64,000 nucleotides of DNA, taken from assembly GCA_963738405.1 (NCBI GenBank), contig CAVTWJ010000023.1:32001-96000 (forward strand), given 5' to 3'. The stretch comes from a candidate division FCPU426 bacterium (GTDB lineage: Bacteria > Oederibacteriota > Muellerivitia > Muellerivitales > Muellerivitaceae). This document shows positions 1 through 64,000 of the stretch, piece after piece. The translations under genes and the position numbers were made by a program. How positions within the stretch are numbered: the stretch's first letter is position 1; each line of letters opens with the position of its first letter. A model generated the notes under the pieces. That model was not told the origin of the DNA. It ran no database searches and saw only the letters and a list, made by a program, of their open reading frames with translations.

Positions 1-675
1 ATACAGATCCACTTTTTTTCCGAAGGTGTAAAAGTCGAAGTTGGCGCTCATGCCGGGGGTGCGGAAAAGGATAAACACCATGGTGTTGATGATGTCGGGA
101 TATTGTTCGGCCCACCGCACGATATCCGGTATTTCCTCCAGCGTCTGCTCGGAGACCGTCTGGTTGAAGCCGCAAACCATGCCCCCTTCTTTGGCCACCA
201 TTCGGGCCAGTTTTTCGCGCAATTCAATGTGGCCCACCTCGGTGGAGGCTTGGGAATCTTTGCGCTTTTGGGTGGTGTCGATATGGAACGTAAAACCAAA
301 TACTCCGGCCTTTTTCAGGTCTTTCAGCAATTCGGGCGAATGGCTTAGGGCCAATCCATTGGTATTCATGATGGGCTTCCATCCGTAACGGCGAACCATC
401 CGCACAATGTCGAGGATCTGCGGATGCAACAGCGGGTCTCCCCCCGCGATGGAAACGCTGTCGGTCTTGCGCAGGCGCTTGATGGTCTTGAATTCCTCTT
501 CAATTTCCTCCAGCGTCTTGTGGGCTCCCTTGATGTTCTCGTGGTAACAGCCCTCGCAGGTCAGGTTGCACTGGGAAGTGACTTCCAGCCAGAAAATCCC
601 ATTGTCGGAAAGGGACCAGGGCAGCCGGTAGTAATCCTGCGGGTTAAGAGGCTTAGGTTCGGTGATTTGCATCAT
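1..675 (-). CDS. Radical SAM protein (3' end runs off the window)
   Basis: Not in the ORF track; translated by hand from ATG at 675: MMQITEPK...LEVTSQCNLTCEGCYH (CxxxCxxC) ...SIAGGDPLLHP...MNTNG; frame open to base 1. Confidence 0.9.
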   Translation of the reverse strand, partial: MMQITEPKPLNPQDYYRLPWSLSDNGIFWLEVTSQCNLTCEGCYHENIKGAHKTLEEIEEEFKTIKRLRKTDSVSIAGGDPLLHPQILDIVRMVRRYGWKPIMNTNGLALSHSPELLKDLKKAGVFGFTFHIDTTQKRKDSQASTEVGHIELREKLARMVAKEGGMVCGFNQTVSEQTLEEIPDIVRWAEQYPDIINTMVFILFRTPGMSANFDFYTFGKKVDLY

Positions 676-763
676 GTTCCTCCGGGGTGAATTAGCCTAT
701 TAATGGCGGAGTTTATTGTCGAAGGTCGTCAGCCCCCTTCGCAATCAACCTCCCGGGTGGAAA

Positions 764-1264
764 ATGGAAAACCGTTATGAGGGTCTATTCGAAGAAAGCT
801 GTTCCAGCATATGCGTCTTAAAATCGGGTCAAAAAGTTCTTTACCAAAATCAAACTTGTAAGAAACTTTGCGGTAACCACGGGTCGAACCCCTGCCCTCA
901 AAGCTGTGTAAGTTCTTGCGAAAAGGTCCTGGGCCGTAAAATCCCCATGGAAGGCCTGCATTACTTCTCAAACACCAAGGTAGGAAACGAGTTTTTCGAT
1001 CTGTTTTTTTACCACGAATCCAACTACCGGATTGTGATCCTTCAGTCCCTCAGTCCCAAATACGATTCCTGGCTCAAGCGATTCACCGGCCGGGGGTTAA
1101 GCCGCAGGGAATTGGAAGTGGTGCGTCTGGGGATGCGCGGAATGACCAACACCCAGATCACTCAAAAACTGGGCATCTCCCGCCCCACCCTCAAGACCCA
1201 CCTGAACAACATCTATAAAAAAGCCCCGGAAATCCGAAAAGAAAATTGGCGGTTCTTAAAATAA
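764..1264 (+). CDS. LuxR-type HTH transcriptional regulator with a Cys-rich PAS-like N-terminus
   Basis: C-terminal LSRRELEVVRLGMRGMTNTQITQKLGISRPTLKTHLNNIYKK; divergent from the radical SAM gene. The track starts at TTG 716; ATG 764 preferred. Confidence 0.85.
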   Translation: MENRYEGLFEESCSSICVLKSGQKVLYQNQTCKKLCGNHGSNPCPQSCVSSCEKVLGRKIPMEGLHYFSNTKVGNEFFDLFFYHESNYRIVILQSLSPKYDSWLKRFTGRGLSRRELEVVRLGMRGMTNTQITQKLGISRPTLKTHLNNIYKKAPEIRKENWRFLK

Positions 1265-1300
1265 AAAAGCCCGGTCCCTTTGGGGGACCGGGCTTTTTTT
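1263..1300. terminator. Bidirectional intrinsic terminator
   Basis: AAAAAAGCCCGGTCCC-loop-GGGACCGGGCTTTTTTT between the convergent LuxR and hppA genes. Confidence 0.9.
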
Positions 1301-1310
1301 GTTCTGGAAT

Positions 1311-3788
1311 TTAATCGTTTGTGATGCGCATCTTGTAAAAGGTCCTCCACACGAATACCAAGGCAATCGCAAAGAAAATCACTGCCAGGGTCAAGGTCAT
1401 TCCCGCCAAAACCGGGGAGATGGCCAGTTCCACCGCCAAGAGACCGAAGAGGGTGGTGAACTTGATGATGGGGTTCATGGCCACCGAGGAAGTGTCTTTA
1501 AACGGGTCCCCAACGGTGTCGCCCACCACGCAAGCCGCGTGCAAGGGCGTTCCCTTTTCCTTCATGATGGCTTCGACGACCTTCTTTGCGTTGTCCCAGG
1601 CCCCGCCCGCGTTCGCCATGAAGATGGCCTGGTAAAGGCCGAACAAGGCGATCGAAATCAGGTACCCGATGAAAAAGTAGGGGTCAAAGCAGGCGAAAGC
1701 CAGGGTAAAGCAAAAGACCGCGATGAAGATGTTAAACATGCCGTTCTGCGCGTACTTGGTGCAGATGGCCACCACCTTCTTCGAATCCTCCACATTGGCT
1801 TTTTTAATCTTGGAATCCAGTTTGATGTTGGCCTTGATAAATTCCACCGCCCGGTAAGCGCCCGTCGTGACCGCCTGGGTGGCCGCTCCCGTAAACCAAT
1901 AGATCACCGCGCCGCCCATGACGAGACCTAATAGGAAGAGCGGGTTCAAAAGGGAGAAATTAATGGCCAAGGCATTCAATTGGTCCTGAGAAATCATACC
2001 CGAGGTGATGTGGGCCGCGTTCTTGGCCAAAAGCACCAGGATCGAGAACAAGAGGGTCGTGGCACCGACCACAGCGGTGCCGATCAAGACCGGCTTGGCC
2101 GTAGCTTTAAAGGTGTTGCCCGCCCCGTCATTTTCCTCAAGATAATCCTTAGCCTTATGGAAGTCGGGAGTAAAGCCGAATTCCTTTTTGATGTTTTCCT
2201 TGATGCCCTTGATCGTCTCAATCGTGGAAAGTTCATAAACCGATTGAGCGTTATCCGTGACGGGCCCGTAAGAATCCACCGCGATGGTCACCGGTCCCAT
2301 CCCCAAGAAGCCGAAAGCCACCAGGCCGAAGGCAAAAACCGCAGGGGCGATCATCAGGGAGCTCATGCTGATTCCTGTGGTCGCTATCCAGGCTCCCGTT
2401 CCCATGAGCACCAGAATCGACAAGCCCAGCCAGAAGGCTGAAAAATTACCTGCCACGAAACCTGAAAGGATATTCAGGGATGCCCCTCCCTGCTTGGAGG
2501 CTGTGACCACTTCCTTGACATGCTTAGAATTCATGGAGGTGAATACCTTCACCAGTTCAGGAATGACGGCTCCCGCCAAGGTACCGCAAGTAATGATGCT
2601 GGCCAATTTCCACCAAACCGACCCGTCCCCGATGTCCGAGATCAGCAGATTGGAGGCGATATAGGTCACAACAATGGAAATAACCGAGGTCAGCCAAACC
2701 AAGAAGGTCAGAGGGTCCTCAAAGTTCATCTTGTCCGCGTTCTCATAACGGGCCTTCGCCAAGGCCGCGTTGATCATGTAGGAAACGCCGGAAGTGACAA
2801 TCATCATTACCCGCATGACGAAGATCCAGACTAAAAGTTTGATCTGGTCGGTGGGGTTATGGACCGCCAATAGGATGAAGGTGATCAGGGCGACGCCTGT
2901 GACGCCGTAGGTCTCAAAACCGTCCGCTGTGGGTCCCACCGAGTCGCCCGCGTTGTCGCCCGTGCAATCTGCAATGACGCCGGGGTTCCGGGCATCATCC
3001 TCTTTGATATTAAAGACGATCTTCATCAGGTCCGAACCGATATCGGCGATCTTGGTGAAGATACCGCCCGCGATACGAAGGGCAGCCGCGCCCAGGGATT
3101 CCCCGATGGCAAAACCGATGAAGCAATAGCCCGCCAAGTCCGCGGGAATGAAAAGGATGATGGCCAGCATGATCAAAAGCTCGATAGAAATCAGCAGCAT
3201 GCCGATGGAAATTCCGGACCGGATGGGGATGGCGTAGGTCGGGAAAGGCTTGCCTTTCAAGGCGGCAAAGGCCGAGCGGGAATTGGCGAAGGTATTGATT
3301 CGAATTCCGAACCAGGCCACCGTCACGGACCCGGCGATACCTACCAAGCTGAAGAAAAGGATGATCATCACGTTCCCGAAACCCACGGGTTTCAGCCAGC
3401 CGAAGTAAATAAAGATGATGGCCCCAATAAACACCCAGAGGATGCCCAGGAATTTCATTTGGTTTTGCACGTAAGTTTTGCAGGTTTCGTAGATGAGTTC
3501 TGAAATGTCCCTCATCGACTTGTGAACGGGAAGATTCTTGAGGTTGTTGAACAAAACCGCCCCAAAAAGGATTCCCAGAACGCAAAACAGGAGGCCCCAG
3601 CAGAGCAGATCCCACCCGGTGATGGAGTTACCCAGGAAACTGACGGATTTCAGGTCCGGCAGCAGTAAATCCGCCTCACTCGCGAAAGCGTTGGAAGCCA
3701 CGGTCAAAACGGCGAAAACCGCGAAACATTTCATGGCCAATCCGCGAGTTTTGTCCAGCCCTAGGCTCAAACCGTCTCTTAAACCCAT
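1311..3788 (-). CDS. hppA: Membrane-bound ion-translocating pyrophosphatase
   Basis: GGIFTKIADIGSDL, EDDARNPGVIADCTGDNAGD, DSYGPVTDNAQS, GGAWDNAKK, GDTVGDPFKDT; many TM segments. GNTFKA carries Lys at the K+-dependence position. Confidence 0.95.
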   Translation of the reverse strand: MGLRDGLSLGLDKTRGLAMKCFAVFAVLTVASNAFASEADLLLPDLKSVSFLGNSITGWDLLCWGLLFCVLGILFGAVLFNNLKNLPVHKSMRDISELIYETCKTYVQNQMKFLGILWVFIGAIIFIYFGWLKPVGFGNVMIILFFSLVGIAGSVTVAWFGIRINTFANSRSAFAALKGKPFPTYAIPIRSGISIGMLLISIELLIMLAIILFIPADLAGYCFIGFAIGESLGAAALRIAGGIFTKIADIGSDLMKIVFNIKEDDARNPGVIADCTGDNAGDSVGPTADGFETYGVTGVALITFILLAVHNPTDQIKLLVWIFVMRVMMIVTSGVSYMINAALAKARYENADKMNFEDPLTFLVWLTSVISIVVTYIASNLLISDIGDGSVWWKLASIITCGTLAGAVIPELVKVFTSMNSKHVKEVVTASKQGGASLNILSGFVAGNFSAFWLGLSILVLMGTGAWIATTGISMSSLMIAPAVFAFGLVAFGFLGMGPVTIAVDSYGPVTDNAQSVYELSTIETIKGIKENIKKEFGFTPDFHKAKDYLEENDGAGNTFKATAKPVLIGTAVVGATTLLFSILVLLAKNAAHITSGMISQDQLNALAINFSLLNPLFLLGLVMGGAVIYWFTGAATQAVTTGAYRAVEFIKANIKLDSKIKKANVEDSKKVVAICTKYAQNGMFNIFIAVFCFTLAFACFDPYFFIGYLISIALFGLYQAIFMANAGGAWDNAKKVVEAIMKEKGTPLHAACVVGDTVGDPFKDTSSVAMNPIIKFTTLFGLLAVELAISPVLAGMTLTLAVIFFAIALVFVWRTFYKMRITND

Positions 3789-4079
3789 TTGATTCCTCCG
3801 AAGGATTTAATGCCAACCAACCTTTCAGCCATTTCCCAGCGGAACTTTCCCATCGTGCTCAACTGACAAAGCATTAAAAGGCAGGAAGAAAGAAACTCAC
3901 CGGTTGAGAGGACCCAGCCGGTTTTGGAACGCAACGGGAATGATGGTATGAAATAAAAGCACCTATTCAAAATGATGACAATCATATTACAAAGGTGAAT
4001 GGGTCTTGTCGATTTTTTCTTGTTAGGTTCATTGGCCTGTTAAAGGGCTTTTTGTTACAGCCTGGTGAACAAAAGGGAC

Positions 4080-5561
4080 CTAAACGGGTTTTCCGTTGAT
4101 CTTCGCAAAATCAATCCAGCCCTTCTCAACATTGACCCCGATCAGTTTAACGCGGACGCGGTCCCCCACATCGAGTCCTTTTCCTCCCTGGGCCAAATAG
4201 CCTTCCACCGGAGGTTTCAATAACCTCACCCAGGTTCCCTTGGAAGACGCGCCGGTCACCAACGCGTCAAATGCCTCCCCAATTCTTTTCGAGAGGAATA
4301 GGGCGCTGGCGCTTTTTCTGATTTGCCGTTCCACCTTATCCGCTGCGTTTTCTTGCTCCGTACAATGCCCAGCGAGGGCGTTGAGATCGGGCAAGGAATA
4401 GGGGGATGCTGAACCGGCAAGAGCCGCCTTCAGGAGACGTTGAGTGATCAGGTCGGGATAACGGCGGTTCGGGGCTGTCGAATGGTTATAGTCTTTCACA
4501 GCTAATCCAAAATGGCCTTGGGCGGCTTCTCCCGGTTTATCCAATACATATTCCCCACGACCCATCAATTTCACTACGGCCAGGGAAAGGTCGGGAAAGC
4601 GAAGAGGGTCCTTGGCCTTTTGATCCTGAAGAAAAACATTCAAAGCCTTCGAATCGGGAGTTGAAGGAAGTTTGGCCCCCCTTTCAGCCGCGAGTGAAGC
4701 GATCCGGTCCCATCGCTCGGGCGTCTTTACCACGCGCCGAAGCGTGGGAAACCCCTTTTGGGTCAGGAAGCGGGCGGTAATCCCGTTGGCTGCCACCATT
4801 AAATCTTCTATCAATTCGCCGGCCCGGGTTTGTTCCTCGTGCTTAAGATCCACTACCTGCCCGTTTTCGGTGACAGGCCTGGGTTGAAGGGTCGATAGTT
4901 CCAAAGCCCCTCCCTCATGGCGCTTAGCCCTCAAGCGCTGGGCGGCGGCGTCCTGCAGGCGCAGTTGGAAATCCATTTCTTTCACCTTTGCGGCGGCTTC
5001 CGGCAGGGGGCCCTTTCCTTCCAGCCAGGCTGACACGCTGTTGTAGGCTAATTTCGATTGGTTGGTCACCCGGGCCCGGTAAACATCCGACCTAGAAACC
5101 GAGCCATCGGTCTCGACATCCATCTCCACCACTAAAGCCAATCGGTCCCCGTTTTGGTTGAGAGAAGTCAGGTCGGTTGAAAGTTTCTCCGGAAGCATGG
5201 GAAAGGTTTTGACCCCGGTGTAAACCGAGGTGGTGTTCTTGCGGGCGTGTAAATCCAGGGCTGATTCTACCGAAACCAAGGCATCCACGTCGGCCACCGC
5301 CACCCAAATGCGGGTCTTCCCGCCCCCCAAGTCCTGCCCAACTGAGATTTGATCCAAATCCCTGGAATCATCGTTGTCGATGGAACACCAAAGCAGGGCT
5401 CGCATGTCACGCAGTTTCCCGGACGGGTCCTGCGCGGGACTGGTCAAGCTTTTCAGCTGTTCCAGAGCTTCGGGAGAAAAAGAGGGTTCAAGTCCAAAAG
5501 TGACCATGGCCTGATCCGCGATTTGAGCCAAATATCCTTCTTTAGATGGGGTACTTTCCAT
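4080..5561 (-). CDS. RNB-domain exoribonuclease (RNase II/R family)
   Basis: SIDNDDSRDLDQ, HFGLAVKDYNHSTAPNRRYPDL, C-terminal S1-like domain. Confidence 0.9.
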   Translation of the reverse strand: MESTPSKEGYLAQIADQAMVTFGLEPSFSPEALEQLKSLTSPAQDPSGKLRDMRALLWCSIDNDDSRDLDQISVGQDLGGGKTRIWVAVADVDALVSVESALDLHARKNTTSVYTGVKTFPMLPEKLSTDLTSLNQNGDRLALVVEMDVETDGSVSRSDVYRARVTNQSKLAYNSVSAWLEGKGPLPEAAAKVKEMDFQLRLQDAAAQRLRAKRHEGGALELSTLQPRPVTENGQVVDLKHEEQTRAGELIEDLMVAANGITARFLTQKGFPTLRRVVKTPERWDRIASLAAERGAKLPSTPDSKALNVFLQDQKAKDPLRFPDLSLAVVKLMGRGEYVLDKPGEAAQGHFGLAVKDYNHSTAPNRRYPDLITQRLLKAALAGSASPYSLPDLNALAGHCTEQENAADKVERQIRKSASALFLSKRIGEAFDALVTGASSKGTWVRLLKPPVEGYLAQGGKGLDVGDRVRVKLIGVNVEKGWIDFAKINGKPV

Positions 5562-5630
5562 GGAAGAACTCCTTTGGGTGTGGGAAACCTGAACCCTAGG
5601 TTTAGGGTCTTTGGTTCAAACCGTGAAACA

Positions 5631-7106
5631 TTATTTCAGATCCTGGGAACGGTCGGAGGGAATCTTGAATTCGGCCATGATATCTGCAGTGGCCTGTTGG
5701 GCCTTGGCCGCGTCAAAGACGATCTTAGTGCCAAACCAGGCATGGTCATCCACATCGATCACCTGGTGGCCCCCCACAGGATTCTTAAAGGCTTCGATTA
5801 AGTCCTTCATTTCAGAAATGGGATGGCCATTAACCTTATCCACGATGAGGTTGTTTTCCCGGTCATATCCCACGTTGATATCGTGTGGCAGCACGTGGCT
5901 GATCAAAACCACCTGTTTGCGGTCGGCCGAGGGAAATCCATGCATGAAGAGGTCCTTCAACTCGGGCTTGAAGTTATCCCAGCTCCCCATTTGGAAATAA
6001 TTGGCGGTCAGTGGCACGAACACAAACCCGGCGTAGAGGTAGTAGGTGGGGTGGATATTGTCCGCCCGGTAGGGGACCAGTTTTGAGATAGGCTTCAAGG
6101 GAACCTTGATCTTTTTCGATTGACCGTTTCTGAGAACATCCAAATTCACCTGTTCGCCCATCAAATAAAAGGTAATCAGATAGGTCCAATCAATGCGTTG
6201 GGATTTGGCCAGTGTGATATCTCCCTCGTCGTCGATCGGGTGGCCGTCAATCGCGGTCAGGATATCCCCTTCTTGTAGAATCCCATCGGACGATCCGCCA
6301 TAAACAACTTTGGTGACCACCACCCCGGTCTTATCCGCCGGTAATTGGTAATAGCTTTGAAGGGCGGGGTTTTCAAGATTCTGAACGTAAGCCCCCATGT
6401 CGGGAAAACCGTTATAGGGCTTTCCGCCCTTGATGTTTTTCAGGAACATCTGGACCACGTTAACGGGGATGAGGGAGCCCGTTTTATCCGGTTCGTGAAG
6501 GGAGTCAAAGGTAAGTCCCACAAATTTTCCATTGTCGAATACCGGGCAGCCCAATTTTTTAGCGTCGATAGCGTCATAGGTGATCAACCCCGGCAGGTAG
6601 CGCTCCCCTTCGGTCGACCAAACCATATCCAAACCCGACAGGGTATCTTCTTTGACGGACAGCTCATCCCCCCCGTGGATCATCACCTTGTCGCCGGGAG
6701 AGGGAAGGTCGCCGTATTCGACGGGTTCGGCGTCTTTGAAAAAATCCGGATCTTCAAGGGATAAAAGAGCCAGATCCATGTCGAATCCCACCTGCTCCAC
6801 CTTGGCCACATAGCGCTTGGTCTCGCCAAACTTCTGAACCTCGATATAGTTGCCTTTGTCGACAAAATGGGCCGTCGTGAGGATGCGGTTTCCGGGAATC
6901 ACCACGCCGCAGCCTTCCAGCTTGGCCTCGGCGCCTGGTTTCCAGGGCTCATAAAAATCTACGTTTTGAACGGTGGTATAGATTTTGACCACGGATTTTT
7001 TTAACTCCTTTTCGCTTCGTCCCCGGCAAGCCGGAAGCAGTAGGAAACCCATCATCAAAAAAAGGAAAACCGGTCTTAATAGGGTGTTTTTCATTGGGTT
7101 TGTCAT
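5631..7106 (-). CDS. Deg/HtrA-like protease-PDZ paralog, lipoprotein-like, probably catalytically inactive
   Basis: Colinear paralog of 7103-8632 with the same C-terminus IPSDRSQDLK; His (TTAH) and Asp (DMDLA) kept, but AINPGNSGGP is replaced by AIDAKKLGCP; LLLPAC lipobox-like segment. Confidence 0.8.
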   Translation of the reverse strand: MTNPMKNTLLRPVFLFLMMGFLLLPACRGRSEKELKKSVVKIYTTVQNVDFYEPWKPGAEAKLEGCGVVIPGNRILTTAHFVDKGNYIEVQKFGETKRYVAKVEQVGFDMDLALLSLEDPDFFKDAEPVEYGDLPSPGDKVMIHGGDELSVKEDTLSGLDMVWSTEGERYLPGLITYDAIDAKKLGCPVFDNGKFVGLTFDSLHEPDKTGSLIPVNVVQMFLKNIKGGKPYNGFPDMGAYVQNLENPALQSYYQLPADKTGVVVTKVVYGGSSDGILQEGDILTAIDGHPIDDEGDITLAKSQRIDWTYLITFYLMGEQVNLDVLRNGQSKKIKVPLKPISKLVPYRADNIHPTYYLYAGFVFVPLTANYFQMGSWDNFKPELKDLFMHGFPSADRKQVVLISHVLPHDINVGYDRENNLIVDKVNGHPISEMKDLIEAFKNPVGGHQVIDVDDHAWFGTKIVFDAAKAQQATADIMAEFKIPSDRSQDLK

Positions 7107-8632
7107 TTCAGGTCCTGCGACCGGTCGCTAGGTATGTTGTTCTTGGCCAGGATATCCGCCGTGGCTTGTTTCGCCTTGGAAGCGTCCAGCACGATTTTGG
7201 TCCCCACTTCCACCGGAGCGTCTATTTCAATAACGTGGCGGCCGCCCTGGGGTTTCTCAAAGGCCTGGATCAAATCTTTCATTTCCGTGATGGGAACACC
7301 GTTGACCTTTTGAACGACCAGGTTCGTGTAATGCTCGTCATAGCCCTTGTTGATCTCATGGGAAAGGATATGGCTGATGATGACGACCTGTTTTTGGTTT
7401 TCGGAGGGAAGGCCCTCGAAATAGAGGGGCATGAAGCCTGAAGGCGCGGACTTGGCGATTTGCAGATAATTCATGGTGAGCGGGGTGAATACCAGCCCTC
7501 CAAAAATGAAATAGGTCGGATCGGTGTCGTATTTCACCAGGGGAACCAGGCGGGCGTCATCCTTCAAAGTGACCGTGATGGTCATTGTTTTCTTATCACG
7601 CAGAATCTTAAGGGGCAGCTTATCCCCAATCCGGTGGAGGCAGAGTGGATATTGAAAATTGAGTCGTTCTCCCTTGCGGAAATAAAGGGTGCCGTCATTG
7701 GCGATGGGGAATTTGTCGATTGAAAGAAGAATGTCATTTTCATGAATCAGTCCCCAAGCGGAAGACCCATATACAACTTTAGACGCCAATACTCCTGTTT
7801 GGCTCGCCTTCATTCCGAAATAATCCCGAAGAGAGTCGTTCTCCATGGATTCGGTGTAGAGTCCCAAAGTGGGGACGGGACTATAGCTTCCTTTTTTGAT
7901 TTGTCCCAGGAACCTTTGGATCAGTTGCACGGGCACGATATAGCCGGTATTTTGCGCCACTACCGCGTTGTAGCCTTGAAAGGCGACACCGACTAGTTTC
8001 TTATGGCTGAAAACCGGTCCCCCGCTGTTGCCGGGGTTGATTGCCGCGTTGGTTTGAATGCCCAAGAGATTGCGCATGGAATGGGAATAGGGGATGACCT
8101 CGATGCGGGAGACTTCCCCTTCGGTGATGGAGAGTTCTTCCCCGCCCACCGGATATCCGTAAACCGACACATTGTCTTTTAAAGAAGGCAAGGTCCCGAA
8201 TTTGACGGGTTTGGTTCCCTTGAAAAATTTCGGGTCATCTACTTTAAGAATGGCCAAGTCGCAATCGTGGGCCACGAATTCTTTTTTGGCCGTATATTTT
8301 TTGGCGTCCCCATCCTTAAGCACCTGGATGAAGATTTCATTGGAAACCACATGGGCGTTCGTCAGGATCAGGTTGCCGGATATGACACAACCGCTTCCGC
8401 TGATTTCTTCCTCGGGCCCCACTCTCCAGGGTTCGTAGTAGTTGGGGTTCTGGATGGTCGTGAAAATCTTGACCACGGACTTCCGCAAGGGGTCGTCGGT
8501 AGCTTTGGCAATGGACGGAAGCCAAAAACAAATTGCAAAGATGGCAGCCCAATATCGCAAATGCTTTTCAAGAGTTTGCGGATAGGCCAAGGGATTTACG
8601 ATTGCCTTCAAAAACATCTCCAGGAAAAACAA
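7103..8632 (-). CDS. Deg/HtrA (Deg2-like) trypsin-type serine protease with PDZ domains
   Basis: LTNAHV, HDCDLA, AINPGNSGGP catalytic triad; signal-peptide-like segment; true start probably downstream of 8632. Confidence 0.9.
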   Translation of the reverse strand: MFFLEMFLKAIVNPLAYPQTLEKHLRYWAAIFAICFWLPSIAKATDDPLRKSVVKIFTTIQNPNYYEPWRVGPEEEISGSGCVISGNLILTNAHVVSNEIFIQVLKDGDAKKYTAKKEFVAHDCDLAILKVDDPKFFKGTKPVKFGTLPSLKDNVSVYGYPVGGEELSITEGEVSRIEVIPYSHSMRNLLGIQTNAAINPGNSGGPVFSHKKLVGVAFQGYNAVVAQNTGYIVPVQLIQRFLGQIKKGSYSPVPTLGLYTESMENDSLRDYFGMKASQTGVLASKVVYGSSAWGLIHENDILLSIDKFPIANDGTLYFRKGERLNFQYPLCLHRIGDKLPLKILRDKKTMTITVTLKDDARLVPLVKYDTDPTYFIFGGLVFTPLTMNYLQIAKSAPSGFMPLYFEGLPSENQKQVVIISHILSHEINKGYDEHYTNLVVQKVNGVPITEMKDLIQAFEKPQGGRHVIEIDAPVEVGTKIVLDASKAKQATADILAKNNIPSDRSQDLK

Positions 8633-8801
8633 ATGTTTGATAGATCAACGATTTGGATTGCGAAGGATGTTTAGTGTAGCATGCGCCTTGTTAAACGATG
8701 GTCCAAATTCAATCAAACAAATACCGAAAGATTAGGCACTTTTGAAGTATTGGGATAGGTTTGTTCAGTAATTTTAAAAGCGGGGGAATGATTTTAATCC
8801 T

Positions 8802-8842
8802 GCGCTCACATCCAATGGATCTATCCCAGTGGATGTGAGCGT
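8802..8842 (-). terminator. Hairpin downstream of the pilin gene (probable terminator)
   Basis: GCGCTCACATCCA...TGGATGTGAGCG inverted repeat. Confidence 0.5.
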
Positions 8843-8874
8843 TCTAGAAGACGAACAATCAAACAATACTAATG

Positions 8875-9333
8875 CTACTCAAACCCATAGAAGGAATAGG
8901 GAATATTTTTTGAGTCGTGCACGGTGCTGTTGACATACACACTGCCATTCGTGCTGTCATACAGCCAGCCGGTGCTAGAAGCAGTTGGCGCTCTGCCCTG
9001 TGTTGTCATGGTCACCAAGTTTCCAACTGGAGAAGTACAGCCGGGAACGAAAGCCCCGGTTACCTTCACAGCCGAAATGTTGTCCATGTATTTGCTGAAA
9101 GAATAGGTGGACAAGGCGTTCAGCGTGCTCGGCCAAATTCCCTGTTGATCCCCGTAATAAATAGAAGCAGCTGATTTGAGAGAACCCAAGGTGCCCTTGG
9201 TGGCGCCTTCCCTGGACTTCTCAAGCATCTGTGCGAATTTGGGGATGGCAATCGCAGCCAAAATTCCGATGATAGCCACAACGATCATCAGTTCAATGAG
9301 AGTAAACCCTTTTGCTTTTAAACGAATCATCAA
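8875..9333 (-). CDS. Type IV pilin / prepilin N-terminal cleavage-methylation protein
   Basis: KG|FTLIELMIVVAIIGILAAIAIPKF motif. Confidence 0.9.
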   Translation of the reverse strand: MMIRLKAKGFTLIELMIVVAIIGILAAIAIPKFAQMLEKSREGATKGTLGSLKSAASIYYGDQQGIWPSTLNALSTYSFSKYMDNISAVKVTGAFVPGCTSPVGNLVTMTTQGRAPTASSTGWLYDSTNGSVYVNSTVHDSKNIPYSFYGFE

Positions 9334-9699
9334 CCCCTCCTAGAAACTTTTATGCCCAGTCGTTCTTTGACCCAGAAAAGGACAATATTTGGTATTGTAT
9401 AAGTCTTAATAAAACATTTATACATAATTGATACAGCAATTATCTTGTTTTCAAACAATTGAGATTCAAAAAAGTCACGATGCTCTTGAAAGAGAATATT
9501 CGATCTTTTTGGAAAAAATGGCGGGGTTGACGGGGCAATCGAACCGCTCCACTCGTAGGGGAAATTCCCCCTACGTTACCCCATTAAACAGCCGGGAAAC
9601 TCCCGTTTCCCGCACCCTTCCCATGGGTTCGAGCCCCAAGAACTCAACCAAAAACAAAAATGCCCACAAACAAATTTATGTTTATGGGCATTTATTTAT

Positions 9700-9745
9700 A
9701 TGGCGGGGTTGACGGGGCTCGAACCCGCGACCTCCTGCGTGACAG
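9700..9745 (-). repeat. att site: 46-bp duplicate of the 3' half of tRNA-Asp (left island boundary)
   Basis: ATGGCGGGGTTGACGGGGCTCGAACCCGCGACCTCCTGCGTGACAG is identical to 58714-58759. Confidence 0.95.
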
Positions 9746-9874
9746 CGGGATGATCGCGATTCGTCACCACTCTAAACCCTTTTAATTACAGCAAAAAATT
9801 GACCTGCCCCCCAAAAACTGGTCCATTTGAAAAGTCACACTTTTCTATAATGGGCCCAGCCAAAGGGGGCATTT

Positions 9875-10153
9875 ATGCCAAGGAAGAAACACAGCGCCGA
9901 ACAGATTATATCCCTGTTGCGCCAAGCCGATGTCGAGCAGTCTAAGGGTCGTTCTGTAGAAGAAATCTGCCGTGAGCTTCAAATCACCCCGCACACCTAT
10001 TACCGCTGGAGAAAAGAATACGGCGGCCTCAAGTTGGACCAGGCCAAACGCCTCAAAGAACTGGAGAAAGAGAATTCCCAGTTAAAGCGCGTGGTGGCTG
10101 ATCTTTCCCTGGATAACCGCATCCTGAAAGACCTGGCCCGGGGAAACTCCTAA
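9875..10153 (+). CDS. IS3 transposase OrfA (HTH)
   Basis: MPRKKHSAEQI...TYYRWRKEYGG...RLKELEKEN; GGGAAAC slippery heptamer at 10141-10147 for -1 frameshift. Confidence 0.9.
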   Translation: MPRKKHSAEQIISLLRQADVEQSKGRSVEEICRELQITPHTYYRWRKEYGGLKLDQAKRLKELEKENSQLKRVVADLSLDNRILKDLARGNS

Positions 10154-10176
10154 GCCCGGCGAAACGCCGAAAAGCC

Positions 10177-11019
10177 GTGAGGGAAGCCTGTGAAAACCAC
10201 AGGGTTTCCCAAAGGCGAGTCTGTCGGGCCCTCAACCATTCCAGAAGTACCCAACGCTATGTACCACGAATTAGGCCGGATGAACCGCCCTTAGTGGGAC
10301 GAACCATTGAGATGGCTTGCCAGTATGGGCGATATGGCTATCGGCGTGTTTGGGGGCTCTTGAGGAACGAAGGGTGGCGGGTAAACCACAAACGGGTGGA
10401 AAGAATCTGGAGGGAAGCAGGGCTGAAAGTGCCGAAAAAACAGCCGAAACGAAGGAGGCTGTGGTTCAACGACGGGTCATGTATTCGCCTGAGAGCTGAG
10501 CGGCCAAACCATGTTTGGAGTTACGACTTCGTGTCGGACGTGACGAGCGACAAAAGGCCGATGAGGTTTTTGACGGTGATCGACGAGTTCACCCACGAAA
10601 GCCTGGCTCTGCCGGTTCAAAGAAAGTTTACGGCGGACGATGTTCAGGCTGTTCTGGCGGATCTGTTTATCGAGCGAGGAGTACCAGAGTACATTCGTTC
10701 GGACAACGGCCCGGAGTTCACGGCCGAGAGGGTGAAGGATTGGCTGCCGAAAGTGGGCGTGAAAACTTTGTTTATTGAACCTGGAAGCCCATGGGAGAAT
10801 GGCTACAACGAAAGCTTCAATGGGAAATTCAGGGATGAACTACTGGACGGCGAGATATTCGACACGGTTTGGGAAGCACGCGTGATCGCCGAGAAGTGGA
10901 GGAAGGAGTACAATACGAAACGTCCGCACAGTTCACTGGGGTATCGGCCACCCGCCCCAGAGGCGTACAGCATGGAATCAACCAGTCAATTCAGGCCCAT
11001 GCCGACGTCAAGAAACTGA
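10177..11019 (+). CDS. IS3 transposase OrfB (DDE/rve)
   Basis: YGYRRV, WSYDF, IRSDNGPEF, PWENGYNESFNG, RPHSSLGY. Confidence 0.95.
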   Translation: MREACENHRVSQRRVCRALNHSRSTQRYVPRIRPDEPPLVGRTIEMACQYGRYGYRRVWGLLRNEGWRVNHKRVERIWREAGLKVPKKQPKRRRLWFNDGSCIRLRAERPNHVWSYDFVSDVTSDKRPMRFLTVIDEFTHESLALPVQRKFTADDVQAVLADLFIERGVPEYIRSDNGPEFTAERVKDWLPKVGVKTLFIEPGSPWENGYNESFNGKFRDELLDGEIFDTVWEARVIAEKWRKEYNTKRPHSSLGYRPPAPEAYSMESTSQFRPMPTSRN

Positions 11020-11066
11020 GTCTATAGTGTGAGATATGGTGTGGCACTAAAACCGGGGGCAGGTCA

Positions 11067-11848
11067 GAACGATGGTGCCGATTTCTCTCCTCTAAAACAG
11101 CGATTAAAACATTTGTATCTAAATAGAATTCGCTATCTTTAAAAACTTCTTCGCTGAGAATGTAACCTTCAGGATCTATACCAACTGCTTTAGTAAGATA
11201 AAAATTTTGTACCGTGTTCCACTTTATCAAATCGAAATCTGGATCTGGCGAGGTCTTTAAAAATTCAATAAATCCTGTTTTTAATACCTCCGGATTAATT
11301 GATTTGCTTTTATATTTTATAACTAGTGCTGTTATGACTTGTAATACAAAATGACTTGATACAAATGCATCAATAGATTTTTCTTTTTTAAGTGCCAAAA
11401 CATATTCATCTGCAATTTTCGAAAATAAATTTGCTAAAAATTCTAAAAACGGTTCGAAGTAAGCATCAATTGCTTTGGCTTCCGTTAATCTAAATATTCT
11501 TTTAATTACTTTTTTATACCTATCATCAGACTCTTTGCGATTAAATTCGATTTGCTCATATGTCTCTTTAAATAAACTATATTTCCCATCCTCAATATGC
11601 AAATCATTCAACTCAACAAGCTTTGTCAAAACCTCCTCTAATAAAGCAACAGATAAAACAACACCACATTCTTTATGAATTTTTCCAACAATACGATGTA
11701 CATCCAATAATCTCGGATATTCTAAATACAGTGATTGTTTAATTAGCCTCTCAAGAGTTTTTTGCCGTAATAAGCCAATTGTTGGGACGAAACGTATAAC
11801 AGTAGAAAGTAATATCATTCGTTTTCGATATATGTCTATTTCATTCAT
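11067..11848 (-). pseudogene. AT-rich protein truncated by IS3 at the start of a PIN-like domain
   Basis: AAGGAG RBS with ATG at 11848; ...EFYLDTNVLIAVL (PIN beta1 motif), then reads into the IS end at 11066; the remainder is absent beyond the IS. Confidence 0.65.
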
Positions 11849-12131
11849 TCGTTTCTCCTTCAAATTCCTGAAAAATAGAAATTTCAGTATCAACAATCGC
11901 TTTAGGATATTCCATTCCTTACTTATTGACACATTTCTTTTCGATTTTTTATTCAACCCGGAGGGTTGTAGGAGGAAGAAAGTTAACTAGCTATAAAGGA
12001 ATGACACACTCATATACTTAATAAAATAAAAGATCGAAGCCCTCGTAGCTAACCACTCAAAAGATAGTTCAGGGTAAAAACCATAAAGAACACAAACCTC
12101 TTTTCCAACAATACCGTTCCCTTGCTTCCCC

Positions 12132-12340
12132 TCATCGCACCTGGGCCTTCGAGTCCGCAAAGACCTCCGCTTCCTCCGGGCTCATACCGGCTTCCATGGC
12201 CTTTTGCAGAATGGCCTGTCGGCGGGCTTCCTTCTTGGGTAAGGAACCCACGAAAGTCAGTGCCGAATTGTTCCTGTAATGAACCTTGGTCACCATCCGC
12301 TGGTGGAATCCACGGACATAGATGGATTCATAAAGACCCT
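12132..12340 (-). pseudogene. 5'-truncated paralog of the 79-aa ORF at 19300-19539
   Basis: Hand translation LYESIYVRGFHQRMVTKVHYRNNSALTFVGSLPKKEARRQAILQKAMEAGMSPEEAEVFADSKAQVR*; an in-frame TAG lies just upstream and the N-terminus is missing. Confidence 0.75.
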
Positions 12341-12509
12341 GCCTCCCCCCCTACTCCTCTAGTCCATAACCTACGGTCTGCCTTGCCTGCTCCCTCCCAT
12401 TACCCCCACCTCCCACTTAACTTTCAGCTTAAAGCTGTATTATCGTAACGAAAGGTATCTCCTCAACGTCTAACCATTCATCCCCTTCTATAAAAGGAAT
12501 TGGTATTTC

Positions 12510-13109
12510 ATGGAACGTGTATGTGTTTTCATTGATGGAAGCAATTTCTACTTCGCCTTAAAGCGCAACAACCGTGCAACCAGGGTGGATTATTACCAGT
12601 TAAGCCTTGCCCTGGCCGGACCCGACCGGCAACTGATCCGCACCTATTACTACAATGTCGCCTACGACAAAACCCAATTTCCCGACAAAGCCAAAACGCA
12701 AATGTCCTTCCTGGACTCCCTGGATCGGACCCCCTATTTGGAACTGCGTTTAGGCCGCTTGGTTTCCACATTCGATGGTAACGTTCAGGAAAGGGGCATG
12801 GACGTTTTAATTGCTTCCGATATGGTCTATTACGCCGCCCGCAAGGCCTGTGATACGGCTATTGTGGTAACAGAGGACGCTGTTTATTCCTCGGTCTTGG
12901 AGGAGGTAAAGGAATTGGGCCTGCACGTTGAAATCGCCACCTTCCAGGACAACCAAAGCCGGGAGCTTATTCGAGCATCTGACCTCCGAATTCCCCTGGA
13001 TACAGTCTTGGATCGATTCTCAACCAAAATATTCCCATCCGACGTTGATGACAATCGCGGTGGCACGGCAGATCGGGTTGGAAAGGTTCTAAAATCGTTC
13101 ATAAAGTAA
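12510..13109 (+). CDS. NYN (LabA/DUF88) PIN-fold nuclease domain protein
   Basis: VFIDGSN, QERGMDVLIASDM, IVVTEDAVY, ELIRASD motifs. Confidence 0.85.
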   Translation: MERVCVFIDGSNFYFALKRNNRATRVDYYQLSLALAGPDRQLIRTYYYNVAYDKTQFPDKAKTQMSFLDSLDRTPYLELRLGRLVSTFDGNVQERGMDVLIASDMVYYAARKACDTAIVVTEDAVYSSVLEEVKELGLHVEIATFQDNQSRELIRASDLRIPLDTVLDRFSTKIFPSDVDDNRGGTADRVGKVLKSFIK

Positions 13110-13110
13110 A

Positions 13111-13359
13111 TTGGGATGTGTGTTTATGACAAAGGAATCTCTTCCCCCAGGTAGCCATGTAATCCATACCAAGACGCAGGTTATCGGTACGGTCATCAAA
13201 GAAATCGACGACTTTGTTTGCGTCAGGATCGCCAAGGACAAACCTCCGGTGGTTTGGAAAAGGGATGAACTGACTATCTGGAACGGAATGGAAGAAATTC
13301 AAAAGAGGCTCAAGCAAGGCGGGTGTATTAGGGATATCTTTCTGAAAATGACGGATTAA
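13111..13359 (+). CDS. Small hypothetical protein (SH3/Tudor-like beta pattern)
   Basis: Immediately follows the NYN gene; PGSHVIH...GTV pattern. Confidence 0.45.
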   Translation: MGCVFMTKESLPPGSHVIHTKTQVIGTVIKEIDDFVCVRIAKDKPPVVWKRDELTIWNGMEEIQKRLKQGGCIRDIFLKMTD

Positions 13360-13396
13360 GTTTCACTTACAACTTGCTTATTTTTAACCTTTACCG

Positions 13397-15757
13397 TCAA
13401 TTGAGTTTACTGTTCACCATCTCTTCGATCTCCCTGATAAAGGTCTTCTGCTTTTCGTTCCCCGGACGAATAAAGAATAGTTGTTTCCGTGCCCTAGTGA
13501 TCGCCACGTACATCAAGCGCCTTTCCTCGGCATTCTGAAAGTTTTCCCTCGGGGCAGCAACCAAATCTAAAACAGGGTCGTCTTCAATAACGCTCGGGAA
13601 GCTATTCTTCTTGGGCGGTATGATAAAAACATAATCCGCTTCCAACCCTTTTGATTTATGGATGGTCATATATTCAATTTTCAGGCTTTTGAAGGTTTTT
13701 TGTAATTCGGTTAAATATACTGGGACATCTTCGTTGTAACGCCCCAAAAAGTAGACGCTGGCCCCTTTTCCTCTTTCAAACTTATCGATTGTTTCAATAA
13801 ACTTTTTCACGATGCTTAGATTATGAACCCAAATGACTAGATTTTTTTTGGGGGTTTGATGAAAGCTCCTGACCGTCTTTGATCGTTGATGAGGATTCTT
13901 TTCTATAAACTTTTTCCCTAAATCGACCACATTCGGGTATGACCGGTAGTTGACCCCTATTTCCACCACCTTATTGTTTGGAAACCTTTTTTCAAAATTT
14001 TGGATCATTCCTACGTCGCTACCATTAAACCGGTAGATGGATTGCCAGTCATCACCGACGAAAAATAGATGGCAATTATCGTTTTTATCCCCAATAGCCC
14101 GGATTAACTTAATAGCTCCCTGGGCCGTATCCTGGAACTCATCGACAATGATGTAACGAAACCTCAAACCCAATACCGGGAAAGCCTGAGTAACGTATTG
14201 TAGGGATTTATTCAGCATATCGCCAAAATCAATTTGTCCCTCCGACTCAATGGATGATTGGTAGGAATCGTAAAAGATCCTGAAAATTTTGAGGAAAGCT
14301 AGGTTACGCAACCTGTAGATGCTCGGCCCGTCCTGTGCCCTTACCGTTAAATCCTCAAAATTCAGGCCGCTGGTCTTAAAAAGGTCCGCAAACTTCCTAA
14401 GGATTTTATTCAGGAATTGGCTGACATCGCTTTTCCGGATTAGCTTATCCAGGTCAACCGGCTGTTCACTGAATTTGACCCCCTCCCCTCGAAGCATCTT
14501 TTCTAATTCTGTCTCAAGGATGCCATCGGCTTGTTGATGGCTGTATGTGCAAATTAATTTCGTATTATTGGTCTTGTGGAGCAATTCCTTCCATTTCATT
14601 CCCTCAACGTACTTTTTCTTTTCTTCATTCGTGAACCAAGGCGGAGGATTCCCTTTTTTATCCACTCCAAAATGTTCAAGATAAATCCCATAGTCCGTCA
14701 AATAAAAATCAGGCTGGTACTGCCTTTTCTCCAGAGTTTCGGTTGGAATTTCGTATGGCTTTTCGTATTCAAAACTCACTCCTTTTCTGAAAAGAAAATT
14801 TGCAATGACTTTTTCCTCAAGGCTTTTGACTTTATGGTTCGAAAGAGTGTAAAGGTCCCCAAGGTCCGCCACATACTCATCCCATTCTTTTTTCGTCTCA
14901 AAATCATATTTGGGAATATACGGCTTTAGGTAACCCGAGAAATAATTGAGAACCCCTTCATAGAATTCCTTATTCTTTAGGTAAAGGTCTTTAAAAATTT
15001 GAAAATCCAGGAAACCTTGGCTGTTTCGAGTAAGAGCGTCGTCCTTTTCCAACATCCGGGGTTTCTTTTTCGAACCCCTGGTGATGATTTGGTAACCCAG
15101 ACTATGGATTGTACGGCATTCAACATCCCCTATCCCGTACCAGTCTTTTACCCGACGTTTCATTTCCTCTGCGGCCTTCTTTCCGAAAGTCAAAAGCAGG
15201 ATATCCCCCGGATCAACCTTCTTACATTTCACTAGGTAACCCACTTTAGCCGCGATCACAGCCGTTTTACCGCTTCCGGCACCCGCCAAGACAAGGGTGT
15301 TGTCCTCGTCGCATATAACCGCCCGGCGTTGGTCATCATCCAAGGGGTTTGAACCGGACTTATCAAAAAAGTTCTTAAAGTTGGTTAATTCATGGCTAAC
15401 GAAGGTTTGGTTGTAGGAGTCTCTTGGTTGTAGTTCATCATTGCAAAGGGAACCGAATTGTTTCCACTTCTTCATCAGTTCAGGTTCAAAATTGAAATCA
15501 GCCAACAAATCAAAACCTTTTTCAATAACAACCACCGTTTTGCTTAACCAAACCTGGGCTTTCTTTTGATTAAAATATCCAGCGCCAAATTCCTGGTAAC
15601 CATTAAATTCATTAATCAGGGATTCCATTTCGGCTTGAAAAGCTTTGCCTTTTCCAGGCTCCAATTTTCTTTTGAGAAAATTCGGTTTGAATTTACGGAA
15701 CAATCTTGCGAAGAAATCCCACAAATGGCCTTCATTTTTTTTGGACCTATCCATCAA
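13397..15757 (-). CDS. UvrD/HelD-like SF1 helicase with an inserted PD-(D/E)xK-like segment
   Basis: VLAGAGSGKT, IIVDEFQD, VGDDWQSIYRFNG, NYRS, TIHKSKGLEAD, EERRLMYVAITRAR; insert VKSLEE...YQPDFYL...IYLEHFG. Confidence 0.9.
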   Translation of the reverse strand: MMDRSKKNEGHLWDFFARLFRKFKPNFLKRKLEPGKGKAFQAEMESLINEFNGYQEFGAGYFNQKKAQVWLSKTVVVIEKGFDLLADFNFEPELMKKWKQFGSLCNDELQPRDSYNQTFVSHELTNFKNFFDKSGSNPLDDDQRRAVICDEDNTLVLAGAGSGKTAVIAAKVGYLVKCKKVDPGDILLLTFGKKAAEEMKRRVKDWYGIGDVECRTIHSLGYQIITRGSKKKPRMLEKDDALTRNSQGFLDFQIFKDLYLKNKEFYEGVLNYFSGYLKPYIPKYDFETKKEWDEYVADLGDLYTLSNHKVKSLEEKVIANFLFRKGVSFEYEKPYEIPTETLEKRQYQPDFYLTDYGIYLEHFGVDKKGNPPPWFTNEEKKKYVEGMKWKELLHKTNNTKLICTYSHQQADGILETELEKMLRGEGVKFSEQPVDLDKLIRKSDVSQFLNKILRKFADLFKTSGLNFEDLTVRAQDGPSIYRLRNLAFLKIFRIFYDSYQSSIESEGQIDFGDMLNKSLQYVTQAFPVLGLRFRYIIVDEFQDTAQGAIKLIRAIGDKNDNCHLFFVGDDWQSIYRFNGSDVGMIQNFEKRFPNNKVVEIGVNYRSYPNVVDLGKKFIEKNPHQRSKTVRSFHQTPKKNLVIWVHNLSIVKKFIETIDKFERGKGASVYFLGRYNEDVPVYLTELQKTFKSLKIEYMTIHKSKGLEADYVFIIPPKKNSFPSVIEDDPVLDLVAAPRENFQNAEERRLMYVAITRARKQLFFIRPGNEKQKTFIREIEEMVNSKLN

Positions 15758-15918
15758 TAACCAATCTTATGAATTTTGGCGCACGGTTTTTTCAACTTTT
15801 AATCTCACTCACGGTTTCCATTCTCCTTTTTACTTTTTGGAGTTTTGATGGCTTGAAGCCAACAAAGTCAGAAGAACGAATTTCGTTTTAATATCCTTTT
15901 TCTTATTCATTTCATTCA

Positions 15919-16398
15919 TCACCTTGGCTCAAATAGCTTTCTCAATTTTTCAATGTAATCCACCGGCAGATGATGTTCCACCGCTCCTGTTAAAATGACG
16001 TTTAGATAGTCTCTGCTGGGCCTATAGATTCCCTTTTTTATAACCTCGTAGGTAATAACATCGGATACCGATTTCTCACCCACCAGAATTTCAACCCGAA
16101 ATTGCCTATAAACACCCGAGGGGACCCCCTCTTTCATGTCAATGTTATCTAAAGACCTTTTGTCCGTTTCAAATAAAACTCCCCAGACCGTCTCATTTAT
16201 TCTTCTCACAATATCGGCGACCCCTCCGTTGCGGCGGTTTGATTTGTGAGTAAACGCCAATTGAAAATCTTTCAAGATGGCAACTTTAGGGTTGTTGAGG
16301 CTGATTTTGGAATGGTTTTCAACACACCATTTTCCCAGGTCTTCCGAATTCATATTTGAGCCATACGCGAAATAAAGGAAGGAATTGGATTGGTTCAT
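15919..16398 (-). CDS. Gamma-glutamylcyclotransferase (AIG2-like) family protein
   Basis: LYFAYGSNM, GGVADI, VWGVLF, DMKEG..Y, PSRDYL; ATG 16398 preferred over the track start. Confidence 0.85.
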   Translation of the reverse strand: MNQSNSFLYFAYGSNMNSEDLGKWCVENHSKISLNNPKVAILKDFQLAFTHKSNRRNGGVADIVRRINETVWGVLFETDKRSLDNIDMKEGVPSGVYRQFRVEILVGEKSVSDVITYEVIKKGIYRPSRDYLNVILTGAVEHHLPVDYIEKLRKLFEPR

Positions 16399-16531
16399 TT
16401 TGTTTATTCCGGGATTAATTTTTACGGATTTTACCCCTTCTCCAGAATGGTGTGGACGGAAGAAAATCCTCCGGCTTTTGAAGAATGAATGATCCACTCA
16501 TAAAAGGGGAGGTTGAAGCCCACGGACCGGG

Positions 16532-17551
16532 CTAACTATTTTTTCCGTTAATCTCAATTTGAATTTTCTCACAACCTGCCATGATCTTCCCAAAACTTGG
16601 CGGGCTTTGGATCAAACCCGCTTCCGTCATTTTTCCATAATCCGCTTCTAAATCACTGTAAGCCTTGCCCTCGGGAACCAATTGGATCTTCCCCTTTATG
16701 GCATCAAGGTAACTGATGGGTTTCCCTTTTGAATCCTTTTCCTTGAAAAACATTCCCTTGTGACGGGCAACGCTCAGGGCCAAGTCCCTGTCCCCCAGGG
16801 CGTCCGCGAAATAAACCGTTTGTGATATTTCAACCAGGTCGTACCAATGGCGAGAAAATCGCACGCTGGGAGCTTCCTTTTGGCGGCAATAGACATGAAC
16901 CGCAGTGGCTTTCTCCCAAAAGGTTCTTTCAATGCGCATGACATTGGGTGAAGCTTCGGGAAATACCAATTCCGGCATCTTGGCTGCCATATCACAAGTG
17001 ATGAGTTTCTTTTCATTCGGCTCACCGGTTGACCGCGCGCCAAACTCAAGTTGTACCGAGGGGCTAACATAATCGGAGCTTTCGGTTAAGGGCGGGTAAT
17101 AGATCAGGAGTTTTTCCCCTTCCTTCCCACTGGTAGCGAGCCTGGCATCCAGCTTGTTTTGTTTGAGGGCTTCCGAAAGGATCGGCCTGACTTTCCCGGT
17201 AATCCAACCCGGTAGGCTTTTCCTGATTATGTCGGACCATTTTTTCGCCTTGCTGGCGGTGGCGGGAATACCGTTTTCACCGGCCTTAATTTCAGGGATG
17301 AATTCGCGGATGTCGCAGGTCAGGTCGATATCCTCTGAGAAGCGGTTGATGGCGTTATAGGCTTTGGAAAGCGACGTTCCGCCCTTGAAAGTAAGTGCCG
17401 GGGCGATTGCGGATTGGAAAAGCGCCGATAGGGTCCAGACAACCCAAACGTCCTTTTCCAGCAGGTAGGCCGGGCTTCCTATCCTTGCCGAGGCGGCTTG
17501 CAGGGCTTCCTTGCGATCCGACCTTGAAAGGGAAAAGTAGGACTCAGCCAA
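16532..17551 (-). CDS. AbiEii-type nucleotidyltransferase toxin (type IV TA)
   Basis: LEKDVWV, FKGGTSLSK, RFSEDIDL, RTFWEK, SRHWYDL. Confidence 0.9.
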   Translation of the reverse strand: MAESYFSLSRSDRKEALQAASARIGSPAYLLEKDVWVVWTLSALFQSAIAPALTFKGGTSLSKAYNAINRFSEDIDLTCDIREFIPEIKAGENGIPATASKAKKWSDIIRKSLPGWITGKVRPILSEALKQNKLDARLATSGKEGEKLLIYYPPLTESSDYVSPSVQLEFGARSTGEPNEKKLITCDMAAKMPELVFPEASPNVMRIERTFWEKATAVHVYCRQKEAPSVRFSRHWYDLVEISQTVYFADALGDRDLALSVARHKGMFFKEKDSKGKPISYLDAIKGKIQLVPEGKAYSDLEADYGKMTEAGLIQSPPSFGKIMAGCEKIQIEINGKNS

Positions 17552-18140
17552 GTTGGCCGGCTTCGCCCAGCAATCGGGCGATCCATTCCGGGAATGAGGC
17601 CCTCGAAGCGACCATCACTTTCCACTCTTCCTTTGAGATTTTTTGCCGGATTTTGACAAGGGCCTCCTGCCCATGCGCCTGTCCAATCCAGGCCAAGGCC
17701 CGGACGGCCATTCCGGCAGGCCGGTTGCCCAGGGACAACTGCCACCGGGGCGCGTGCCTGAAACGAATGGTTCGTTTCCCGAGTTTCATGGTGCGGTTCC
17801 TGCCGGATGTGAAGAACACTTCCTCGACGGGAACCTGGGTGGTCAGGCCAAGTGCGTTGGCCGCGACCGCGCCATTCGGGGACACTTCCTCCCCTTTTTT
17901 GACCGCGATGGACTGGATGACGGCTTCCGGCGAGGGGGGGCGGCTGCCAAAACGACCTACCACGGGGGCCACATATGCGCCTCTCTCAACCCGGATCAAT
18001 TTCCCGGCTTTCGTCAGGCGGGTAAAAGCCTGATCCACGGCGGCGCGGGTGTTTTTTCCCAAAAACTCCTTGGGGGACAATACGCTTCCCTCCGGCTTTG
18101 CCTTGGACGAGCTAAGAATGGATTCAATGAGGGGGCTCAT
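17544..18140 (-). CDS. AbiEi-like / DUF6088 antitoxin
   Basis: RAAVDQAFTRL...G.L.RV.RG.Y, AANALGLTTQVP; overlaps the toxin start. Confidence 0.85.
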   Translation of the reverse strand: MSPLIESILSSSKAKPEGSVLSPKEFLGKNTRAAVDQAFTRLTKAGKLIRVERGAYVAPVVGRFGSRPPSPEAVIQSIAVKKGEEVSPNGAVAANALGLTTQVPVEEVFFTSGRNRTMKLGKRTIRFRHAPRWQLSLGNRPAGMAVRALAWIGQAHGQEALVKIRQKISKEEWKVMVASRASFPEWIARLLGEAGQLG

Positions 18141-18155
18141 GGGAAATAACTCCTT

Positions 18156-18185
18156 ATGTCAGAATTATATGTCCTTTTCTGACAT
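18156..18185. promoter_or_regulatory. Inverted repeat, probable AbiE autoregulatory operator
   Basis: ATGTCAGAA-N12-TTCTGACAT immediately upstream of the antitoxin gene. Confidence 0.65.
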
Positions 18186-18316
18186 CTATCAAGGAGCCAT
18201 CTTTTGGGTTCCCGGAGGAAGTAATGGGTATGGGAGGGGGGGAAATCCGGTTTCCACGGATTAAATATTCGGTTCTCATTTATTTCTTCCGCCGTCAAAC
18301 CAGCCGGTACCCGTTT

Positions 18317-18844
18317 TTATCCTTCTTCCGTGGCCGATGGTTTGATTTCTACCGTATCCATGCACACTTCTTGGAATACCTTGAGTGCCAATAGCTCCAC
18401 TTCCCTAAAACCAAAAAGCGCTCCATCCCGGACCCATTCCTTCGGTGAGACCGGGGAATCTCCGGAAAGTTTGATGGTTCCCGGGTCCATAACCCAGTAC
18501 TTCACCATGCTTTTGGCGGCTTCCTGAATCCGGTTAAGCTTTTCTGAAAGCCAGGGCCGGAAATCCCAATCCTCAGGACGTTCGGTATGACGGATGGTGA
18601 ACTTTTCATTCTCTTGCATTGATTCATGGGGAATACCGTGGAATTCCCCGGCTTCTTTTGCGGGAACAATAAGCTCATAGGCGGCAAGGGCATTGCTCAA
18701 AATGCGGAGCATTTCAAAATGAATATCAGGACGTTTATCCGTATCCTTCAGATAGCTTTCCAAAGGTTTTTTGATTCGTTTGCAATCTTCGAGTATCGCT
18801 GATAATCGCCGGGTTAATTCCGAAGCTGGATCACTAGACGCCAT
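18317..18844 (-). CDS. Hypothetical protein
   Basis: GGAGG RBS with ATG at 18844; protein-like composition; no family recognised. Confidence 0.55.
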   Translation of the reverse strand: MASSDPASELTRRLSAILEDCKRIKKPLESYLKDTDKRPDIHFEMLRILSNALAAYELIVPAKEAGEFHGIPHESMQENEKFTIRHTERPEDWDFRPWLSEKLNRIQEAAKSMVKYWVMDPGTIKLSGDSPVSPKEWVRDGALFGFREVELLALKVFQEVCMDTVEIKPSATEEG

Positions 18845-19299
18845 TATTTGCCTCCCGCAAAAGGTAAGGATAAGAGAATAATAATTATAGTTCAAACCCG
18901 CTGGAATTTTATGTTTAACACGGTTCGAAGCGATAACCGAGGATAAATTCCATGGCCCGATTTTCCTCAAACAAAAATCGGCCGCTTACCAATTTTTCCC
19001 GGTACTTGCCAATCCTAGACTTCTTTTGACTGTTCGTCATCCTGCATTTTCCCCGGAATTCCGCGAATGATTCACCCTGCCCGGAAGGGGCTTTAGCTGA
19101 TATAAGCCTTCCGGCTTCAGAGGAAGGACTGATTAAATATCAACAAGATGGAATTGAAGCCCTCGGAGCTGAATATTTCATCGATAGGGCTGGTTAGAGG
19201 CCATAAAGAACCCAACCTTCTTTTCAAAAACACGCGCCACCACCGGGGTCACGAAGGCAACACCGGCCCGGTGGCGGTTGGTTCCTCTGATTCTCCTCA

Positions 19300-19539
19300 T
19301 CAAACCTGAGCCTTTGAGTCCGCGAAAACCTCCGCTTCCTCGGGTGTCATTCCAGCTTCCATCGCTTTCTGGATGACGGCTTGTCGGCGGGCTTCCTTCT
19401 TTGGTAAAGAACCGCTAAAAGTTAATGTGCTCTTGTTCCTAAAATAGACCTTGGTAACTAACCGCTGTTGGTATCCACGAACAAAAACCGATTCATAAAG
19501 GACCTTTTTGATTCCTGGAATTTCTATGTTTAACTCCAT
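19300..19539 (-). CDS. Small hypothetical protein (leading-region operon)
   Basis: Last gene of the ardC operon; a diverged copy at 12132-12340 preserves the frame, supporting coding status. Confidence 0.7.
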   Translation of the reverse strand: MELNIEIPGIKKVLYESVFVRGYQQRLVTKVYFRNKSTLTFSGSLPKKEARRQAVIQKAMEAGMTPEEAEVFADSKAQV

Positions 19540-19542
19540 GGC

Positions 19543-19791
19543 CTAATCTCCTTTCCGAATTTCATCCCCTTGATCCGGATCGCAATCCGGGCAAATCTTC
19601 CCCAAGTCCTGAACCCGGACGTACATCCGTGTCCCACAAACCCGGCAATAGGAATAAAAGTAATAGGGCGTCTCAAACCCCATCTTCTCCGGCCTTTCGC
19701 CCTGCTTGATTCCCTGGTTCATTCTGTCCCCCTTCCCGTTTCCCTTGGTTTGGCGTTCCATGGATTCCCCCTCCTGGCCGTTAAGGACCAT
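19543..19791 (-). CDS. Small zinc-ribbon-like protein
   Basis: CRVCG...CPDC; operonic spacing. Confidence 0.55.
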   Translation of the reverse strand: MVLNGQEGESMERQTKGNGKGDRMNQGIKQGERPEKMGFETPYYFYSYCRVCGTRMYVRVQDLGKICPDCDPDQGDEIRKGD

Positions 19792-19987
19792 CCGAAAATT
19801 CCTTTACGACTCTCAGGTAATTGCCCATCACGGCCTGGAAGTAAGGGGAGCAGGAAATTTTCCCGCAAGCGGCCAAAGGTTCTTCCCCTGGATTCTCCTT
19901 TTTGAATTCCTGGATTTTCTCCTCAGGAACCTCCAATTCCGTCCCGCACACCCAACAATTCATTTTCATTACAAATTCTCCTTTCAA
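19781..19987 (-). CDS. Small Cys-containing hypothetical protein
   Basis: CWVCG...CGKISC; overlaps the RadC stop. Confidence 0.5.
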   Translation of the reverse strand: MKGEFVMKMNCWVCGTELEVPEEKIQEFKKENPGEEPLAACGKISCSPYFQAVMGNYLRVVKEFSDGP

Positions 19988-20460
19988 AGAAGTCCCGCAT
20001 GGCGGAACGAAAAATGGCCCTCGTGGGCGACGATCAAATGGTCATGGACAGTCACCCCCAAAGCCTTGGCGGCGGTCGAAACCTGCCGGGTTAGGGCCCG
20101 GTCCCCCTCGGAGGGTTCCAGGCTTCCCCCAGGATGGTTATGCGCCAAAATAACGCCGGATGCTTTTAGCTCCAGGGCGCGGCGGCATATCTCCCTTGGA
20201 TAAACCGCCGTATGGTCCACGGTTCCCTCCCCTTCCAGCACCACGTCCAAAATGTGGTTGCGGTGGTCCAGGTACATGCAAAGGAAAGCCTCGTTGGATT
20301 TCCCCCCGATGAACCTTTTGAAGTAACCCGCCGCATCCTCCGGGACGACCACGACCGGCCCCCGCTTATAAGTTTCACGCGCCTCCATCCACGACGTGGG
20401 CGGAACGGTCGGCGCGGGGAAAGCATCCAGGTTGAATCTCATGACAAGTTGTCTTTTCAT
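19984..20460 (-). CDS. RadC-like JAB-domain protein
   Basis: EAFLCMYLD, GTVDHTAVYPREI, ILAHNHPGG..EPSEGD, VHDHLIV. Confidence 0.9.
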   Translation of the reverse strand: MKRQLVMRFNLDAFPAPTVPPTSWMEARETYKRGPVVVVPEDAAGYFKRFIGGKSNEAFLCMYLDHRNHILDVVLEGEGTVDHTAVYPREICRRALELKASGVILAHNHPGGSLEPSEGDRALTRQVSTAAKALGVTVHDHLIVAHEGHFSFRHAGLL

Positions 20461-20472
20461 GGCGGCCCCCTT

Positions 20473-21381
20473 TCAGGCTACCGACTTGTCGGGCGTAGCC
20501 TCGACCAAGCCGGATTCAACGAATTCCGTTTTCAAGATGAAGTCCATCGCGGCCTGGGCCTTGGCGGCGGCTGTGAAGATGGCCCGCTTGTGGTCCTTCA
20601 AAACCTGAATCCAGTCCCCGATATAGTTGGAATGCCGGGTGGCGTAGGGGATTCCCACGGAGGCGCAAAGGAAGGCGGCTCCCATTTCGGCAACCAGTTC
20701 CTCGAAAGCGTAGGCCTGGTCCCCGTAGCGCTTCCCGAATTCCCGGTTGAGGCGGTGGCTCGCGCCGGTCCAATGGCAAACCTCGTGGTAAGCGACGCCA
20801 AAAAAAGCGTCGCGGCTCTCGAAGCTCTCTTTCAAGGGAAGGGTGATGAAGTCCGTCTTGCGGTCATAAAAGGCCTGGTCAACGGGTGCGAGAATTATTT
20901 CCGCTCCCGAATCCGTCAATATTCCTTCGGCCTCCTCCAGGGTCTGGAATGGCTCGACGGTTTCCGCCTTCGGTTTCAGGTGGTCCAATCCCTCCACTTG
21001 GTCCAGGTTGAAAACCGTATAGGTCCGGAGAACCCAAAAGGATTGTTCCTCAAGCAAGACCTCATCTTCCAGGTTGAGGCTCTTGGTCTTGGAAAGCTTC
21101 TTGTAGAAAACCACGTCGGTCCCCTTCTCGCCCTTCCTGACGTTTCCCTTCAAGGCCTTGGCCTGGTTGAAGGTGATCCAGGCTGGGGATGAAAACCCCT
21201 TTTCTATTTGTTGGTGCCACAAACAAAATGTGTTTATACCCCTGTACCGCTTCTGGGTGCTGGCGTTCACCGGGAGGGGTAAGCCCTTCCCGTGTTTCCA
21301 GGGTTTCTCCCAGGGTGTGACGCCCTTTTCCAGGTCTTCCAAAATCCGGTTTGTGATTTCCTCGGCGATATTCCTCTTCAT
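20473..21381 (-). CDS. ardC: ArdC antirestriction protein (ssDNA-binding plus zincin-like domain)
   Basis: PWEKPW, YRGIN, WITFNQA, VRKGEKG, VFNLDQ, HEVCHWTG..RLNR, YAFEELVAEMGAAFL. Confidence 0.9.
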   Translation of the reverse strand: MKRNIAEEITNRILEDLEKGVTPWEKPWKHGKGLPLPVNASTQKRYRGINTFCLWHQQIEKGFSSPAWITFNQAKALKGNVRKGEKGTDVVFYKKLSKTKSLNLEDEVLLEEQSFWVLRTYTVFNLDQVEGLDHLKPKAETVEPFQTLEEAEGILTDSGAEIILAPVDQAFYDRKTDFITLPLKESFESRDAFFGVAYHEVCHWTGASHRLNREFGKRYGDQAYAFEELVAEMGAAFLCASVGIPYATRHSNYIGDWIQVLKDHKRAIFTAAAKAQAAMDFILKTEFVESGLVEATPDKSVA

Positions 21382-21400
21382 GGTTCTGCCTCCTTAGTTT

Positions 21401-21634
21401 TTAGGTGAGTGAATGAATTAGTTTTTGAACCTCCAAAAGCTGTAAAGGGTCCAGGGCGCATCCAATCGCCCCTAAAAATTCGCCCTCGGTTAGGCCGTCT
21501 TTCACGTCCACCATGGAAAGGGTTTCCTGGTCTTCGATCTCGTAGAAAAAGAGCCCTTCCGAATCCTTCCCAAAGTGGATTTCGTACCTCTCCAAGGCCT
21601 TGAACTTCATGACTTCAAAAGCTGGATGCGCCAT
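21401..21634 (-). CDS. Hypothetical protein
   Basis: AAGGAGG RBS; operonic with ardC. Confidence 0.6.
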   Translation of the reverse strand: MAHPAFEVMKFKALERYEIHFGKDSEGLFFYEIEDQETLSMVDVKDGLTEGEFLGAIGCALDPLQLLEVQKLIHSLT

Positions 21635-21643
21635 AACCCCTCC

Positions 21644-21784
21644 TTAAAACCCCCAACCTTCCTCAAGCTTCCGGATGACCCGGTCGATCTCTTCATCCGG
21701 CACGGGCCAGCTTTGGGCCTTCGGCTCCTCGGCCTGACTCCCCTCCGGTTTTCTTTCCTGTTTCGTGTCCTGTTCCATTTCCAT
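21644..21784 (-). CDS. 46-aa hypothetical protein, first gene of the ardC operon
   Basis: Below the track cutoff: MEMEQDTKQERKPEGSQAEEPKAQSWPVPDEEIDRVIRKLEEGWGF; GGGAG RBS. Confidence 0.5.
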   Translation of the reverse strand: MEMEQDTKQERKPEGSQAEEPKAQSWPVPDEEIDRVIRKLEEGWGF

Positions 21785-23770
21785 CACTCCCTTTCTTTTC
21801 TTAGTTTTTTTTGATGGCTATTCGCCTTTCAAAAAACCGCCTTCCACCTCCCCCCCTCAAAAACAGAGGGGGGGAGGGGAAGGCCATAGCGGGAGTTTTG
21901 GGAGTTCGTGCGGGAAAGCGTCCTGAGACTTCGGGAGGGAAAAACAAAGCAAGGCCACCCTTTACTTTTGTGACAGCCGCGCCTTTCGGCTGGCGCAAAA
22001 GTTGCCGTGCAAGGGGGGCCGTGTGCGAAGGAATACCGTCATTGGGCCTCGGGACGAACTCCCGAAACCATCCATCGCCCAATCACCTGGACCTATTGAC
22101 CCTCTATGTCTGCTTTATGGGTTTACTGCTGAACTTCAGGAAGGAATAACCACTCAGATCCATCATGAGACCAAAAACCGCTTAACTCTCTACCACCACC
22201 GAATCCAGGCACGGTTCTTTTGGGAATCCCCGATACCCGAAGTGCCGGGAGCCTTCGGATTTTTCGAAGGCGGGGACGAAGTCCTTTCAAAAATGGGAAA
22301 CCGAGGGGGTATCACTTTTCTTACCCCGAAATTTTCCATTTTTGAAACGGCCCTGAGGACTCGCTCCCTCCCATCCATTTATCGGCGGCGTGCCAGGGCG
22401 GCATTTTTAGTTCGCCCAGGCGTGCCGCCGCCTTTGTGGGAGTGCCAATCCGAAAGCCCCCTCCCCGGCATGTAGCCTCCAAAATTCCATTCCCCGAAGG
22501 GCTCCAATACTTTGGCGGGATAGCATGACGGGGAGGGGGCTTTTGGCTTGGTGGGGTCCCCAAAGGAAAATGGATGGGAAATGACAGCTACCACTCCAAT
22601 CCCCCACCTCCGGTTTTAAGGGGCAATCCAAAAGGGGGGTACTTCCCCGTTTTGGTTAGGGGCTAGGGGGCGAAAGCCACCGGGGATAGGGGTGGATTGA
22701 AATCATCCTGCGGGTTTTGCAGGATATTTCAATCCAGGGGGAAGGCCCACGAAAAAGGGACGCCGTTCCCCTTTTTCGTTCCCCCTTTAAACAATCTTCT
22801 AAGTCTTGAGTGATGTTCTTCCGGCTGTCTTTTGTGATGTCTTCCAGGCTGTCTTTATCCGCTATGTACCCTACTCCGTCTTTGGTTACCCCGGCCTTTA
22901 AACGGCTCCCTATCCTGTTCCCCACCGGATCAAAAAAAAATGGGGCTTCCTGGTGGTTTCCCAGGAAGCCCCATTACCATGTTTCTTCGCCTTGTTTTTA
23001 CCCCGTCCAATTCAAAATTACCACCACTTCCACCTGCAACGGTCTGCTTTACCTGCTCTCCCTTTGGCTCCTGCTACCACCTCCTCCTGACCACACCCCC
23101 AAGCCGTTACCACCTCAGACACCCACCTACCAACCACTTCATCAGCTACGTTTTGCTTTACCTAATCCCCCCCGCCACCTACTTCAATCACAAGCTTTTC
23201 CAGCACCCCATCAATTACCACCACCACTTCAATCTCAACCTCCCACTTCTATTCTCACTGTTGTCTTTCTTTCTTGTTATCTCTTCATCTACTCATCAAG
23301 TAAGTTTTTATGGTTTATTAAGGTTTTCTCATGCGGAGAGGGCGAACCCCCCTATCGTTTCTAGCATCATCACTTGATGCGTAGATAGGGGGGTTCGCCA
23401 TCGGAGCATGAGGAAACAGGCCCAAACAAACCAAAAACTTCAAATTTCCATTTCCATGGCGCGGAAATGCCATTTCCATGGGCTGGCCTTTTTATCATTA
23501 CCCACAAACAACCAGCGCCCTACGCTGGCCGGTTGGCGCTTTCAATTCCCTTTTGTTTTCGCCACTGATTTTTTCCAGCCTCTTTCCATCGGTTCTCTTT
23601 TGGTTTGGTTTTTCCAATTAAAAAGCCTGAAGCAAAGTTCCCATGGAAATAAAATCCCACCTGAAAATGCCCCCAAGCAGGCAGGTTCAAAATATAAAAT
23701 GGCCCCAATAAAGCCGGAATCTTAAAATTTCCATTTCCATGGCGTGGAAATGGTATCCCACTGGCTCGGG

Positions 23771-24232
23771 TCATTTATCCGAGGCTACCCTGGCAATCGG
23801 CAGGTCCCTAAGCCGGGTCGTGTAGTGCGGGGACTGCCTCCCGAATCTCGTCAACCACCTCTGGTTGATCCCCACCGAGGCAATGCGGATGGTTCCCGCC
23901 CCCTTGACCTCGTTCAACTGGTCGATGGTTCTCATCAAGACCGGCCTTCGGGCGTCCTCCGGGTGGATGAACAAATGCCCCTGGACGGCGTCTTCGGGTT
24001 CCAGTTTGTCGGCGTTCAACCCTATCCTCTTGTACCGGTAGCCCTTCCGGTAAAGGCTTTCCACCACGGCCACTACGTAACGGATCAGGGTCGAAGTGTC
24101 GTTGGTGGCCACCGGGAAAACCACCGTCCGGGCATCCCCGTACTGGGGGTCATGGCCGAAAGGGTTGGTCTGAATCCGGACAGTCAGTTCCTTACCGATC
24201 GTCAATTTCATTGGGTGGCGTACTGTAACCAT
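23771..24232 (-). pseudogene. C-terminal fragment of a UmuC-like Y-family polymerase (little finger + DUF4113)
   Basis: LTVRIQTNPF, YRKGYRYKRIG, QGHLF clamp-like motif, LMRTIDQLN..G.GTI, SPHYTT; catalytic N-terminus absent. Confidence 0.75.
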
Positions 24233-25532
24233 ACCGTTCGTTTATTTCTATTTCTTCTCTAATTGATTTTCGAGCTTCGTCCTTTCTACCCAATTCGATC
24301 AAAGAGCCCACACGACAACTCAAACTCTGGGCGAGTAACGGCTTATAGCCCTTGACTAGGCTTGCGAGGTGACGACTCACTTGAGTCGCTTCCTCAGCCG
24401 CATCTAACGCTTCCACTTTCCGGCCTAAGTTGATAAGAAGCTTGGATAGAAGATTCAATCCTACCGGCAGAGCGGGTTGATAAAGATCGGGGTCTTGATC
24501 GGCCAAACGCCTTCTAATTTCAACCGATTCAAAAGCAATGGGCAATGCTTCCTCAAATTTTTCCAATCCACGCAAACAATTCCCCAAGTAATTTAGGCTT
24601 TTGGCTAAAGGGGCCGAATAGGTAGTGGGCTCCCATTTGGCTAAAAGACGGTAACAGGCCAAGGATTCTCGAAGAGATTTTAGTTCTTCATCCTTACGTT
24701 CCATGCATTCGTAAACCTGGGATTGATAGAACAGAGCATAGGCTAGATCCGCGCGGTGATCCCAAGGAGCCGCCAGGGTCAGGTGTCGCAAAAGCCCAAC
24801 CGCTTCCAGGATCGACCGATGAGCCTCCTCGAGCCGGCTTAAATTCCCCAGTACATGACTTTTCCAGAGTAAGCTTAAAGCCAGCTTAGAAACGTCTTTT
24901 GATTCCGAGGGTTGGGCCGCGCGGAGAAACCGCTCCCCTTCCTCAAACGCCTCAAGAGCTTGAGTATAACGGTTAGAGTGAAACTGTAATTTGCCTAAGG
25001 TATATAAAGACCTTCCCAGAAGCATTCGTGTTTTTTCAGGTTTCTTGGGCATGAGGACTCGAAAGATCTCCACCGCTTCCCTACTGGCGGAAGCCGACTC
25101 ATCCCACCGACCTACATCTGAGTAATTTTGAGTGATTTCCATTAAAGCAATCCCCAACGCTGAAGCATATTGATCTGGGTTTCGTTGGGCCAACTGGCGA
25201 AACAAATAAACGGTCTCTTCCATGGCCTCTAAAGCGTCGGCTTCTCTCCCCCCCAGATCCTCCAAACCGACAGCAAGGTTATTGAGGCTTTTGGCGAGAT
25301 CCGCCAAGCGATCTTCCGATCCGGATTTGGCCAAATGTCTCAAAAGTCCCACCGATTCTTCGGTCGCCTGGATGGCTAGTTCGGTATGGTTCAACTCACC
25401 CAAACATCGACCTAAACTTCTTAGGCTCAAAGCGAGTTCAAGAACATTTTCAGAAGTATGAGACTCTACCAAGGCCCGATATTTCTCAACCTGGGCCTGG
25501 GCTTCCAAAAGATCAACTTTTTTCTTAGCCAT
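24192..25532 (-). CDS. Tetratricopeptide-repeat protein
   Basis: Repeated LAKSLNNL...EA...EAV...R.LA units. Confidence 0.85.
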   Translation of the reverse strand: MAKKKVDLLEAQAQVEKYRALVESHTSENVLELALSLRSLGRCLGELNHTELAIQATEESVGLLRHLAKSGSEDRLADLAKSLNNLAVGLEDLGGREADALEAMEETVYLFRQLAQRNPDQYASALGIALMEITQNYSDVGRWDESASASREAVEIFRVLMPKKPEKTRMLLGRSLYTLGKLQFHSNRYTQALEAFEEGERFLRAAQPSESKDVSKLALSLLWKSHVLGNLSRLEEAHRSILEAVGLLRHLTLAAPWDHRADLAYALFYQSQVYECMERKDEELKSLRESLACYRLLAKWEPTTYSAPLAKSLNYLGNCLRGLEKFEEALPIAFESVEIRRRLADQDPDLYQPALPVGLNLLSKLLINLGRKVEALDAAEEATQVSRHLASLVKGYKPLLAQSLSCRVGSLIELGRKDEARKSIREEIEINERYGYSTPPNEIDDR

Positions 25533-25649
25533 ACCAATCACATCCTGAATAAGACTTACGCACCAACATCTATTCAGAGAGGGCCAGTCGATTTTCAACA
25601 TCCCCAGAACAAACGCAATCCGACTTCAACTCTTGCCCTTCTTCTCGGT

Positions 25650-26366
25650 TCAAGCATCTTCCCCACCTAGCTTCTCTTGCCACTTCCCGAAAAATTTCTC
25701 CGCCTTTGAGAAATCACCGTTTGGCCAAACACCCAAACCATCGTAAACTTCCATGCCGTCGCTGTGCCGATTCAATATTTTAAAAGCCTCCAAAGCGTTT
25801 AAGGCTTGGTTCCTATTCCACGGACAATGGATGTGGACCTCATTTTCGCAAAACAAACCTGTCATCAATGTCGGCGGGCATTGAATAAACTCGTCAAAAG
25901 AATCCAATAACTCTTGTGGGGACCGTTTCCTATCTTCTTTAAACCAAACACGCTCATTTTGGTCTGGAATTTCTTTGTATTCGGACGTGTATTTCGCCAA
26001 CAATCCACCGCGAGTAACGTTCCAGGTTAAGATCCATTCTTCATAGGGATGGCAAATGGCAAGACCCTGCATATGTTCGCGTTCGATCTCAAAAAGCCCT
26101 TTCCCGGTCATTCTTCGTACGACATGCAGATCATCAGGTGTGACAGGGGCTTCACCAAAGATCTTCCGCAATTGGCCTTCAGCCTCATCGGAAATGGATC
26201 CAGTCGCCATCCAGTCGATCGGGATCACATCCAAATCCAAGGCCACCGCGAAACGCAATAAATCCCGCATCAAATTCGGGATCTCCTCCACCCTCACGCG
26301 GCCTTTTTTGATGGAGATATCGAATCCCATCAGAAACCCCTTTCTCGTCACAAACCTGGTTCGCAA
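25650..26366 (-). CDS. Hypothetical protein
   Basis: 238-aa ORF, probable start at MGFDISI; no family recognised. Confidence 0.55.
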   Translation of the reverse strand: MRTRFVTRKGFLMGFDISIKKGRVRVEEIPNLMRDLLRFAVALDLDVIPIDWMATGSISDEAEGQLRKIFGEAPVTPDDLHVVRRMTGKGLFEIEREHMQGLAICHPYEEWILTWNVTRGGLLAKYTSEYKEIPDQNERVWFKEDRKRSPQELLDSFDEFIQCPPTLMTGLFCENEVHIHCPWNRNQALNALEAFKILNRHSDGMEVYDGLGVWPNGDFSKAEKFFGKWQEKLGGEDA

Positions 26367-26448
26367 CCACCCAATTCAATTAGCTCATGAAGTCCTCAGG
26401 TATCCAACAACGAAAAAAGCCATTAGATACCTATCTTAGTTTCACGTG

Positions 26449-26631
26449 TCAGTTCCCGCTTTCCTTTTTCGCGTCTTCGACCGCTTTCTTGAGGGTCTTG
26501 TATTCCCCACTATGGTGTTTGCCGTTTTTATGAATGTAGTAACTCGCGCCCCAAATAGAGCTGATCCTTTCGATAACCTCGTACTTACTTGTATCGCTAT
26601 AAAAATTTTCGATCACTTTAAAGTCCGACAT
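26449..26631 (-). CDS. Small hypothetical protein
   Basis: 60 aa, AAAGGG RBS-like sequence, protein-like composition. Confidence 0.45.
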   Translation of the reverse strand: MSDFKVIENFYSDTSKYEVIERISSIWGASYYIHKNGKHHSGEYKTLKKAVEDAKKESGN

Positions 26632-26787
26632 GATATGGACCCCTTTCTTTGGCGTGATGCAATTTCCCCATCCGCAAGATGAATAATAAGTTCGTTGGGT
26701 CGCATTTTGTCTAACCGCAAAATTGCAAATAAGTACGGGAGTAACCGCCGGGGTAGCATCCGGAAAAGAAGAAAGAGAGGAAGCATA

Positions 26788-27429
26788 GTGATCACCGAAA
26801 TGACCAATCTTTGGAAAATACTAAGTCTGGTGCTCACTCTATTATGCATTGGGATGGGGGCGATCAATCTGTTTTGCGGTTATCGATACTACATTTTGTT
26901 GATACTCATTCCCGGTTTTGTGATAGGTGCGTTATCCGGGGGCCTCTTAGGCTATGCGATAGGAGGTCCTTTAGCGGCTCTATTGACCGGAATCATTTTC
27001 ACGCTCGTTGGAGCTTGGATCTCATATCAATCCCACAGTTTCGGAGTTTTTCTGACTGGCGCCACCGGGGGAGGCGTGGTCGGATTGATGCTCGGTTTAT
27101 TGTTCGCGACCCATTTCACCGCCATTTGGATCATACCGTTCATCGCGTTCTTAGGAGTGATCGGCGGCATATTGGCCGTCAGCCTCAACAAGAACATCAT
27201 CATTATCAGCACAGCCCTTCAAGGTGCATTCGCCATGGTTTTCGGTTTGGCCGGTTTGTTGAAATGGTGGGGTATCAGATGGATACTCAATCTGATCCGG
27301 GGCTTCCATTACGCTGAAATGCTCCACATCCTAATATTGCTAACCATACTAAGCATCCTGTTGGCTATTTATGGCGCTTATGTCCAATTCAAATCAGAGA
27401 ATAATTATCAACCCTTGGTTCAATATTGA
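26788..27429 (+). CDS. Multi-pass membrane protein (DUF4203/TMEM198-like)
   Basis: Gly-rich TM helices, FCGYRYY...GF.IG and IIISTALQGA motifs. Confidence 0.65.
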   Translation: MITEMTNLWKILSLVLTLLCIGMGAINLFCGYRYYILLILIPGFVIGALSGGLLGYAIGGPLAALLTGIIFTLVGAWISYQSHSFGVFLTGATGGGVVGLMLGLLFATHFTAIWIIPFIAFLGVIGGILAVSLNKNIIIISTALQGAFAMVFGLAGLLKWWGIRWILNLIRGFHYAEMLHILILLTILSILLAIYGAYVQFKSENNYQPLVQY

Positions 27430-27546
27430 GATTGAGATTTCCCGATTTTTAAACTTACAAACTAACTTAGTGTGTTGGGCAATGATGAGGCTTGATCATT
27501 GCCCTAGCATTGATTCAATTATCCATATTGTGTTGTCGCGGGCCTT

Positions 27547-27981
27547 TTAACCCTTTCGCAGACTCAGGAACATTCTCACAGCACGATACCAATCCTTGGA
27601 TACCCAATCCAGGTCGGGAGGATAAGGGGTCACCACCCGGCAATTCCACTTGGCTTTTTCCAAGGCCGTCTTCATGCCAACCACAGCCTCTCGATTCGCC
27701 GAGTGGAGAATGACTGGGAAGGTGGGTGGTTGGGTCACCAGGTATTCCACAACATCCCATCCCGTGCCTGGCTTCACCAGCACACCCTCCAAGGGTTTGA
27801 CCCGCCCTAAATCATGGTCCAGGGAAATCAACGTGCATTCGGGCAAATGCGCTTTCAGCCACTCGATCAGCTGCGACGCATTGTCGAAGAATAACGGTTT
27901 AAAACCCTCTAAGTCCGATAGGGCGTTGGCCATGGCCCTTTCCCGCTCCGATTCATCTTCCAATATGATCAGGTTTTTCAT
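27547..27981 (-). CDS. Cyclic-phosphate-processing receiver-like (cREC) domain protein
   Basis: ILEDE, LISLDHDLG, GTGWDVVEYL, ILHSAN motifs. Confidence 0.7.
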   Translation of the reverse strand: MKNLIILEDESERERAMANALSDLEGFKPLFFDNASQLIEWLKAHLPECTLISLDHDLGRVKPLEGVLVKPGTGWDVVEYLVTQPPTFPVILHSANREAVVGMKTALEKAKWNCRVVTPYPPDLDWVSKDWYRAVRMFLSLRKG

Positions 27982-28460
27982 TAAAAAACATCCCTTTTGA
28001 GACGGGCTGTTCACCCTATAGAAACAGGTAGTTTGCCTAATTAACCCGTCGATTGGTTAATGAATCATTATATCCATCCACTGTTTTAATCGAGTTTCTT
28101 CCCAACCCAACCCCTATTGACCCATCTACGATCGTTCAAATATTGCAAAGACTGGGTCGAAAAATAATTCTGATATGGTTCTTACCGCCGCTAGTTAATT
28201 TTCGAATGGAAGAAAGGGACACAGCTTGATAACCAAAGATTCCAAAACATCGGTACTGAAAATATTCATTCCCGACTTAGAGCGGACTGGAATAGGCATC
28301 GATCAACCAACGGTTCATAAGCTTACAAGAACGGCATGGTTTATTGCAATTTTACAAATCGGTTCCACTTTGTTTTCGTTGGTAACATCCCTTCGTCGAG
28401 CCGGAGACCCACTCATACAATTTTGCAAAAACTCCGAATCGAAAATAAGCGGATAAGATT

Positions 28461-29333
28461 GTGAATGACGGAAAACAAAAAGGAGACCTCAAGATGAATA
28501 CAAAAACCACCCCCCGGCCAACCCCGTTCATCCGCAATCACGTTTTACGTACCACTCAATCTCATCTAATCACCTTCTTTCATCTTCCTAAACTTTGGCT
28601 CTTCTTCCTGTTCCTATCTTACCTTACCAATGGACAAGCCTTAGCCGTCGAAGGCTCCCAAGCGGTCTATGTCCTTGTGGATTTTACGGCCAGCACAACC
28701 CTTGCCGCGCCGGGTGGGCCCAACAATTACGAAGAGCTTCTTAACTCGGAGATCGACCGCTTGAAACCAGGCGATACGATCCTGATCGGCGAGATCACGG
28801 ATAATTCGTTTGGCCGTTTTTCCGAGATAGCGGACGCGCGCATCCCGACCGAAAACATCTTCACGGACACAACCCGCAAATTCAACTCGAGAGTCAAGCA
28901 GGAAAAAGATGATTTGAGAGCGAAAGTACAGGTCGCTTTCCAAAAACGCCGCCAAGGCATCGGTGTCGCCCAAAGCACTGATCTGTTCGGCTCGCTTGTT
29001 CTGGCCGGGACTTATCTTTCCGCCAAGGACCAGGCGGACAAGAACCGGGAATTGATCGTGTTATCCGACATGTGCGAGGAAAGCGATCTATACAACTTCA
29101 AACGCAAGGCTCTAACGGACCGGTATATCCAGGAGATCCTTCAAAGCGAAAGCCACAGCGGCCTGGCAAGCCTAAACGGTGTCGATGTTTTCGTCAGCGG
29201 GATCTCGGCCGATTGCAGGACAACTCAGGAACGTTTGACCAAGTTCTGGATCGAATACTTCAACAAATGCGGTGCCAGAATCCAACCTTCCCATGTGGTG
29301 CCCTTGCTCAGGAAAGAGGATTTGCCAAGTTAA
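28461..29333 (+). CDS. Exported vWA-like domain protein
   Basis: Hydrophobic signal-like segment; VLVDFTAS, STDLFGSL, LIVLSDM (MIDAS-like elements). Confidence 0.6.
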   Translation: MNDGKQKGDLKMNTKTTPRPTPFIRNHVLRTTQSHLITFFHLPKLWLFFLFLSYLTNGQALAVEGSQAVYVLVDFTASTTLAAPGGPNNYEELLNSEIDRLKPGDTILIGEITDNSFGRFSEIADARIPTENIFTDTTRKFNSRVKQEKDDLRAKVQVAFQKRRQGIGVAQSTDLFGSLVLAGTYLSAKDQADKNRELIVLSDMCEESDLYNFKRKALTDRYIQEILQSESHSGLASLNGVDVFVSGISADCRTTQERLTKFWIEYFNKCGARIQPSHVVPLLRKEDLPS

Positions 29334-29400
29334 GAAGGCTAATAAAAGTAGGAACAAAGGCCTTGGGGCCGGGATCAAAATCTAAAATGGAGGTAGGAAA

Positions 29401-30423
29401 ATGAATCTCATCGTACCGGGTTTCTGGCAAGGCTTAAAAGCATGGTGGGCGGGCCGCCGCGACGGGAAGCTCGGGATACCCTCGCTCAATGACACCACTA
29501 TCTCTCATTCCGAAAAACAGATCAGGCACGGCTTCGTCGCGGGGGCCGAAAACATCAAGAAAGACTTCTTAAAAACGGAAACAAACCTATCCTCTCAAAC
29601 CAAACGGCTTCTCGATCAGGTCAGCCAACGCGAGAAACAAGCCGGGGAGGCAAAAAACATCATTTTAAATATAGGGCGGGAGAACACGGACGCCACTATC
29701 CATCCCCTGACCTATTACGGCCTTACCTTCCTGCTCCTAATACTCGACACTTTCATCAACCAAAAGATGTTCGATTTTTACGACACGGTCATTTTTTCTT
29801 ACGCCTGCGGACTTCTCCTAAGCCTCTACCTTATCGTCATGGCCCATGGCCTGGGTCTGATGATCCGCCGCAAGAAAGATCCCCTGTTGCAGCGCATCTT
29901 TATTGGCATCTTCATTTTCTCCTTGTTCGTCATCTCGATCGTAAGGGCGCACGTCTCTACTCTATCCTCTGCCGACCAGGGCGGCCCTTCCCTGGGGCTT
30001 GGATTTACTATCCCCCTCTTTTTGGTCGTGAACCTCATGAGTTTCGCCGCGACCGTCTTTCTTTCCAAGGAATCCCATGATTCGGAGCCCCTTTTCAACA
30101 AAACATCCGATCGGCTCAAATTGCTCAGCAAGGAAATAGAAGAAGAGAAGAATGCCTTGGCGGAAATCCACGCCCAAAGAAAGTTGAACAAGGAAACAGC
30201 CACCGGGAATCTGAAGATCTGGAACAGCGTTTATCAAAACACCGTGGCCATCTACAGGAACGCCAACATCCGAAAACGCACTGCCCAGAACCGTTCCATT
30301 TCCATTTTCAATACTGAACCCACTTTGCCCGAGATCGATATCCAATATTTGCCGCCATACCCTGAGGAAGAAAACGTGGAAGAAAACACCGGAAGTGTTT
30401 ATTTACTGCGGAAATCCAGTTAA
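29401..30423 (+). CDS. 4-TM membrane protein with flanking coiled coils
   Basis: GGAGG RBS; four hydrophobic segments; heptad-rich N- and C-regions. Confidence 0.7.
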   Translation: MNLIVPGFWQGLKAWWAGRRDGKLGIPSLNDTTISHSEKQIRHGFVAGAENIKKDFLKTETNLSSQTKRLLDQVSQREKQAGEAKNIILNIGRENTDATIHPLTYYGLTFLLLILDTFINQKMFDFYDTVIFSYACGLLLSLYLIVMAHGLGLMIRRKKDPLLQRIFIGIFIFSLFVISIVRAHVSTLSSADQGGPSLGLGFTIPLFLVVNLMSFAATVFLSKESHDSEPLFNKTSDRLKLLSKEIEEEKNALAEIHAQRKLNKETATGNLKIWNSVYQNTVAIYRNANIRKRTAQNRSISIFNTEPTLPEIDIQYLPPYPEEENVEENTGSVYLLRKSS

Positions 30424-30434
30424 AGGGGAAAAAA

Positions 30435-30683
30435 ATGGGTTCAATTGCCATCTGTCTGATTGGTCTTTTTCTTATTTATCATATTTGCGGGAGGATTCTG
30501 GAGTATTTGAAAAAGAAGTTGGTATGGATCCTCGGCGTGGCCTGCTTGATCATCCTTTTCATGGCGATTAGTTCAGGGCCGAAAACCCACGGCAAGCGTA
30601 CCCACCTATATCAAAATTCCAAATTGAAAACCGGCATAAGAACCGACATAAAAAAGCCAAACTTTCGAGCGATGCTCAGTTGA
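30435..30683 (+). CDS. Small membrane protein
   Basis: Two hydrophobic segments; AGGGG RBS; 11 nt after the upstream stop. Confidence 0.5.
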   Translation: MGSIAICLIGLFLIYHICGRILEYLKKKLVWILGVACLIILFMAISSGPKTHGKRTHLYQNSKLKTGIRTDIKKPNFRAMLS

Positions 30684-31055
30684 AACAACCATCCACCCAA
30701 TAAAAAATAAATTAACCCACGCCTCAGTTCTTCTCTAAACACCCCACCAAAAAAAATCCGGTTCTGCCCAGGCACCTACTGCAACGTTATTTCTTTAAAC
30801 GCACATTTTTCCTGCACGTCTTTATCGCTCGTGCGAAAGATTTTGCATATAAATTTTTAATTCCTAAATTGTAACGTGTGGGTCAAACTCCCGAAAAGCA
30901 GGACTGGCGAGCAGAAGCATGAGTATCATTTCCAGCTTTTCGTTTTTGAGAGATCTCATACCCTCAAAAAAAATTCTATCCGCGAATACAGAGATTAAAT
31001 ATCCCTTTCTCTTTTTAATTTTAAAAGTTTTTCTTTGTCATTCATCAAAATCACC

Positions 31056-33564
31056 GATTTTATTCCGTCTAAGTCCGGGCACTACAAGCAACTGAGCCAA
31101 GGAGGTGCCCCTATGACCTAGTTTGTTTGTTTCAATCCCGTCTAAGTCCGGGCACTACAAGCAACAGAAGCTACTGCTGTTGTCTCTGTTTGTCGGATTG
31201 ATGTTTCAATCCCGTCTAAGTCCGGGCACTACATGCAACTAAGAATAAAGGATTTAAAGCTCTGAAACAAAAGGGTTTCAATCCCGTCTAAGTCCGGGCA
31301 CTACATGCAACTTCTGGTTTCTCAAACCAGCGTTAAAGCTTGAGACGGTTTCAATCCCGTCTAAGTCCGGGTACTACAAGCAACCTTGACATTGCAATGG
31401 AATACCTTTTGGCCGAAAAAGTTTCAATCCCGTCTAAGTCCGGGCACTACAAGCAACAAAGACATTCCTGATCGACACAGCGCCGGTCCAGAAGTTTCAA
31501 TCCCGTCTAAGTCCGGGCACTACAAGCAACAAAGCCATGAGTAACCAACCAGAAACCGCAGGGCCAAGTTTCAATCCCGTCTAAGTCCGGGCACTACAAG
31601 CAACTTTGGATCTGACGCAGATTGGTCAGTTAAAATTTGGTTTCAATCCCGTCTAAGTCCGGGCACTACAAGCAACTGATATTTGTCATGTTTTTGCTCT
31701 GGTGAGCTTCTGTTTCAATCCCGTCTAAGTCCGGGCACTACAAGCAACTCTTAGAGGAGATTCAAATATCCTTGTTGTTCAAGAGTTTCAATCCCGTCTA
31801 AGTCCGGGCACTACAAGCAACAGGGAATTCCAGCGAGAGTCGCTTTTGGAGATGCCGAGTTTCAATCCCGTCTAAGTCCGGGCACTACAAGCAACCCAAC
31901 AACTGATTCGTATAGGGATCGGCATTACTGGTTTCAATCCCGTCTAAGTCCGGGCACTACAAGCAACCTGGTATAGCGAGAGTGGTCAAGTCAAATGGTA
32001 CTGTTTCAATCCCGTCTAAGTCCGGGCACTACAAGCAACTACAATTACCGCGAAGGTTTGATCGACGAGAAGCATGTTTCAATCCCGTCTAAGTCCGGGC
32101 ACTACAAGCAACGGTGGATCAACGCCGTCGCCAGTCGTCACGCCAGTGTTTCAATCCCGTCTAAGTCCGGGCACTACAAGCAACCGCAGAAACCGGGCAC
32201 AAAAGAGAAGTACAAGGTCAGGTTTCAATCCCGTCTAAGTCCGGGCACTACAAGCAACTGAGTTATTTTCCGCCATTCAAGGATTTGCTTCAAGTTTCAA
32301 TCCCGTCTAAGTCCGGGCACTACAAGCAACTAATTTAGTGATCGGTAGCCAAACCCTAGAAGGGTGAGTTTCAATCCCGTCTAAGTCCGGGCACTACAAG
32401 CAACCAAGGGGACATTCTCACCATTACCGTGAATCTGGCGGTTTCAATCCCGTCTAAGTCCGGGCACTACAAGCAACTTCGGGTTATGGATGGGTGGAAA
32501 AAAATGGTTTGTGTTTCAATCCCGTCTAAGTCCGGGCACTACAAGCAACCCAGCCATTGCACTGTTGGCATCTCCATATGTGGGAGTTTCAATCCCGTCT
32601 AAGTCCGGGCACTACAAGCAACTTCGGCTCATCAAGGCGACACCGTGGAGTTCGAAAGTTTCAATCCCGTCTAAGTCCGGGCACTACAAGCAACTCAGTA
32701 AAGTCCATCGAACATCCGTTTAGATGGGAGTTTCAATCCCGTCTAAGTCCGGGCACTACAAGCAACGTGTATAATCTGACTCCTTGATTTCTCGATTGGT
32801 TTAGTTTCAATCCCGTCTAAGTCCGGGCACTACAAGCAACATCCGGACCATGTTTTTAGGAATAATCGCCATAATGTTTCAATCCCGTCTAAGTCCGGGC
32901 ACTACAAGCAACACAAGGTGGAGGACGATATGATCCGTTTAACGCATGAGTTTCAATCCCGTCTAAGTCCGGGCACTACAAGCAACAGACGGCCTCGGCT
33001 TCAACCAGCGGGCAACAGCAGTTTCAATCCCGTCTAAGTCCGGGCACTACAAGCAACTTACCAAGAAGGTATTCCTTACGAGGATTCGAGGGTATGTTTC
33101 AATCCCGTCTAAGTCCGGGCACTACAAGCAACCGAAACTGATTGAAGAATCAAAGGAAGTTTGGGAGTTTCAATCCCGTCTAAGTCCGGGCACTACAAGC
33201 AACATCCGCAAGGGAAAGAGGTAGCTCACTTTCAATTCGTTTCAATCCCGTCTAAGTCCGGGCACTACAAGCAACACTTCGAGCGATGAAGGGATGCACG
33301 AAAACCTAGAGTTTCAATCCCGTCTAAGTCCGGGCACTACAAGCAACTTGACGAGGCCCTCACCGCCTCACCAGAAGCCAGGTTTCAATCCCGTCTAAGT
33401 CCGGGCACTACAAGCAACTGTTACTGAAATCGCATGGGCAGACATGAGTCTGAAGTTTCAATCCCGTCTAAGTCCGGGCACTACAAGCAACCAATATTGG
33501 TACGCGTCAAAGCCAGGGCAGTTTAATGTTTCAATCCCGTCTAAGTCCGGGCACTACAAGCAAC
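31056..33564 (-). CRISPR. CRISPR array: 35 repeats (37 bp) and 34 spacers (~34-38 bp)
   Basis: Plus-strand repeat GTTTCAATCCCGTCTAAGTCCGGGCACTACAAGCAAC. The minus strand ends in ATTGAAAC (Cas6 8-nt handle). Variant repeats cluster at the left (31056, 31203, 31275, 31348), marking the trailer, so the leader is at the right. Confidence 0.98.
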
Positions 33565-34713
33565 TCTACCATATTCCCAAGCAATTTGCGTATTTGTCGG
33601 TTCCTTTTGCCGCAAACCGTTTTCCACCTCCAAAACCCGCCCCTTTTGCGGAAACATCATTAAACCTTCAGTTTTTTCAGCTTCATTCACTTTGCTTTCC
33701 CCGTTTCCTATTTCGCTTTTGTTCAGTCTTTTCGGCCTGGGCCATTTACGTCCGTTCTCGAAGTGACAACCCAAAAAATCGAATCCTTCCTCCTGGGCAT
33801 CCACAATCCGGGTTTTTTCTGGGTGCAGTAAAAGACCAGCCTTCACCGTCCAGGCCCGTGCTTCATCAAGGGCTCTTTGGGCTTCCCACTCGCTTCGACA
33901 CAACACCATGAAGTCATCCGCATAGCGGACCATCTCATAGCCCCGGTTTTCCATTTCTCGGTCTAAAGGGTCCAGATAGATATTGGAAAGCATGGGACTC
34001 ACAACGCCACCTTGGGGAGTTCCTGTTTTCCGCCTCCACTTTCTCACTCCATCCGTGACTTCCTGGTTTAAATAAGCCCGGATCAGGTAAAGAACACCCC
34101 CATCGCCTATCTTCGCTTCGACCAGTTTCATGAGTCTCCCATGGGGGATGGTGTCAAAATAACTTTTCAAATCGGCATCCAGCACCCAAACATAACCATC
34201 TCCCAGCAACCGTTCGACCCGCTTCAGCGCATCCTTAACTCCCCGCATCGGCCGGAATCCATAGCTGTGGCTTGAAAAATCACGTTCAAAAATAGGTCCT
34301 ATGACGTTACGCAAAGCCGTCTGGGCCACCCGATCTTCCACCGTCGGTATTCCCAGGGGTCTTTTCGTTGGGCTTCCCGCCTTGGGAATCCATATCCTTT
34401 TAACCGCCTGGGGTATATACCGCCCCGCTCTTAACCTGATCGCGAGATTTTCGAGGTTTCGGGCAAGGCACGCCTTATACATATTGACAGTGGTTCCATC
34501 CAATCCGGCACTCCCATGGTTGGCCTTCACCCTCTTAAAGGCGCTCAGGAGATTCTTTGGTTGGTACACCAAATCCATCAGTCCCAGCCACTTTTCCCCT
34601 TTCATCCAATTTTCCAACTTCGTCAGCATACGATCTGTCCATATACTTGGTTCGACCCACAGCCACCTTTGCTGAATTGCGCCGGTGTTTGCACCCATTC
34701 CCGGCAGGATCAT
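33541..34713 (-). CDS. CRISPR-associated stand-alone reverse transcriptase, group II intron-like, thumb/maturase domain lacking
   Basis: VKANHGSAGLDG, RPLGIPTVEDRVAQ, SYGFRP, DADLKSYFDTIPH, GTPQGGVVSPMLSNIYL, RYADD, GFDFLG; ATGA overlap with cas2. Confidence 0.92.
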   Translation of the reverse strand: MILPGMGANTGAIQQRWLWVEPSIWTDRMLTKLENWMKGEKWLGLMDLVYQPKNLLSAFKRVKANHGSAGLDGTTVNMYKACLARNLENLAIRLRAGRYIPQAVKRIWIPKAGSPTKRPLGIPTVEDRVAQTALRNVIGPIFERDFSSHSYGFRPMRGVKDALKRVERLLGDGYVWVLDADLKSYFDTIPHGRLMKLVEAKIGDGGVLYLIRAYLNQEVTDGVRKWRRKTGTPQGGVVSPMLSNIYLDPLDREMENRGYEMVRYADDFMVLCRSEWEAQRALDEARAWTVKAGLLLHPEKTRIVDAQEEGFDFLGCHFENGRKWPRPKRLNKSEIGNGESKVNEAEKTEGLMMFPQKGRVLEVENGLRQKEPTNTQIAWEYGRVACSART

Positions 34714-35090
34714 AGGTTTAATCCCCCAGAACTAACCGAAGCCAGAAAACTCCGGTCCGATTTATCGCCAACTTCTGTTGCCGATTCAATGTCAGTCTCT
34801 TCCCCCATCAATTTATCAGCCTTCCCCCCATCTCCGATAATGATTGCTTCCATTTTCCCGCCTAAACACCTCTGACTAATAGGTAATAGCATGACCCTTC
34901 CATAGGAAGTCGGCGAAAGCTTGGATTTCAATTGCGCAAAAAATTCTGGGCGCCGATCCGGTTCCATCTCACCCATAAAAACCGAAAGCTGGACGCGGAC
35001 CAAGCCCGCGTCCTTGCAGGCCTCGGCCACCTTGGTCCGAAACTTGGTCTTTTCAATGTCATAAACGACTAGGACGTAGGTATGTTCCAT
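34710..35090 (-). CDS. cas2: CRISPR-associated endonuclease Cas2
   Basis: VLVVYDI...RTKVAEACKDAGLVRVQLSVFMG; acidic C-terminal tail. Confidence 0.9.
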   Translation of the reverse strand: MEHTYVLVVYDIEKTKFRTKVAEACKDAGLVRVQLSVFMGEMEPDRRPEFFAQLKSKLSPTSYGRVMLLPISQRCLGGKMEAIIIGDGGKADKLMGEETDIESATEVGDKSDRSFLASVSSGGLNL

Positions 35091-35161
35091 TTCAGTAAGG
35101 TAACCCGGAAAGGCGCCGGAAAACATTTTGCAATATTACTGAAATTTCGTTCAGGGTAGGA

Positions 35162-36370
35162 TTACCAGACCATTTTCCAGACCTCAAAGCGCGGGGTTTT
35201 CCCGGCCAGGAAACCCTTCAATTCAACCACTTGAGCATGGAAAATCTCGCTTAAAGGCATCCGGGAACCCTGAAAATCCACATCCACTTCCAGCCGGGAC
35301 AGGATCGACTCGGCCAGTTCTTTGCGGCTTTCATCCACCATGAGGCCTTCCTCCGTTCGGGCCAATCGGCCCTGGTTGACGAGCGCAATGACCGTCTTGT
35401 CCACGACCGGCTGGCGGAAAGGTTCCACGAGATCCAAAACCAGGGAAGGTTTTCCAGAGCGGTCGGTATGGAGAAAACCCGCGAAGGGCTCCAGTCCCTC
35501 AAGGACCACCGCCGACCAGACTTTGGCGTAAAGGATGCCGTAACCGTAATTAATCATCGAATTAAAAGGATCCTGGGCTCCGTGCCCTTCCCGGCCCGTG
35601 AATTCGACCTTGTTCCGGACCAGCAGACCAACCCCCGTCCAATAACACCGTGAAGCGGCCCCTTCGTACCCCATAAGACGATCCCTCAGGACCGACCAGT
35701 TGGCGTCCCCCAACTCCCCGGCCATGGACAGGACCGCCTCTCCCCCGTCCTCGATACCCTGAATAAGGCCCCTCAGTTCGTCATATTGGGCGGAGTCCTT
35801 TTCCTTGAGATACTTGCCGGAATACTTGAGCAAAGTGGCTTGGTTCCTGATCTTTCCGAGGATGAGACTGGAAGCAATGACTAGGCCTCTAGAATCTTTG
35901 AAGGCCGCCATTTGTTCCCTGCGGATTTCCACCGACTCATGCCAAGACGGGGAAGAAACAAGGGCATAGGGCTCGCCGGACGGCGAAACGAAGGCGATGG
36001 GGATGCGGCGGACGCAGAGTTCTTCCAGGAGGTCGGACGAAATGGAAACGCCCCTGGAGGAAACCATTACCTCGGCCAATTGGAAAAAGGGTATTTCAAG
36101 TAGGATCTCAACGCGTGGCCTGGGAGGCTTACCCGCCGCCTGTTCCTTCATGTCCCGGGCTTTTCTCAGGGCGCGAAACGGTACGATGGATGGGCCTTTT
36201 TCGTCGAAGGCGATCTCGACATAAGCGCCGACAGGCCGAAGCCCAAGGTCCAGATCGGCTTGGGCAGGCTCGGGCGCCCGCGCCATCACCACCCGGGGCC
36301 CCTTCACCACCAACCGCTCGGATTGCTTGGAAAGCGTTATTCCGAAGTCGTTGAGGATGATGCGTTTCAT
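35162..36370 (-). CDS. cas1: CRISPR-associated integrase Cas1
   Basis: LMGYEGAASRCYW, DPFNSMINYGYGILY, GLEPFAGFLH, SLVLDLVEPFR. Confidence 0.95.
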   Translation of the reverse strand: MKRIILNDFGITLSKQSERLVVKGPRVVMARAPEPAQADLDLGLRPVGAYVEIAFDEKGPSIVPFRALRKARDMKEQAAGKPPRPRVEILLEIPFFQLAEVMVSSRGVSISSDLLEELCVRRIPIAFVSPSGEPYALVSSPSWHESVEIRREQMAAFKDSRGLVIASSLILGKIRNQATLLKYSGKYLKEKDSAQYDELRGLIQGIEDGGEAVLSMAGELGDANWSVLRDRLMGYEGAASRCYWTGVGLLVRNKVEFTGREGHGAQDPFNSMINYGYGILYAKVWSAVVLEGLEPFAGFLHTDRSGKPSLVLDLVEPFRQPVVDKTVIALVNQGRLARTEEGLMVDESRKELAESILSRLEVDVDFQGSRMPLSEIFHAQVVELKGFLAGKTPRFEVWKMVW

Positions 36371-36467
36371 ATCCGGCCTCTTCCCGGTTTAGCGGGGTGG
36401 GGTAATGTCGAATATCATTTCAATGCGACAGCTTTAATACGCACCATTCGGAAAAATGACAGTTTTT

Positions 36468-37322
36468 TCATTTCGATTGGGTCCGCAAGGGAAGGATCTG
36501 AAGCTGTCCCATACCCATCGTGGAACCCTTGCCTATATGCAGCCATTGAAGGGCCGCGAAAAGAGGCTTGAAAGAACCAGGGCCATCGGGTAAATCCAAC
36601 TTCCCGGATACACCCTGCATATCGATTTCCCGTTCTTGACGGCCCGAATATCGCACTAGATCAAGCCGGTCACCCAACCACAGGTTAGAGGGTATCCCAC
36701 GAGCTTCCGCCAGCATTTCCTTCTGGCCCGAACGAAGAACCTGCTTCATCCCATCCTCCACCAACATTGACACCCGGCGGATACCCGCGACGACCATGTC
36801 GGTGAAACTTGGATTTTCGACAAGAATTCCTTTTCGAACCAACCGGAGGGGGGCGGTAAAGCTGAAGGAACAAGCCTTTTCTTCCAGGGGCCAACGCACG
36901 TTACTCGCCTTCCAACCACTGAAACCCCTATCCCATTCCAGGAATGAACCCGAGGGGCTTATCGGTCGGGTCATCCGGACGTGGAATCGCCTGCGTTCTG
37001 GACCCAAACCCATCCCGGAAGCAACGTCCCATGCCCGCATGAGGGTTACATCATGTTTTGTGGCATCACCCAACAAAATGAATTCCAAGGCGGGAGAGTC
37101 CCCAGGGTCCGGGGATGCGGGGCGAAAAATATAACCCGGGGGCTGATCAATAGAATTCTTGTCACCCTCGAAAACTTCCCGGTAAGCAACCGGGTCCAGA
37201 TCATGTAGCGCCGCACCCCATACACCCCTCAACATGGGGATGGTAGCCCTTACGCCAGGCGTATCCAGGGATATCCTGCGGGGCAAGATGTTTATTCCGT
37301 CTAAAATTCCAGGCCAATCCAT
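36468..37322 (-). CDS. cas6: CRISPR RNA-processing endoribonuclease Cas6
   Basis: MLRGVWGAAL, FTAPLRL, RYSGRQ..IDMQG..G, C-terminal Gly loop HIGKGSTMGMG. Confidence 0.9.
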   Translation of the reverse strand: MDWPGILDGINILPRRISLDTPGVRATIPMLRGVWGAALHDLDPVAYREVFEGDKNSIDQPPGYIFRPASPDPGDSPALEFILLGDATKHDVTLMRAWDVASGMGLGPERRRFHVRMTRPISPSGSFLEWDRGFSGWKASNVRWPLEEKACSFSFTAPLRLVRKGILVENPSFTDMVVAGIRRVSMLVEDGMKQVLRSGQKEMLAEARGIPSNLWLGDRLDLVRYSGRQEREIDMQGVSGKLDLPDGPGSFKPLFAALQWLHIGKGSTMGMGQLQILPLRTQSK

Positions 37323-37338
37323 AAATCACGCTATCCAA

Positions 37339-37374
37339 GTTTAATCCCGTCTATATCCGGGCACCGTCTGCAAC
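37339..37374 (-). repeat. Solitary degenerate CRISPR repeat upstream of cas6
   Basis: GTTTAATCCCGTCTATATCCGGGCACCGTCTGCAAC versus the array repeat; same orientation; CCCG/CGGG stem intact. Confidence 0.85.
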
Positions 37375-37382
37375 TTTATTTC

Positions 37383-37700
37383 CTATGAAACCCTGGTCAA
37401 GATTTTATAGTCGTATCCCAAATCCCTTAACTCTTTCTCGCTCAAGTCTTTCCCCATTGGGGGTCGCTCTTTCAGTTTGAATACTAAGACTTGGTCTCCG
37501 GGTTTCGGATCCCATTGTTGGCGGTTGAATGAGCATTCCACACCCAAATCATCCGCGATCAATTGACAGGTTGCTTCATGTCCGATAAAAGAAACCAGAC
37601 CCGGCTTGGCGAATTCCCTAGCCGTTTCTAATGTAATGGTTTCCAAACGATAAGTTCCATCAGATGGGAGAATCGCGGTATTGATAACAGCCATCACCAT
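37383..37700 (-). CDS. crn2: DUF1874 / YddF / AcrIII-1-family ring nuclease (Crn2-like)
   Basis: INTAIL..DGTY, SFIGHEAT (catalytic GH), NR, LVFKLKERPPMGKDL..E..GY. Confidence 0.85.
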   Translation of the reverse strand: MVMAVINTAILPSDGTYRLETITLETAREFAKPGLVSFIGHEATCQLIADDLGVECSFNRQQWDPKPGDQVLVFKLKERPPMGKDLSEKELRDLGYDYKILTRVS

Positions 37701-37742
37701 TGCTTAATTCCTTTCTAATAACGAAGAACAATTAAAAATTAA

Positions 37743-38912
37743 TTATAAGTATTTTCGAAATAGTTCTTGATCATCATAGTTATCCGCAATGGTTTGAATA
37801 TCCCCGCGCAGGATGAGATTAATGCCGTAAACCTTGGCGCGATCAAAAGCCGCTTTCTTCGCCCCTTCATTATTTTGTAAATAGACCGAAGTCGTGATCC
37901 CCCAGATTTTCGTTTTTAAAGCCTTAATGTTTGTAACAATGCTAAAAATCTTAAAAAGAAAATCAGCTTTTTTATCGAACATTTGAAAACCGGATTTACA
38001 CTCAATGCCATATAAAGTCTGATTTTTAATAAAACAAACATCCAATTCTTGATTCTTCTTATGCAAATGGCATCCCGGTAATACCTGGGTTATCCCATTA
38101 AAGGTTTGGTGTTTTACAACCCAATTAAACATGAACGCTTCAAGCCATCCACCTGTTAAAAAATCCCCCGTTTTAGGTGATGTCGTGCCAACTAACCATT
38201 CATTTTCTAAATTAAGCCCCAATAAAGTAGCCATATCATTTGTAAACAAATCCTTATTAACTTTAATTTCACCCGGTCGCACTTCAGTTCCTTTGCGAAT
38301 AATTTCTTTACGATCATTTTTAACCAGAAAAGACCACAAATCTCCGCTAACTTTTGCGGTGGCCAATGCTAAATTTTCTAATTTAGGAAAGTTATTCTTT
38401 TTTCCAGTCACAACGGACCAGTTATCTATTTCTTCCCCATAACCCGCCAAATATTCATTGATATTTAACGGATAATCGCAAAACACATCCTTTTGATCGT
38501 TCTCAAATAAAATCACATCCGGTTTTCCAATATCGATATACAGATAATCCACATTCCCAAATTCACCGTTAGAGAACGTGTCATAAGCAGCAATTGACAT
38601 TAATTTATTACCGCCGGTTAAATTCACGTACCATTCCGTTGCTCCCTTTGCGAGGATTTTTTCGATACCACTTCTTAAATCATTCTCGATTTCCGAGATG
38701 GACAATTCATTAGTAAGAAAAATATCTTCTAAAATTTTCACGCCAGGATTCCCATTAACTTTCAACGCATCCTTTAACCACTGGGTATGATTCGTATTTA
38801 CATCTAGTGTTTTTTGGGTAACCACCAAAACCACCTGGTCAGGTTTTAAACTTTTTATGGGTAAAAAGTTAGGAACATGCTGGGCTGAAACAAGACAAAC
38901 CATTGTTTTCAC
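37743..38912 (-). CDS. Card1/Can2-like CARF + PD-(D/E)xK nuclease effector (DUF1887)
   Basis: CLVSAQHVPNFL, VNLTGGNKLMSIAAY (CARF); GGWLE, ELDV...YGIECKSG (nuclease); AT-rich. Confidence 0.85.
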   Translation of the reverse strand: MKTMVCLVSAQHVPNFLPIKSLKPDQVVLVVTQKTLDVNTNHTQWLKDALKVNGNPGVKILEDIFLTNELSISEIENDLRSGIEKILAKGATEWYVNLTGGNKLMSIAAYDTFSNGEFGNVDYLYIDIGKPDVILFENDQKDVFCDYPLNINEYLAGYGEEIDNWSVVTGKKNNFPKLENLALATAKVSGDLWSFLVKNDRKEIIRKGTEVRPGEIKVNKDLFTNDMATLLGLNLENEWLVGTTSPKTGDFLTGGWLEAFMFNWVVKHQTFNGITQVLPGCHLHKKNQELDVCFIKNQTLYGIECKSGFQMFDKKADFLFKIFSIVTNIKALKTKIWGITTSVYLQNNEGAKKAAFDRAKVYGINLILRGDIQTIADNYDDQELFRKYL

Positions 38913-38938
38913 GTTAGAACCTTTCTGATTAGCTGGTT

Positions 38939-41359
38939 TTATCTGCCATCCTTCCGGTCATTGCGTCTGGTATCTTGGTTCTGGGACTGATTGCCCCCGC
39001 TATGGTCGTTCGGTCGGGCGTGTCTGGCTGGGTCAAACGGCTCGAATTTTTTGTATTGCTTTCGGTGATCCCCCGTTTCACTAACCCAATCAGGATCACT
39101 GCCCGAGTAAAGGTTATAACCGTATAAAATATCACTCTGAGGTTCCTTGGGATTCAGGATCGGAAGAGGTTGAGCCCGCAGGCGATCTTTCTTTCCCGCC
39201 TTGTCGCTGAGGGGCCCAGCGATATGAAGAGTCTCCAAACCCTGAGGATATTCACCCTCTCTCGGGGATTTGAGCGGCGTTACGTGACGCTGGTACCAAA
39301 TATGTCCGCCCCAATTTTTCTTGTTGTTATTCTCAATGGCAGCTCGGGGATACCGAAGTTTCGCGACGGGCTTTTGAACCTTCTGCCAGATATCTAGCCG
39401 CGACAATAATTGGACGTCCTTGCCTAGTTCTGCTTTGTAATTCCCAGGCAAGTCCGCAATGGTCTCATCAGCCCTGGTCATCACCAGGGGTTCGCCCAGG
39501 GTCCCGTCATCACCCAGGGGACGAAGTGTCGCCCGAACGATCCTGCAATGGCCCAGACCCAGGGGCTTGCCCCCGCCCAAGCGCCAATCCACCGAACAAG
39601 AAGCCAAAACCAATGTCACTTCACGGGGGCTTAAAGCCCGAAGGGTGACACGCAAGTGACCCAATGGGGCGTTTTCCTCCGGCAAAAGATCCCCTGTTTT
39701 ATTTGCCTTTTGGTGGGGATCTTTCATGCGGCCCGCATAATCCGAGATACCTTGATTAGCAAAAAGCCACGGGGCGGCCGAGCCCCTCTCGCTACTGGTC
39801 CGGTAAACCTTATAACCCCTAAGGGGTAAACCATGATTGGCTACCAGGTCCGCCATTGAGTCCCCCGAGACCTCCCTATAGAAAGCCGCGCAGCCTGGAT
39901 GGGGTTGCTGCAATGGGGCCAAACTTACGGCCTTCATCTTGTCCATACAGCTTTTGAAAATCAGGTTACCCAAACGTACCCTTGCCGCGAAAGATTCTGA
40001 TGGTACCTGTTCGCGGTCGGCCCAGATGGGCACCTCCTTGGTCATGTCAGGTCGAGGCACCTGGCCGAATAGGTTGGTTACCTCGTCCACCAAGCCGTCC
40101 GGGTTAAACGCATCAGGTAAAACGTGTGGATGATGAGCCGATACGATGTCCAAGAGGCGCTCACCCGTCCGTCCCCAACGTGCCCATTGAATGGATTTCA
40201 CCTCATCAGCTTTCGTTATGTTATGGCACTTGGGATCAACCGGTTCAAGCCAGACTAAATCACCTTTCATAAGTTCTTTTTTATCCGCATGGCGGTGCCT
40301 GCCGTAAAATGCCGACCATAGTTGAGTTGGCAGAATGATCTCTTCTTTCCCGGCTAAGAAGATCCCCTCCCGCTTCCCCCTGTTATTGATGGGCCCCGAC
40401 AATTTCACCTGCCAAGCATGAGCCTGACTTGGGGTCTTGGACAAACTCGTACCAGCCTCGTTAGACCAAATAGTCTCACCCTTGCTGCCCGGCTTGGGCC
40501 GGTTCAAGGGAACATTGCATTGACGTGACGCTTGTTCAAGGTCTTCCCACTTAATCAATTTCGTTTTTCCCAGCCGGACCCGTCCCGGACGATTCACTTC
40601 GCCCACCTCGACCACTTCCGCCAGAAACGGGTTCTCTGGGACAATTCCCTGCGTGGCCGGCGTGGCGGGTCCCAAACGAGCGTCACGGCCCTGGCACAAC
40701 CAAGCCTCTTCGTCGAGGTGGCCCAAAGTCCCCCCTGTGAGGACTGAAAGGAGAGAACGAAGTGACCCTCGCACGCCGGTTGCGGGAACAACAATGTCCG
40801 TGCCGATGGCCAAAGCTTTGTAGGTCTTGTGGTCGCTTCCCTTGTTGACCGGATCTGATTCGTTGGTCAAGAGGGGGGAAAGCAATTTCACTTCCAGGTC
40901 TAGCACTCCTGTGAAACGATCCTTTTCTACCTCATCTACGCTCAAAAGCGTGGGTTTAACACGCCTGGGGGGTTTGGAAGCGAATGGGATAAAGGTGTAG
41001 GGATTGTGGAATGGTTCTCCTAAAATACTTGGGTCACCCGCACCCGCGTTATCCGCATGCGTGTTGGTCGGAACGGGCCGTCCGGCCCCACCCGGTCGGT
41101 GATTCCTGGCGTTACGGTCGGGCCTAGGCTCCGGTTTTCTCGATGGATTCTGCCCACTTGAACTGGATGCTAGGTTGCTCCCGGACGAAGCCCCTGCTTT
41201 TTCATATTCCGCCCAGAGTTTATCCGCTTCTATTTTCAGGTCGCCTTCGCATTTTTTTCCATTATTGCGCCAGCGATTGAAATCATCGACCTGGCTAGAT
41301 GAAAGCTGGCGTTTCTGAAGGTTTTCTCTAAACAATTTAATGGATGGATGTTCTGGCAT
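38939..41359 (-). CDS. cas7: Type III-D large Cas7 with insertion (TIGR03986-like RAMP)
   Basis: FHNPYTFIP, VPATGVRGSLRS, LFGQV, ARVRLGN, RGYKVY, LGGGKPLGLG. Confidence 0.85.
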   Translation of the reverse strand: MPEHPSIKLFRENLQKRQLSSSQVDDFNRWRNNGKKCEGDLKIEADKLWAEYEKAGASSGSNLASSSSGQNPSRKPEPRPDRNARNHRPGGAGRPVPTNTHADNAGAGDPSILGEPFHNPYTFIPFASKPPRRVKPTLLSVDEVEKDRFTGVLDLEVKLLSPLLTNESDPVNKGSDHKTYKALAIGTDIVVPATGVRGSLRSLLSVLTGGTLGHLDEEAWLCQGRDARLGPATPATQGIVPENPFLAEVVEVGEVNRPGRVRLGKTKLIKWEDLEQASRQCNVPLNRPKPGSKGETIWSNEAGTSLSKTPSQAHAWQVKLSGPINNRGKREGIFLAGKEEIILPTQLWSAFYGRHRHADKKELMKGDLVWLEPVDPKCHNITKADEVKSIQWARWGRTGERLLDIVSAHHPHVLPDAFNPDGLVDEVTNLFGQVPRPDMTKEVPIWADREQVPSESFAARVRLGNLIFKSCMDKMKAVSLAPLQQPHPGCAAFYREVSGDSMADLVANHGLPLRGYKVYRTSSERGSAAPWLFANQGISDYAGRMKDPHQKANKTGDLLPEENAPLGHLRVTLRALSPREVTLVLASCSVDWRLGGGKPLGLGHCRIVRATLRPLGDDGTLGEPLVMTRADETIADLPGNYKAELGKDVQLLSRLDIWQKVQKPVAKLRYPRAAIENNNKKNWGGHIWYQRHVTPLKSPREGEYPQGLETLHIAGPLSDKAGKKDRLRAQPLPILNPKEPQSDILYGYNLYSGSDPDWVSETGDHRKQYKKFEPFDPARHARPNDHSGGNQSQNQDTRRNDRKDGR

Positions 41360-41361
41360 GC

Positions 41362-42783
41362 TTATACCCCTTCCGAAAATAGTTTTTGAAACGTGATATT
41401 GGTGGATTCACTCTGCAGACCGGTAGCCCGCGATTCTTTTTCCAATCGCAATCGACCGGAAGCCTTGCTGGTACCCACCCTCAGAACACCGTAATGCAAG
41501 GCCGCCAGGGAAGAGGCAAGCCAGCGCACCTCATCCCCGGAGGGGTTTTGAATGGTGACTTGTGTCTTAAACCTGACCCCGCCAGTCAAAACGTGAGCAT
41601 CAAAAAGAAAGCCCTCGTTGGCCCCCCCTGAAATCCGATCGATGGCCACATGCTTTCGTAGCTGAACCTGGTTATCCGTAGAAGGCTGTTCGGAAAGTGC
41701 GTCGCCTATGTGTACCCGGCCCCGGGAATACAGGCTCCCGAACAACCGCATGATGGGGCAAGGAACTTCTTTTTCCAGGGAACCTGGATCGGCAATCAGG
41801 GCGTCCTGGATATGAACACGTTCATGATTCTCGGCATAACCCCATCCCACTTGATCGCCTTTTGGCGCGAGATCATTCCCGATCATGTCTAAATGCCGTG
41901 CATAGTTATCCGCGACAGGATGCCCTTCTCGGGCGGCCAGACGACTCATCCAACCCCGGAAGACACCACGTAGGCTGGAACCGGGCAATCGCCACCTGGT
42001 CTTGCCGTCGGCACCGACGACTTTTTGGGGGCCAAGATCGAATTCTCCTCCGTCCCCTTCGCCGACTAACAGGTCCTCCCCGGGTGGTATGGAAAGCACC
42101 AAGTCGATCCGCAGGTCCTTATCACCCGCGCCAACAGGCATCAGGGTTTCTCCGGTTATGGGAAAGATCCCCTCCCGGATTTTGTATCGCTCATCCATGT
42201 ACTCGGCCTGCTGATCCAAGTTGGCGCAATCAAAGGCACGATAGGAAGGTTCCCCCACTAGCTGGAGACGACCCAAGCCCCGAGAAGAATGGCCCCCAAC
42301 AGTCAACCCGCCTTTCAAAAGCGCCACCAGGCTTCCCATAAATGCCCTTGCCTCATCCCGCTCATCGCATTCGAGCCAGAGGACTAGGTCGGTCGATGTG
42401 TCCGGTGGCAGGGCCTCGACCTCGAAATGCGCGCCGCCCATGACCGATCCTGTGTGCCGGTCGATGGCGTTATGGGTGCGCCAGCTCTCGCCTTGACCGC
42501 CGGTCTCAAGCCGACAATCGGACACCTTAAGGAGGCTTGGATGGTAAGCGTCGTTCGTGTTGGCGTCGCCGAACCACTTCGTGACAAGGGCGTCTTCCGT
42601 CGCGACCCCGTGATGCCGGGCCCAGGCATGCCGCAGAGCGCCCGCCAGGGCTGTACCCCGCAAGACCGGTCGGCCTATCCCGTCGCGGGCCAGGGCCAAC
42701 CGATTGGCCAATTGCCCTTCACCTGGACTGACGCCTTCCGGAAACACGATTTTGGAGATTAAACGGTGGATGATCTTTGCCAT
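41362..42783 (-). CDS. cas7: Double-RAMP Cas7-Cas7 (Csm3-like) fusion
   Basis: Two RAMP units: GTALAGALR/NAIDRHTG/VGGHSSRGLG and PGSSLRGVFR/HVAIDRISGG/VGTSKASG; TAATG coupling to the upstream gene. Confidence 0.85.
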   Translation of the reverse strand: MAKIIHRLISKIVFPEGVSPGEGQLANRLALARDGIGRPVLRGTALAGALRHAWARHHGVATEDALVTKWFGDANTNDAYHPSLLKVSDCRLETGGQGESWRTHNAIDRHTGSVMGGAHFEVEALPPDTSTDLVLWLECDERDEARAFMGSLVALLKGGLTVGGHSSRGLGRLQLVGEPSYRAFDCANLDQQAEYMDERYKIREGIFPITGETLMPVGAGDKDLRIDLVLSIPPGEDLLVGEGDGGEFDLGPQKVVGADGKTRWRLPGSSLRGVFRGWMSRLAAREGHPVADNYARHLDMIGNDLAPKGDQVGWGYAENHERVHIQDALIADPGSLEKEVPCPIMRLFGSLYSRGRVHIGDALSEQPSTDNQVQLRKHVAIDRISGGANEGFLFDAHVLTGGVRFKTQVTIQNPSGDEVRWLASSLAALHYGVLRVGTSKASGRLRLEKESRATGLQSESTNITFQKLFSEGV

Positions 42784-44831
42784 TAGCGCCCCTCCAGACC
42801 CGAAGTTAAAAGGTTGTGCCAAACACGAAGAGCCTTCTTGGCTTTTTTCGGGTCATTCTGGATTGCCTGAATCAGTACCGCCTGGACATGTTTCCAACGG
42901 CCCCAGATCCTCCTCGACCTGGTATCTTTCTGGCGTTCCAGGAAATTGACTGCTTCCTGCCCGCCCTGTTCTTTGATACGCGCCGCGACCGCCGCGACCT
43001 GGGACGCGCTTAACCCGTCGTTCTTGGACATTTCACACCACCCCAAGGCCCATTCACCTGCCTTGTCGCTAGCCAGTGTCGTCAGGCTGGGTTCGGGCAA
43101 GTACAGTCCCTCCGCAATGCCCGGGTGGGGCAAGACGGCCCCGTAACCCTGGATGCGCCCATCCAGATCCCCCCCCGAGTCAACCCCCAGCCCCCGGTTA
43201 ATCTGATTCCAAAGGTTTTCCGGCTCCTTTTCCAGCACAAAAACGGACCCGGGCAGGAAAACCCGGCGAGCCGCCAAACGACCTGCGGGATCGATCCGAC
43301 CGCCCAAGCCGTAGCGGTTCCAGCCAAATCGGACACCGCAAGCAGCCATGTGGCCGACCTCGGCAACCCTCGCCGATTTTTTGGGGGAGGCAATCTTACC
43401 CCACCCGCTTTCCTCCACCAGACGGGCCAGGGCGGTCTCGGCGCATTTCACCTGCCAATCATCGGGAATGGCCGCGGGGGATTGAAGAACGAATACTTTT
43501 TTCTTCCAGCCCTTCAATTGCGTGGCCGGTTCTATGTTCCTTATCAACTTCAAGAGCCCCCCCCCACGAACGGTGCGGGCCTTGCCAAAGACAAATAGCG
43601 GGTTTTTTTGGACCAATGATTGGAGTTTTTCAGCGGCCTGTGGAGGTAGCGTGACCCAACCGGCGTAATTAAGCGGGGCCATCGCCTCGACTGTGAACAA
43701 GTTGCGCTTGTCCTTACCTTCCGGGTCGTAATGAACGGCATGAGCCGTGAGAATGCGAGGCATCTCACCCGACTTCCAGAGGAGGACTTTCCCTGAGGAA
43801 TCGCGAAGTAAGACACCGTCAGTGCCTTTTAAGGGGGAAGCCTTGGGAACCTGCGTCCAGTCATAGGGCTCGACCGCCGAATCGCGGAATTGTTGGTCTA
43901 TTTTGAGCTTGCTCATCCTGTGGCTCAATGAAACCCGCACCGGGTTCATCAGTTCCCCGTTACCCTCCTCTAGGAGGGTCGGTAGGAGGGGCCAGGCCCT
44001 GGTCCTGCGGTCCAAAATAGCGGCATGGGCTAGGGCCGAATCAGCTTGTGCTAACCGAGAAATAAGGGCGCCCAATACCGCCGAGGCAGGGATTCCCAAT
44101 CCGGTTCGCAAGATGTTGTTGCCCATATCAGGTGTTTCCGGGCAGCAAACCGGGTCCTCGGCCGAAAATGTAAGCCTCAATGTCACGGCCGGACCATCCG
44201 GTTCTTTGGCGGCAGGGGTTACCATGGGGTTTGGGGTTTCACCCGGCAATCCCTTTTCCATTTCCCTCGCCAGTTCCCGCAAAAAGGCTCCCGGGGTCCG
44301 CTTTTCGTCCGCAATTTTGACCAGACAGGAGCCGCTTCCACGGTTACGGTTACCGCCCACCGCTTCCATGGTCAATAGGGCCAGGGATACGCCAAGGGTA
44401 ACAACCGGCGATGCGCCTTCCGCAATCTCGATTTTCCCCATAAATTTTGTTCCGACGGCCACAGCTTCCGATGTTCTAAGCGTCTGGTTCACTGCCACCC
44501 CCAGTTCCCCCACGGCGGTCCTTGTGATCGGATGGACAAGACCTTGGGCCCCTTCGGGCAGGCGGGCATCGTGAACTTTCACCTGACCCTGATACCCTGA
44601 ATCCCCCTCCTGGCCTGGACGACCCAGAACCCGATTGGTCAGGGTCGGCCAATCCCGGCTGACGGCGATCCGGCCGAGGGTGTCCCTCAAAAGACCCTTG
44701 AGGTGGCTGCTTCGGACCACCGGGCGGTCCTGATGATCCCGTGCCACGATGTCGTTGACCGTTTCACCACCCTTCCCGCTGCCAATCTCTCCATCGCTTA
44801 ACAACTCGATCTCATATTGGATTGTTGTCAT
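42783..44831 (-). CDS. Cas7-Cas5(Csx10) fusion with helical C-terminal Cas11-like domain
   Basis: SSHLKGLLRD, VGGNRNRGSG (Cas7); IPASAVLGAL, FGKARTVRGG, PGSVF, RIQGYG (Cas5/Csx10); helical tail LSASQV... Confidence 0.75.
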   Translation of the reverse strand: MTTIQYEIELLSDGEIGSGKGGETVNDIVARDHQDRPVVRSSHLKGLLRDTLGRIAVSRDWPTLTNRVLGRPGQEGDSGYQGQVKVHDARLPEGAQGLVHPITRTAVGELGVAVNQTLRTSEAVAVGTKFMGKIEIAEGASPVVTLGVSLALLTMEAVGGNRNRGSGSCLVKIADEKRTPGAFLRELAREMEKGLPGETPNPMVTPAAKEPDGPAVTLRLTFSAEDPVCCPETPDMGNNILRTGLGIPASAVLGALISRLAQADSALAHAAILDRRTRAWPLLPTLLEEGNGELMNPVRVSLSHRMSKLKIDQQFRDSAVEPYDWTQVPKASPLKGTDGVLLRDSSGKVLLWKSGEMPRILTAHAVHYDPEGKDKRNLFTVEAMAPLNYAGWVTLPPQAAEKLQSLVQKNPLFVFGKARTVRGGGLLKLIRNIEPATQLKGWKKKVFVLQSPAAIPDDWQVKCAETALARLVEESGWGKIASPKKSARVAEVGHMAACGVRFGWNRYGLGGRIDPAGRLAARRVFLPGSVFVLEKEPENLWNQINRGLGVDSGGDLDGRIQGYGAVLPHPGIAEGLYLPEPSLTTLASDKAGEWALGWCEMSKNDGLSASQVAAVAARIKEQGGQEAVNFLERQKDTRSRRIWGRWKHVQAVLIQAIQNDPKKAKKALRVWHNLLTSGLEGR

Positions 44832-46369
44832 GAGTTCACTTCCGTCACCCAGTTCATCCTTGAATCTTCTTCCAGTAGGAGTAGCGCATCTATCACGGGT
44901 GTGGTACGCACGTTATGCCCGTTTTTGACCGATTTTTTCCATTTGCCTCCGGGTTTTTGGGGGCTTTCACCCTCATCCAGGTCGTTACTCAAAACTTCCT
45001 GGTTCTTCGCCAAGCTCTTCGCGAAGATCTTTCGGTCAAAAAAACCGGCCCTCATCCCTTTCAGCACACGGTGGCGGACCGAACCGGGCACTTTGCTGTA
45101 TTCCTGGGCTAACCGAATGAGGTCTCTCAGATCCGCGACCGGATAAGGCCTTTCGGTCAGTTGGATCCTCTCGTTCTGTAGATCGGCGTCCTGAAAAACC
45201 AATTCACGCTGTCGGCGAGCATGGGGTGTGTCGACCAGCCCCTCGGTGACCGATTCCCAGTCCACAAAAGAGGGGGTCGGAAAAACTTTTTGTTCACGGC
45301 CACCGCCCTTGGCGCTCGCCAGAAGCAGCTCGGTATAGGAGATGGCGGTGCTTAGCGGCAGGCCAATCGGGGCGAAGAGAATCCCGGCCGAAAGGGTGAT
45401 GTGGGATCCGGTAGCGGGCCACAGGTCAATGCCCCCCTTTTTCGCAAGGGCTGCCAATTCGGTGCTTTTCTCCTCGAAAACCCTGCAGGCTTCCCTTACA
45501 AAAGTCATCGCGTAACCGACATGACAAAGAAGGATAATGTCGTCCCCGCCGACCACGAGAGGCCGGATAGGCAGGATTATCTCCCCCCCGTCGACATCGA
45601 AACCTTCCTTTAGAGCGCGGATTTCTTCAATAATTAAGTCGATACCCTTCCTGCATGCTTCACGGCTGCAGGTGTCCAGGTCGCGACTCATCCGCCGAAG
45701 CCAACCGGTGAAAACGTCCGCCCGGTCCCCTAATTTTTCCACGGCCTTTCGATGCTGGGTTCCAATGTCGTTCCCATCCATGGCAATCACCGCCCAGCGG
45801 TTTCGGCCACCTAGTCTCTGCAAGGCTATTTTTCCCGCTGGGGTCGATTTATCCACGTCGTGGAAAAAGCTGAATTTCAAACCTTCTCGGCCATGACCAT
45901 TAACCCCCCCCAGCAATTCATCCTCAAAATAACGGTCCATCCGGTCCCCTTTTTGCCAGACCCGTTTTTTAACGATGTCGCTGACGCCGTTATTGGCCGG
46001 GTAGAGCCCGCTATCGGCACAAGGTTTGCCTCCCAGTTCGATGCTGGAAGGTAGCCAGGGATAAGTTTGGTCCGCGCCGTGGATGGCGACCGTGAAGTCA
46101 TCCGAAACGCCGAAACAGATGGTTAAACCATCCCGGTGCGCGGCTTCTACCAACTTGCGTCGTACCCTTTCCACTGCCTGGTCATTGGTACACTTGTAAG
46201 CGCCTTTTCCGCCGCCTGAAAAGAGGTGCTCTCCTTCCGGATCATTTATGCCTGGCGCGGTCACCCTGTCGTAACGGTCAATCAGCGCGCTTGATCCGCA
46301 AATGTATTTAAGGCGTGGGATTGAAAAGATGAAAGATTGAATGCCTTTTAAGTCATAGCAAAGATACAT
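44828..46369 (-). CDS. cas10: Cas10, HD-less, with intact GGDD palm
   Basis: Begins directly at DLKGIQSFIF; SGGGKG; AVIAMDGNDIG; PLVVGGDD; TLSAGI; 513 aa. Confidence 0.92.
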   Translation of the reverse strand: MYLCYDLKGIQSFIFSIPRLKYICGSSALIDRYDRVTAPGINDPEGEHLFSGGGKGAYKCTNDQAVERVRRKLVEAAHRDGLTICFGVSDDFTVAIHGADQTYPWLPSSIELGGKPCADSGLYPANNGVSDIVKKRVWQKGDRMDRYFEDELLGGVNGHGREGLKFSFFHDVDKSTPAGKIALQRLGGRNRWAVIAMDGNDIGTQHRKAVEKLGDRADVFTGWLRRMSRDLDTCSREACRKGIDLIIEEIRALKEGFDVDGGEIILPIRPLVVGGDDIILLCHVGYAMTFVREACRVFEEKSTELAALAKKGGIDLWPATGSHITLSAGILFAPIGLPLSTAISYTELLLASAKGGGREQKVFPTPSFVDWESVTEGLVDTPHARRQRELVFQDADLQNERIQLTERPYPVADLRDLIRLAQEYSKVPGSVRHRVLKGMRAGFFDRKIFAKSLAKNQEVLSNDLDEGESPQKPGGKWKKSVKNGHNVRTTPVIDALLLLEEDSRMNWVTEVNS

Positions 46370-46425
46370 CGAGAACCCCTTTCAATCATTTGTTCGAGGC
46401 CGCGTAATAACAAGACGTTTGATTC

Positions 46426-47601
46426 TCAAGACAGTAATCCTAATACCTTAATTGAAACCAACGTCCGATCAATCCCCAAAACCGCCTGGAGAGGATGCGC
46501 ACCTGAGCCCCGCCCCAGTTCGTTGACGATCAGCGCTGCTTTCGATGGGCCGAGTTGGGTGATGAGCCGTTTCCCAAGGCGGGACCGCGACGCCCCCCAC
46601 CAATTCGTCTCTAAAATCATGTCTGTATCAAATGGGCCCGTTAATAAATCATCATCGTTTTTGAAAATCCTGTAGGCAATCCTGCAAAACTCCAAATCCT
46701 TGGGTGTTAGCATAATTTTGATCGCATTCCCCGCGTTTGACTGCGCCTGATTGGTTAACCTACAGGGCTTTAACTGACAGGTCTCGCATGACTTAACATC
46801 CCGCGGACAAAGAATTCCATTTTTGCGCCACGCCAAAAGCGCCACCCAGAGGCTCTGTTTCGGGTCCAGGTCAAGCCGTTTCCCGTCCACTTCGATGTAA
46901 CCAGGGGCCTTTTCCAAGTTCACCGTCAAGCTGACCTGCTTCATGTTGAATTCCTCAAAAGCCGTCGTGAGCGAGGTTTTCAATAAATCGAGATGGATAT
47001 TCCTGAAAAAGTTATTGAGGCGAGGAAAAGGCACTTCAAAAAGATTAACCCATTTTATTTCGGCCTTCTTTTTGGGGTCAGGATACCACCCATTCGAAAG
47101 TTTCTTTTCCTTTCCCGGGTCCATGAGAACGTGGTAAAGAGTGTCCCCTTCCCTGGCGAAGGCGGACATACCAAGGGTCAGGTAAGCGGACATGGTTTTC
47201 CGCCCGCCCGCGAGGGAAGCTTGAAGCCCCACCGCCGGGTCTTTTGTGAATTCGTCCAAACGTTGGGCGATTTCCTCTTCCATGGCGGCGTTGGCCTCGC
47301 TGTCGCCAAGATCTTTTTTTATTTTCATTTTGGGGGGAATATGGATTTGAGATTCACCAAAAAGCGGGAAGGTTTTAGCCGGTAATTTCCAATCTTTCCA
47401 AAGCCTGGCAAAAGGGCCTTTCTTCATATCGATCAAGCCGGCTTCCAGAATTTTATTTTTACCTTCGCTGGTCGTGATCACATGAATTTCAGTAAGAATC
47501 ATTTTGTTTCTTACCACCAAAGCCCAAATCGCCTCGGTCAATACGGCCGGTGATTCCCCACCCGTCGCCAGAAAAATACTCTTTTTCTTATTCATAAACA
47601 C
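46426..47601 (-). CDS. NE0113/Csx14-type CARF protein with a C-terminal Cys-rich, HTH-like domain
   Basis: LATGGESPAVLTEAIWAL, EIHVITT, ASLAGGRKTMSAYL, GDTLYHVL. Confidence 0.8.
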   Translation of the reverse strand: MFMNKKKSIFLATGGESPAVLTEAIWALVVRNKMILTEIHVITTSEGKNKILEAGLIDMKKGPFARLWKDWKLPAKTFPLFGESQIHIPPKMKIKKDLGDSEANAAMEEEIAQRLDEFTKDPAVGLQASLAGGRKTMSAYLTLGMSAFAREGDTLYHVLMDPGKEKKLSNGWYPDPKKKAEIKWVNLFEVPFPRLNNFFRNIHLDLLKTSLTTAFEEFNMKQVSLTVNLEKAPGYIEVDGKRLDLDPKQSLWVALLAWRKNGILCPRDVKSCETCQLKPCRLTNQAQSNAGNAIKIMLTPKDLEFCRIAYRIFKNDDDLLTGPFDTDMILETNWWGASRSRLGKRLITQLGPSKAALIVNELGRGSGAHPLQAVLGIDRTLVSIKVLGLLS

Positions 47602-47761
47602 CCCCCCTTAAATTAGTTTTCAATCTTAAACCCGCCTGTCTTGTCTTTATAAATATCTTTCGCCCGTAAAGTCATTTAACGCTTCCTTAACATTGGTTTT
47701 CTTTTTATCCACTAATTTTAAGCCATTGTCTCAAAAGTCTTTTCCAATTCTAGTTGTGTTA

Positions 47762-48430
47762 TTAACGTCCTCGTCCCGAGCTTCTAAATGAACAACCCAT
47801 CGGCATTCTCATGGGAGGAGGCGCCGAGTAGTACATCACCCGTGGGGCGGAATAAATGACCCTAGCCGGTTGGGGATTAGCGTATCGAACGTAAGCCCGC
47901 CGAATAACCCGCCTTGGCGGGGTTGGGAGATAGACCCGAACATAACGATGGTCAATTACGGGGGGGCGAACAATCGTTCTCCTTTGATGGTATTGGTAGG
48001 ACGGCCTGGTGAAATGCCGGATCGGGTTTGAGATATATCCTCCTGTCTGATGGGTGATCGCTACCACACTAGCTTGGGTATAGGATTGCGACGAATAAGG
48101 ATAAACCGAAGAAGCCATTTGGGCTGAACTAGGTTGATTCGCGTGTCCTACAACTACGTTCCGGGATGCCGAACGCGTGACATGATTTTCACCTTCTGCG
48201 GGTGGATTACTAACGCGATGGGAAAGGGCCTCTAGACCCAAGAGGATGATTCCCCCACCCATTGCCAAGGTGAAAAGGATCGGACCCCAGTTTCGCTGGG
48301 CGCGCGGAACCGGTCGGTAAGGCGCGGTAACTCCCTGAACCGTTCTATGGCTCGGCGAAGAGCCAACGGGATTGATGGTCCCTTGAACCCTGTCGAAAGT
48401 GAACTGATCATTCGTTACGAAGCGTTCCAT
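47762..48430 (-). CDS. Single-pass membrane protein with low-complexity R/P/Y-rich tail
   Basis: GGAGG RBS; TM segment ILFTLAMGGGIILLGL. Confidence 0.55.
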   Translation of the reverse strand: MERFVTNDQFTFDRVQGTINPVGSSPSHRTVQGVTAPYRPVPRAQRNWGPILFTLAMGGGIILLGLEALSHRVSNPPAEGENHVTRSASRNVVVGHANQPSSAQMASSVYPYSSQSYTQASVVAITHQTGGYISNPIRHFTRPSYQYHQRRTIVRPPVIDHRYVRVYLPTPPRRVIRRAYVRYANPQPARVIYSAPRVMYYSAPPPMRMPMGCSFRSSGRGR

Positions 48431-48536
48431 TGGGCCTCCTTTCTTTTTTATCCTTATCCTTTAATTGAATACTACCAGTTCTTCGACATCTTAAAACTTT
48501 TGCAAAATTGCGCCCTCCTGAAAGCCTTCCTGGTGT

Positions 48537-50657
48537 TTACTCATCAGATATCACCAGAGAGAGCCCTACCATCGGCTCGATTCTTTTGAACACCACTTTT
48601 TTGCCCCGCGTCGCCATGGTCTGTTCCGCCAGTTTGTCCAGGATCTCCTTTTGGAGCAGGCGGTTCATGGGCCTGGCCCCGAACTCGCTGGAGAAGCCTT
48701 GTTCGGCCAGCCAATCGACCGCTTCCGGAGTCACCTCCATTTCCACCCGCCCCTTCAAGCGTTCCTGGTACTCCCGGATCCTCATGCGGACAATTTCGCC
48801 GAGGGCTTCCCTGGGCAGAGGTTTGAAAAGTATGATCTCATCCATTCGATTCAGGAACTCGGGACGGAAAAACCGCTTCAGTTCACCGGTCAACCCTTCC
48901 CCCGACGGACGACCATCCCGGCTAGACGCTCCAATATTGCTCGTCATGATGATGACCGTATTCTTGAAATCCACTGATTTGCCCGCACCGTCGGTCAAAC
49001 GTCCATCGCCCAGCACCTGCAAAAAGAGGTTGAAGACATCCGAATGCGCTTTTTCCACCTCATCTAACAGCAGAACCGCGAAAGGCCTGCGGCGGACCGC
49101 CTCGGTCAGCTGGCCGCCCTCGCCATAGCCGAGGTAAGAGGGGGGCGCCCCGACGAGCCGCAAAACGGAATGCTTTTCGCTGTATTCGCTCATATCCAGC
49201 CGGACCATGGCCTTTTCCCCCCCGAAGAAACAATCGGCGACCGCCTTGGCCAATTCGCTCTTTCCCACGCCCGTGGGGCCGGTGAACAAAAGGGAAGCGA
49301 TCGGCCTTTTGGGGTCCGCTAACCCAGTAAGCCCGCGTTGAATGGCCCGGGCGACCACATTCACAGCCCCATCCTGGCCTCGGACTTTTTCCCGCAGTTG
49401 CTCGGCTATATCCGCCAATTTGAATTCTCCCGACCCATTAACAATGGAAAGAGGTATGCCTGTTTTTTCTGAAACCACCTCGGCGATATCAGTTGCAGTG
49501 ACCCTTGCGCTTATATTTTTTGCAGATCGAATATCCGCCCGAAGGCTGACCCTGGTCGCGGCTTCATCCAACAGGTCGATGGCTTTATCCGGCAGGAAAC
49601 GGTCCCCAATGAAACGGGTGGATAGGCTGACTGCGGCTTCCAGGACATCTTCCCCTATTGAAACGCCATGATGAGTTTCATAACTTTCTTTAAGACCTCT
49701 CAATATTTGGATACTGTCCGCAGCGTTCGGTTCCCCCACCCAGACCTTTTGGAACCGACGCGCCAATGCCGGGTCTTTTTCGATATGCTTGTGGTATTCG
49801 TCCAATGTGGTCGCCCCAATGCACCTCAAACCCCGTGCCAAAGCGGGTTTCAATATGTCGGAAACACTCGAACTGGCGTTCAATGCCCTGCCAAAAAGAG
49901 CGTGAAGCTCATCGATGAATAGGATGCTAGATGGCCCCGATTGCGCTATTTCGTTCAGAAGATTTTTAATCCTTTCTTCCATCTCACCCTGCCAAACAGC
50001 CCCACCCATGATTTTCACAACGTCAACCGCCATCACTTTTGTCCCCCAGAGAGGCCTTGGGGCCTGGCCTGAAGCAATGAGTTGGGCTAAACCTTCCGCG
50101 ATGGCCGTTTTACCGACACCGGGCTCGCCTACCAACACGGGGTTATTTTTGGTTCGACGCGAAAGAATGCGAATAACGTTAGCCAATTCTACCTGTCGGC
50201 CGATCATGGGTTCCAAATTGCCCTGGCGCGCTTCTTCCGTAAGATTCCTTAAAAAACTGGAGGCGGCAACTGGGGATGGACCAGACCGGGGCCCTCGGGG
50301 CTCGGGCCTAACTGGATTTCTAAACTCTTGGAGTGCACAGTCCAACAAAGGATCTTCGGGATAATGGCCGTTAATCAGCGTTTCCCAAAGGCAGTTCAGT
50401 TCGACGGTGCCATTAGGCGCCGAGGATTGCATGGCGCGGATGGCATCCTGGGATACGTGAAGCGTTTCAATTGGAAGACCCCCTCCGTTCGCAAACCTTA
50501 AGTTTGCTTTTAATCTAACAACTTTATCGGATGGCCTAACGATTTCACCGTTGTCAGCGATAGCAAGAACCAAATGCCTGGATTTCAAAAATGGGTCAGG
50601 ACCGGCGTGCCGGGCGGCCGTTAATAGCAGGTTTTCAGGAATCTCAATGGGTTGCAT
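48537..50657 (-). CDS. Clp/Hsp100 AAA+ ATPase (two NBDs) with an atypical N-domain
   Basis: RRTKNNPVLVGEPGVGKT, LFIDELH, EKDPALARRF, RFLPDKAIDLLDEA, GPTGVGKS, LLLDEVEKAH, FRPEFLNR, GARP. Confidence 0.92.
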   Translation of the reverse strand: MQPIEIPENLLLTAARHAGPDPFLKSRHLVLAIADNGEIVRPSDKVVRLKANLRFANGGGLPIETLHVSQDAIRAMQSSAPNGTVELNCLWETLINGHYPEDPLLDCALQEFRNPVRPEPRGPRSGPSPVAASSFLRNLTEEARQGNLEPMIGRQVELANVIRILSRRTKNNPVLVGEPGVGKTAIAEGLAQLIASGQAPRPLWGTKVMAVDVVKIMGGAVWQGEMEERIKNLLNEIAQSGPSSILFIDELHALFGRALNASSSVSDILKPALARGLRCIGATTLDEYHKHIEKDPALARRFQKVWVGEPNAADSIQILRGLKESYETHHGVSIGEDVLEAAVSLSTRFIGDRFLPDKAIDLLDEAATRVSLRADIRSAKNISARVTATDIAEVVSEKTGIPLSIVNGSGEFKLADIAEQLREKVRGQDGAVNVVARAIQRGLTGLADPKRPIASLLFTGPTGVGKSELAKAVADCFFGGEKAMVRLDMSEYSEKHSVLRLVGAPPSYLGYGEGGQLTEAVRRRPFAVLLLDEVEKAHSDVFNLFLQVLGDGRLTDGAGKSVDFKNTVIIMTSNIGASSRDGRPSGEGLTGELKRFFRPEFLNRMDEIILFKPLPREALGEIVRMRIREYQERLKGRVEMEVTPEAVDWLAEQGFSSEFGARPMNRLLQKEILDKLAEQTMATRGKKVVFKRIEPMVGLSLVISDE

Positions 50658-51897
50658 GTTGAGCCCGCCTTATCTTTTTCCCGCAACACTCGCAGGAATC
50701 CAGGGGATCGGTTTTGACCCCATACCACCTAAAAGGCGCCAACCCCTGTTTGAAGCCGGCAGCGCATAAGGGTGTCATCTTTCCTTCATAAGGGCCTTCG
50801 CGTCGGGTTGCCTGGAAAAAGAAACCATGTCCGTCGGCGAAATCTTCCATCCATCCCTCATAGCCACTGGGTTTTCCGTAAGTCAGGGCGATGAGGGCTA
50901 AACGGGCCATGAAGGCAGGCACGGGCGCGATATCCACGGCCAGTCCGGCCCAAATGGCCGTTTCCTTGTCAGCATAAGCGGGCAGGTTTCGATCCGCCGA
51001 GTGTAACGATGAGATTTCTTCGCTTTCATTGGAGAAAAATCCGCCGCCATAAAGACAGGCGAAACAGGCTTTTTGATGCCCCGGCCAAAACCAAAAAACA
51101 TCCCCGCCCACGCCCCTTTGAAGAACCCTTCCAATAACGAGAGGCTTGTTCCCAGTAACGCAGGCCTGATTGGCTTGGAACCGGGTTGGGTTGTTGTCCG
51201 TACCTACGACGCACAAGGAGGATTGTTGGACTAAGGCCGCGAGATTCATTTCGCGCATATCGCCGTGTAGGGTTTGCACATCAACCCATGGGTTTTTTTG
51301 TTGAAGCATAGACTTGACCGCATCAACCTTCCGGCGGCCTAATTGATTCAATCCAGCCGTATGGCGAAATAGATTCTCAAGGGCAATATGGTCTCCATCC
51401 ACCAGTATGAAGCGCATCACACCCGATTGAACTAGCAGTTGCGCTGTTTGGGAACCAAGTGAACCGCAACCCAATATCAAAACGGTTGAATCGGCCAAAT
51501 CGTCTACTTCCAACAAACCCTTTTGTCTGTCAAAAAGGAGTTCCCTTTTAGGCAATTCACTGAGAACCAAATCAGTTTCCTCGTCGTCACGGCAGTGGTA
51601 AACATGGGGATTTTCACCCTTATGGTGTTTTAGAATCACGAAACCCTCTGTGGGCGCAAACTGCTTCGCACGGGCCAACAACCTGGTAGGAATTTCCATT
51701 CCGTCCGGAACCGCGACTAAGGGGCTCGGAAGGCCAACCGACCGCCGGGCTTCCTGGCTGGACGGATCGGGGAAAACGTGCCATACCCGGCCTTCATCAA
51801 GAACCCGGCTACCCGCAGGGAAAAAACAAGGCTCGGGGGGCAAACGATCCAACCCCGGCCAAAGAAAAGCCTTGTTGGGGATTGAAGAAATCTTCAT
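50644..51897 (-). CDS. ThiF/MoeB/E1-like adenylyltransferase
   Basis: ILGCGSLGS, LVDGD...NLFRH, GRRKV, GTDN, CFAC and CECC zinc pairs. Confidence 0.92.
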   Translation of the reverse strand: MKISSIPNKAFLWPGLDRLPPEPCFFPAGSRVLDEGRVWHVFPDPSSQEARRSVGLPSPLVAVPDGMEIPTRLLARAKQFAPTEGFVILKHHKGENPHVYHCRDDEETDLVLSELPKRELLFDRQKGLLEVDDLADSTVLILGCGSLGSQTAQLLVQSGVMRFILVDGDHIALENLFRHTAGLNQLGRRKVDAVKSMLQQKNPWVDVQTLHGDMREMNLAALVQQSSLCVVGTDNNPTRFQANQACVTGNKPLVIGRVLQRGVGGDVFWFWPGHQKACFACLYGGGFFSNESEEISSLHSADRNLPAYADKETAIWAGLAVDIAPVPAFMARLALIALTYGKPSGYEGWMEDFADGHGFFFQATRREGPYEGKMTPLCAAGFKQGLAPFRWYGVKTDPLDSCECCGKKIRRAQHATH

Positions 51898-52106
51898 TCG
51901 GTCACCTGGTTCTTTCCCCCAAAGCCCCGGGCGGCGATCTGCTGGATCGCCAAGTTTTGGGTTTCACGGTTGGGTTCGCCCATCCGGAGTTCACCCGTGG
52001 CGGGATCCATCAAGATGGCTTGGCCGGGGGTTTTACGAGGCAGGGGGGGAGCCGTAACCTCGGGCTGGGAGTTTCTTAACCTGTTGAATTCATCCATCAG
52101 ACCCAT
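51894..52106 (-). CDS. 70-aa peptide with near-terminal Gly-Gly (candidate conjugatable tag)
   Basis: GGAGG RBS; ...IAARGFGG-KNQVTE*; ATGA overlap with the E1 gene. Confidence 0.7.
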   Translation of the reverse strand: MGLMDEFNRLRNSQPEVTAPPLPRKTPGQAILMDPATGELRMGEPNRETQNLAIQQIAARGFGGKNQVTE

Positions 52107-52133
52107 AAAGCACCTCCAGTTATTTTTCGGTTA

Positions 52134-52880
52134 TTAAACCGACCAGCCTTTTTCTGAATCGTTCAGCGCTCTTCTTGATTCGATATTACCAACTATTTTT
52201 AAACCTACCGGATTTGCAATTTTACATTCCGTTAAATTCTTCCCTTGGCCTATCGATTGTGTTCTGGCGTTCCCTTCCGCAGGCCGAAAATCCTTTGACG
52301 GTGGCTCTGAACACTTTTTTTCGAGGCCGGAATTATTCCTTGAAGCAGGAATGATTTTGATGGGAACCGGAAAATACTCGCCCTTAGGTAAAAACAGTGT
52401 CGCAGTCAAAACCAGTTTGGGTTTAAACGTTTTTGAGATGGAAGCAACAACGGCCATGAGCGGAAGTCCGGTTGATTGAGCGGTTGATTCCATCGTTGAA
52501 ATATCATGGCCGCTCACTGTTGGCAGACCCAAAGAATGGTGGGAATGCCATTGGCCCATATAGGCAAAACCCTGCAAACCATTCAGTTCGGCATTATGAA
52601 TTTCATAAGCAGGATCTTGTGTAAAGAAAGCGACATGCTTCACGGCTTTAGGGCCTGGGCCGGTTATCCGGGATATTAAGAACCATTTCCCCAGGTACAA
52701 CTTTCCGTAGAGGCCGCCCCCCGTTTCGTTTCTGGGGTTGGCAAAAGTTTCTCTTTCGATTTCTTTGTGGGCCGATTCCCTTATAAACAGACGTAAATGA
52801 GTCACGCCCGTCGTTTTGAAAGAAGGTTTTCTTTTGGCTTTGGGTTTGAACAGTTTTATCCAGAACATTACACGCCCCAT
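52134..52880 (-). CDS. JAB/MPN+ (JAMM) metallo-isopeptidase
   Basis: ETGG.L.G, GPGP, GQWHSHH...SGHD (E-HxH-S-D). Confidence 0.88.
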   Translation of the reverse strand: MGRVMFWIKLFKPKAKRKPSFKTTGVTHLRLFIRESAHKEIERETFANPRNETGGGLYGKLYLGKWFLISRITGPGPKAVKHVAFFTQDPAYEIHNAELNGLQGFAYMGQWHSHHSLGLPTVSGHDISTMESTAQSTGLPLMAVVASISKTFKPKLVLTATLFLPKGEYFPVPIKIIPASRNNSGLEKKCSEPPSKDFRPAEGNARTQSIGQGKNLTECKIANPVGLKIVGNIESRRALNDSEKGWSV

Positions 52881-53329
52881 TCATTAAAAACTTGTTGGAT
52901 CGATTGTCCGGTTCTGAGATGCACGATGAAAGCTTCGGACCATAGCCGGGTTTTTACACACAGGTTGTATATGCTGTCGTTCGGTTTCCAGTCGTGGATC
53001 GTCACACAGAGCCTTAGCCTATTTTTACGGTTTGGCACAAGTCCAAGGACATGAAACGAAGCGTTAGCGCTTACAAACTGATCCCCTTGCCGATCAATGA
53101 CCGGATTAGGCTCATCAACAAGGACAAAGGGTTCAATGGAGCTTTCCTCTGGAAAATCGATGGTGTACCTGAACAAAAAACGCTCATTCGTCGGGATATT
53201 GATCTTAAACACGATAATTTCATTCCTGTCCCGAGATTCAGTTTCAACTCTCGCGTCCTGGAACCCATGAGCCCGTAACATGTTAAGTTCGAAGTCAGCC
53301 CTAATCAGGCGCTCTTGGGTGTAAGCCAT
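52868..53329 (-). CDS. Prokaryotic E2/UBC-like protein
   Basis: N-terminal helix RL..(D/E), beta strands, FP....P.V.V..P, FHVL...RLC....WKP..SI, LW: UBC-like His/Cys/WxP spacing; GAGGAG RBS. Confidence 0.65.
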   Translation of the reverse strand: MAYTQERLIRADFELNMLRAHGFQDARVETESRDRNEIIVFKINIPTNERFLFRYTIDFPEESSIEPFVLVDEPNPVIDRQGDQFVSANASFHVLGLVPNRKNRLRLCVTIHDWKPNDSIYNLCVKTRLWSEAFIVHLRTGQSIQQVFNEWGV

Positions 53330-53724
53330 TGGATTTTCTCCTCTCTACCGCGATTCTCTCTACCCTCGTTTAAACCTTACCGGAATTTAGTCACTGTGTG
53401 TTTATTTGCAATTTTGAGAATTATGGGTCTCCTAACCCGACTTTCGGATGCTACCACTGAATTGTCTGGAGAACGGTTTTGCAAATTTGCGGGGCGGAGA
53501 CCGAAGAAGCGTACAAAAGACTAGAAGCAAAGAAGTAAGCTGGTACGCAACTTTGTGTAAGTTCTGTGTTGATTGGCTTTTATGAGGACATTCCAAACGC
53601 GAAGAAGAGTTTAATGGCAGGGTTTTACTCAACAAGCTTTCATTTAAACGGAAATTGGATGTGCATTAACTGGAAAAAATTATTACAGGGCTTGGAAACG
53701 AGTGATTTCTTAAAAGCTCAAAAT

Positions 53725-53925
53725 TTACGGATCTTCTATATCATTACTTCCCTGGTACAAAACCACATTTGATTCTTCCCAGGTTTGGAGGGGGAGTTGG
53801 TCGCTGGTCCAGACTTTCAGGATAGCTTTCCCGTCATTTTTCGAAAGGATGATCTTCTTGACCTGACCTCTAATCTTGAACCGCAGGTGCTGAACCCAGT
53901 CATTGATTTCGATTTTATTAGTCAT
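53725..53925 (-). CDS. Small hypothetical protein (SH3-like pattern)
   Basis: INDWVQH..F.IRGQV; 66 aa. Confidence 0.4.
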   Translation of the reverse strand: MTNKIEINDWVQHLRFKIRGQVKKIILSKNDGKAILKVWTSDQLPLQTWEESNVVLYQGSNDIEDP

Positions 53926-53967
53926 GATTTTGGCATGTGTTTAATTTTATCCATCTAGTTGGACCCT

Positions 53968-54966
53968 CTAAAGAACAGCTCGAAGTTCCGCAAACCGAGC
54001 CAGCACATCCCTCCAATGCGGGTATGGGGCGTAACAAAGAAGTCGGCATTGCTCCTCGTACTCAGCACCAATGACCGTTGCCAATTCCGCAGGTGGAAAA
54101 AGAGCATCGCTAAGCGAAAAACGCATGTCTTCGGGATAGAAATAGCTCTTGGGGAAGGCCGTGCGGCTGATATGGTCGTAATCCGTTTTGATGGTGCCGT
54201 ATTCCTTTGACCAAAGCATGGCGATGACTTCAGGCTGAGACGCCAGTTGGAAAAGATCGTAATAGTGTCGCGCATAACTGCCAATTGGACGCCGGTCGCG
54301 TTTCAACAGCTCCACCTTACTGTGGATGGCAAACATTTTCTCAACAAACGTCCGCCTGAAATGAAGCAACCGGAAGGGAAATCCACCCTCATCCTCCGCT
54401 CCCAAAGACGGACCTTTCTCCTTCAGAAACTGGCCGAGATAGGATTGAAGATTCACGATTGTTGTGGGTTCACGCCCGCTGGCCGTACCGGCCTCCACAA
54501 GAACACGATTGGCGACTTCCCCAGAACCACCGAAGCGCTGCGTATAGGAGAACCTGTCACTACGGCCAAAACCGCCAATCGTTTGACTCTCCTTTTCGAT
54601 GAACGTCAGCGCAGGATGGGCACCAATGGCGTCCCGGAGTTTCTTGAGTTCCCGGTCAATCGCCCGTTTAACCAACGCAGGTTGAAAAGCGGCAGGGTCA
54701 AGAAAAAGGTCTATGTCTTCCGAAAATCGCTGGATCAAATTCCAGCCTTTGAGCAGGCTGGTGCCGCCCTTGAAGATGACTTTGTCCCCTGCCGTGGCCG
54801 CAATAATGCGCAGGGCTTCAGTGACGTAATAGTCTTTCTCGATGATGGCCGGACGCAATCCTTGGGCTCGGAAATGTTCCGCCGCCCGGATAATCGCCTG
54901 TTCGAAATCAGGGTTTTCATACAGTCTCACGTCAACGACGCTCCTTTGCCTGCCATTCGGAAGCAA
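53968..54966 (-). CDS. AbiEii-type nucleotidyltransferase toxin (second module)
   Basis: IEKDYYV, FKGGTSL, RFSEDIDL, RTFVEK, ARHYYDL; true start probably near 54935. Confidence 0.9.
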   Translation of the reverse strand: MLPNGRQRSVVDVRLYENPDFEQAIIRAAEHFRAQGLRPAIIEKDYYVTEALRIIAATAGDKVIFKGGTSLLKGWNLIQRFSEDIDLFLDPAAFQPALVKRAIDRELKKLRDAIGAHPALTFIEKESQTIGGFGRSDRFSYTQRFGGSGEVANRVLVEAGTASGREPTTIVNLQSYLGQFLKEKGPSLGAEDEGGFPFRLLHFRRTFVEKMFAIHSKVELLKRDRRPIGSYARHYYDLFQLASQPEVIAMLWSKEYGTIKTDYDHISRTAFPKSYFYPEDMRFSLSDALFPPAELATVIGAEYEEQCRLLCYAPYPHWRDVLARFAELRAVL

Positions 54967-55678
54967 ACTTTAAACTAGAAAAAATTCCAAAGTCGAATCT
55001 AGAGAATGGGTTGAGGGATTCTCGTAAACGGCGCAACACTTTCGGATTTTTTCCAAGCTGTTTCCCCGCCGCACCCAATATCGCCCTAACCCTCGGTGGT
55101 TCGGAGTCCGCCACACTGAGCAAACGCTCAAAGCACCCCTTTTGGGATAACAAATCCATGGTTCGGCTGATGGTTTCGGCAGGGGACATTTCACTCGATT
55201 TCCCCCCCTGGCGCAGAAAATCCAGAAGCGCGGCTTCCTTTTCCGCAAGGTTTCCCCATGCTTCCGGTCTGCGGGTATGAATGACTGTATTCTTCCCAAT
55301 AAGCTTGCGGGGAAGGCTTGAGGCGCTTGTGGCGATCTCGCTTTCCTTAGGGTTCTGGGTTGTGAACCCCAAGAGATTCGCGGCTGCAATCCCTGAAGGA
55401 AACATCGTCTTTCGCTTCGAAGCAAGCATCTGGATTAAAGCCGGATTTGGACGGCTTTTACCAAAGTTGGTTTGCCGTGTCCGGTAATAGACACCTTTGC
55501 TAAGCCGATCAATCATCCCGGCGCGCGTAAGCCGTGAGAGAGCCTGGGCAACTGCTGCAAATGGAAAATCCCGAAAATCCTCCAAACGCCATAATCGTTC
55601 GCCGCCATTTTCGACCCGTTGGCGGACAAGCCCGGAAATTTTGGTTGGATTGGAAGGCGTTTTAAGGATCGTGGACAT
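54932..55678 (-). CDS. AbiEi-like / DUF6088 antitoxin (second module)
   Basis: AVAQALSRL...G.I.RL.KG.YY, AANLLGFTTQ. Confidence 0.85.
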   Translation of the reverse strand: MSTILKTPSNPTKISGLVRQRVENGGERLWRLEDFRDFPFAAVAQALSRLTRAGMIDRLSKGVYYRTRQTNFGKSRPNPALIQMLASKRKTMFPSGIAAANLLGFTTQNPKESEIATSASSLPRKLIGKNTVIHTRRPEAWGNLAEKEAALLDFLRQGGKSSEMSPAETISRTMDLLSQKGCFERLLSVADSEPPRVRAILGAAGKQLGKNPKVLRRLRESLNPFSRFDFGIFSSLKFASEWQAKERR

Positions 55679-55708
55679 ATTGATAATATCGGGCCAAGGC
55701 AACTTTAC

Positions 55709-55736
55709 GTCAAGTTTTTTTGCTGTAAAACTTGAC
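55709..55736. promoter_or_regulatory. Inverted repeat, probable AbiE operator overlapping a TTGAC -35-like element
   Basis: GTCAAGTTTT-N8-AAAACTTGAC upstream of the antitoxin ATG. Confidence 0.65.
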
Positions 55737-55788
55737 ACTTATCAATTAACCCCCTTTTAGAGCCACCTATGCTCAACCTCATCAAGGT

Positions 55789-56613
55789 TTACTTCCCTTC
55801 ATCTACCAACGGGTGATTCAACTGGTGCCAGATCCGTTTGAACGGAAGGGACACGGCCTTCTCATAATCTGATACAAACCATCGGGATCGTTTTCGTTCA
55901 TCGATTCGAGAGCGAAGGATATTGATCATTCTTTTTGCATTTTCCGGATTCGCCGAAACAACGAGCCGAAGTGCATCAGGAAAAGATTCATCTAGGTATT
56001 CAATCATTCTTCTAATTTTCCCTTCTGGGTTTTGAACATGCTCGAATTCCAATGCAAAACCGTATCTCTTCCCTTCCAAATCGGCCTCGAAATACCCATC
56101 AGGAGTTCTACGCCCCTTACTTTGGATATTGACCCAATTAGAACGCCATTTTCCCTTGTCTAATTCCCCCGCCAAAAATGTCTTTTTAACTTCCTGAGTG
56201 ATACCACCCCGCATTTCAAAGTCTGAAAGCCAAAACACCCTTTTAAGTTCAGTATTCGCCTCAAACGCGATTCTTATGGTTTGAACAAGCAAGTCGTGTT
56301 TTCTTTCGTATGGATTAATCTTTACAGGATAATTCACGCTTCGTACAAGAATCTTGCCCATTGCGTCTAAGGCCTTGATGGCACCACCCGTCAGGTAATA
56401 CATAGAATCCTGAAAAGTGGTTCCTTCCGCCTTGGTCACTTCCAAGAACCCTTTTTTCAGATATTGGTTTCTAAGAACATGGCAGGCCATTCGGTAGGTT
56501 CGGGGTTGGATGAACCTTTTGTGGAATAACTCGGGAATGGTGAACTTATTGGAATGAATCCAACCTAAATGCGCAGCTTCTTCTTCCGTTATTAAGAAAT
56601 TCGGCTTCATCAT
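55789..56613 (-). CDS. Replication-relaxation family protein (wHTH + PD-(D/E)xK fold), candidate relaxase
   Basis: YYLT..A, HDLL, PDGYF, ALEFE motifs; directly downstream of the coupling-protein gene. Confidence 0.65.
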   Translation of the reverse strand: MMKPNFLITEEEAAHLGWIHSNKFTIPELFHKRFIQPRTYRMACHVLRNQYLKKGFLEVTKAEGTTFQDSMYYLTGGAIKALDAMGKILVRSVNYPVKINPYERKHDLLVQTIRIAFEANTELKRVFWLSDFEMRGGITQEVKKTFLAGELDKGKWRSNWVNIQSKGRRTPDGYFEADLEGKRYGFALEFEHVQNPEGKIRRMIEYLDESFPDALRLVVSANPENAKRMINILRSRIDERKRSRWFVSDYEKAVSLPFKRIWHQLNHPLVDEGK

Positions 56614-56618
56614 TTGCT

Positions 56619-58445
56619 TTAACCCTGTTTCCCATGCTCATTGTGCATAGTTAATTCAATTTCCAGTTTTTCGCCCACTGGCGCTTCACCCTTTTTCCGC
56701 TGTTTTGGTTCTTTAGGCACAACAGGAATCTCGATCTTATTGAACTCATTTTTCTTCAAGTGGTTATTTCGGATAGGAACGCAACCCACATAATCGAATT
56801 CCCTCGGAGGAGGTTTGACTTCTTTGAGCTTCATTTTGAAAACCTTCGGGCCTGAGACATAAACGATCCTGCACACCGCTTCCCCACGTTTCATTCCCCT
56901 CAAGTAATTAGGATGAATAATAAACTCCTCATCCTGTTTTTCGGTCCGTCCCCTAGGCTGAGAGATACGGGTGTCATATGAATAAACGTCTTTCTTTGTG
57001 ACTTTGGTCCCGAAAATCGATGCGAAGAAGTCCACCGTGTCTTTCTCAGTGATGTTCATCACGATTTTGTGGTTGGTGTTGGTGAGAATGTCATCCTTGA
57101 ATTCCTGGCTGACGGCCCCCAACTGGCCCAAGCTGTGGTGGGCTAAAAAAAAGCAAACATTTGCTTCGCGCCCTAAGGAAATAAGGTCATTGAGCCCCGG
57201 ATAGGCGGCGGTGTAGAACTCGTCCAAAAAGACGAAAAAGGGCCTTTCCGGCTTCTCAATAAGCCTCCGCCCTATAACCCCCGCCAAGTCAGTTAGGGCC
57301 GAAATAATGACCGGTTTGGAGTCCTCCTGGTTCACAAGTGAAGAGGTTCCAAATAGGAATATCTGTTGTTTCTCAACCACATCCCTCATCTTGATATCCG
57401 GGTTCAGGGTGTTGATAAGGGGTGACCACTCACGGGTGGTGAAACGTGCCAATTTGCTAGTTAGGCCTGAAAGATTAAGCTCCCTGTCCTTCTCCGACAT
57501 ATTGACCCACTTTTCCAGGAAGTATTTCCCCGAGACGGTGTCCTCGTGTTTCCGAGCCAAGACCTTTATCGAATCGAACGATCTGATTTCGTTTGAGATA
57601 AGGTTCTGGTAATCCATCCGGGTAACGTGCTTGAACTCCAAGAAAAGAAGGTTGGTAAGGTTGCTCAAAACGTCGCTGGCTTGGTCCCGATAATATTCCT
57701 GGGTCACAGGGCCGTAAAAGATCGACTTCATGAGGCCATTGAAGACCTCGTCTGGCTTATCCTTGAAATCCGGGTTGTAAGTCTGGCTCCTTTTCACATC
57801 TGCCAAATCAAAATACTTAAGGTCATGGAGCCGTCCATATTTCTGGGCGTAATAGGGAATGTGTTTGTTGTAATTGGATTTGGCGTCGAAAACGAACATC
57901 CCCAAACCGTTCCTGATCCCCTGTTCAATCATGTGGTTGAAAATGTTTGTTTTTCCCATGCCGGAAGATCCGATGACTTCCGTGTGGTACTTGAGCAGTT
58001 CAGCAGGAATGAAAAACTTGTTTTCCGCATCTAGGTATAAAGAGAATTTTCCGCCTTCTTGGCGGGGCGACTCGCCCGGATGCTCTGGGATATGTCTCAT
58101 GAAAAAATGAATAAAATAAATGCAGAAACCTATCAGGATGGAAAGCCCCATCACCACATCCCCCGTGAACCCCTCGGTTCCCAGAAACACCCCGAAAAAG
58201 TCATGGCAAAAAGCTAGGGCAATAACGGCAGGGGCCAAGGCTAAGAGGTGGGTCATTCGGACATGCTTCTCAAACATGTAGAGAAAACCCACGGAGAGGG
58301 CCGCAAGAGTGTCAAAGGGGGTAACGGATGGGGATATGACCCCTAAGACTTCAAGGGTGAATTTAAGGCCCGAATAGACCCCAAATCCAGCTAAGACAGG
58401 AGGGGTGTGCTTCTCAACTGATTTGAAAAAATTCCAGGTACTCAT
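56619..58445 (-). CDS. VirD4/TraD-like type IV coupling protein
   Basis: N-terminal TMs; HTEVIGSSGMGKT, VFDAK, YNP, VFLDEF, GREA, HSLGQL. Confidence 0.85.
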   Translation of the reverse strand: MSTWNFFKSVEKHTPPVLAGFGVYSGLKFTLEVLGVISPSVTPFDTLAALSVGFLYMFEKHVRMTHLLALAPAVIALAFCHDFFGVFLGTEGFTGDVVMGLSILIGFCIYFIHFFMRHIPEHPGESPRQEGGKFSLYLDAENKFFIPAELLKYHTEVIGSSGMGKTNIFNHMIEQGIRNGLGMFVFDAKSNYNKHIPYYAQKYGRLHDLKYFDLADVKRSQTYNPDFKDKPDEVFNGLMKSIFYGPVTQEYYRDQASDVLSNLTNLLFLEFKHVTRMDYQNLISNEIRSFDSIKVLARKHEDTVSGKYFLEKWVNMSEKDRELNLSGLTSKLARFTTREWSPLINTLNPDIKMRDVVEKQQIFLFGTSSLVNQEDSKPVIISALTDLAGVIGRRLIEKPERPFFVFLDEFYTAAYPGLNDLISLGREANVCFFLAHHSLGQLGAVSQEFKDDILTNTNHKIVMNITEKDTVDFFASIFGTKVTKKDVYSYDTRISQPRGRTEKQDEEFIIHPNYLRGMKRGEAVCRIVYVSGPKVFKMKLKEVKPPPREFDYVGCVPIRNNHLKKNEFNKIEIPVVPKEPKQRKKGEAPVGEKLEIELTMHNEHGKQG

Positions 58446-58636
58446 GGCGGTATATCTTCTTCAAGGGAGAATGGAACACTAAAAACCCCTTAACTTTTAT
58501 TACCGCCACTGCGCGTTGACAAGTTCATATTTGCAGGAATTAGGAAAAATCTTCCTGTCATATACGTGTCATTCGTTTTGCTTTTTAGTGATTTTTTACG
58601 ATCATTGGTGATCACTGATGATCAGTTGAAAAAAAT

Positions 58637-58680
58637 AGCCTTTGCCCTTCGGGATGCGAAATCCCTTACAGGCAAAGGCT
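58637..58680 (-). terminator. Probable intrinsic terminator downstream of tRNA-Asp (island side)
   Basis: AGCCTTTGCC...GGCAAAGGCT hairpin followed by a T-run on the minus strand. Confidence 0.6.
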
Positions 58681-58714
58681 TTTAAAATGCGCTGGGAACA
58701 ATAATTTTTTGAAA

Positions 58715-58792
58715 TGGCGGGGTTGACGGGGCTCGAACCCGCGACCTCCTGCGTGACAGGCAGGCGCTCTAACCAAACTGAGCTACAACCCC
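58715..58792 (-). tRNA. tRNA-Asp (GTC)
   Basis: GGGGTTGTAGCTCAGTTTGGTTAGAGCGCCTGCCT-GTC-ACGCAGGAGGTCGCGGGTTCGAGCCCCGTCAACCCCGCCA; full cloverleaf with encoded CCA. Confidence 0.97.
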
Positions 58793-58946
58793 TCGCAGGT
58801 AAAGGAAAAAGCAGGAAGGAGAATCCCTCGCTTTGTCACTCGGTCCACATTTGAACCGCCCTTAAGGGAAGCGAAACGGAGGGGTATCGTATAGGGGCAG
58901 GTGGCTTTCGTCAAGCTTAGGAGGTTCCCGGTTTTGTCGCTTGGTT

Positions 58947-59092
58947 GTCATTGCGAGGAAAGTCCCCGAATAGGGGACGCTTATGACGTGGCAATCTCAG
59001 TTTAAATATGCCTTTAAAAAAGCCAACGCGAACGGCGACCTGGGATCACCACGTCGCCAACCGCCCCCATTGGGGCGGCTCCTCGTGATGAC
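58947..59092. repeat. REP/RPE-like palindromic element
   Basis: GTCATTGCGAGG...CGTGGCAATCTC / GGGATCACCACG...CCTCGTGATGAC with internal hairpins. Confidence 0.65.
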
Positions 59093-59128
59093 GGCATCAA
59101 TTCAAACCGAGTCACTTATCGGGAATCA

Positions 59129-62100
59129 TTAGACCTTTTGAGGGGTTGGGACTTCCTGGGTCTGAGACTTTTGAAGCTTGAATTTCTTTACCGCGAACCG
59201 GGAAACGCTGTTTTTGAGCACGCTTTTGGCTGAGAGTTTATACAAGTATTCCCCATCCCCCAACTTGCCCGCATCCCAAATGGAAACGGCGTAGGCGCCG
59301 CCTTCTTTCTTTTCTTCCACCTTGTCGATCAGGGAACCCGTTGAATCAAAGATTTCCAGCGTCACGTGACAGTCTTCCTTCAGGAAATAATAGGCCCGGA
59401 CCGGGCCTGGCAAAGTCGGGTTTGGGAAAAGCCCCACGTCTTCCGTAAAGGTGGAAAAGGTTTCTTTGGAGGAGGCCACCGCGATATCCCGGATCGCCAG
59501 AACCGGAAATTGATCGCTCAATAGGCGGATTTCAAAGCGGCCCTCGGGCAAATCGGGAAACTTGAACCGGCCCTGGGCGTCAGTGATGGCGACTGCTCCG
59601 TCCCGATGGGCCCGAATCACCTCCACCTTGGCTCCCACGACCGGCGTGGTTCCGTCTTTGCGGAGAAACACCCCCGCTAAGGAACCCATGCGTCGAATCA
59701 GGATGCGCCTTTTCGCCACCAAGCTTCCGGGCTTCCCCTTTTTCGGGGCCGGCGCCACGTGAAGGTACCATGTCCCTTCCGCGATATCCTTGAACTCAAG
59801 TGTCTTCTCGGTGGTGTAGGAATCTTCAACCGTGACCTTTTCAACCTCATTGGCGCTGAGGCGGTAATAGACCCCCCCGCTTTTGAAACTGCCGTCATGG
59901 CGGTCCTCCAACAGGAAAACCGGGTCATGCAGGTTCACCGGCTCGTCTTCCCTGGGATGGGTGGGGCTTTGGATAACGGGCGGGGGAAATTCCCCCGAGG
60001 CGGTTCGCACCGCCATATGGGTCGGCTCGGAAAGGTTTCCCGCCTTGTCCCGTACCACGACATGCAGGTACCAAACCCCGGGGCCCGAGGCGCGAACCGA
60101 AATTTCATCCTCGGTGGTGCGTTGGGATTCGGTTGGGTTGGGCCGAGTTAGGGATTCCTGGTCGAAGAGATAGTAATAGGCGTCAAAGCCGGACAGCTTG
60201 GTAGCCGAGGAAAGTTTGAACTGGACCTTCGCGGGCGAATACCAGCATTGGGAATCGGGATGGGAGGGCGATGAAACCTGGGGCGGGGCGGGTTTTTCCA
60301 CGTCGATCTTCAGGCGGTAATGGGCCGATTCCTCGCTGAGATTCCCCGCTTTGTCCCTGGCCACCACATGGAAATACCAAACCCCGCTTTGAAGGTCTTT
60401 CAGTTCTTGGCGTTTGGCGTCGGTAAAGGCCTTTTCCTCAATTGGAGGGCGGGAGTTGGGACTTTGATCGAGCAATGTGTAATAACCGGCGATGCCGGTG
60501 GCGTCCGCCGGGGCGTCCCAAAGCATGACGACCAGGGGGTTAGAACTCCATTCTTCGTTCGAGTGGGTGGGGCTGGAAAGGGCCGGTACCCCGACCCCAT
60601 GGTCGGAGATACAAACCGCAACCTGATTGCCCTCGTGCTGTTCGTTGCCCATGCGGTCCACGGCCTGGACGCAATAATAGTAGGCGGTGCTGTCCCGCAA
60701 GCCTTCGCCGGGATCAAGGTAAGTCACTCCCTTGATTTCCCCATCGATGGATATCTTTTCCCGAGGACCCCCTTCCACCCAGCGGTAAAGGCGGTAGTAG
60801 TCGGTTCCGGAAACTGAATCCACTACCGGGGTCCATTTCAACTCGATATCGCCGCCCGCCTTGGATACAGCTTTTAATTGGGAAACCGGGGGCGGGGGTG
60901 AAATATCCACCGTCAACGAGGCCATCTCGGTTTCAGGCCAGTTTTCCTGATTTCCGGCCCCGTCCCGGGCCCTGCACCGGAAAGCGAATCGAATACCATC
61001 CTGAGCCTGAAAAGCCGCGCTTCGGTCCGTCACACGGGTCAAATAGTCGCTCCAGTTACCCTTATCCCCCGCCTTCATCTGCACATCGAAAGATTCAATT
61101 CCGCTTAAGTCATCCACCCCTTCCCATTCCAGGGCCACCTGCGTGCGGTCCAGCATGGGCGGGAGTGCCTTCATACGGGATCGGGGAGGGGTGGAATCTA
61201 TCAAGATGGCGTAATGCCCGGCCTCTCGGCTCAGGTTCCCTACCCTGTCCTTGGCCACAATGTGGAAATAATACTTCCCGTCTTTCAAAGCCGGTCCGGT
61301 GAGAGAGGTTTCGGTCGTCCACTTGCCCTGGTTGGGGCCTGGGATGGTATGGGGCTGGCTGTCCAGCGCCACGTAATAGCCTTCCACCCCCGATAATTCC
61401 CGGGGCGCCTCCCAAACCATCTTAGGGATGTTGGCCTTAACCCATTGGTTGGGCGGGTGGGTGGGGCTTTTCACCATGGGCGCCTGGGCTTCCGAATCGA
61501 CCAACACCTTAAATCGCGCGCAAGGGCCAAGGTTTCCGGCCCGGTCCTTGGCGATCACATGCACGAACCATATTCCATCGCCGGGCAGGGTCACCACCGT
61601 TCCACGGGTTGCGGTAAAGGCCATTTCCCGCAGAACCGGCGTCCAGGATTCTTCTTGGTTAGCGAGAAAGTAATAACCCTCGATGCCCGACAAGTCTTCC
61701 GGGTCTTTCCAAACCAGTTCCACCCGGCGGGAGGCGTACCACTTATCCTTTTGGGGATGGGTTACGGATGTTATTTCGGGCGTCCCCGCCGTGGTGTCCA
61801 GCCGAACCCGATAAAGAGCCGGGTCTTTCCCCACGTTGCCCGCCGCGTCCTGGGCCACGACCCCTAATGTAAACACTCCGTCGTGGGGTATCTCAAGGGC
61901 CAGCTCAGTCTTTTCAGTAAAGAAAGCCTTATCCGGTTCCGGCAGAGGCTTCGGGTCTTCGCCGAAGACATAATAAAAGCCCGTGACGCCCGACAAGTCG
62001 TCCGGAGCCGTCAGTTTAAAGAGAATCTTCGGGTTCGCAGTCCAGCGTTCCGGGTCGGGGTGGGACTCGCTAGTGATGAAGGGCTTGGAAACTTCTGAAT

Positions 62101-64000
62101 CCACCCGCACGGGATAATGCACCGCTTTCCAATCCACATTGCCCGCTTTGTCCTTGGTGGTAATGTGGAAATACCAGAGGCCGTCATCCGTCACTTCGAA
62201 GGAGACAAATCGCTGGGTGGTAAAGAGGGAGTTTTTATCGTTCGGGACAGTATCAGCCTTACGGTCGATGTTGTAGTAGTAACCCTCGATGCCCGAATGG
62301 TCAAAGGGGTCTTCCCACTGGATCTCCACCCGCCGGTTTTTGTACCAGCGTTCTGTTTCCCCATGGGTGGTGGAAGCCACCTTGGGGGGGCTGGCCAGGG
62401 TATCCAGGCAAATCTTTAAATGGGCCGCCTGGGGAGAAAGGTTTCCCGCCATGTCCTTGGTGCGGGCGTGAACGTACCAGATGCCGTCCGCCAATTCCTT
62501 AAAAGATAATTGGGGTTTCAGTGTATAGAGGGCGCTGTCGGCCTGGGGCAGGGTCTGGGGTTCCCGGTCGAGCACATAGTAAAAGCCTTCCACTCCCGAA
62601 AGATCGGAAGGGGGCTGGATGAGGATTTCCACCTGATTCACGGGATACCATTGTTCCTGCTGTGGATGGGTTATCGAGGAAAGGGCGGGCGCCAGGGCCT
62701 TGGTATCGATCTTGATAGCCATATGGGCCGCTTCAACCCCCAGGTTCCCCGCCAGGTCCTGGGTTGCCACATGGACAAACCAAAGCCCGTCTTCCAAGGG
62801 GCCCAGAGAAAGCCTGGTATCGGCCACAAAATCCCCCGCCCCGGGGCCGGGAACGGTCTGGGCCTCCCTGTCCGCCTTTACGAAATAGCCTTTCACCCCT
62901 GAAAGGTCCTTGGGTTCTTCCCAAACGACGAGGGGCGTGGGGTTGGCCATCCATTTTTCCGAATCGGGATGGGTGGGACTGGAAAGGTTCGGAGGCGGCG
63001 CCGCCGCGGTGTCGATGTTGACCTGGTAATGGGAAGCCCGGGTACCGATATTGCCTGCCTCATCCACCCCAACGACATGCAGATACCAAACCCCCTCGGT
63101 GACTGGAAGCACCAGACGCCGTTCCTCGGTATAGGTCGCCTGGGGCGGTGCGGGCACCGTGTCGGGAGCCGTATTGAGGATGTAGTAATAGGCACCCAGG
63201 GGCGAAGGGGGCTGTAAAAAATATTCAACCTGTGTGGTTCTTTCCCATTTTCCCGGCTCGGGGTGCGAGGGAGAAGAAAGGGCGGGAGGCATGACGGGCG
63301 GGGTCGTGAAGGACGCGACTTGGCTTGCCGCCAGCGAGGTAGTGCGGTTGGCGCTGACCACCTTGTATTTGTACTCGGTCTCAGCCTTAAGATCGGTCAA
63401 GGCAAAGCGATGTCGCAACCGCTGGGTCTTGTCGGCCACCGATCGGGTTAATTCTTCTTTTTCTCCAGCGATGCCGTAAAAGACTTCCGATGCCGCCGTG
63501 ATGTCGGTGGTCCAGGTCAGAAGGGCGTAAGAAGAAGTGAGCTTTTCAACCATCAGTTCGGTGATTTCGGGAATCCCCGCCCGGTCAAAGGTGGATCGTA
63601 GAAACGCCCCGCCGTTTTCGGTAGAGGCGAAAAGAAAATCGTTAAAGACCATGAAGGCCCTTACGCCTTCCTCGTCGCAAGCGTAAGCCGTGGTCCAGTT
63701 TTCCCCGTCCTGGGTCTTGAGAATACGGCCCGAATTGCCAGTCCCAGCGTAGAGGGCGTTTTCGAACACTTCCAGACAGTAAAGGTTCAATTCCCGGCTG
63801 CTTTCGTAAACAATCTGCCAATCCCGGCTGTTGATGGTGCGGTAAACCCGAACTCCCTTGGGGCTGGAGGTTCCAACATAGAGGGCGCCCCTGAATTCCC
63901 GGAAGCACTGGATGAAATTCTGGCCCGTTGCCGTCACTTCTTCCCAGTTCATTCCATCCTGGGTCGAAAAGATCAGCCCGCTGGGATAGGTCCCCGCGAA
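59129..64000 (-). CDS. Very large repetitive extracellular-type protein (beta-propeller-like N-part, ~10 Ig/FN3-like repeats, carboxypeptidase-regulatory-like and FlgD-Ig-like C-terminus); 5' end outside the window
   Basis: Repeats S.THP...W...P.DLSG..GYYY..D...T.P...DG.WYFHV.A.D.AGN; frame remains open from 63952 to 64000 (FAGTYPSGLIFSTQDG). Confidence 0.85.
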   Translation of the reverse strand, partial: FAGTYPSGLIFSTQDGMNWEEVTATGQNFIQCFREFRGALYVGTSSPKGVRVYRTINSRDWQIVYESSRELNLYCLEVFENALYAGTGNSGRILKTQDGENWTTAYACDEEGVRAFMVFNDFLFASTENGGAFLRSTFDRAGIPEITELMVEKLTSSYALLTWTTDITAASEVFYGIAGEKEELTRSVADKTQRLRHRFALTDLKAETEYKYKVVSANRTTSLAASQVASFTTPPVMPPALSSPSHPEPGKWERTTQVEYFLQPPSPLGAYYYILNTAPDTVPAPPQATYTEERRLVLPVTEGVWYLHVVGVDEAGNIGTRASHYQVNIDTAAAPPPNLSSPTHPDSEKWMANPTPLVVWEEPKDLSGVKGYFVKADREAQTVPGPGAGDFVADTRLSLGPLEDGLWFVHVATQDLAGNLGVEAAHMAIKIDTKALAPALSSITHPQQEQWYPVNQVEILIQPPSDLSGVEGFYYVLDREPQTLPQADSALYTLKPQLSFKELADGIWYVHARTKDMAGNLSPQAAHLKICLDTLASPPKVASTTHGETERWYKNRRVEIQWEDPFDHSGIEGYYYNIDRKADTVPNDKNSLFTTQRFVSFEVTDDGLWYFHITTKDKAGNVDWKAVHYPVRVDSEVSKPFITSESHPDPERWTANPKILFKLTAPDDLSGVTGFYYVFGEDPKPLPEPDKAFFTEKTELALEIPHDGVFTLGVVAQDAAGNVGKDPALYRVRLDTTAGTPEITSVTHPQKDKWYASRRVELVWKDPEDLSGIEGYYFLANQEESWTPVLREMAFTATRGTVVTLPGDGIWFVHVIAKDRAGNLGPCARFKVLVDSEAQAPMVKSPTHPPNQWVKANIPKMVWEAPRELSGVEGYYVALDSQPHTIPGPNQGKWTTETSLTGPALKDGKYYFHIVAKDRVGNLSREAGHYAILIDSTPPRSRMKALPPMLDRTQVALEWEGVDDLSGIESFDVQMKAGDKGNWSDYLTRVTDRSAAFQAQDGIRFAFRCRARDGAGNQENWPETEMASLTVDISPPPPVSQLKAVSKAGGDIELKWTPVVDSVSGTDYYRLYRWVEGGPREKISIDGEIKGVTYLDPGEGLRDSTAYYYCVQAVDRMGNEQHEGNQVAVCISDHGVGVPALSSPTHSNEEWSSNPLVVMLWDAPADATGIAGYYTLLDQSPNSRPPIEEKAFTDAKRQELKDLQSGVWYFHVVARDKAGNLSEESAHYRLKIDVEKPAPPQVSSPSHPDSQCWYSPAKVQFKLSSATKLSGFDAYYYLFDQESLTRPNPTESQRTTEDEISVRASGPGVWYLHVVVRDKAGNLSEPTHMAVRTASGEFPPPVIQSPTHPREDEPVNLHDPVFLLEDRHDGSFKSGGVYYRLSANEVEKVTVEDSYTTEKTLEFKDIAEGTWYLHVAPAPKKGKPGSLVAKRRILIRRMGSLAGVFLRKDGTTPVVGAKVEVIRAHRDGAVAITDAQGRFKFPDLPEGRFEIRLLSDQFPVLAIRDIAVASSKETFSTFTEDVGLFPNPTLPGPVRAYYFLKEDCHVTLEIFDSTGSLIDKVEEKKEGGAYAVSIWDAGKLGDGEYLYKLSAKSVLKNSVSRFAVKKFKLQKSQTQEVPTPQKV

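Follow-up and report, generated by a model that had tools for sequence, protein, structure and literature searches.

Why does a single CRISPR repeat stand directly in front of cas6 in a locus whose working array lies 3.8 kb downstream of that repeat, past cas6-cas1-cas2-RT? A preliminary description of the window (the whole 64-kb stretch of DNA analyzed) proposed that Cas6 regulates itself through this repeat or that the repeat gives rise to a crRNA mimic.

Organization of the Locus

All features of the locus are on the minus strand. The cas6 gene (36468..37322; 284 aa) matches PF10040 CRISPR_Cas6 (E 2.3e-10), and 256 homologues of its product were found. A profile of the Cas6 family had no sequence matches among solved structures, and a fold search was used instead; the AlphaFold model (pLDDT 94) has its best fold matches in Thermus thermophilus Cas6 proteins TTHB231 and TTHA0078. 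Located between cas6 and the array are cas1 (35162-36370), cas2 (34710-35126), and a gene for a group-II-type RT (33541-34713). The array of 34 repeats (33564..31129) is transcribed on the cas6 strand and followed by a degenerate 35th terminal repeat (31092..31056). A 14-nt string, TTAGACGGAATAAA, in cas6 codons 7-11 (37291..37304, minus) is identical to the 3' part of this degenerate repeat (31072..31059). A search of Rfam and group II intron models over 33000-38000, which spans the RT gene, the solitary repeat, and the edge of the array, gave no matches at E up to 1, and Rfam at gathering scores over the whole window gave one tRNA and nothing else.

Upstream of cas6 is a DUF1874 / STIV_B116-like gene (37383..37700; 105 aa; PF08960, E 8e-20), which we take to encode Crn2, from the DUF1874 ring-nuclease family. 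Upstream of it are type III-Dv-like effector and ancillary genes (37743..47601), whose products are an NE0113 CARF protein, Cas10, a Cas7-Cas5-Cas11-like protein, Cas7-2x, a TIGR03986 RAMP protein, and Card1. Four effector proteins each best match a different chain of PDB 8s9t (E 1.3e-9, 3.8e-5, 5.4e-16, and 2e-5), in matches that are partial in length, and the locus has the combination that defines type III-Dv: Cas10, a Cas7-Cas5-Cas11 fusion, Cas7-2x, and a TIGR03986 Cas7 with an insertion. The solitary repeat is on the mRNA strand within what looks like a single operon.

A Diverged Copy of the Locus's Own Repeat

The solitary repeat, GTTGCAGACGGTGCCCGGATATAGACGGGATTAAAC, is 36 nt long (37374..37339, minus) and was identified with a covariance model, an nhmmer match, and alignment to the array repeat. 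The stop codon of the DUF1874 gene is followed by 8 nt, the repeat, 16 nt, and then the cas6 ATG at 37322. This layout bears out the preliminary description, which had a lone repeat 16 nt before the cas6 start filling most of a 60-nt gap; 36 nt of that gap between the DUF1874 gene and cas6 are repeat. Scored with a family covariance model (R1) built from 36 related repeats, the element reaches 28.8 bits (E 1e-5) and is the sole lone repeat found by the model in the 64 kb, where the next-best non-array match has 12.4 bits (E 0.36). Aligned locally with the array repeat, it scores 37, whereas the highest score in 40 dinucleotide shuffles is 27. A repeat-spacer series was looked for around the element, and no other covariance-model match is present within 3.7 kb. 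A second candidate lone repeat at ∼27897-27918 (minus, within ORF 27547-28014) scores 27, the same as the best of 40 shuffles, and is also absent from the covariance-model list; we treated it as chance.

Repeats of the family are 37 nt long and of the GCCCCG-loop-GGGGATTGAAAC type. Relative to the array repeat, the solitary repeat has five substitutions at repeat positions 6-10, two differences in the loop (positions 20-21), and a loss of G33 from the 3' tag, with 29 of 37 positions identical when the 5' arm is left ungapped and 31 in a gapped alignment. The CCCG/CGGG stem and both ends of the repeat are retained, and the alignment thereby supports the earlier claim that changes are restricted to the 5' arm, loop, and handle. 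The family has 18 columns with a conservation of 90% or more, and the element keeps 17 of them. The tag is defective: it is the 7-nt ATTAAAC (37339..37345, minus) in place of the 8-nt family tag ATTGAAAC, and the missing G33 is invariant in all 36 family repeats.

The stem variant is informative about descent. Of the 36 aligned family repeats, only that of the locus's own array has a CCCG/CGGG stem; the other 35 have CCCC/GGGG (30 repeats), CCTC/GAGG (three), or a singleton stem (two). Because the variant is common to the solitary repeat and its own array, the element belongs to the locus's own lineage. Its 5' arm reads GTTGCAGA and agrees with the family consensus GTnGCAG and with the repeat of L001, the closest compared relative (Cas6 52% identical), unlike the 5' arm of the present array, GTTGCTTG; two array repeats at the trailer end (31203 and 31275) still read GTTGCATG. 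Given its agreement with the consensus and with L001, the solitary repeat seems to preserve an earlier state of the repeat. All told, the element is a true, if diverged, copy of this locus's CRISPR repeat.

Predicted Folding and Cleavage by Cas6

The hairpin of the repeat (37346..37361, minus) is predicted to form in place. Its 4-bp stem, CCCG (37361..37358) paired with CGGG (37349..37346) around an 8-nt loop, occupies family columns 14-17 and 26-29 and is present in the minimum-energy and centroid folds of a 131-nt context as well as in those of the element alone. Mean pair probability is 0.96, 0.98, and 0.82 with flanks of 40, 70, and 100 nt, respectively, at least equal in context to the array repeats (median 0.72-0.80). 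The 131-nt context is not more stable than shuffles (z = +0.53), and the 4-bp hairpin alone stands out. In the available text of a study of Synechocystis III-Dv, formation of the hairpin in context predicted in vitro cleavage by Cas6-2a (PMC5741207), and the solitary repeat is predicted to form such a hairpin in context.

Cas6-2a is described in the same text as cutting between G29 and A30. By that position, the predicted cut in the solitary repeat is after 37346, with a new 5' end at 37345. The bases G11-T12-G13 before the stem and A30-T31-T32 after the predicted cut are the same as in the array repeat; within positions 9-13, 9 and 10 depart from it and 11-13 do not. According to the portion of PMC3902920 that deals with them, TtCas6A gains binding energy from repeat nt 9-13, and both TtCas6A and TtCas6B read the stem plus two bases 3' of the cut. 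By analogy to these fold relatives, bases beside the cut and just before the stem would be expected to matter for this Cas6 too, and the examples of Cas6-2a and TtCas6A/B make it plausible that Cas6 binds the hairpin and cuts it at the 3' base of its stem. Since the hairpin, the bases flanking the cut, and most of the conserved positions are kept, Cas6 probably still binds and cuts the solitary repeat.

Repeats Upstream of cas6 in Related Loci

We compared 80 related loci, of which 75 have at least 400 nt upstream of cas6 and are assessable. All are distant relatives, with Cas6 no more than 52-55% identical, and the contigs of the closest Cas6 relatives (P0002-P0008; 52-55% identical) are not among them; a plasmid collection gave just four distant Cas6 matches (22-47% identical), none useful. 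The order cas1, array, cas6 on one strand is present in 22 of the 80 loci. Repeats end within 400 nt of cas6 in 19 of the 75 assessable loci: a co-oriented array of at least three repeats ends no more than 400 nt before the cas6 match in 14, one or two repeats are present in that interval in five, and the remaining 56 have none. That arrays end so close to cas6 in about a quarter of assessable relatives suggests that expression as a pre-crRNA trailer is frequent for this gene.

The repeats before cas6 in these relatives are the trailer ends of whole arrays or pieces split off from them. In L015, a lone repeat is ∼7.4 kb from the array, with a fragment of an IS4/5 transposase gene (8773-9579) just upstream of the lone repeat, and in L024 a gap of 430 nt separates an isolated repeat from the array. 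The 3' tag has decayed in terminal repeats of L039, L053, L044, L019, and L015, as it has in the solitary repeat, and the terminal repeats of arrays adjoining cas6 in L039, L044, and L053 are broken in the stem or shortened. Repeats and cas6 are 31 to 388 nt apart when the gap is measured to the start of the tblastn match, and 4 nt (L001) to about 150 nt (L015) apart when it is measured from the end of the repeat to the start codon. In L001, a partial repeat hairpin is located 157 nt past the last repeat of the array (15.4 bits, E 0.018); it is the best non-array match in that locus, and its tag-equivalent bases stop exactly at the cas6 GTG start.

A check of homologous loci for the same arrangement was proposed in the preliminary description. 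It was run on 16 same-build loci, in which cas6 either follows effector or ancillary genes or stands in the order cas6, cas1, array, and none has a repeat-like element within 400 nt upstream of cas6.

A Probable Vestigial Trailer-End Repeat

On balance, the solitary repeat is probably the surviving trailer-end repeat of an array, one that Cas6 would still cut as an unselected by-product. Arrays that end before cas6 in relatives, together with the lack of the element in the 16 same-build loci, make a vestigial terminal repeat the best reading. The preliminary description had named such a relic as the outcome that would speak against self-regulation, and it is the outcome favored here, given that repeats before cas6 in relatives are array ends. 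Available passages of a survey preprint on repeat-like sequences (PMC10120712) report that these are not enriched between cas genes in type III loci and judge type III mini-arrays to be degraded repeats.

Under this reading, the locus would once have had an order that is common in this Cas6 family: cas1, cas2, array, and then cas6, with the array directly upstream of cas6 and in the same orientation. The working array now follows cas6-cas1-cas2-RT, and one old repeat, which we infer to descend from the terminal repeat, would have been left at the front of cas6. It would be transcribed as part of the gap before cas6, and Cas6 would bind it and cut between 37346 and 37345, splitting the operon RNA in two. 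The upstream piece would carry the effector and ancillary genes and end in the hairpin, perhaps with Cas6 still bound; the downstream piece would carry cas6-cas1-cas2-RT and start with the 7-nt defective tag and the 16-nt leader. Cleavage of the operon RNA is regarded as a by-product that selection need not have maintained.

Several observations weigh against a relic. The element is very well kept for a neutral one, with nearly all conserved columns intact despite five differences in the 5' arm. This preservation could reflect selection or a recent origin, and the positions of the differences do not offer a clean test of selection because some of them may have arisen in the array, as the five in the 5' arm probably did. 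Only 8 nt separate the upstream stop codon from the repeat, without the leader remnant that an array would be expected to leave if it had simply collapsed. No trace of a rearrangement turned up around the solitary repeat or the array. Sequence upstream of the solitary repeat aligns to the array leader with a score of 17 (null median 18) and to the array trailer with 18 (null median 17), sequence downstream of it aligns to the array leader with 14 (null median 15), and sequences downstream of the solitary repeat and of the 35th repeat align with a score of 23. The last of these scores is at chance level, being reached by 85 of 500 shuffles, and we accordingly dropped an apparent GTGATTT..ATG similarity. 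A decayed copy of cas6 was sought in the array trailer, and tblastn gave nothing with E below 14.

Alternative Readings

The solitary repeat may instead be a selected site for processing by Cas6 or for autoregulation, with its hairpin 23 nt before the cas6 start codon; we regard this as unlikely. With such a site, the effector mRNA would be uncoupled from the cas6-cas1-cas2-RT mRNA, the output of cas6 and the adaptation genes would follow the level of Cas6, and the damaged tag would keep cas6 mRNA out of the effector complex. In favor are the retention of the hairpin and of the 17 conserved columns with damage confined to the tag, as well as the high probability of the hairpin in context. The 16-nt spacer between the repeat and the cas6 ATG (37323..37338, minus) is without a clear Shine-Dalgarno sequence, and cas6 lacks the purine-rich run found 5-10 nt before the starts of six other genes of the operon (orf222, the NE0113 gene, cas10, the 806-aa RAMP gene, card1, and the DUF1874 gene). 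In the loci with co-oriented repeats no more than 400 nt from cas6 (19 of 75), the gene is plausibly read through from the repeats and freed by Cas6. The fold relatives TtCas6A/B are, in the relevant part of PMC3902920, single-turnover enzymes that remain on the hairpin product after cleavage, behavior that would suit autoregulation.

Other comparisons argue against a selected site. The element recurs in none of the same-build loci, the distance between repeats and cas6 varies across relatives (31 to 388 nt to the start of the tblastn match), and the literature searched holds no report of a Cas6 acting on its own mRNA. Terminal repeats before cas6 in L039, L044, and L053 are broken in the stem or truncated, indicating that a cleavable site before cas6 is not a requirement of the family. 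The missing conservation is itself weak evidence against a lineage-specific function because all relatives compared are distant. Moreover, a repeat-derived hairpin that abuts the cas6 start codon in L001 leaves room for a selected role of the solitary repeat, and its recurrence here and in L001 hints at a use. The proposal of Cas6 self-regulation therefore stands in part: the repeat is real, on the mRNA strand, and has kept its hairpin, and binding and cutting are plausible by analogy, but the arrangement is not shared by the 16 same-build loci.

A broader form of the idea, which we hold to be rather unlikely, concerns the family as a whole. Here, cas6 would be the habitual last cistron of the pre-crRNA, a cut at the final repeat would free the cas6 mRNA, and the solitary repeat and the L001 hairpin would be minimal devices retained after the array moved away or became separated. 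The supply of Cas6 would be coupled to transcription of the array, and the tag would be deliberately damaged such that the cas6 mRNA is cut and not captured by the type III complex. Were this so, nature would have its own equivalent of the engineered Csy4 insulators of operons, and Cas6 would act in a feedback loop of which the literature searched has no description.

It is doubtful that the region serves instead mainly as promoter and 5' leader for a cas6-cas1-cas2-RT(-array) transcript of its own, with the likeness to a repeat incidental. A promoter-like TTGACC, 16 nt, TAAAGT (37373..37400, minus) was recognized by consensus match only, with a consensus that may not be the host's. Its second hexamer runs 2 nt into the repeat, and the start site would consequently fall in the 5' arm of the repeat. 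No other minus-strand promoter-like site occurs in 33400-39200, and for transcripts that begin at 37368-37364 the hairpin is still predicted (probability 0.86-0.94). Promoter-like sites are, however, not enriched, with four found in 5.8 kb versus 6.5 expected from shuffles, and a promoter leaves the identity of the repeat copy unexplained while being compatible with the other readings.

Very unlikely is a role as a source of crRNA-like RNA, in which a tagged RNA released by Cas6 would enter the type III complex in the manner of ncRNA60 of Sulfolobus solfataricus, or as one half of a degenerate regulatory mini-array of the CreA or CreR kind. A weaker repeat-like string of 14-18 nt does occur 34 nt downstream, inside cas6. 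Against a crRNA-like product, the tag has 7 nt and is without the invariant G33, and the 40 nt that follow are the cas6 leader and first codons, which in the window are fully complementary to their own antisense strand alone; the best non-self match has 12 nt and is equaled or exceeded by 33 of 200 shuffles. With no target found in the window and a defective tag, the crRNA mimic of the preliminary description finds no support. A mini-array calls for two repeat-like sequences flanking a spacer of 20-60 bp. The covariance model detects one repeat and no partner a spacer's length away, and the weak second string would leave only ∼12-24 nt between. For type III mini-arrays, the available passages of the survey report no targets (PMC10120712), and the element is at this position in none of the 16 same-build loci, in a comparison of distant relatives. 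We rejected the mini-array on these grounds, with no second repeat near the solitary repeat and a pseudo-spacer without a target. Finally, chance resemblance to a repeat, for which the shortness of the element and nothing further speaks, is hardly credible against an E of 1e-5 to the family model, an alignment score matched by none of the 40 shuffles, and a lineage-specific stem variant common to element and array.

Implications and Comparison with Known Systems

If the solitary repeat is a relic only, its value is modest: it marks a type III-Dv-like locus as rearranged from the common cas1, cas2, array, cas6 order, and it indicates that lone repeats in type III operons need not be regulatory, in agreement with the survey as far as its available text goes (PMC10120712). 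If Cas6 cuts the repeat, the effector half of the operon and the adaptation half would each have an mRNA fate of its own, Cas6 itself would make the 5' end of the cas6 message, and the locus would be a simple and testable example of how an RNA-processing enzyme shapes the operon that encodes it. The pattern across the 80 loci, with arrays that end shortly before cas6 in about a quarter of the assessable ones, may be the more useful lead.

Among the closest parallels are the standalone repeat-like sequences and single repeat units of the same survey. Like those, as its available text describes them, the solitary repeat copies the repeat of its locus and stands apart from the array, in an intergenic stretch within a cas operon. 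In the survey, enrichment and conserved regulatory mini-arrays are reported mainly for type I and V-A (Shmakov et al. 2023, PMC10120712); the present element, in contrast, is single, between type III-Dv-like cas genes, and has a spacer part without a target. The ncRNA60 motif of Sulfolobus solfataricus is likewise a single repeat-like motif near a cas6 gene in a type III setting, and Cas6-3 is described as cutting it in vitro, evidence that solitary repeat-like sites can be Cas6 substrates (Sokolowski et al. 2014, PMC4041471, in the text available). The difference is that ncRNA60 is a separate noncoding RNA, found loaded in the CSM complex, with a motif that lacks a paired stem, whereas the RNA downstream of the solitary repeat is the cas6 mRNA and the tag is one base short.

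CreA/CreR of type I and V-A systems also consist of degenerate repeat material in a cas operon that is processed there by Cas6. In the accounts available, two repeats flank a pseudo-spacer that pairs with a promoter, whereas the solitary repeat has no second repeat and no target found. Racrs, the solitary repeat units of viruses, resemble the element as lone repeats that could bind Cas proteins; those described in the available text of PMC10651486 are encoded by phages or mobile elements, whereas the solitary repeat is in a host cas operon with same-strand cas genes on both sides. The solitary repeat resembles a degenerate terminal repeat of an array in its position directly before cas6, its decayed 3' tag, and the older form of its 5' arm, and differs in that no array is attached to it. 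Engineered Csy4 (Cas6f) sites cut synthetic operons apart. As with those sites, mRNAs on either side of a Cas6 hairpin between cistrons would be insulated from each other, but Csy4 sites are a designed device for which the literature searched contains no natural case.

Results

The solitary repeat GTTGCAGACGGTGCCCGGATATAGACGGGATTAAAC (37374..37339, minus strand) is in a locus that is type III-Dv-like. It begins 8 nt after the stop codon of a DUF1874/STIV_B116-like ORF (37383-37700, minus strand; PF08960, E 8e-20), which we take to be Crn2, and ends 16 nt before the ATG, at 37322, of cas6 (36468-37322, minus strand; PF10040, E 2.3e-10), within an intergenic gap of 60 nt. Located 5' of the DUF1874 gene are an NE0113 CARF gene, cas10, three RAMP fusion genes, and card1. 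Located 3' of cas6 are cas1, cas2, a group-II-type reverse transcriptase (RT) gene, and then a CRISPR array of 34 repeats of GTTGCTTGTAGTGCCCGGACTTAGACGGGATTGAAAC (33564..31129, minus strand, as cas6) that terminates in a degenerate 35th repeat (GTTGCTTGTAGTGCCCGGACTTAGACGGAATAAAATC, 31092..31056, minus strand). At 513 aa, Cas10 (44828-46369) is short; its matches are limited to the second palm domain model and to the Cas10 chain of 8s9t, and Pfam reported no HD domain. The RT ORF (33541-34713, minus strand) overlaps the first array repeat by 24 nt. The match of its product to the group II intron RT/maturase model stops at model position 278 of 353, so the final ∼60 codons probably span the array leader. 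Rfam yielded no group II intron RNA near this ORF and no matches in 33000-38000.

Resemblance of the solitary repeat to the array repeat exceeds chance (local alignment score of 37; best of 40 shuffles, 27). In an unfiltered search of the whole window with a covariance model of repeats from 35 related loci and the window's array, the 34 array repeats were followed by the solitary repeat at 28.8 bits (E 1e-5) and the best match below it had 12.4 bits (E 0.36). The repeat copy before cas6 that the preliminary description reported is confirmed, and the window has no other solitary repeat. The weak repeat-tail look-alike CGGACTTAGAGGGTTTTAAAC (27897-27918, minus strand; inside ORF 27547-28014) was rejected as chance, its alignment score of 27 equaling the best of 40 shuffles. 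The last 10 nt of the solitary repeat, GGGATTAAAC, have one further copy in the window (34716-34725, minus strand), inside the tail of cas2 and 2 nt 5' of the RT start codon. No hairpin or additional similarity surrounds this copy, which is probably due to chance (∼0.12 chance copies expected).

Relative to the array repeat, the solitary repeat is changed at positions 6–10 (5' arm) and 20–21 (loop) and lacks G33 in the tag, the 3' part after the stem; 29 of 37 positions are identical with the 5' arm ungapped and 31 in a gapped alignment. The alignment bears out earlier claims of changes in the 5' arm, loop, and handle with the CCCG/CGGG stem kept. Eighteen columns show conservation of 90% or more across the other 35 loci; the solitary repeat retains 17 of them, and the one missing is G33, invariant across the family. 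Among 36 aligned repeats, the CCCG/CGGG stem is found in the window's array alone, indicating that array and solitary repeat are close kin. The 5' arm GTTGCAGA differs from the array's GTTGCTTG and fits the family consensus GTnGCAG as well as the repeat of L001, the closest relative among fetched loci. Three of four canonical repeats at the trailer end have one substitution each: those at 31203-31239 and 31275-31311 read GTTGCATG, one step nearer to the solitary repeat and family consensus, and that at 31348-31384 has G13 changed to A, beside the stem. Judged by its sequence, the solitary repeat looks like an older repeat state. Its 4-bp hairpin is present in minimum-energy and centroid folds of a 131-nt context, with mean pair probabilities of 0.96, 0.98, and 0.82 with 40, 70, and 100 nt of flank (array medians of 0.72–0.80); the 131-nt region has no extra stability relative to shuffles (z = +0.53).

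An AlphaFold model of the window's Cas6 (pLDDT 94, pTM 0.91) has T. thermophilus Cas6 TTHB231 (E 6.5e-10) and TTHA0078 (E 5.2e-9) as best fold matches; a sequence-profile search of solved structures gave no matches. According to PMC3902920, these T. thermophilus enzymes cleave the repeat hairpin at its 3' base; recognition involves the stem, two bases that follow the cut, and two that precede the stem. The enzymes are single-turnover, likely remaining on their product, and nt 9–13 of the repeat add binding energy for TtCas6A. Synechocystis III-Dv Cas6-2a cuts between G29 and A30, and hairpin formation in context accounted for 43 of 50 cleavage outcomes (PMC5741207). By the substrate criteria of these enzymes, the solitary repeat should be bound and cut by Cas6 between 37346 and 37345, although binding may be weaker given the changes at positions 9–10. 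Downstream of the cut, the product would begin ATTAAAC, followed by the 16-nt leader. No clear ribosome-binding run precedes the cas6 start; such runs precede six other operon genes (orf222, NE0113, cas10, the 806-aa RAMP gene, card1, and the DUF1874 gene).

Homologues of Cas6 number 256 at E ≤0.001, the closest being 52–55% identical. Genome contigs scanned with an alignment of 32 homologues yielded 80 loci, in which repeats were mapped by nhmmer and the window's cas proteins by tblastn. Their arrays are of the window's repeat family, with compensatory stem variants, and the commonest arrangement (22 of 80) puts cas1, array, and cas6 in that order on a single strand. Seventy-five loci had at least 400 nt upstream of the cas6 match (the other five were too short). 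In 14 of these, a co-oriented array of at least three repeats stopped no more than 400 nt short of the cas6 match; five others had one or two repeats in that interval, and 56 had no repeats in it. The common gene order and nearby array ends suggest that cas6 is often transcribed as a pre-crRNA trailer. The window's order of cas6, cas1, array was found again in eight loci. The preliminary description had proposed looking for the same arrangement at homologous loci, and it is absent: among 16 assessable loci built similarly (with this order, or with cas6 preceded by effector, DUF1874, or card1 genes), all distant from the window's locus, none has a repeat-like match within 400 nt upstream of cas6. 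In the eight of these that have arrays, alignment of their own repeat to the region before cas6 scored 12–19, versus 37 in the window.

Isolated repeats in relatives are array ends that were split off. The final repeat of L024 is 430 nt away from the remaining array. In L015, a near-perfect repeat, its tag G also changed (ATTAAAAC), is ∼150 nt before cas6 and ∼7.4 kb from the upstream array; the interval (2344-9753 of that locus) has ORFs without Pfam matches, and an IS4/5 transposase fragment (8773-9579) is positioned directly before the lone repeat. Terminal repeats adjoining cas6 in L019, L039, L044, and L053 have a decayed tag or broken stem, so these loci do not in general require a site before cas6 that can be cleaved. 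In L056, the last two spacers of the cas6-adjoining array are identical (9785-9903), reflecting a duplicated repeat-spacer unit. L001, whose Cas6 is 52% identical, points the other way. Its top non-array match (15.4 bits, E 0.018) is a partial repeat, stem-loop plus ATTG (9950-9973), 157 nt past the array's last repeat, and the tag-equivalent bases run precisely up to the GTG start codon of cas6, an ORF of 296 aa.

Discussion

We lean toward the solitary repeat being a vestigial trailer-end repeat. The locus would have changed from array-then-cas6 to cas6-cas1-cas2-RT-array, with one trailer-end repeat staying attached to cas6, and Cas6 probably still cuts this repeat, as a by-product. The 35th repeat, missed by the pattern search and covariance model, holds a candidate trace. 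Its 3' part TTAGACGGAATAAA (14 nt) is identical to cas6 codons 7–11 (37291-37304), occurs in the window at these two places only, and aligns with a score of 29 (best of 200 shuffles, 22). The identity could be a scar of repeat-cas6 recombination or a coincidence; the window has no other trace of the proposed rearrangement, and the array trailer has no cas6 remnant.

It is unlikely that the solitary repeat is a selected processing or feedback site. Its good preservation and the L001 repeat hairpin that abuts the cas6 start speak for the Cas6 self-regulation put forward earlier, but the absence of a repeat before cas6 in all 16 assessable loci built similarly, distant as they are, leads us to prefer a relic, and the literature searched yielded no report of Cas6 controlling its own mRNA via a repeat. 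S. solfataricus ncRNA60 offers a precedent for a crRNA-like regulator, but this part of the earlier proposal is very unlikely here: within the window, the 40 nt 3' of the solitary repeat find a complement only in their own antisense strand, the best match after that being 12 nt (equaled or bettered in 33 of 200 shuffles), and the tag is defective. A promoter role is likewise unlikely. The promoter-like match (TTGACC, 16 nt, TAAAGT at 37400..37373, overlapping the first two bases of the repeat) is the single such minus-strand site in 5.8 kb, but these sites are not enriched (4 found versus 6.5 expected).

The probable vestigial trailer-end repeat can be set beside known systems. A survey preprint describes numerous repeats in CRISPR-cas loci that stand alone or form single repeat units, finds no significant enrichment between cas genes of type III loci, and regards the mini-arrays of type III as degraded repeats without function (PMC10120712). 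ncRNA60 carries one repeat-like motif next to cas6-3; Cas6-3 cuts it in vitro, and it is enriched in the CSM complex (PMC4041471). The window's repeat differs in its defective tag and in the lack of a non-self complement in the window for the 40 nt that follow it.

Follow-up and report, generated by a model that had tools for sequence, protein, structure and literature searches.

Bacterial E1/E2/JAB systems have been described in several forms. In type II CBASS, Cap2/Cap3 modules (an E1-E2 fusion plus a JAB; class 6b of Iyer 2006) conjugate the signaling enzyme, and they probably do so in Thoeris too. The Ledvina preprint gives the CD-NTases adenylated by Cap2 as having Gly or Phe-Ala C termini, and the Cap2 E2 domain is there said to be without His, Trp, and proline-rich features. 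Bil types I and II (classes 6d and 6c) comprise a JAB (BilC), a beta-grasp Ubl (BilA) made as a precursor in which trimming by BilC exposes a glycine, an E2 (BilB), and a multidomain (IAD-AAD-CYS) E1 (BilD), but no ATPase; they often lie near CRISPR-Cas. In Bub (class 6E, DUF6527), the E2 works with a serine and the protease is DUF6527, a serine protease; Bub also sets precedents for a fused modifier that a JAB domain sets free and for an E1 lacking a catalytic cysteine. The FtsH-ternary conflict systems that include a Ubl tri-ligase, as outlined by Kaur et al. 2020 (PMC7159879), combine a conjugation system with an AAA+ chaperone and contain a beta-grasp Ubl-E2 fusion, a RING E3, MoxR/vWA, and FtsH.

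The window analyzed here is a 64,000-nucleotide (nt) stretch from a candidate division FCPU426 bacterium. A sequence-only reading had proposed six co-oriented genes within it as a new ubiquitin-like conjugation system, and six minus-strand open reading frames (ORFs) are indeed present, overlapping by 13, 4, or 14 nt or spaced 27 or 106 nt apart, exactly as described. On a slight balance of probability, we take five of them, E2-JAB-peptide-E1-Clp, to form a genuine operon, a ubiquitin-type conjugation cassette that supplies its own small substrate peptide. This is a variant of the bacterial E1/E2/JAB systems, and we found no published account of the arrangement, which the earlier reading had likewise not recognized. 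The cassette fits none of the system models in PADLOC or NCBIfam, and matches at the component level are confined to the JAB and the E1.

With CBASS, the cassette has in common a zinc-site, single-domain E1, a JAB, and an E2 of the UBC superfamily; CBASS component models are its best PADLOC matches, and a CBASS E2 is the best structural match of its E2. As in CBASS, the substrate would be recognized via a short C-terminal tail with Gly or Ala as its last residue, and a portable module is joined to varied immune modules, one relative lying inside a CBASS operon. In contrast to CBASS, E2 and E1 are encoded separately, the operon in the window contains no CD-NTase, a dedicated 60- to 70-aa peptide and a Clp ATPase are included, solved Cap2 is farther from the E1 by sequence profile than are ThiF, UBA5, and MoeB, and the His, Trp, and proline-rich features reported by the preprint to be missing from the Cap2 E2 domain are retained in the E2. 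The separate E2, JAB, E1, and small-modifier genes and the defense-island setting recall Bil as so far described, but the peptide gives no beta-grasp signal, the 417-aa E1 has a single adenylation domain, and an ATPase is present. Unlike the E2 of Bub, the E2 here has an invariant cysteine, and Pfam returned no DUF6527 match in the cassette. The FtsH-ternary components listed above are all absent from it.

E2, JAB, and E1 enzymes

The E2-like ORF (52868-53329, minus strand; 153 aa) has no match in Pfam, PADLOC, or NCBIfam, and profile comparison of its sequence with solved E2s gives no significant match. The UBC-like fold claimed for it is nevertheless borne out by a predicted structure (AF2; pLDDT 83.8, pTM 0.80): the top 50 Foldseek matches are all E2/UBC entries, with weak E values of 0.02 or worse, and the best solved match is the CBASS CdnG-E2 (8yjy_B; VIA-align Z of 9.7, rmsd of 3.7 over 129 residues). 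We grade this structural match as moderate. The candidate catalytic Cys108 is invariant across 20 family members (alignment A2), as are P67, P74, H93, and W114. The family profile recovers 624 clusters at E ≤ 1e-3 and 401 at E ≤ 1e-10 from 1.84 billion representatives.

The JAB/JAMM metallopeptidase (52134-52880, minus strand; 248 aa) consists of a domain at about residues 28 to 177 and a C-terminal extension. It matches the PADLOC JAB model (1.9e-12), with Pfam Prok-JAB falling under its cutoff (0.0099) and the C-terminal part of NCBIfam 6A-MBL cap2_3 far under its own (1.4e-10). Its JAMM motif is intact, in support of the claimed JAMM peptidase, with residues E52, H112, H114, S123, and D126 kept in 21 to 22 of the 22 family members.

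The E1 gene (50644-51897, minus strand; 417 aa) encodes a roughly 120-aa N-terminal domain with no assigned fold, followed by an adenylation domain, and has a Cys4 zinc site. Pfam ThiF matches residues 127 to 286 (8.5e-33), and the PADLOC E1-E2 model matches at 1.2e-30. Residues G143, G145, G148, D167, D169, R178, K190, D234, C278, C281, C402, and C405 are invariant in the family, in accordance with the ThiF/E1 assignment and with an intact single-domain adenylase whose nucleotide-binding and zinc residues are conserved throughout. The family contains no invariant cysteine beyond the zinc site, which makes the E1-to-E2 transfer step uncertain. Solved relatives by sequence profile are ThiF (3e-31), UBA5 (1e-27), MoeB (2e-27), MccB (5e-22), PaaA (1e-17), and Cap2 (7e-16), such that ThiF, MoeB, UBA5, and MccB are all nearer to this E1 than is Cap2.

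These matches bear on two other assignments of the locus. The E1 is most like ThiF and MoeB in sequence, and the peptide has a GG followed by a terminal tail, as might be expected of a ThiS/MoaD-type sulfur-carrier pathway; such a pathway is scarcely credible here, given that the NCBIfam ThiF/MoeB scores are far under the cutoffs (102.8 versus 275), that no rhodanese, thiamine, or molybdopterin genes were found nearby, that the peptide lacks a beta-grasp signal while E2 and JAB genes are present, and that, of 99 genomes from the phylum, a single one was found to have the cassette, a rarity that speaks against a housekeeping role. A RiPP-like pathway, with an MccB/PaaA-type E1 adenylating a precursor peptide at its C terminus for chemical modification, the JAB as leader peptidase, and Clp and the transmembrane (TM) protein in export or immunity, would accommodate the MccB and PaaA matches, the extra N-terminal domain and Cys4 zinc site as in MccB, and the short peptide substrate. 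We regard it as very improbable: MccB is outscored by ThiF, UBA5, and MoeB, an E2 of UBC fold, with its invariant Cys, belongs to every well-sampled locus, the partner modules are of defense type (CD-NTase plus TIR-SAVED, TIR plus nuclease, HerA/kinase), and no transporter or tailoring enzyme was seen in the operon.

The peptide

The 70-aa peptide (51894-52106, minus strand; C terminus ...GFGGKNQVTE), a candidate modifier precursor, has no match in Pfam, PADLOC, or NCBIfam and gives no visible beta-grasp signal, in line with the earlier statement that the operon holds no recognizable beta-grasp Ubl. Judged by its substitution pattern, it is a real gene. Against the copy in metagenome contig L011, where the order E2-JAB-peptide-E1-Clp recurs (73% DNA identity over 3.3 kb), it shows higher conservation than any other cassette protein (86% amino acid identity, versus 61 to 78% for the others) and is under purifying selection (dN/dS of 0.12), and L011 keeps the GGAGG ribosome-binding site that lies 8 nt upstream. 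Conservation runs to ...ARGFGG (residue 64) and is followed by a variable six-residue tail: 58 of 64 positions are identical through the GG, as opposed to 1 of 6 after it (P = 2e-4, Fisher test).

Searches with a profile from alignment A3 place the peptide unit next to or fused to E1 in 27 of the 28 loci that could be assessed, i.e., those with the E1 5' flank present. Free-standing peptides stop 0 to 15 residues from a conserved aromatic position (alignment A3). Two tandem peptide genes occur in L025, and two tandem units within one ORF in L008, a likeness to ubiquitin-type precursors. The description of a Gly-Gly peptide stands for this locus, as a conserved gene with GG before a variable tail, but does not extend to the family, in which a minority of members have GG and many have FFA, FF, or other small residues at the C terminus. 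The ...FFA and ...GG C termini resemble those of Cap2-adenylated CD-NTases, supporting the peptide as substrate, and this small conserved protein looks like the tag of the E1/E2/JAB enzymes.

Fusion of the peptide to the E1 N terminus, seen in at least six loci (L004, L016, L017, L019, L020/L033, L031/L032, and a Bradyrhizobium plasmid), is as compatible with an accessory element of the E1 as with a precursor that is cleaved; in an AF2 model of one natural fusion, the first 180 residues are below pLDDT 50. The peptide might accordingly be an E1 accessory (a docking, E2-recruiting, or pseudo-substrate element) that in some loci has its own gene, and the real substrate would, as in type II CBASS, be some other protein of the partner module, here the ATPase or a component of the adjacent CRISPR system. 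This is an unlikely but serious alternative, favored by the fusions, by the absence of a family-wide GG, and by the conjugation of the signaling enzyme itself by Cap2/Cap3 modules in CBASS and probably in Thoeris. An alternative substrate would be expected to carry a conserved Gly/Ala C-terminal tail, and none was found on partner proteins in the window or on downstream proteins of its relatives. Moreover, a precursor that undergoes processing would account for the conserved core with variable tail, the tandem copies, and the JAB present throughout; the point at which free-standing peptides end also speaks against this alternative.

Clp ATPase and proposed mechanism

The E2, JAB, peptide, and E1 genes are syntenic elsewhere, occurring together in many distant loci, and with Clp in L011; this recurrence indicates an arrangement beyond chance. 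The cassette is one member of a sizeable unnamed family. Among 24 distinct loci with enough downstream sequence, 18 have a ring-type P-loop ATPase directly after the cassette: HerA/FtsK-like in 14, classic AAA in 2 (L018 and L024), and Clp in 2 (the window and L011). In two cases, CBASS or TIR modules take the place of the ATPase. Clp, the dedicated unfoldase of the initial proposal, is seen only here and in one fairly close relative; most members carry a HerA/FtsK-like ATPase instead.

The Clp/Hsp100 ATPase (48537-50657, minus strand; 706 aa) has the two-ring architecture attributed to it (Pfam AAA_2, 1.3e-60; AAA, 4e-23; AAA_lid_9; ClpB_D2-small), and the NCBIfam ClpB and ClpA models match under their cutoffs. 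Aligned to ClpC (6em8_A), it has no M-domain (query 376/378 joined to chain 408/462) and has a 14-residue deletion in the ClpP-loop region, with SGE in place of AGF. Its N-domain (residues 1 to 122) is divergent, and its sole close relative is a 99% identical fragment; a Clp_N-like reading of it comes from language-model features only.

Clp has been found in the cassette in the window, L011, and that near-identical fragment, a linkage that could reflect shared ancestry rather than selection. It is possible, although improbable, that Clp and the TM gene are mere neighbors of an E2-JAB-peptide-E1 unit acting alone or with type III-D CRISPR-Cas. The narrow linkage would agree with this, as would a TM ORF without homologues, a CARF-domain gene downstream in the window and others near four relatives (L004, L025, L007), and the lack of any terminator-like site above background counts between the cassette and the CARF/Cas10 genes. 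Against it, the Clp gene overlaps the end of E1, including its stop, by 14 nt and sits in the slot that a ring ATPase takes in 16 other distinct loci, its N-domain is almost unique, unlike that of housekeeping Clp, and loss of the M-domain and ClpP loop is expected of a specialized paralogue.

From the genes, folds, catalytic motifs, peptide conservation pattern, and synteny, we infer a series of chemical steps, their target, and a role for Clp. The JAB would trim the peptide precursor after ...FGG, and the E1 would adenylate the C-terminal glycine thus exposed; the peptide would pass to Cys108 of the E2 and be attached to a target protein, a step that the JAB might also reverse. Clp, translationally coupled to E1, would be the partner module of this version of the cassette, recognizing and unfolding or disassembling peptide-tagged proteins, or itself being controlled by tagging. 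Lacking the ClpP-docking loop, it would work as an unfoldase on its own.

The actinobacterial Pup-Mpa/proteasome system likewise pairs a small tag, probably unstructured and with GG in its C terminus, with a dedicated ring AAA+ unfoldase, and the likeness of the tag-unfoldase pair is one of analogy. Pup is ligated by glutamine-synthetase-like PafA/Dop via a side-chain carboxylate, without E1 and E2, and no PafA/Dop match was seen in the cassette with Pfam, PADLOC, or NCBIfam.

Defense context

The TM ORF (47762-48430, minus strand; 222 aa), an orphan lying 106 nt past Clp and 160 nt ahead of the CARF gene, is low in complexity, with one hydrophobic stretch and a Y/R/P-rich tail. It has no family match in Pfam, PADLOC, or NCBIfam, and its proposed membership in the system is unsupported, as no homologue appeared in any relative locus retrieved (L011 ends short of that position).

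The lack of a CD-NTase, noted in the earlier reading, holds for the window but not for the family, since the relative in a CBASS operon (L003) carries CD-NTase and TIR-SAVED. The defense-island setting is upheld: AbiE lies upstream of the cassette and type III-D CRISPR-Cas lies downstream, abutting it, and relatives neighbor CBASS, TIR, restriction-modification, CARF, and kinase genes. As the cassette is mobile and found beside varied defense partners, its most likely role is antiviral or anti-mobile-element defense.

Composition of the gene cluster

Among bacterial E1/E2/JAB systems, this cluster is noteworthy for a dedicated peptide and a recurrent ring-ATPase partner. Its six co-oriented ORFs, all on the minus strand, encode an E2-like protein (window 52868-53329, 153 amino acids [aa]), a JAB peptidase (52134-52880, 248 aa), a 70-aa peptide (51894-52106), an E1 (50644-51897, 417 aa), a Clp ATPase (48537-50657, 706 aa), and an ORF with one hydrophobic stretch, termed the TM ORF (47762-48430, 222 aa). 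The ORF listing reproduces exactly the coordinates of the sequence-only reading, from which its overlaps of 13, 4, and 14 nt (the last between the Clp gene and the E1 stop) and its gaps of 27 and 106 nt can be derived. Library scans identify three of the six genes (E1, JAB, and the Clp ATPase), and the E2-like ORF, the peptide, and the TM ORF have no match in Pfam, PADLOC, or NCBIfam. With the Pfam threshold relaxed to E ≤ 10, the peptide, the TM ORF, the JAB tail, the isolated N-domains of Clp and E1, and a 66-aa ORF of no family upstream of E2 (53725-53925) together gave a single match, at 0.23, and nothing else.

The E2 start is preceded by about 400 nt of noncoding leader (within 53330-53925). 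Rfam has no match over 47400-54100, and the sigma-54 promoter pattern occurs 43 times in the window (52.8 expected) and never upstream of E2. Scans for sigma-70 promoters and terminators did not exceed the shuffled background, and repeats in the cluster region are limited to short two-copy matches attributed to chance. A 21-nt direct repeat shared by the peptide gene and a CARF gene was likewise rejected as a chance match, its copies lying in different reading frames. The sequencing runs listed as containing this DNA include none of RNA, and the shares in DNA runs are small.

A UBC-like E2 family

For the E2-like protein, a word-index search recovered only the protein itself, a protein search found it in 0 of 60 relative genomes, and its profile matched 1 of 99 genomes of the window's phylum (the window's own) and so none of the other 98. 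Relatives were fetched as loci through the E1 family, and E2 homologues were sought among their ORFs; by iterated search of all ORFs, the E2 family is present in 23 of 33 fetched loci, always adjoining E1. In the wider sequence space, the E2 profile matches 624 clusters at E ≤ 1e-3 among 1.84 billion representatives (401 at ≤ 1e-10 and 156 at ≤ 1e-30), most of them stand-alone proteins of about 150 aa.

Five residues (P67, P74, H93, C108, and W114) are invariant in the alignment of 20 E2 sequences, which also has a proline-rich "FP...P...P" stretch and the His...Cys...Trp spacing usual in UBC enzymes. The sequence-only reading had described a UBC-like protein with a cysteine, and this description holds: C108 is invariant, with H93 before it and W114 after it, and is the candidate catalytic cysteine by conservation in this alignment. 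A UBC fold had been named beforehand as a feature whose absence would count against the proposal, and such a fold is what the AlphaFold2 (AF2) model points to (pLDDT 83.8, pTM 0.80). The top 50 Foldseek matches in the PDB are exclusively E2/UBC entries, with weak E values of 0.02 and worse; the highest TM-scores (0.55 to 0.56) belong to the Serratia CBASS CdnG-E2 complex. VIA-align superposes the model on the E2 of that complex (8yjy_B) with Z 9.7 and an rmsd of 3.7 over 129 residues, followed by the Tsg101 UEV domain (Z 8.7), BubB (7.9), and the Cap2 E2 domain (7.4). By sequence, the profile has no significant match among solved structures, the best (0.0095) being an RWD domain. In Pfam, none of 24 family members reaches the cut-off of a UBC-type family, except for RWD in two tandem proteins, and the subthreshold matches are to UQ_con, RWD, and UEV. 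We therefore assign the family, on a predicted fold, to the UBC superfamily as a member without a Pfam model.

The JAB peptidase and the E1

The JAB matches the PADLOC JAB model (1.9e-12), and the JAMM zinc motif E...HxH...S..D (E52, H112, H114, S123, and D126) is kept in 21 to 22 of 22 family members, consistent with the JAMM peptidase first proposed. The E1 contains a single ThiF domain (residues 127 to 286; 8.5e-33) and matches the CBASS-derived E1-E2 models of PADLOC (1.2e-30). Across the E1 family alignment it keeps the nucleotide-binding glycines, D167/D169, R178, K190, and D234, and it has a Cys4 zinc site (C278, C281, C402, and C405). The alignment has no invariant cysteine beyond this site. 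It does have an invariant serine, Ser296, within an "EE[VI]SS" stretch in the loop that follows the first CxxC; this serine might stand in for a catalytic cysteine, as tyrosine and serine do in Bub.

When compared with solved structures, the profile of E1 scores best with ThiF (3e-31), UBA5 (1e-27), and MoeB (2e-27), followed by MccB (5e-22) and Cap2 (7e-16), an order that raises two rival functions. Sulfur transfer of the ThiF/MoeB type, the function of the leading matches, is argued against by the NCBIfam equivalogs: TIGR02356, whose cut-off is 275, gives 102.8 bits, and every other ThiF and MoeB model likewise falls far under its cut-off. A RiPP-like pathway, in which the E1 would act as an adenylase on a precursor peptide, draws on the MccB match. 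That match spans the adenylation domain only, and no export or tailoring genes were seen in the operon or its neighbors. In the RiPP adenylases MccB and PaaA, an N-terminal peptide-clamp domain is joined to an adenylation domain that acts on a precursor peptide, in company with tailoring or export genes; the N-domain of this E1 family is modeled with low confidence.

A conserved peptide at the E1

One relative, metagenome contig L011, has the gene order of the window, running from a C-terminal fragment of E2 through JAB, the peptide, and E1 into Clp, of which it includes the first 329 residues; DNA identity is 73% over 3.3 kb. Between the two, the peptide has a dN/dS of 0.12 and 86% amino acid identity, as compared to 61% for JAB, 72% for E1, and 78% for Clp, and the GGAGG site 8 nt before its ATG is conserved in L011. 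By these measures of selection and conservation, the 70-aa ORF is a real gene, as the sequence-only reading had supposed in listing a Gly-Gly peptide. Identity is concentrated in the body of the peptide, with 58 of 64 residues matching through ...ARGFGG and 1 of 6 beyond it (Fisher test, P = 2e-4), the pattern expected if a precursor were trimmed after GG.

At more distant loci, a small ORF lies at the position of the peptide, and these ORFs have in common a helix-like segment at the N terminus, a core of the form "hydrophobic-x-[YFW]-D-P-x-[TS]-[GK]", and an aromatic residue at the C-terminal end. By a profile built from this family, the unit is present in all but one (L007) of the 28 fetched loci that include the 5' flank of E1, 27 in number; contig ends cut five further loci. 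The unit takes four forms. In most loci it is free and upstream of E1; in L004, L016, L017, L019, L020/L033, L031/L032, and a Bradyrhizobium plasmid it is fused to the E1 N terminus; in L025 it occurs as two separate genes; and in L008 an ORF after E1 (8895-9716) holds two tandem units, each ending ...MARTGFF[A/S], and closes with a long glycine/alanine-rich hydrophobic tail. This ORF resembles either a precursor in polyprotein style or a form anchored in the membrane. An apparent triple E2-peptide-E1 fusion in L016 was ruled out, the frame of the E2 ORF differing from that of the peptide-E1 ORF.

Peptides of the window, L011, L005, L015, and L025 end in GG with or without a short tail, and others end in ...GFFA, ...GFF, or other sequences. 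No comparable conserved Gly/Ala C terminus was found in the partner proteins of the relatives and the window. According to the Ledvina preprint, type II CBASS CD-NTases carry a disordered tail with a conserved C terminus, the C-terminal residue being Gly in the Vibrio enzyme and the conjugated remnant being Phe-Ala in Enterobacter. Because CD-NTases end in Gly or Phe-Ala in that account, the peptide termini resemble the known substrates of Cap2-type E1s.

The peptide has no match in Pfam even at an E value of 10, and the best ESM Atlas score (0.78) is uninformative and yields no look-alike. In the AF2 model of a natural peptide-E1 fusion (L019), residues 1 to 181 fall mostly below pLDDT 50; the E1 N-domain is of low confidence, and the adenylation domain alone is modeled confidently. 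In a rival reading, the peptide is an accessory of E1 and not a tag; the fusions to E1 speak for it, and the conserved core with a tail that diverges beyond GG speaks against it. In two other loci (L018, 4680-5024; L024, 3567-3890), a conserved 107- to 114-aa protein between E2 and a classic AAA ATPase has a C terminus (...NP[AV]TG[EK]W...) resembling the "DPxTG" core of the peptide family.

The Clp ATPase and its counterparts in related loci

Pfam finds two AAA+ modules in Clp (AAA_2, 1.3e-60; AAA; AAA_lid_9; and ClpB_D2-small), and both rings align to ClpC (6em8_A), in keeping with the two-NBD ATPase originally described. NCBIfam ClpB models match in two stretches. The coiled-coil M-domain that separates the rings of ClpB and ClpC is missing, the alignment joining query residues 376/378 to chain residues 408/462. 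In the D2 ring, ...FAGFG... of ClpC is replaced by ...PSGEG..., followed by a 14-residue deletion, at a loop that we take to be the ClpP-docking site, with its hydrophobic-Gly-Phe/Leu tripeptide, and that ClpA, ClpC, and ClpE possess. If this is so, Clp would act as a stand-alone unfoldase. Its residues 1 to 122 do not align to ClpC. Among 5.8 billion proteins, the only relative of the N-domain is one 99% identical fragment; by language-model features the N-domain lies near Clp_N (29 of 30 matches, score 0.94), a resemblance that serves as a lead only.

Partners were counted over 24 distinct loci that extend far enough beyond the cassette of E2, JAB, peptide, and E1, pairs with identical ORF lengths and scores (L005/L014, L020/L033, L021/L022, and L031/L032) being merged. 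In 18 of the 24, a ring-type ATPase directly follows the cassette: a HerA/FtsK-like ATPase of about 900 to 1,000 aa, sometimes split, in 14; a classic AAA ATPase (PF00004 plus AAA_lid_6), after the 107- to 114-aa gene, in 2 (L018 and L024); and Clp in 2 (the window and L011). The remaining six (L003, the Bradyrhizobium plasmid, L007, L008, L013, and L019) have no ring ATPase, and the partner in L003 is a CD-NTase with a TIR-SAVED protein. It could be argued that Clp and the TM ORF are mere neighbors of the cassette. Clp occupies the slot taken by ring ATPases in most relatives and is retained in L011; the TM ORF, which the sequence-only reading had counted as a member of the system, should be dropped until a homologue turns up.

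In PADLOC, the HerA-like ATPase matches the models mad8 and HerA. The genes that usually come after it encode two conserved proteins, of 170 and 213 aa, together with a WD40 protein and a Ser/Thr kinase that is MAD6/PD-T4-6-like. The commonest relatives form a set of at least nine genes (JAB, E2, free or fused peptide, E1, HerA/FtsK-like ATPase, 170-aa, 213-aa, WD40, and kinase), seen at L031 5847-16334 and also in L033, L015, L025, L021, L002, L004, and L005; no PADLOC or NCBIfam system model spans the whole set. A variant cassette lies on pBb323S2b, a conjugative plasmid of the cultured organism Bradyrhizobium barranii (7185-13555), with JAB, E2 (profile E value, 1.8e-47), a fusion of the peptide to E1, and genes for a hypothetical protein, a protein with a dsDNA-nuclease domain, and a TIR protein. 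L003 is flanked by type III restriction-modification and DrmD, L004 and L025 are flanked by RtcR-like CARF-AAA regulators, and a CARF7 protein lies near L007. Because the relatives are scattered over Victivallales, Lentisphaerae, Gammaproteobacteria, Syntrophobacteraceae, Myxococcota, and Deltaproteobacteria metagenome-assembled genomes, and the E2 profile is all but absent from the phylum of the window, the cassette looks horizontally mobile.

Relation to known conjugation systems

As described in Iyer 2006 and the Corbett-lab papers, bacterial systems of this kind comprise class 6a (an E2-E1-JAB fusion with a metallo-beta-lactamase), 6b (Cap2/Cap3 of CBASS), 6c and 6d (Bil, in which the Ubl is of the beta-grasp type and the E1 is multidomain), and 6e (Bub, whose E2 carries a serine and which includes a DUF6527 protease). 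The window cassette fits none of these descriptions: E2 and E1 are encoded separately, the rather canonical E2 bears a cysteine, the E1 has a single domain, the small gene gives no sign of a beta-grasp protein, and a ring ATPase accompanies the set. Type II CBASS fuses E2 and E1 as Cap2 and includes a CD-NTase with a conserved C-terminal tail and a nucleotide-activated effector; in the window, E2 and E1 are separate ORFs with JAB and peptide between them, and no SMODS/CD-NTase match occurs in the six genes or their neighbors (among the relatives, only L003 has a CD-NTase). Bil types I and II have a beta-grasp modifier and an E1 that has an inactive adenylation domain, an active one, and a CYS domain; for the window peptide, neither Pfam nor the low-confidence fusion model gives a beta-grasp signal, and the window E1 has one ThiF domain. 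Bub has a serine in E2 and a DUF6527 serine protease, in contrast to the invariant Cys108 and the lack of a DUF6527 match in the window. Kaur et al. 2020 (PMC7159879) describe conflict systems joining Ubl ligases with FtsH and MoxR, a thematic precedent whose parts differ from those of our cassette, and ThiF appears in a figure legend of Altae-Tran 2023 as one of the domains of CRISPR-linked genes. Searches of open full-text articles gave no account of the cassette, the peptide, or a link to Clp, HerA, or type III CRISPR.

A possible pathway

JAB would cut the peptide precursor after Gly64, and E1 would adenylate the new C terminus. The peptide would then be handed to Cys108 of E2, perhaps directly, since no cysteine of E1 outside the zinc site is conserved; according to the Ledvina preprint, Cap2 can do without its E1 cysteine in vitro. 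E2 would join the peptide to a target from which JAB could take it off again, and Clp would work on the tagged protein or be controlled by tagging. This reading as a whole, with a trimmed peptide conjugated via E1 and E2, reversal by JAB, and Clp as the partner, strikes us as slightly favored; it is weakest where it takes the peptide for the conjugated moiety and where it gives Clp a role. What the sequence-only reading observed (genes, coordinates, and overlaps) stands, and its interpretation is partly supported.

A bolder version seems to us rather doubtful: that bacterial E1/E2 tagging employs a tag of about 60 residues without the ubiquitin fold, made as a precursor, in tandem, or fused to E1 and released by JAB, and that ring translocases (Clp, HerA-like, or AAA) unfold the tagged proteins, which would probably be viral, or take them apart. 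If true, it would amount to immunity by "tag and unfold", a pathway with convergent counterparts in Pup-Mpa and ubiquitin-Cdc48 that possibly acts jointly with the adjacent type III CRISPR-Cas. To our knowledge, bacterial E1/E2/JAB systems attach either a beta-grasp Ubl (Bil and Bub) or the signaling enzyme itself (CBASS), so the same enzymes with a short peptide lacking a beta-grasp signal would broaden the notion of a ubiquitin-like modifier. The near-constant ring-ATPase pairing would tie conjugation to mechanical protein remodeling in prokaryotic immunity, a link that we know of only from eukaryotes and the unrelated Pup system. With hundreds of E2 clusters, the family has the size needed for study, and because a cultured Bradyrhizobium carries one copy on a conjugative plasmid, the idea is open to direct testing.

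Genomic surroundings

The genome containing the window is 3.18 Mb and 90.7% complete. The defense-island context proposed earlier is evident on both sides of the cluster. Downstream, on the same strand and after a 160-nt gap, lies a complete type III-D-like CRISPR-Cas locus (31348-47601) with genes for CARF (NE0113), a short Cas10 (513 aa), a Card1-type CARF nuclease, Cas6, Cas1, Cas2, three fused Cas7-type proteins, and a separate reverse transcriptase, followed by an array (31348-33564) with about 30 repeats, each 37 nt long. One of the fused Cas7-type genes encodes 806 aa without a Pfam match. Directly upstream of the cluster is an AbiEii toxin-AbiEi antitoxin pair (53968-55738), followed by a TraG/VirD4-like coupling ATPase of 608 aa, which has a PADLOC match to mad8 as well, and a 274-aa protein of no family (55789-58445), which hint that the island sits on or beside the remnant of a conjugative element. 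Farther along, a 1,607-aa protein (59129-63952) with Ig-like, fibronectin-III, and related repeats is probably a surface protein.

Follow-up and report, generated by a model that had tools for sequence, protein, structure and literature searches.

We found that the 70-residue ORF between the JAB peptidase gene and the E1 gene of the window (the whole analysed stretch of 64,000 nucleotides, from an uncultured candidate division FCPU426 bacterium) is a real gene under purifying selection. We assign a probability of roughly 0.5 to the reading that its product is a tag precursor which is matured by JAB, conjugated by E1 and E2, and devoid of the beta-grasp (ubiquitin) fold. In this mechanism, the JAB peptidase would remove the C-terminal residues KNQVTE (or cut one Gly earlier) to give an aromatic-Gly-type end, ..GFGG, and the Atg7/Cap2-like E1 would adenylate the exposed C-terminal Gly of the tag. 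The E2-like protein would then take over the tag on its invariant Cys and hand it on to a target, and JAB may also be able to reverse the conjugation. We only infer the cleavage, the adenylation, the transfer and the target, as well as the links to the ClpA-like unfoldase and to type III CRISPR-Cas.

The small gene and its operon

The small protein gene is located on the minus strand at 51894..52106, where the ORF listing places an ATG start, and lies between the JAB gene (52134..52880) and the E1 gene (50644..51897). A Shine-Dalgarno sequence, GGAGG, was read from the sequence at 52113..52117 of the same strand, 6 nt upstream of the ATG, and the TGA of the small gene overlaps the ATG of the E1 gene as ATGA. 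The translated protein contains 7 Pro and 17 I/L/V/F/M/W/C among its 70 residues, and its C-terminus reads IAARGFGGKNQVTE. A metagenome relative, L003, showed the same gene order as the window (JAB-small-E1-Clp), and the two small proteins shared 85.5% protein identity and 79.7% DNA identity over 69 aligned residues. The dN/dS value between them was 0.119 for the whole gene; in residues 1-64, where we counted 24 synonymous and 9 non-synonymous changes, it was 0.069. The JAB, E1 and Clp genes had values of 0.09-0.21. As evident from the Shine-Dalgarno sequence, the ATGA coupling to E1 and the low dN/dS against L003, the small ORF is more than a chance ORF, which bears out the original prediction of a gene at this position. 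The codons for G61-F62-G63-G64 (minus strand, 51915..51926), the proposed maturation and activation site, were kept as GFGG in L003. The six codons that follow G64 (minus strand, 51897-51914), a putative removable tail, diverged in both length and letters, reading KNQVTE in the window and GLKVK in L003.

The operon comprises genes for an E2-like protein, JAB, the small protein, E1 and a ClpA-like protein, and it adjoins a type III CRISPR-Cas locus in a virus-defence region; all five genes are on the minus strand. The JAB/JAMM metallopeptidase (248 residues) matched the PADLOC JAB profile at 1.9e-12 and carries the E...HSH...SGHD motif; the JAB part of the 6A-MBL cap2_3 profile matched at 1.4e-10 and Pfam Prok-JAB only at 0.0099. 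We propose that it serves as both maturase and de-conjugase of the small tag. The E2-like protein (153 residues, 52868..53329) contains a family-invariant Cys, C118 in LRLCVT, which was invariant across an alignment of eight E2-like proteins. This protein had no curated family match in Pfam, PADLOC or NCBIfam, no relatives were found in 60 related genomes, and the word search returned the protein itself alone. The E1 adenylating enzyme (417 residues) matched Pfam ThiF at 8.5e-33 and the PADLOC Cap2-type E1-E2 profile at 1.2e-30, and it is composed of an N-terminal domain, a ThiF adenylation domain and two CxxC pairs. In the E1 family alignment, no conserved Cys was present in the crossover loop, from the first CxxC to the AYAD motif, so that these enzymes could not form an E1 thioester of the canonical kind; in this region, S296 was invariant and S297 nearly invariant. 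The cassette is complete, with the JAMM motif in JAB, a Cap2-related E1 and the invariant Cys in the E2-like protein, which agrees with the original prediction of a modifier served by JAB and E1/E2. The last gene encodes a ClpA/ClpB-like double AAA+ unfoldase (706 residues, 48537..50657) and overlaps the E1 stop by 14 nt; a Clp gene was also found 3' of E1 in L003. Of 12 proteins that we scanned in the interval from 42783 to 55738, none was a SMODS protein (CD-NTase), and the cyclase nearest to the cassette is a Cas10.

By sequence, the small protein appears to be almost an orphan. A word-indexed search against 5.8 billion proteins returned P0001 alone, and a profile search against 1.84 billion representatives returned P0001 together with the cadherin-repeat protein P0003. 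The P0003 hit (E 2.3e-4 over six repeats) was judged to be a chance match to the D-x-x-T-G-E-L hairpin motif, and the candidate L004 (59% over 26 residues) was dropped because no matching ORF was present there. In the ESM Atlas, the best score for the small protein was 0.78, below the lead level of 0.9. An initial scan of genome contigs with the single E1 as query returned nothing, as did a scan of viral contigs with the E1 alignment. Full-text literature searches, which covered the running text of articles, turned up neither the module to which we compare the small protein below nor an E1/E2/JAB cassette beside type III CRISPR-Cas, a result that does not prove that such descriptions are absent.

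AlphaFold2 predicted, at low confidence (mean pLDDT 66.5, pTM 0.22), that the small protein contains a helix at residues 3-13, a hairpin at 30-33/40-43 and a second helix at 47-59, with a Pro-rich linker between the first helix and the hairpin. No beta-grasp is predicted in the low-confidence models of this protein and of the corresponding module of L007 (pLDDT of about 50-63 for the module part), which is in line with the original prediction of a non-beta-grasp modifier. A Foldseek search with the low-confidence model gave no match at E <= 0.001. The complex prediction for E1 and the small protein scored 0.28 against a mark of 0.32 and speaks neither for nor against binding.

The module family and its C-terminal site

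A survey that followed the E1 family gave 23 readable loci, and a module of ~60 residues was present in 19 of them, located directly 5' of the E1 gene, fused to E1 or, in L011, just 3' of E1. The module consists of a helix, a beta-hairpin and a short strand, and it had no family in Pfam, PADLOC or NCBIfam. Eleven of the 19 loci carry it as a separate gene, seven as a fusion to the E1 N-terminus and one as a tandem pair on another protein; in L010, L014 and L027, a family E1 was present and the module was undetected. The alignment of 22 modules was built from the 11 split genes, 9 E1 fusions (the seven loci and two further fused proteins) and the 2 modules of L011, and it includes five near-identical pairs, so that counts drawn from it overstate independence. 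The module HMMs recovered members on which they had not been trained, with values of 1.6e-12 for L022, 2.2e-7 for L024, 1.2e-6 for L026, 5.4e-7 for L011 and ~1e-10 for L028 and L030. In particular, L011 encodes its two tandem modules on a different protein after E1, an arrangement that resembles a poly-tag precursor, and the whole protein ends in ..LFG. We also observed three kinds of partner genes for the cassette: CBASS cyclases, HerA-like NTPase and WD40 genes, and a ClpA-like unfoldase beside type III CRISPR-Cas. In L006 and L015, the presence of SMODS and SAVED effectors marks genuine CBASS operons, and the CBASS cyclase of L015 has the C-terminus ..FGA. So the E1 clade repeatedly meets F-G/A ends.

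Among the positional equivalents, the conservation of small residues peaks at the C-terminal site, and the sequence after it is variable. The column of G64 contained G, A or S in 18 of the 22 modules (background 21.7%), which was the highest value among 60 well-filled columns, and Phe occupied position -2 in 14 of the 22 (background 3.3%). The remaining four modules had Y, T, T and N at the site. The conservation that the original prediction expected around the Gly motif was thus found in a relaxed form. Downstream of the site, we found tails of 1-7 residues in the 11 split genes, which always end within this distance, E1 itself in the 9 fusions, and a further repeat or a Gly-rich domain in L011. 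In the L007 fusion, the site falls in a stretch (residues 57-65) with pLDDT values below 50 and is accordingly predicted to be an exposed linker, which counts in favour of a tag. A conserved C-terminal Gly or other small residue, free or masked by a removable tail, is a trait of beta-grasp modifiers and is seen here in the GFGG of L003, in the G/A/S column and in the short tails.

The profile searches did not prove that the window's ORF belongs with these modules. With a 9-sequence module HMM, the ORF was outside the best 12 of 1222 window segments; hhalign of the ORF against the modules gave a probability of 5.6%, and BLASTP against L013 aligned 14 residues with an E-value of 0.012. Later module HMMs placed the ORF 3rd, 2nd and 1st of the 1222 segments, with E-values of 0.97, 1.6 and 0.15, respectively. 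The ORF matches the layout of the modules, being located directly 5' of a family E1 and having a helix, a hairpin (hydrophobic-D-P-x-T-G/K) and an F-G/A/S end.

Alternative explanations for the small protein

As the main alternative, the small protein could be a detachable N-terminal module of E1 that is never conjugated and that docks the E2 or a substrate or regulates E1, with the GFGG tail as a linker remnant; we regard this as possible, though on the unlikely side. That 9 of the 22 modules are fused to the E1 N-terminus is just as compatible with an E1 accessory domain as with a modifier, and with the latter only if JAB frees the module. Between the split module of L006 and the fused module of L015, the sole difference is a gene boundary, which lies at the site. 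In L015, there is no linker between the site and the first E1 strand, which is as expected of an E1 domain and argues against a tag. The module was also kept in L031, where the Atg7-like N-domain is missing. Additionally, the cyclase of the CBASS relatives (..FGA in L015) is itself a likely E1 substrate, and since it is the expected one there, as in Cap2 systems, the module need not be a substrate of E1 in these relatives; small residues are also common in linkers. However, a never-conjugated module leaves unexplained why the top G/A/S column of 60, with its preceding Phe, lies right before a variable stretch, why the stop of the split genes is constantly placed 1-7 residues past the site, and why L011 carries tandem modules on a different protein after E1. 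Of 10 relatives tested, 9 have kept a JAB gene upstream, next to the cassette, which also stands against such a module.

It is improbable that the small protein is a pseudo-substrate or decoy whose tail would occupy the adenylation site and silence the cassette, to be taken away by JAB or upon an infection signal. The features of the C-terminal site would be the same as for a conjugated tag, fusion to E1 would suit a cis-inhibitor, and defence systems often carry brakes on their activity. However, the E2-like protein has a conserved Cys, from which we expect that something is transferred, and none of the other ORF translations of this operon has a G/A-type C-terminus.

We consider it highly improbable that the small protein is a RiPP-like precursor whose C-terminus is modified by the E1-like enzyme to give a secondary metabolite, as MccB acts on MccA. 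The E1 model matched MccB structures, among other folds, with Z about 24, and the MccB-MccA pair is a precedent for a small non-beta-grasp substrate of an E1; however, E1 is here found together with a JAB peptidase and with an E2-like protein that has an invariant Cys, the window's operon has no exporter or immunity gene, and the setting is that of defence islands. A functionless chance ORF in the JAB-E1 spacer is hardly credible given the coupling and selection described above and the excess of protein over DNA identity against L003, although the ORF has no curated family match and a single close relative among the 5.8 and 1.84 billion proteins.

Comparison with known conjugation systems

We compared the preferred reading, a JAB-matured tag, with the known systems. 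In type II CBASS, Cap2 and Cap3, which act on the C-terminus of the CD-NTase, correspond to family 6b (Iyer et al. 2006). The adenylation domain of the window's E1 matched Cap2-type profiles best, its JAB is Cap3-like, and in both systems the E1 substrate would not be a beta-grasp protein. In contrast to Cap2/Cap3, the window's E2-like protein and E1 are encoded by separate genes with the JAB gene in between, and no CD-NTase was found at the locus. Whereas Cap2 uses C548, the window's E1 family lacks a conserved crossover-loop Cys, and the dedicated module of ~60-70 residues before E1 is not described for Cap2 systems in the article passages covered. The text of 10.1101/2022.03.31.486616 describes an Atg7-NTD-like linker domain in Cap2. 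We rejected the idea that the module is the split-off first part of this linker domain, as the Atg7-NTD-like domain of L007 starts at about residue 64, after the module.

Upon superposition, the E1 N-domain of L007 was found to fit the Atg7 N-domain of 4gsk_A (model residues 64..475 against chain residues 7..579), with a Z-score of 24.6 and an rmsd of 11.9 Å over 340 residues; the fold matches of the model to 4gsk_A and 4gsl_A covered residues 64..475/479 with Z-scores of 24.1-24.6. The N-domain of the window's own E1 aligns with the family, and the Atg7-like fold was seen in the L007 model. The cassette resembles the Atg7, Atg3/Atg10, Atg8/Atg12 and Atg4 system in its homodimer-type E1, in the Atg7-like N-domain of this relative and in its separate E2. 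Atg8, a substrate of Atg7, is described in the text of PMC12005411 as a precursor that is trimmed to a C-terminal Gly with a conserved aromatic residue nearby; on this description, F62 before G63-G64 and the six-residue tail of the window's protein are similar to a masked aromatic-Gly precursor. Some differences were present: Atg8 and Atg12 have the beta-grasp fold, which is not predicted for the module; maturation would here fall to a JAB metallopeptidase rather than to a Cys protease; and the window's E1 has no catalytic Cys.

The Bil (BilABCD) and Bub (6E/DUF6527) operons are similar in that they bring together a small modifier with E1, E2 and a JAB peptidase. According to the text of PMC11601596, the modifier of type I Bub is released when a JAB-E1 fusion cuts a Ubl-E2 fusion. 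Bub also works without a catalytic Cys in E1; the window's operon differs in having no DUF6527 protease and in an E2-like protein that keeps its Cys.

The small protein also resembles the tag of the Pup, PafA, Dop and Mpa system in its length (~65-70 residues), in its predicted lack of a ubiquitin fold and in the adjoining AAA+ unfoldase gene. Pup is ligated by PafA through the side chain of its C-terminal Glu and not by E1/E2; its C-terminus is GGQ or GGE, and ligation takes place at the final residue. In contrast, the GG of the window's protein is followed by the six residues KNQVTE and is not near-terminal, and AlphaFold2 predicted secondary structure, albeit at low confidence. No match to Pup_ligase (PF03136, PafA/Dop) was found in the window's genome, which is 90.66% complete, and the control, Corynebacterium glutamicum, was detected. 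The description of the small protein as Pup-like and unstructured is not supported by these results. The MccB-MccA pair of microcin C7 has in common with the cassette an E1-like enzyme with an extra N-terminal domain and a short non-beta-grasp substrate, as suggested by the fold matches. MccA is a heptapeptide that is turned into an antibiotic, and the pair differs in having no E2, JAB or defence-island context.

The known bacterial E1/E2/JAB cassettes conjugate either beta-grasp proteins, as in Bil and Bub, or, in the case of CBASS, an entire enzyme, cGAS. The broadest form of our reading, which we put forward as doubtful in its entirety, is that the modules may add a third class to the prokaryotic protein tags, next to Pup and the beta-grasp Ubls, as a miniature, non-beta-grasp counterpart of Atg8/Atg12 that is matured by JAB at an aromatic-Gly site, activated by an Atg7-like E1 devoid of a catalytic Cys, carried by a Cys-bearing E2 and in some cases synthesised as a poly-tag or tag-E1 precursor. 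In the genome studied here, proteins marked with the tag would be handed to the ClpA-like unfoldase of the same transcript, and the cassette would act as an arm of type III CRISPR-Cas defence. If a free modifier of this kind is conjugated, E1/E2 chemistry would need no ubiquitin fold even for a free modifier, and an Atg8-like masked aromatic-Gly end together with an Atg7-like E1 would be a bacterial parallel to autophagy conjugation. With its three kinds of partner genes, the family would offer several entry points into the control of antiviral effectors by conjugation.

The small gene and its operon

The small gene was found as the original prediction had described it, namely an open reading frame (ORF) of 70 aa on the minus strand (51894..52106) with the C-terminal end ...IAARGFGGKNQVTE. 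The protein contained Pro at 7/70 positions and I, L, V, F, M, W or C at 17/70. A GGAGG sequence was located 6 nt 5' of the ATG, and the TGA overlapped the ATG of the downstream E1 gene as ATGA. In the collections searched, the small protein had a single close relative, P0001 from the metagenome contig L003, and the gene order of JAB, small gene, E1 and Clp-like gene was retained in this contig. The small genes of the window and L003 showed 85.5% protein identity and 79.7% DNA identity, with a dN/dS of 0.119 overall and 0.069 over residues 1-64 (24 synonymous, 9 non-synonymous); the values for the neighbours were 0.167 (JAB), 0.208 (E1) and 0.093 (Clp N-terminal part). Identity ended at GFGG, followed by tails of unequal length, KNQVTE in the window and GLKVK in L003. 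The dN/dS, a protein identity exceeding the DNA identity and the diverging tails indicate, at the sequence level, that the small gene is translated and subject to purifying selection, its C-terminal tail varying freely.

The E2-like protein (52868..53329, minus strand) had no match among curated families; in an alignment with seven relatives, its Cys C118 was invariant and was preceded by a conserved His-rich motif. The JAB peptidase (52134..52880, minus strand; PADLOC JAB, 1.9e-12) had a readable E...HSH...SGHD motif. For E1 (50644..51897, minus strand; ThiF, 8.5e-33), the top defence-library matches were Cap2-type E1-E2 profiles (1.2e-30). The E1 stop was overlapped by the gene for a ClpA/ClpB-like double AAA+ protein (48537..50657, minus strand), which was translationally coupled to E1 and kept in L003. 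This protein was ClpA-like and lacked the ClpB middle domain; it matched ClpA in one stretch and ClpB in two, and its first ~130 residues lay outside these matches.

The setting of the operon is a defence island. A type III CRISPR-Cas locus (31348-47601) lay just downstream on the same strand, with an array of 37-nt repeats (31348..33564), Cas10 (44828-46369), a CARF/Csx1 protein (46426-47601) and RAMP proteins. By analogy, a Cap2/Cap3-like control of the Cas10 cyclase by the cassette is conceivable. Upstream of the operon (53968-55738), a gene for an AbiEii nucleotidyltransferase toxin (1.8e-28) overlaps at its end with that for an AbiEi/DUF6088 antitoxin-like protein; the two form an ordinary type IV toxin-antitoxin pair. 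We also observed a 222-aa protein between the Clp-like and CARF genes (47762-48430), with a high content of Pro, Arg, Tyr and Ser and a single hydrophobic segment, and a 66-aa ORF between the AbiEii and E2-like genes (53725-53925), neither of which belonged to a known family.

The E1 family and its module

Relatives of the E1 were found as ten proteins with 27-72% identity in a word-indexed search and as nine loci in a search of genome contigs, and two loci were read from plasmid matches (L and P designate loci and proteins of relatives). In three phylum samples, family E1s were present in 7/401, 3/401 and 2/401 genomes at a cut-off of E <= 1e-60, each count including the seed genome. The E1 profile scored generic ThiF at ~1e-31 and family members at 1e-94 or better, except for the broken copy L027 (5e-63). 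A JAB gene was located upstream in 9/10 relatives tested, with no match in the chosen frame of L005. Two CxxC pairs were retained across the family, and residues 278-310 contained an EE(V/I)SS motif, in which S296 was invariant and S297 nearly so, followed by an AYAD motif with an invariant Tyr. No Cys of the crossover loop was conserved in the family alignment, and E1 would have to pass on its substrate either through an oxyester, as in Bub, or straight from the adenylate to the Cys of E2.

The partner genes varied: a Clp-like ATPase in the window and L003; a ~1000-aa HerA/DUF87-like NTPase in L005, L007 and L008, followed by WD40-like proteins in L005 and L007, the two loci scanned for WD40; and a SMODS cyclase with SAVED-TIR or Cap4-SAVED in L006 and L015, which are true CBASS. 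The L006 cyclase (6949-7836) ended in ..EKFSPREE and may carry a masked end as well. The L015 cyclase (6365-7012) ended in ..FGA, and its annotated gene was N-terminally short (215 aa, the SMODS match covering the second half only). L007 and L012 were two contigs of one MAG, in which the whole system was present twice.

Among 23 DNA loci read, 19 contained a module of ~55-75 aa; none was detectable in L010, L014 and L027, and L029 begins within E1 and was therefore not scorable. The module was a separate gene directly 5' of E1 in 11 loci (the window, L003, L005, L006, L008, L009, L013 and L022-L025) and was fused to the E1 N-terminus in seven (L007, L012, L015, L026, L028, L030 and L031), as well as in proteins P0010 and P0012. 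The L012 fusion, broken downstream, was split between reading frames of 118 aa and 419 aa. In L031 (1393-2712, minus strand), the module was joined directly to the adenylation domain by ~10 residues, the Atg7-like N-domain being absent, and JAB and E2-like genes lay upstream. In L011, the gene just after E1 (6952-7719) encoded a 255-aa protein starting with two tandem modules (ending ..GFFA and ..GFFS), followed by a Gly/Ala-rich hydrophobic region and the C-terminus ..LFG. This protein resembles a precursor of several tags attached to a membrane-active effector, and the next gene was metallophosphoesterase-like. With E-values calculated on small six-frame translations of the loci, a nine-module HMM detected the unseen members L022 (1.6e-12), L024 (2.2e-7), L011 (5.4e-7), L023 (8.1e-7), L026 (1.2e-6) and L025 (0.0071), and a later HMM detected L028 and L030 (~1e-10) and L031 (0.0069). 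Since members outside the training set were detected, the module family is, as judged from these profiles, real.

The conservation around GF(G/A) that the original prediction had proposed to look for was present, in a relaxed form, in most of the modules. In a MAFFT alignment of 22 modules, the column of G64 held G (9), A (6) or S (3) in 18/22, a larger G/A/S share than in any other of the 60 columns filled in 18 or more modules (overall frequency 21.7%), and Phe preceded it in 14/22 (overall frequency 3.3%), although these counts overstate independence because five module pairs are close relatives. The exceptions were Y (L006), T (L012 and P0010) and N (L031; A after a one-residue shift). Phe was present at -2 or -3 of the site in 17/22. 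The site was followed by 1-7 further residues before the stop in the 11 split genes, by a variable stretch leading into the first E1 strand in the fused modules, and by the second repeat and then the Gly-rich region in L011. For L007, a natural fusion, AF2 placed the site (H62-F63-A64) inside a stretch (57-65) with pLDDT below 50.

Relation of the window's ORF to the module, and predicted folds

With the nine-module HMM, the window's ORF was absent from the 12 best of 1222 six-frame window segments, and hhalign of its alignment against the module alignment gave a probability of 5.6% over 17 columns. A BLASTP comparison with L013 covered 14 residues (E 0.012). Among the 1222 segments, HMMs that included the closer L011/L013/L025 group placed the ORF 3rd (E 0.97), 2nd (E 1.6) and first (E 0.15). 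The ORF and the modules had a common position, a common size and a common order of elements: an N-terminal helix, a hairpin (ILMDPATGELRM in the window, LVFDPATGRVNV in L013) and the end (AR-GFGG in the window, AR-S-GFFA in L013, Q-D-GFFA in L025). Taken together, the window's ORF probably belongs to the module family.

The AF2 model of the small protein, from a two-row alignment, contained H3-13, E30-33, E40-43 and H47-59 (pLDDT 66.5, pTM 0.22), and in the L007 model the module comprised H5-19, E25-29, E34-38 and short helices (pLDDT about 50-63). Both models were of low confidence and neither was a beta-grasp; Foldseek gave no match to the small-protein model at E <= 0.001. The remainder of the L007 model matched E1 structures with Z 24-27. 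Full-length Atg7 (4gsk_A, 4gsl_A) aligned from model residue 64 to 475/479 (340-347 residues), and Cap2 (7to3_A) aligned over 428 columns; from these matches of the L007 relative, an Atg7/Cap2-linker-like N-domain with the module in front is predicted for the family E1.

Possible function and comparison with known systems

The best-supported reading, to which we assign a probability of about 0.5, is that the small protein is a modifier precursor. JAB would trim its C-terminal tail, E1 would adenylate the small residue exposed by trimming, and the tag would move to the E2 Cys and then to a target. This reading is suggested by the conserved site preceding disposable sequence, the L011 tandem, the resemblance to Atg7 substrates and the consistent co-occurrence with JAB, E1 and E2. 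In LC3, of the Atg8 family, Phe119 comes immediately before the Gly. Atg8 is synthesised in a longer form and cleaved to expose Gly116, and Phe119 of LC3 is described as a conserved aromatic residue of Atg8-family proteins (PMC12005411). In type I Bub, a fusion of JAB with E1 cleaves a Ubl-E2 fusion (PMC11601596), a precedent for a modifier released from fusion to a pathway enzyme, and Cap2 and cGAS provide one for an E1 substrate without a beta-grasp (10.1101/2022.03.31.486616).

The nine fusions to E1, the L015 junction without a linker, the L031 arrangement and the CBASS relatives instead favour the module being a domain or subunit of E1, with its site only a hinge; given the tandem and the short tails of the split genes, we consider this main alternative less likely than the tag reading. 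What probability remains is divided among a decoy substrate, a precursor of RiPP-like type and the absence of a gene.

The original interpretation is partly supported, as regards the conserved small-residue site with a disposable tail beside JAB, E1 and E2. Its likening of the protein to Pup was abandoned, as no Pup ligase was found in the genome (90.7% complete), the GG does not lie close to the C-terminus and the setting implies E1/E2 chemistry. Membership in Bil, Bub or class 6d is disfavoured: the modifiers of these systems are beta-grasp proteins (PMC11601603; PMC1779556), a fold absent from both low-confidence models. The nearest known system is class 6b/Cap2-Cap3, but the window cassette differs from its definition in lacking an E2-E1 fusion, a CD-NTase and the E1 Cys. 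The descriptions of operon classes 6a-6e consulted (PMC1779556) include none that combines a separate E2, JAB, a module of this kind and an Atg7-like E1, and searches of the running text of papers found no description of it. The cassette is a probable new form of ubiquitination-like conjugation in bacteria, in which the window's small protein is a candidate modifier and a putative member of the module family.
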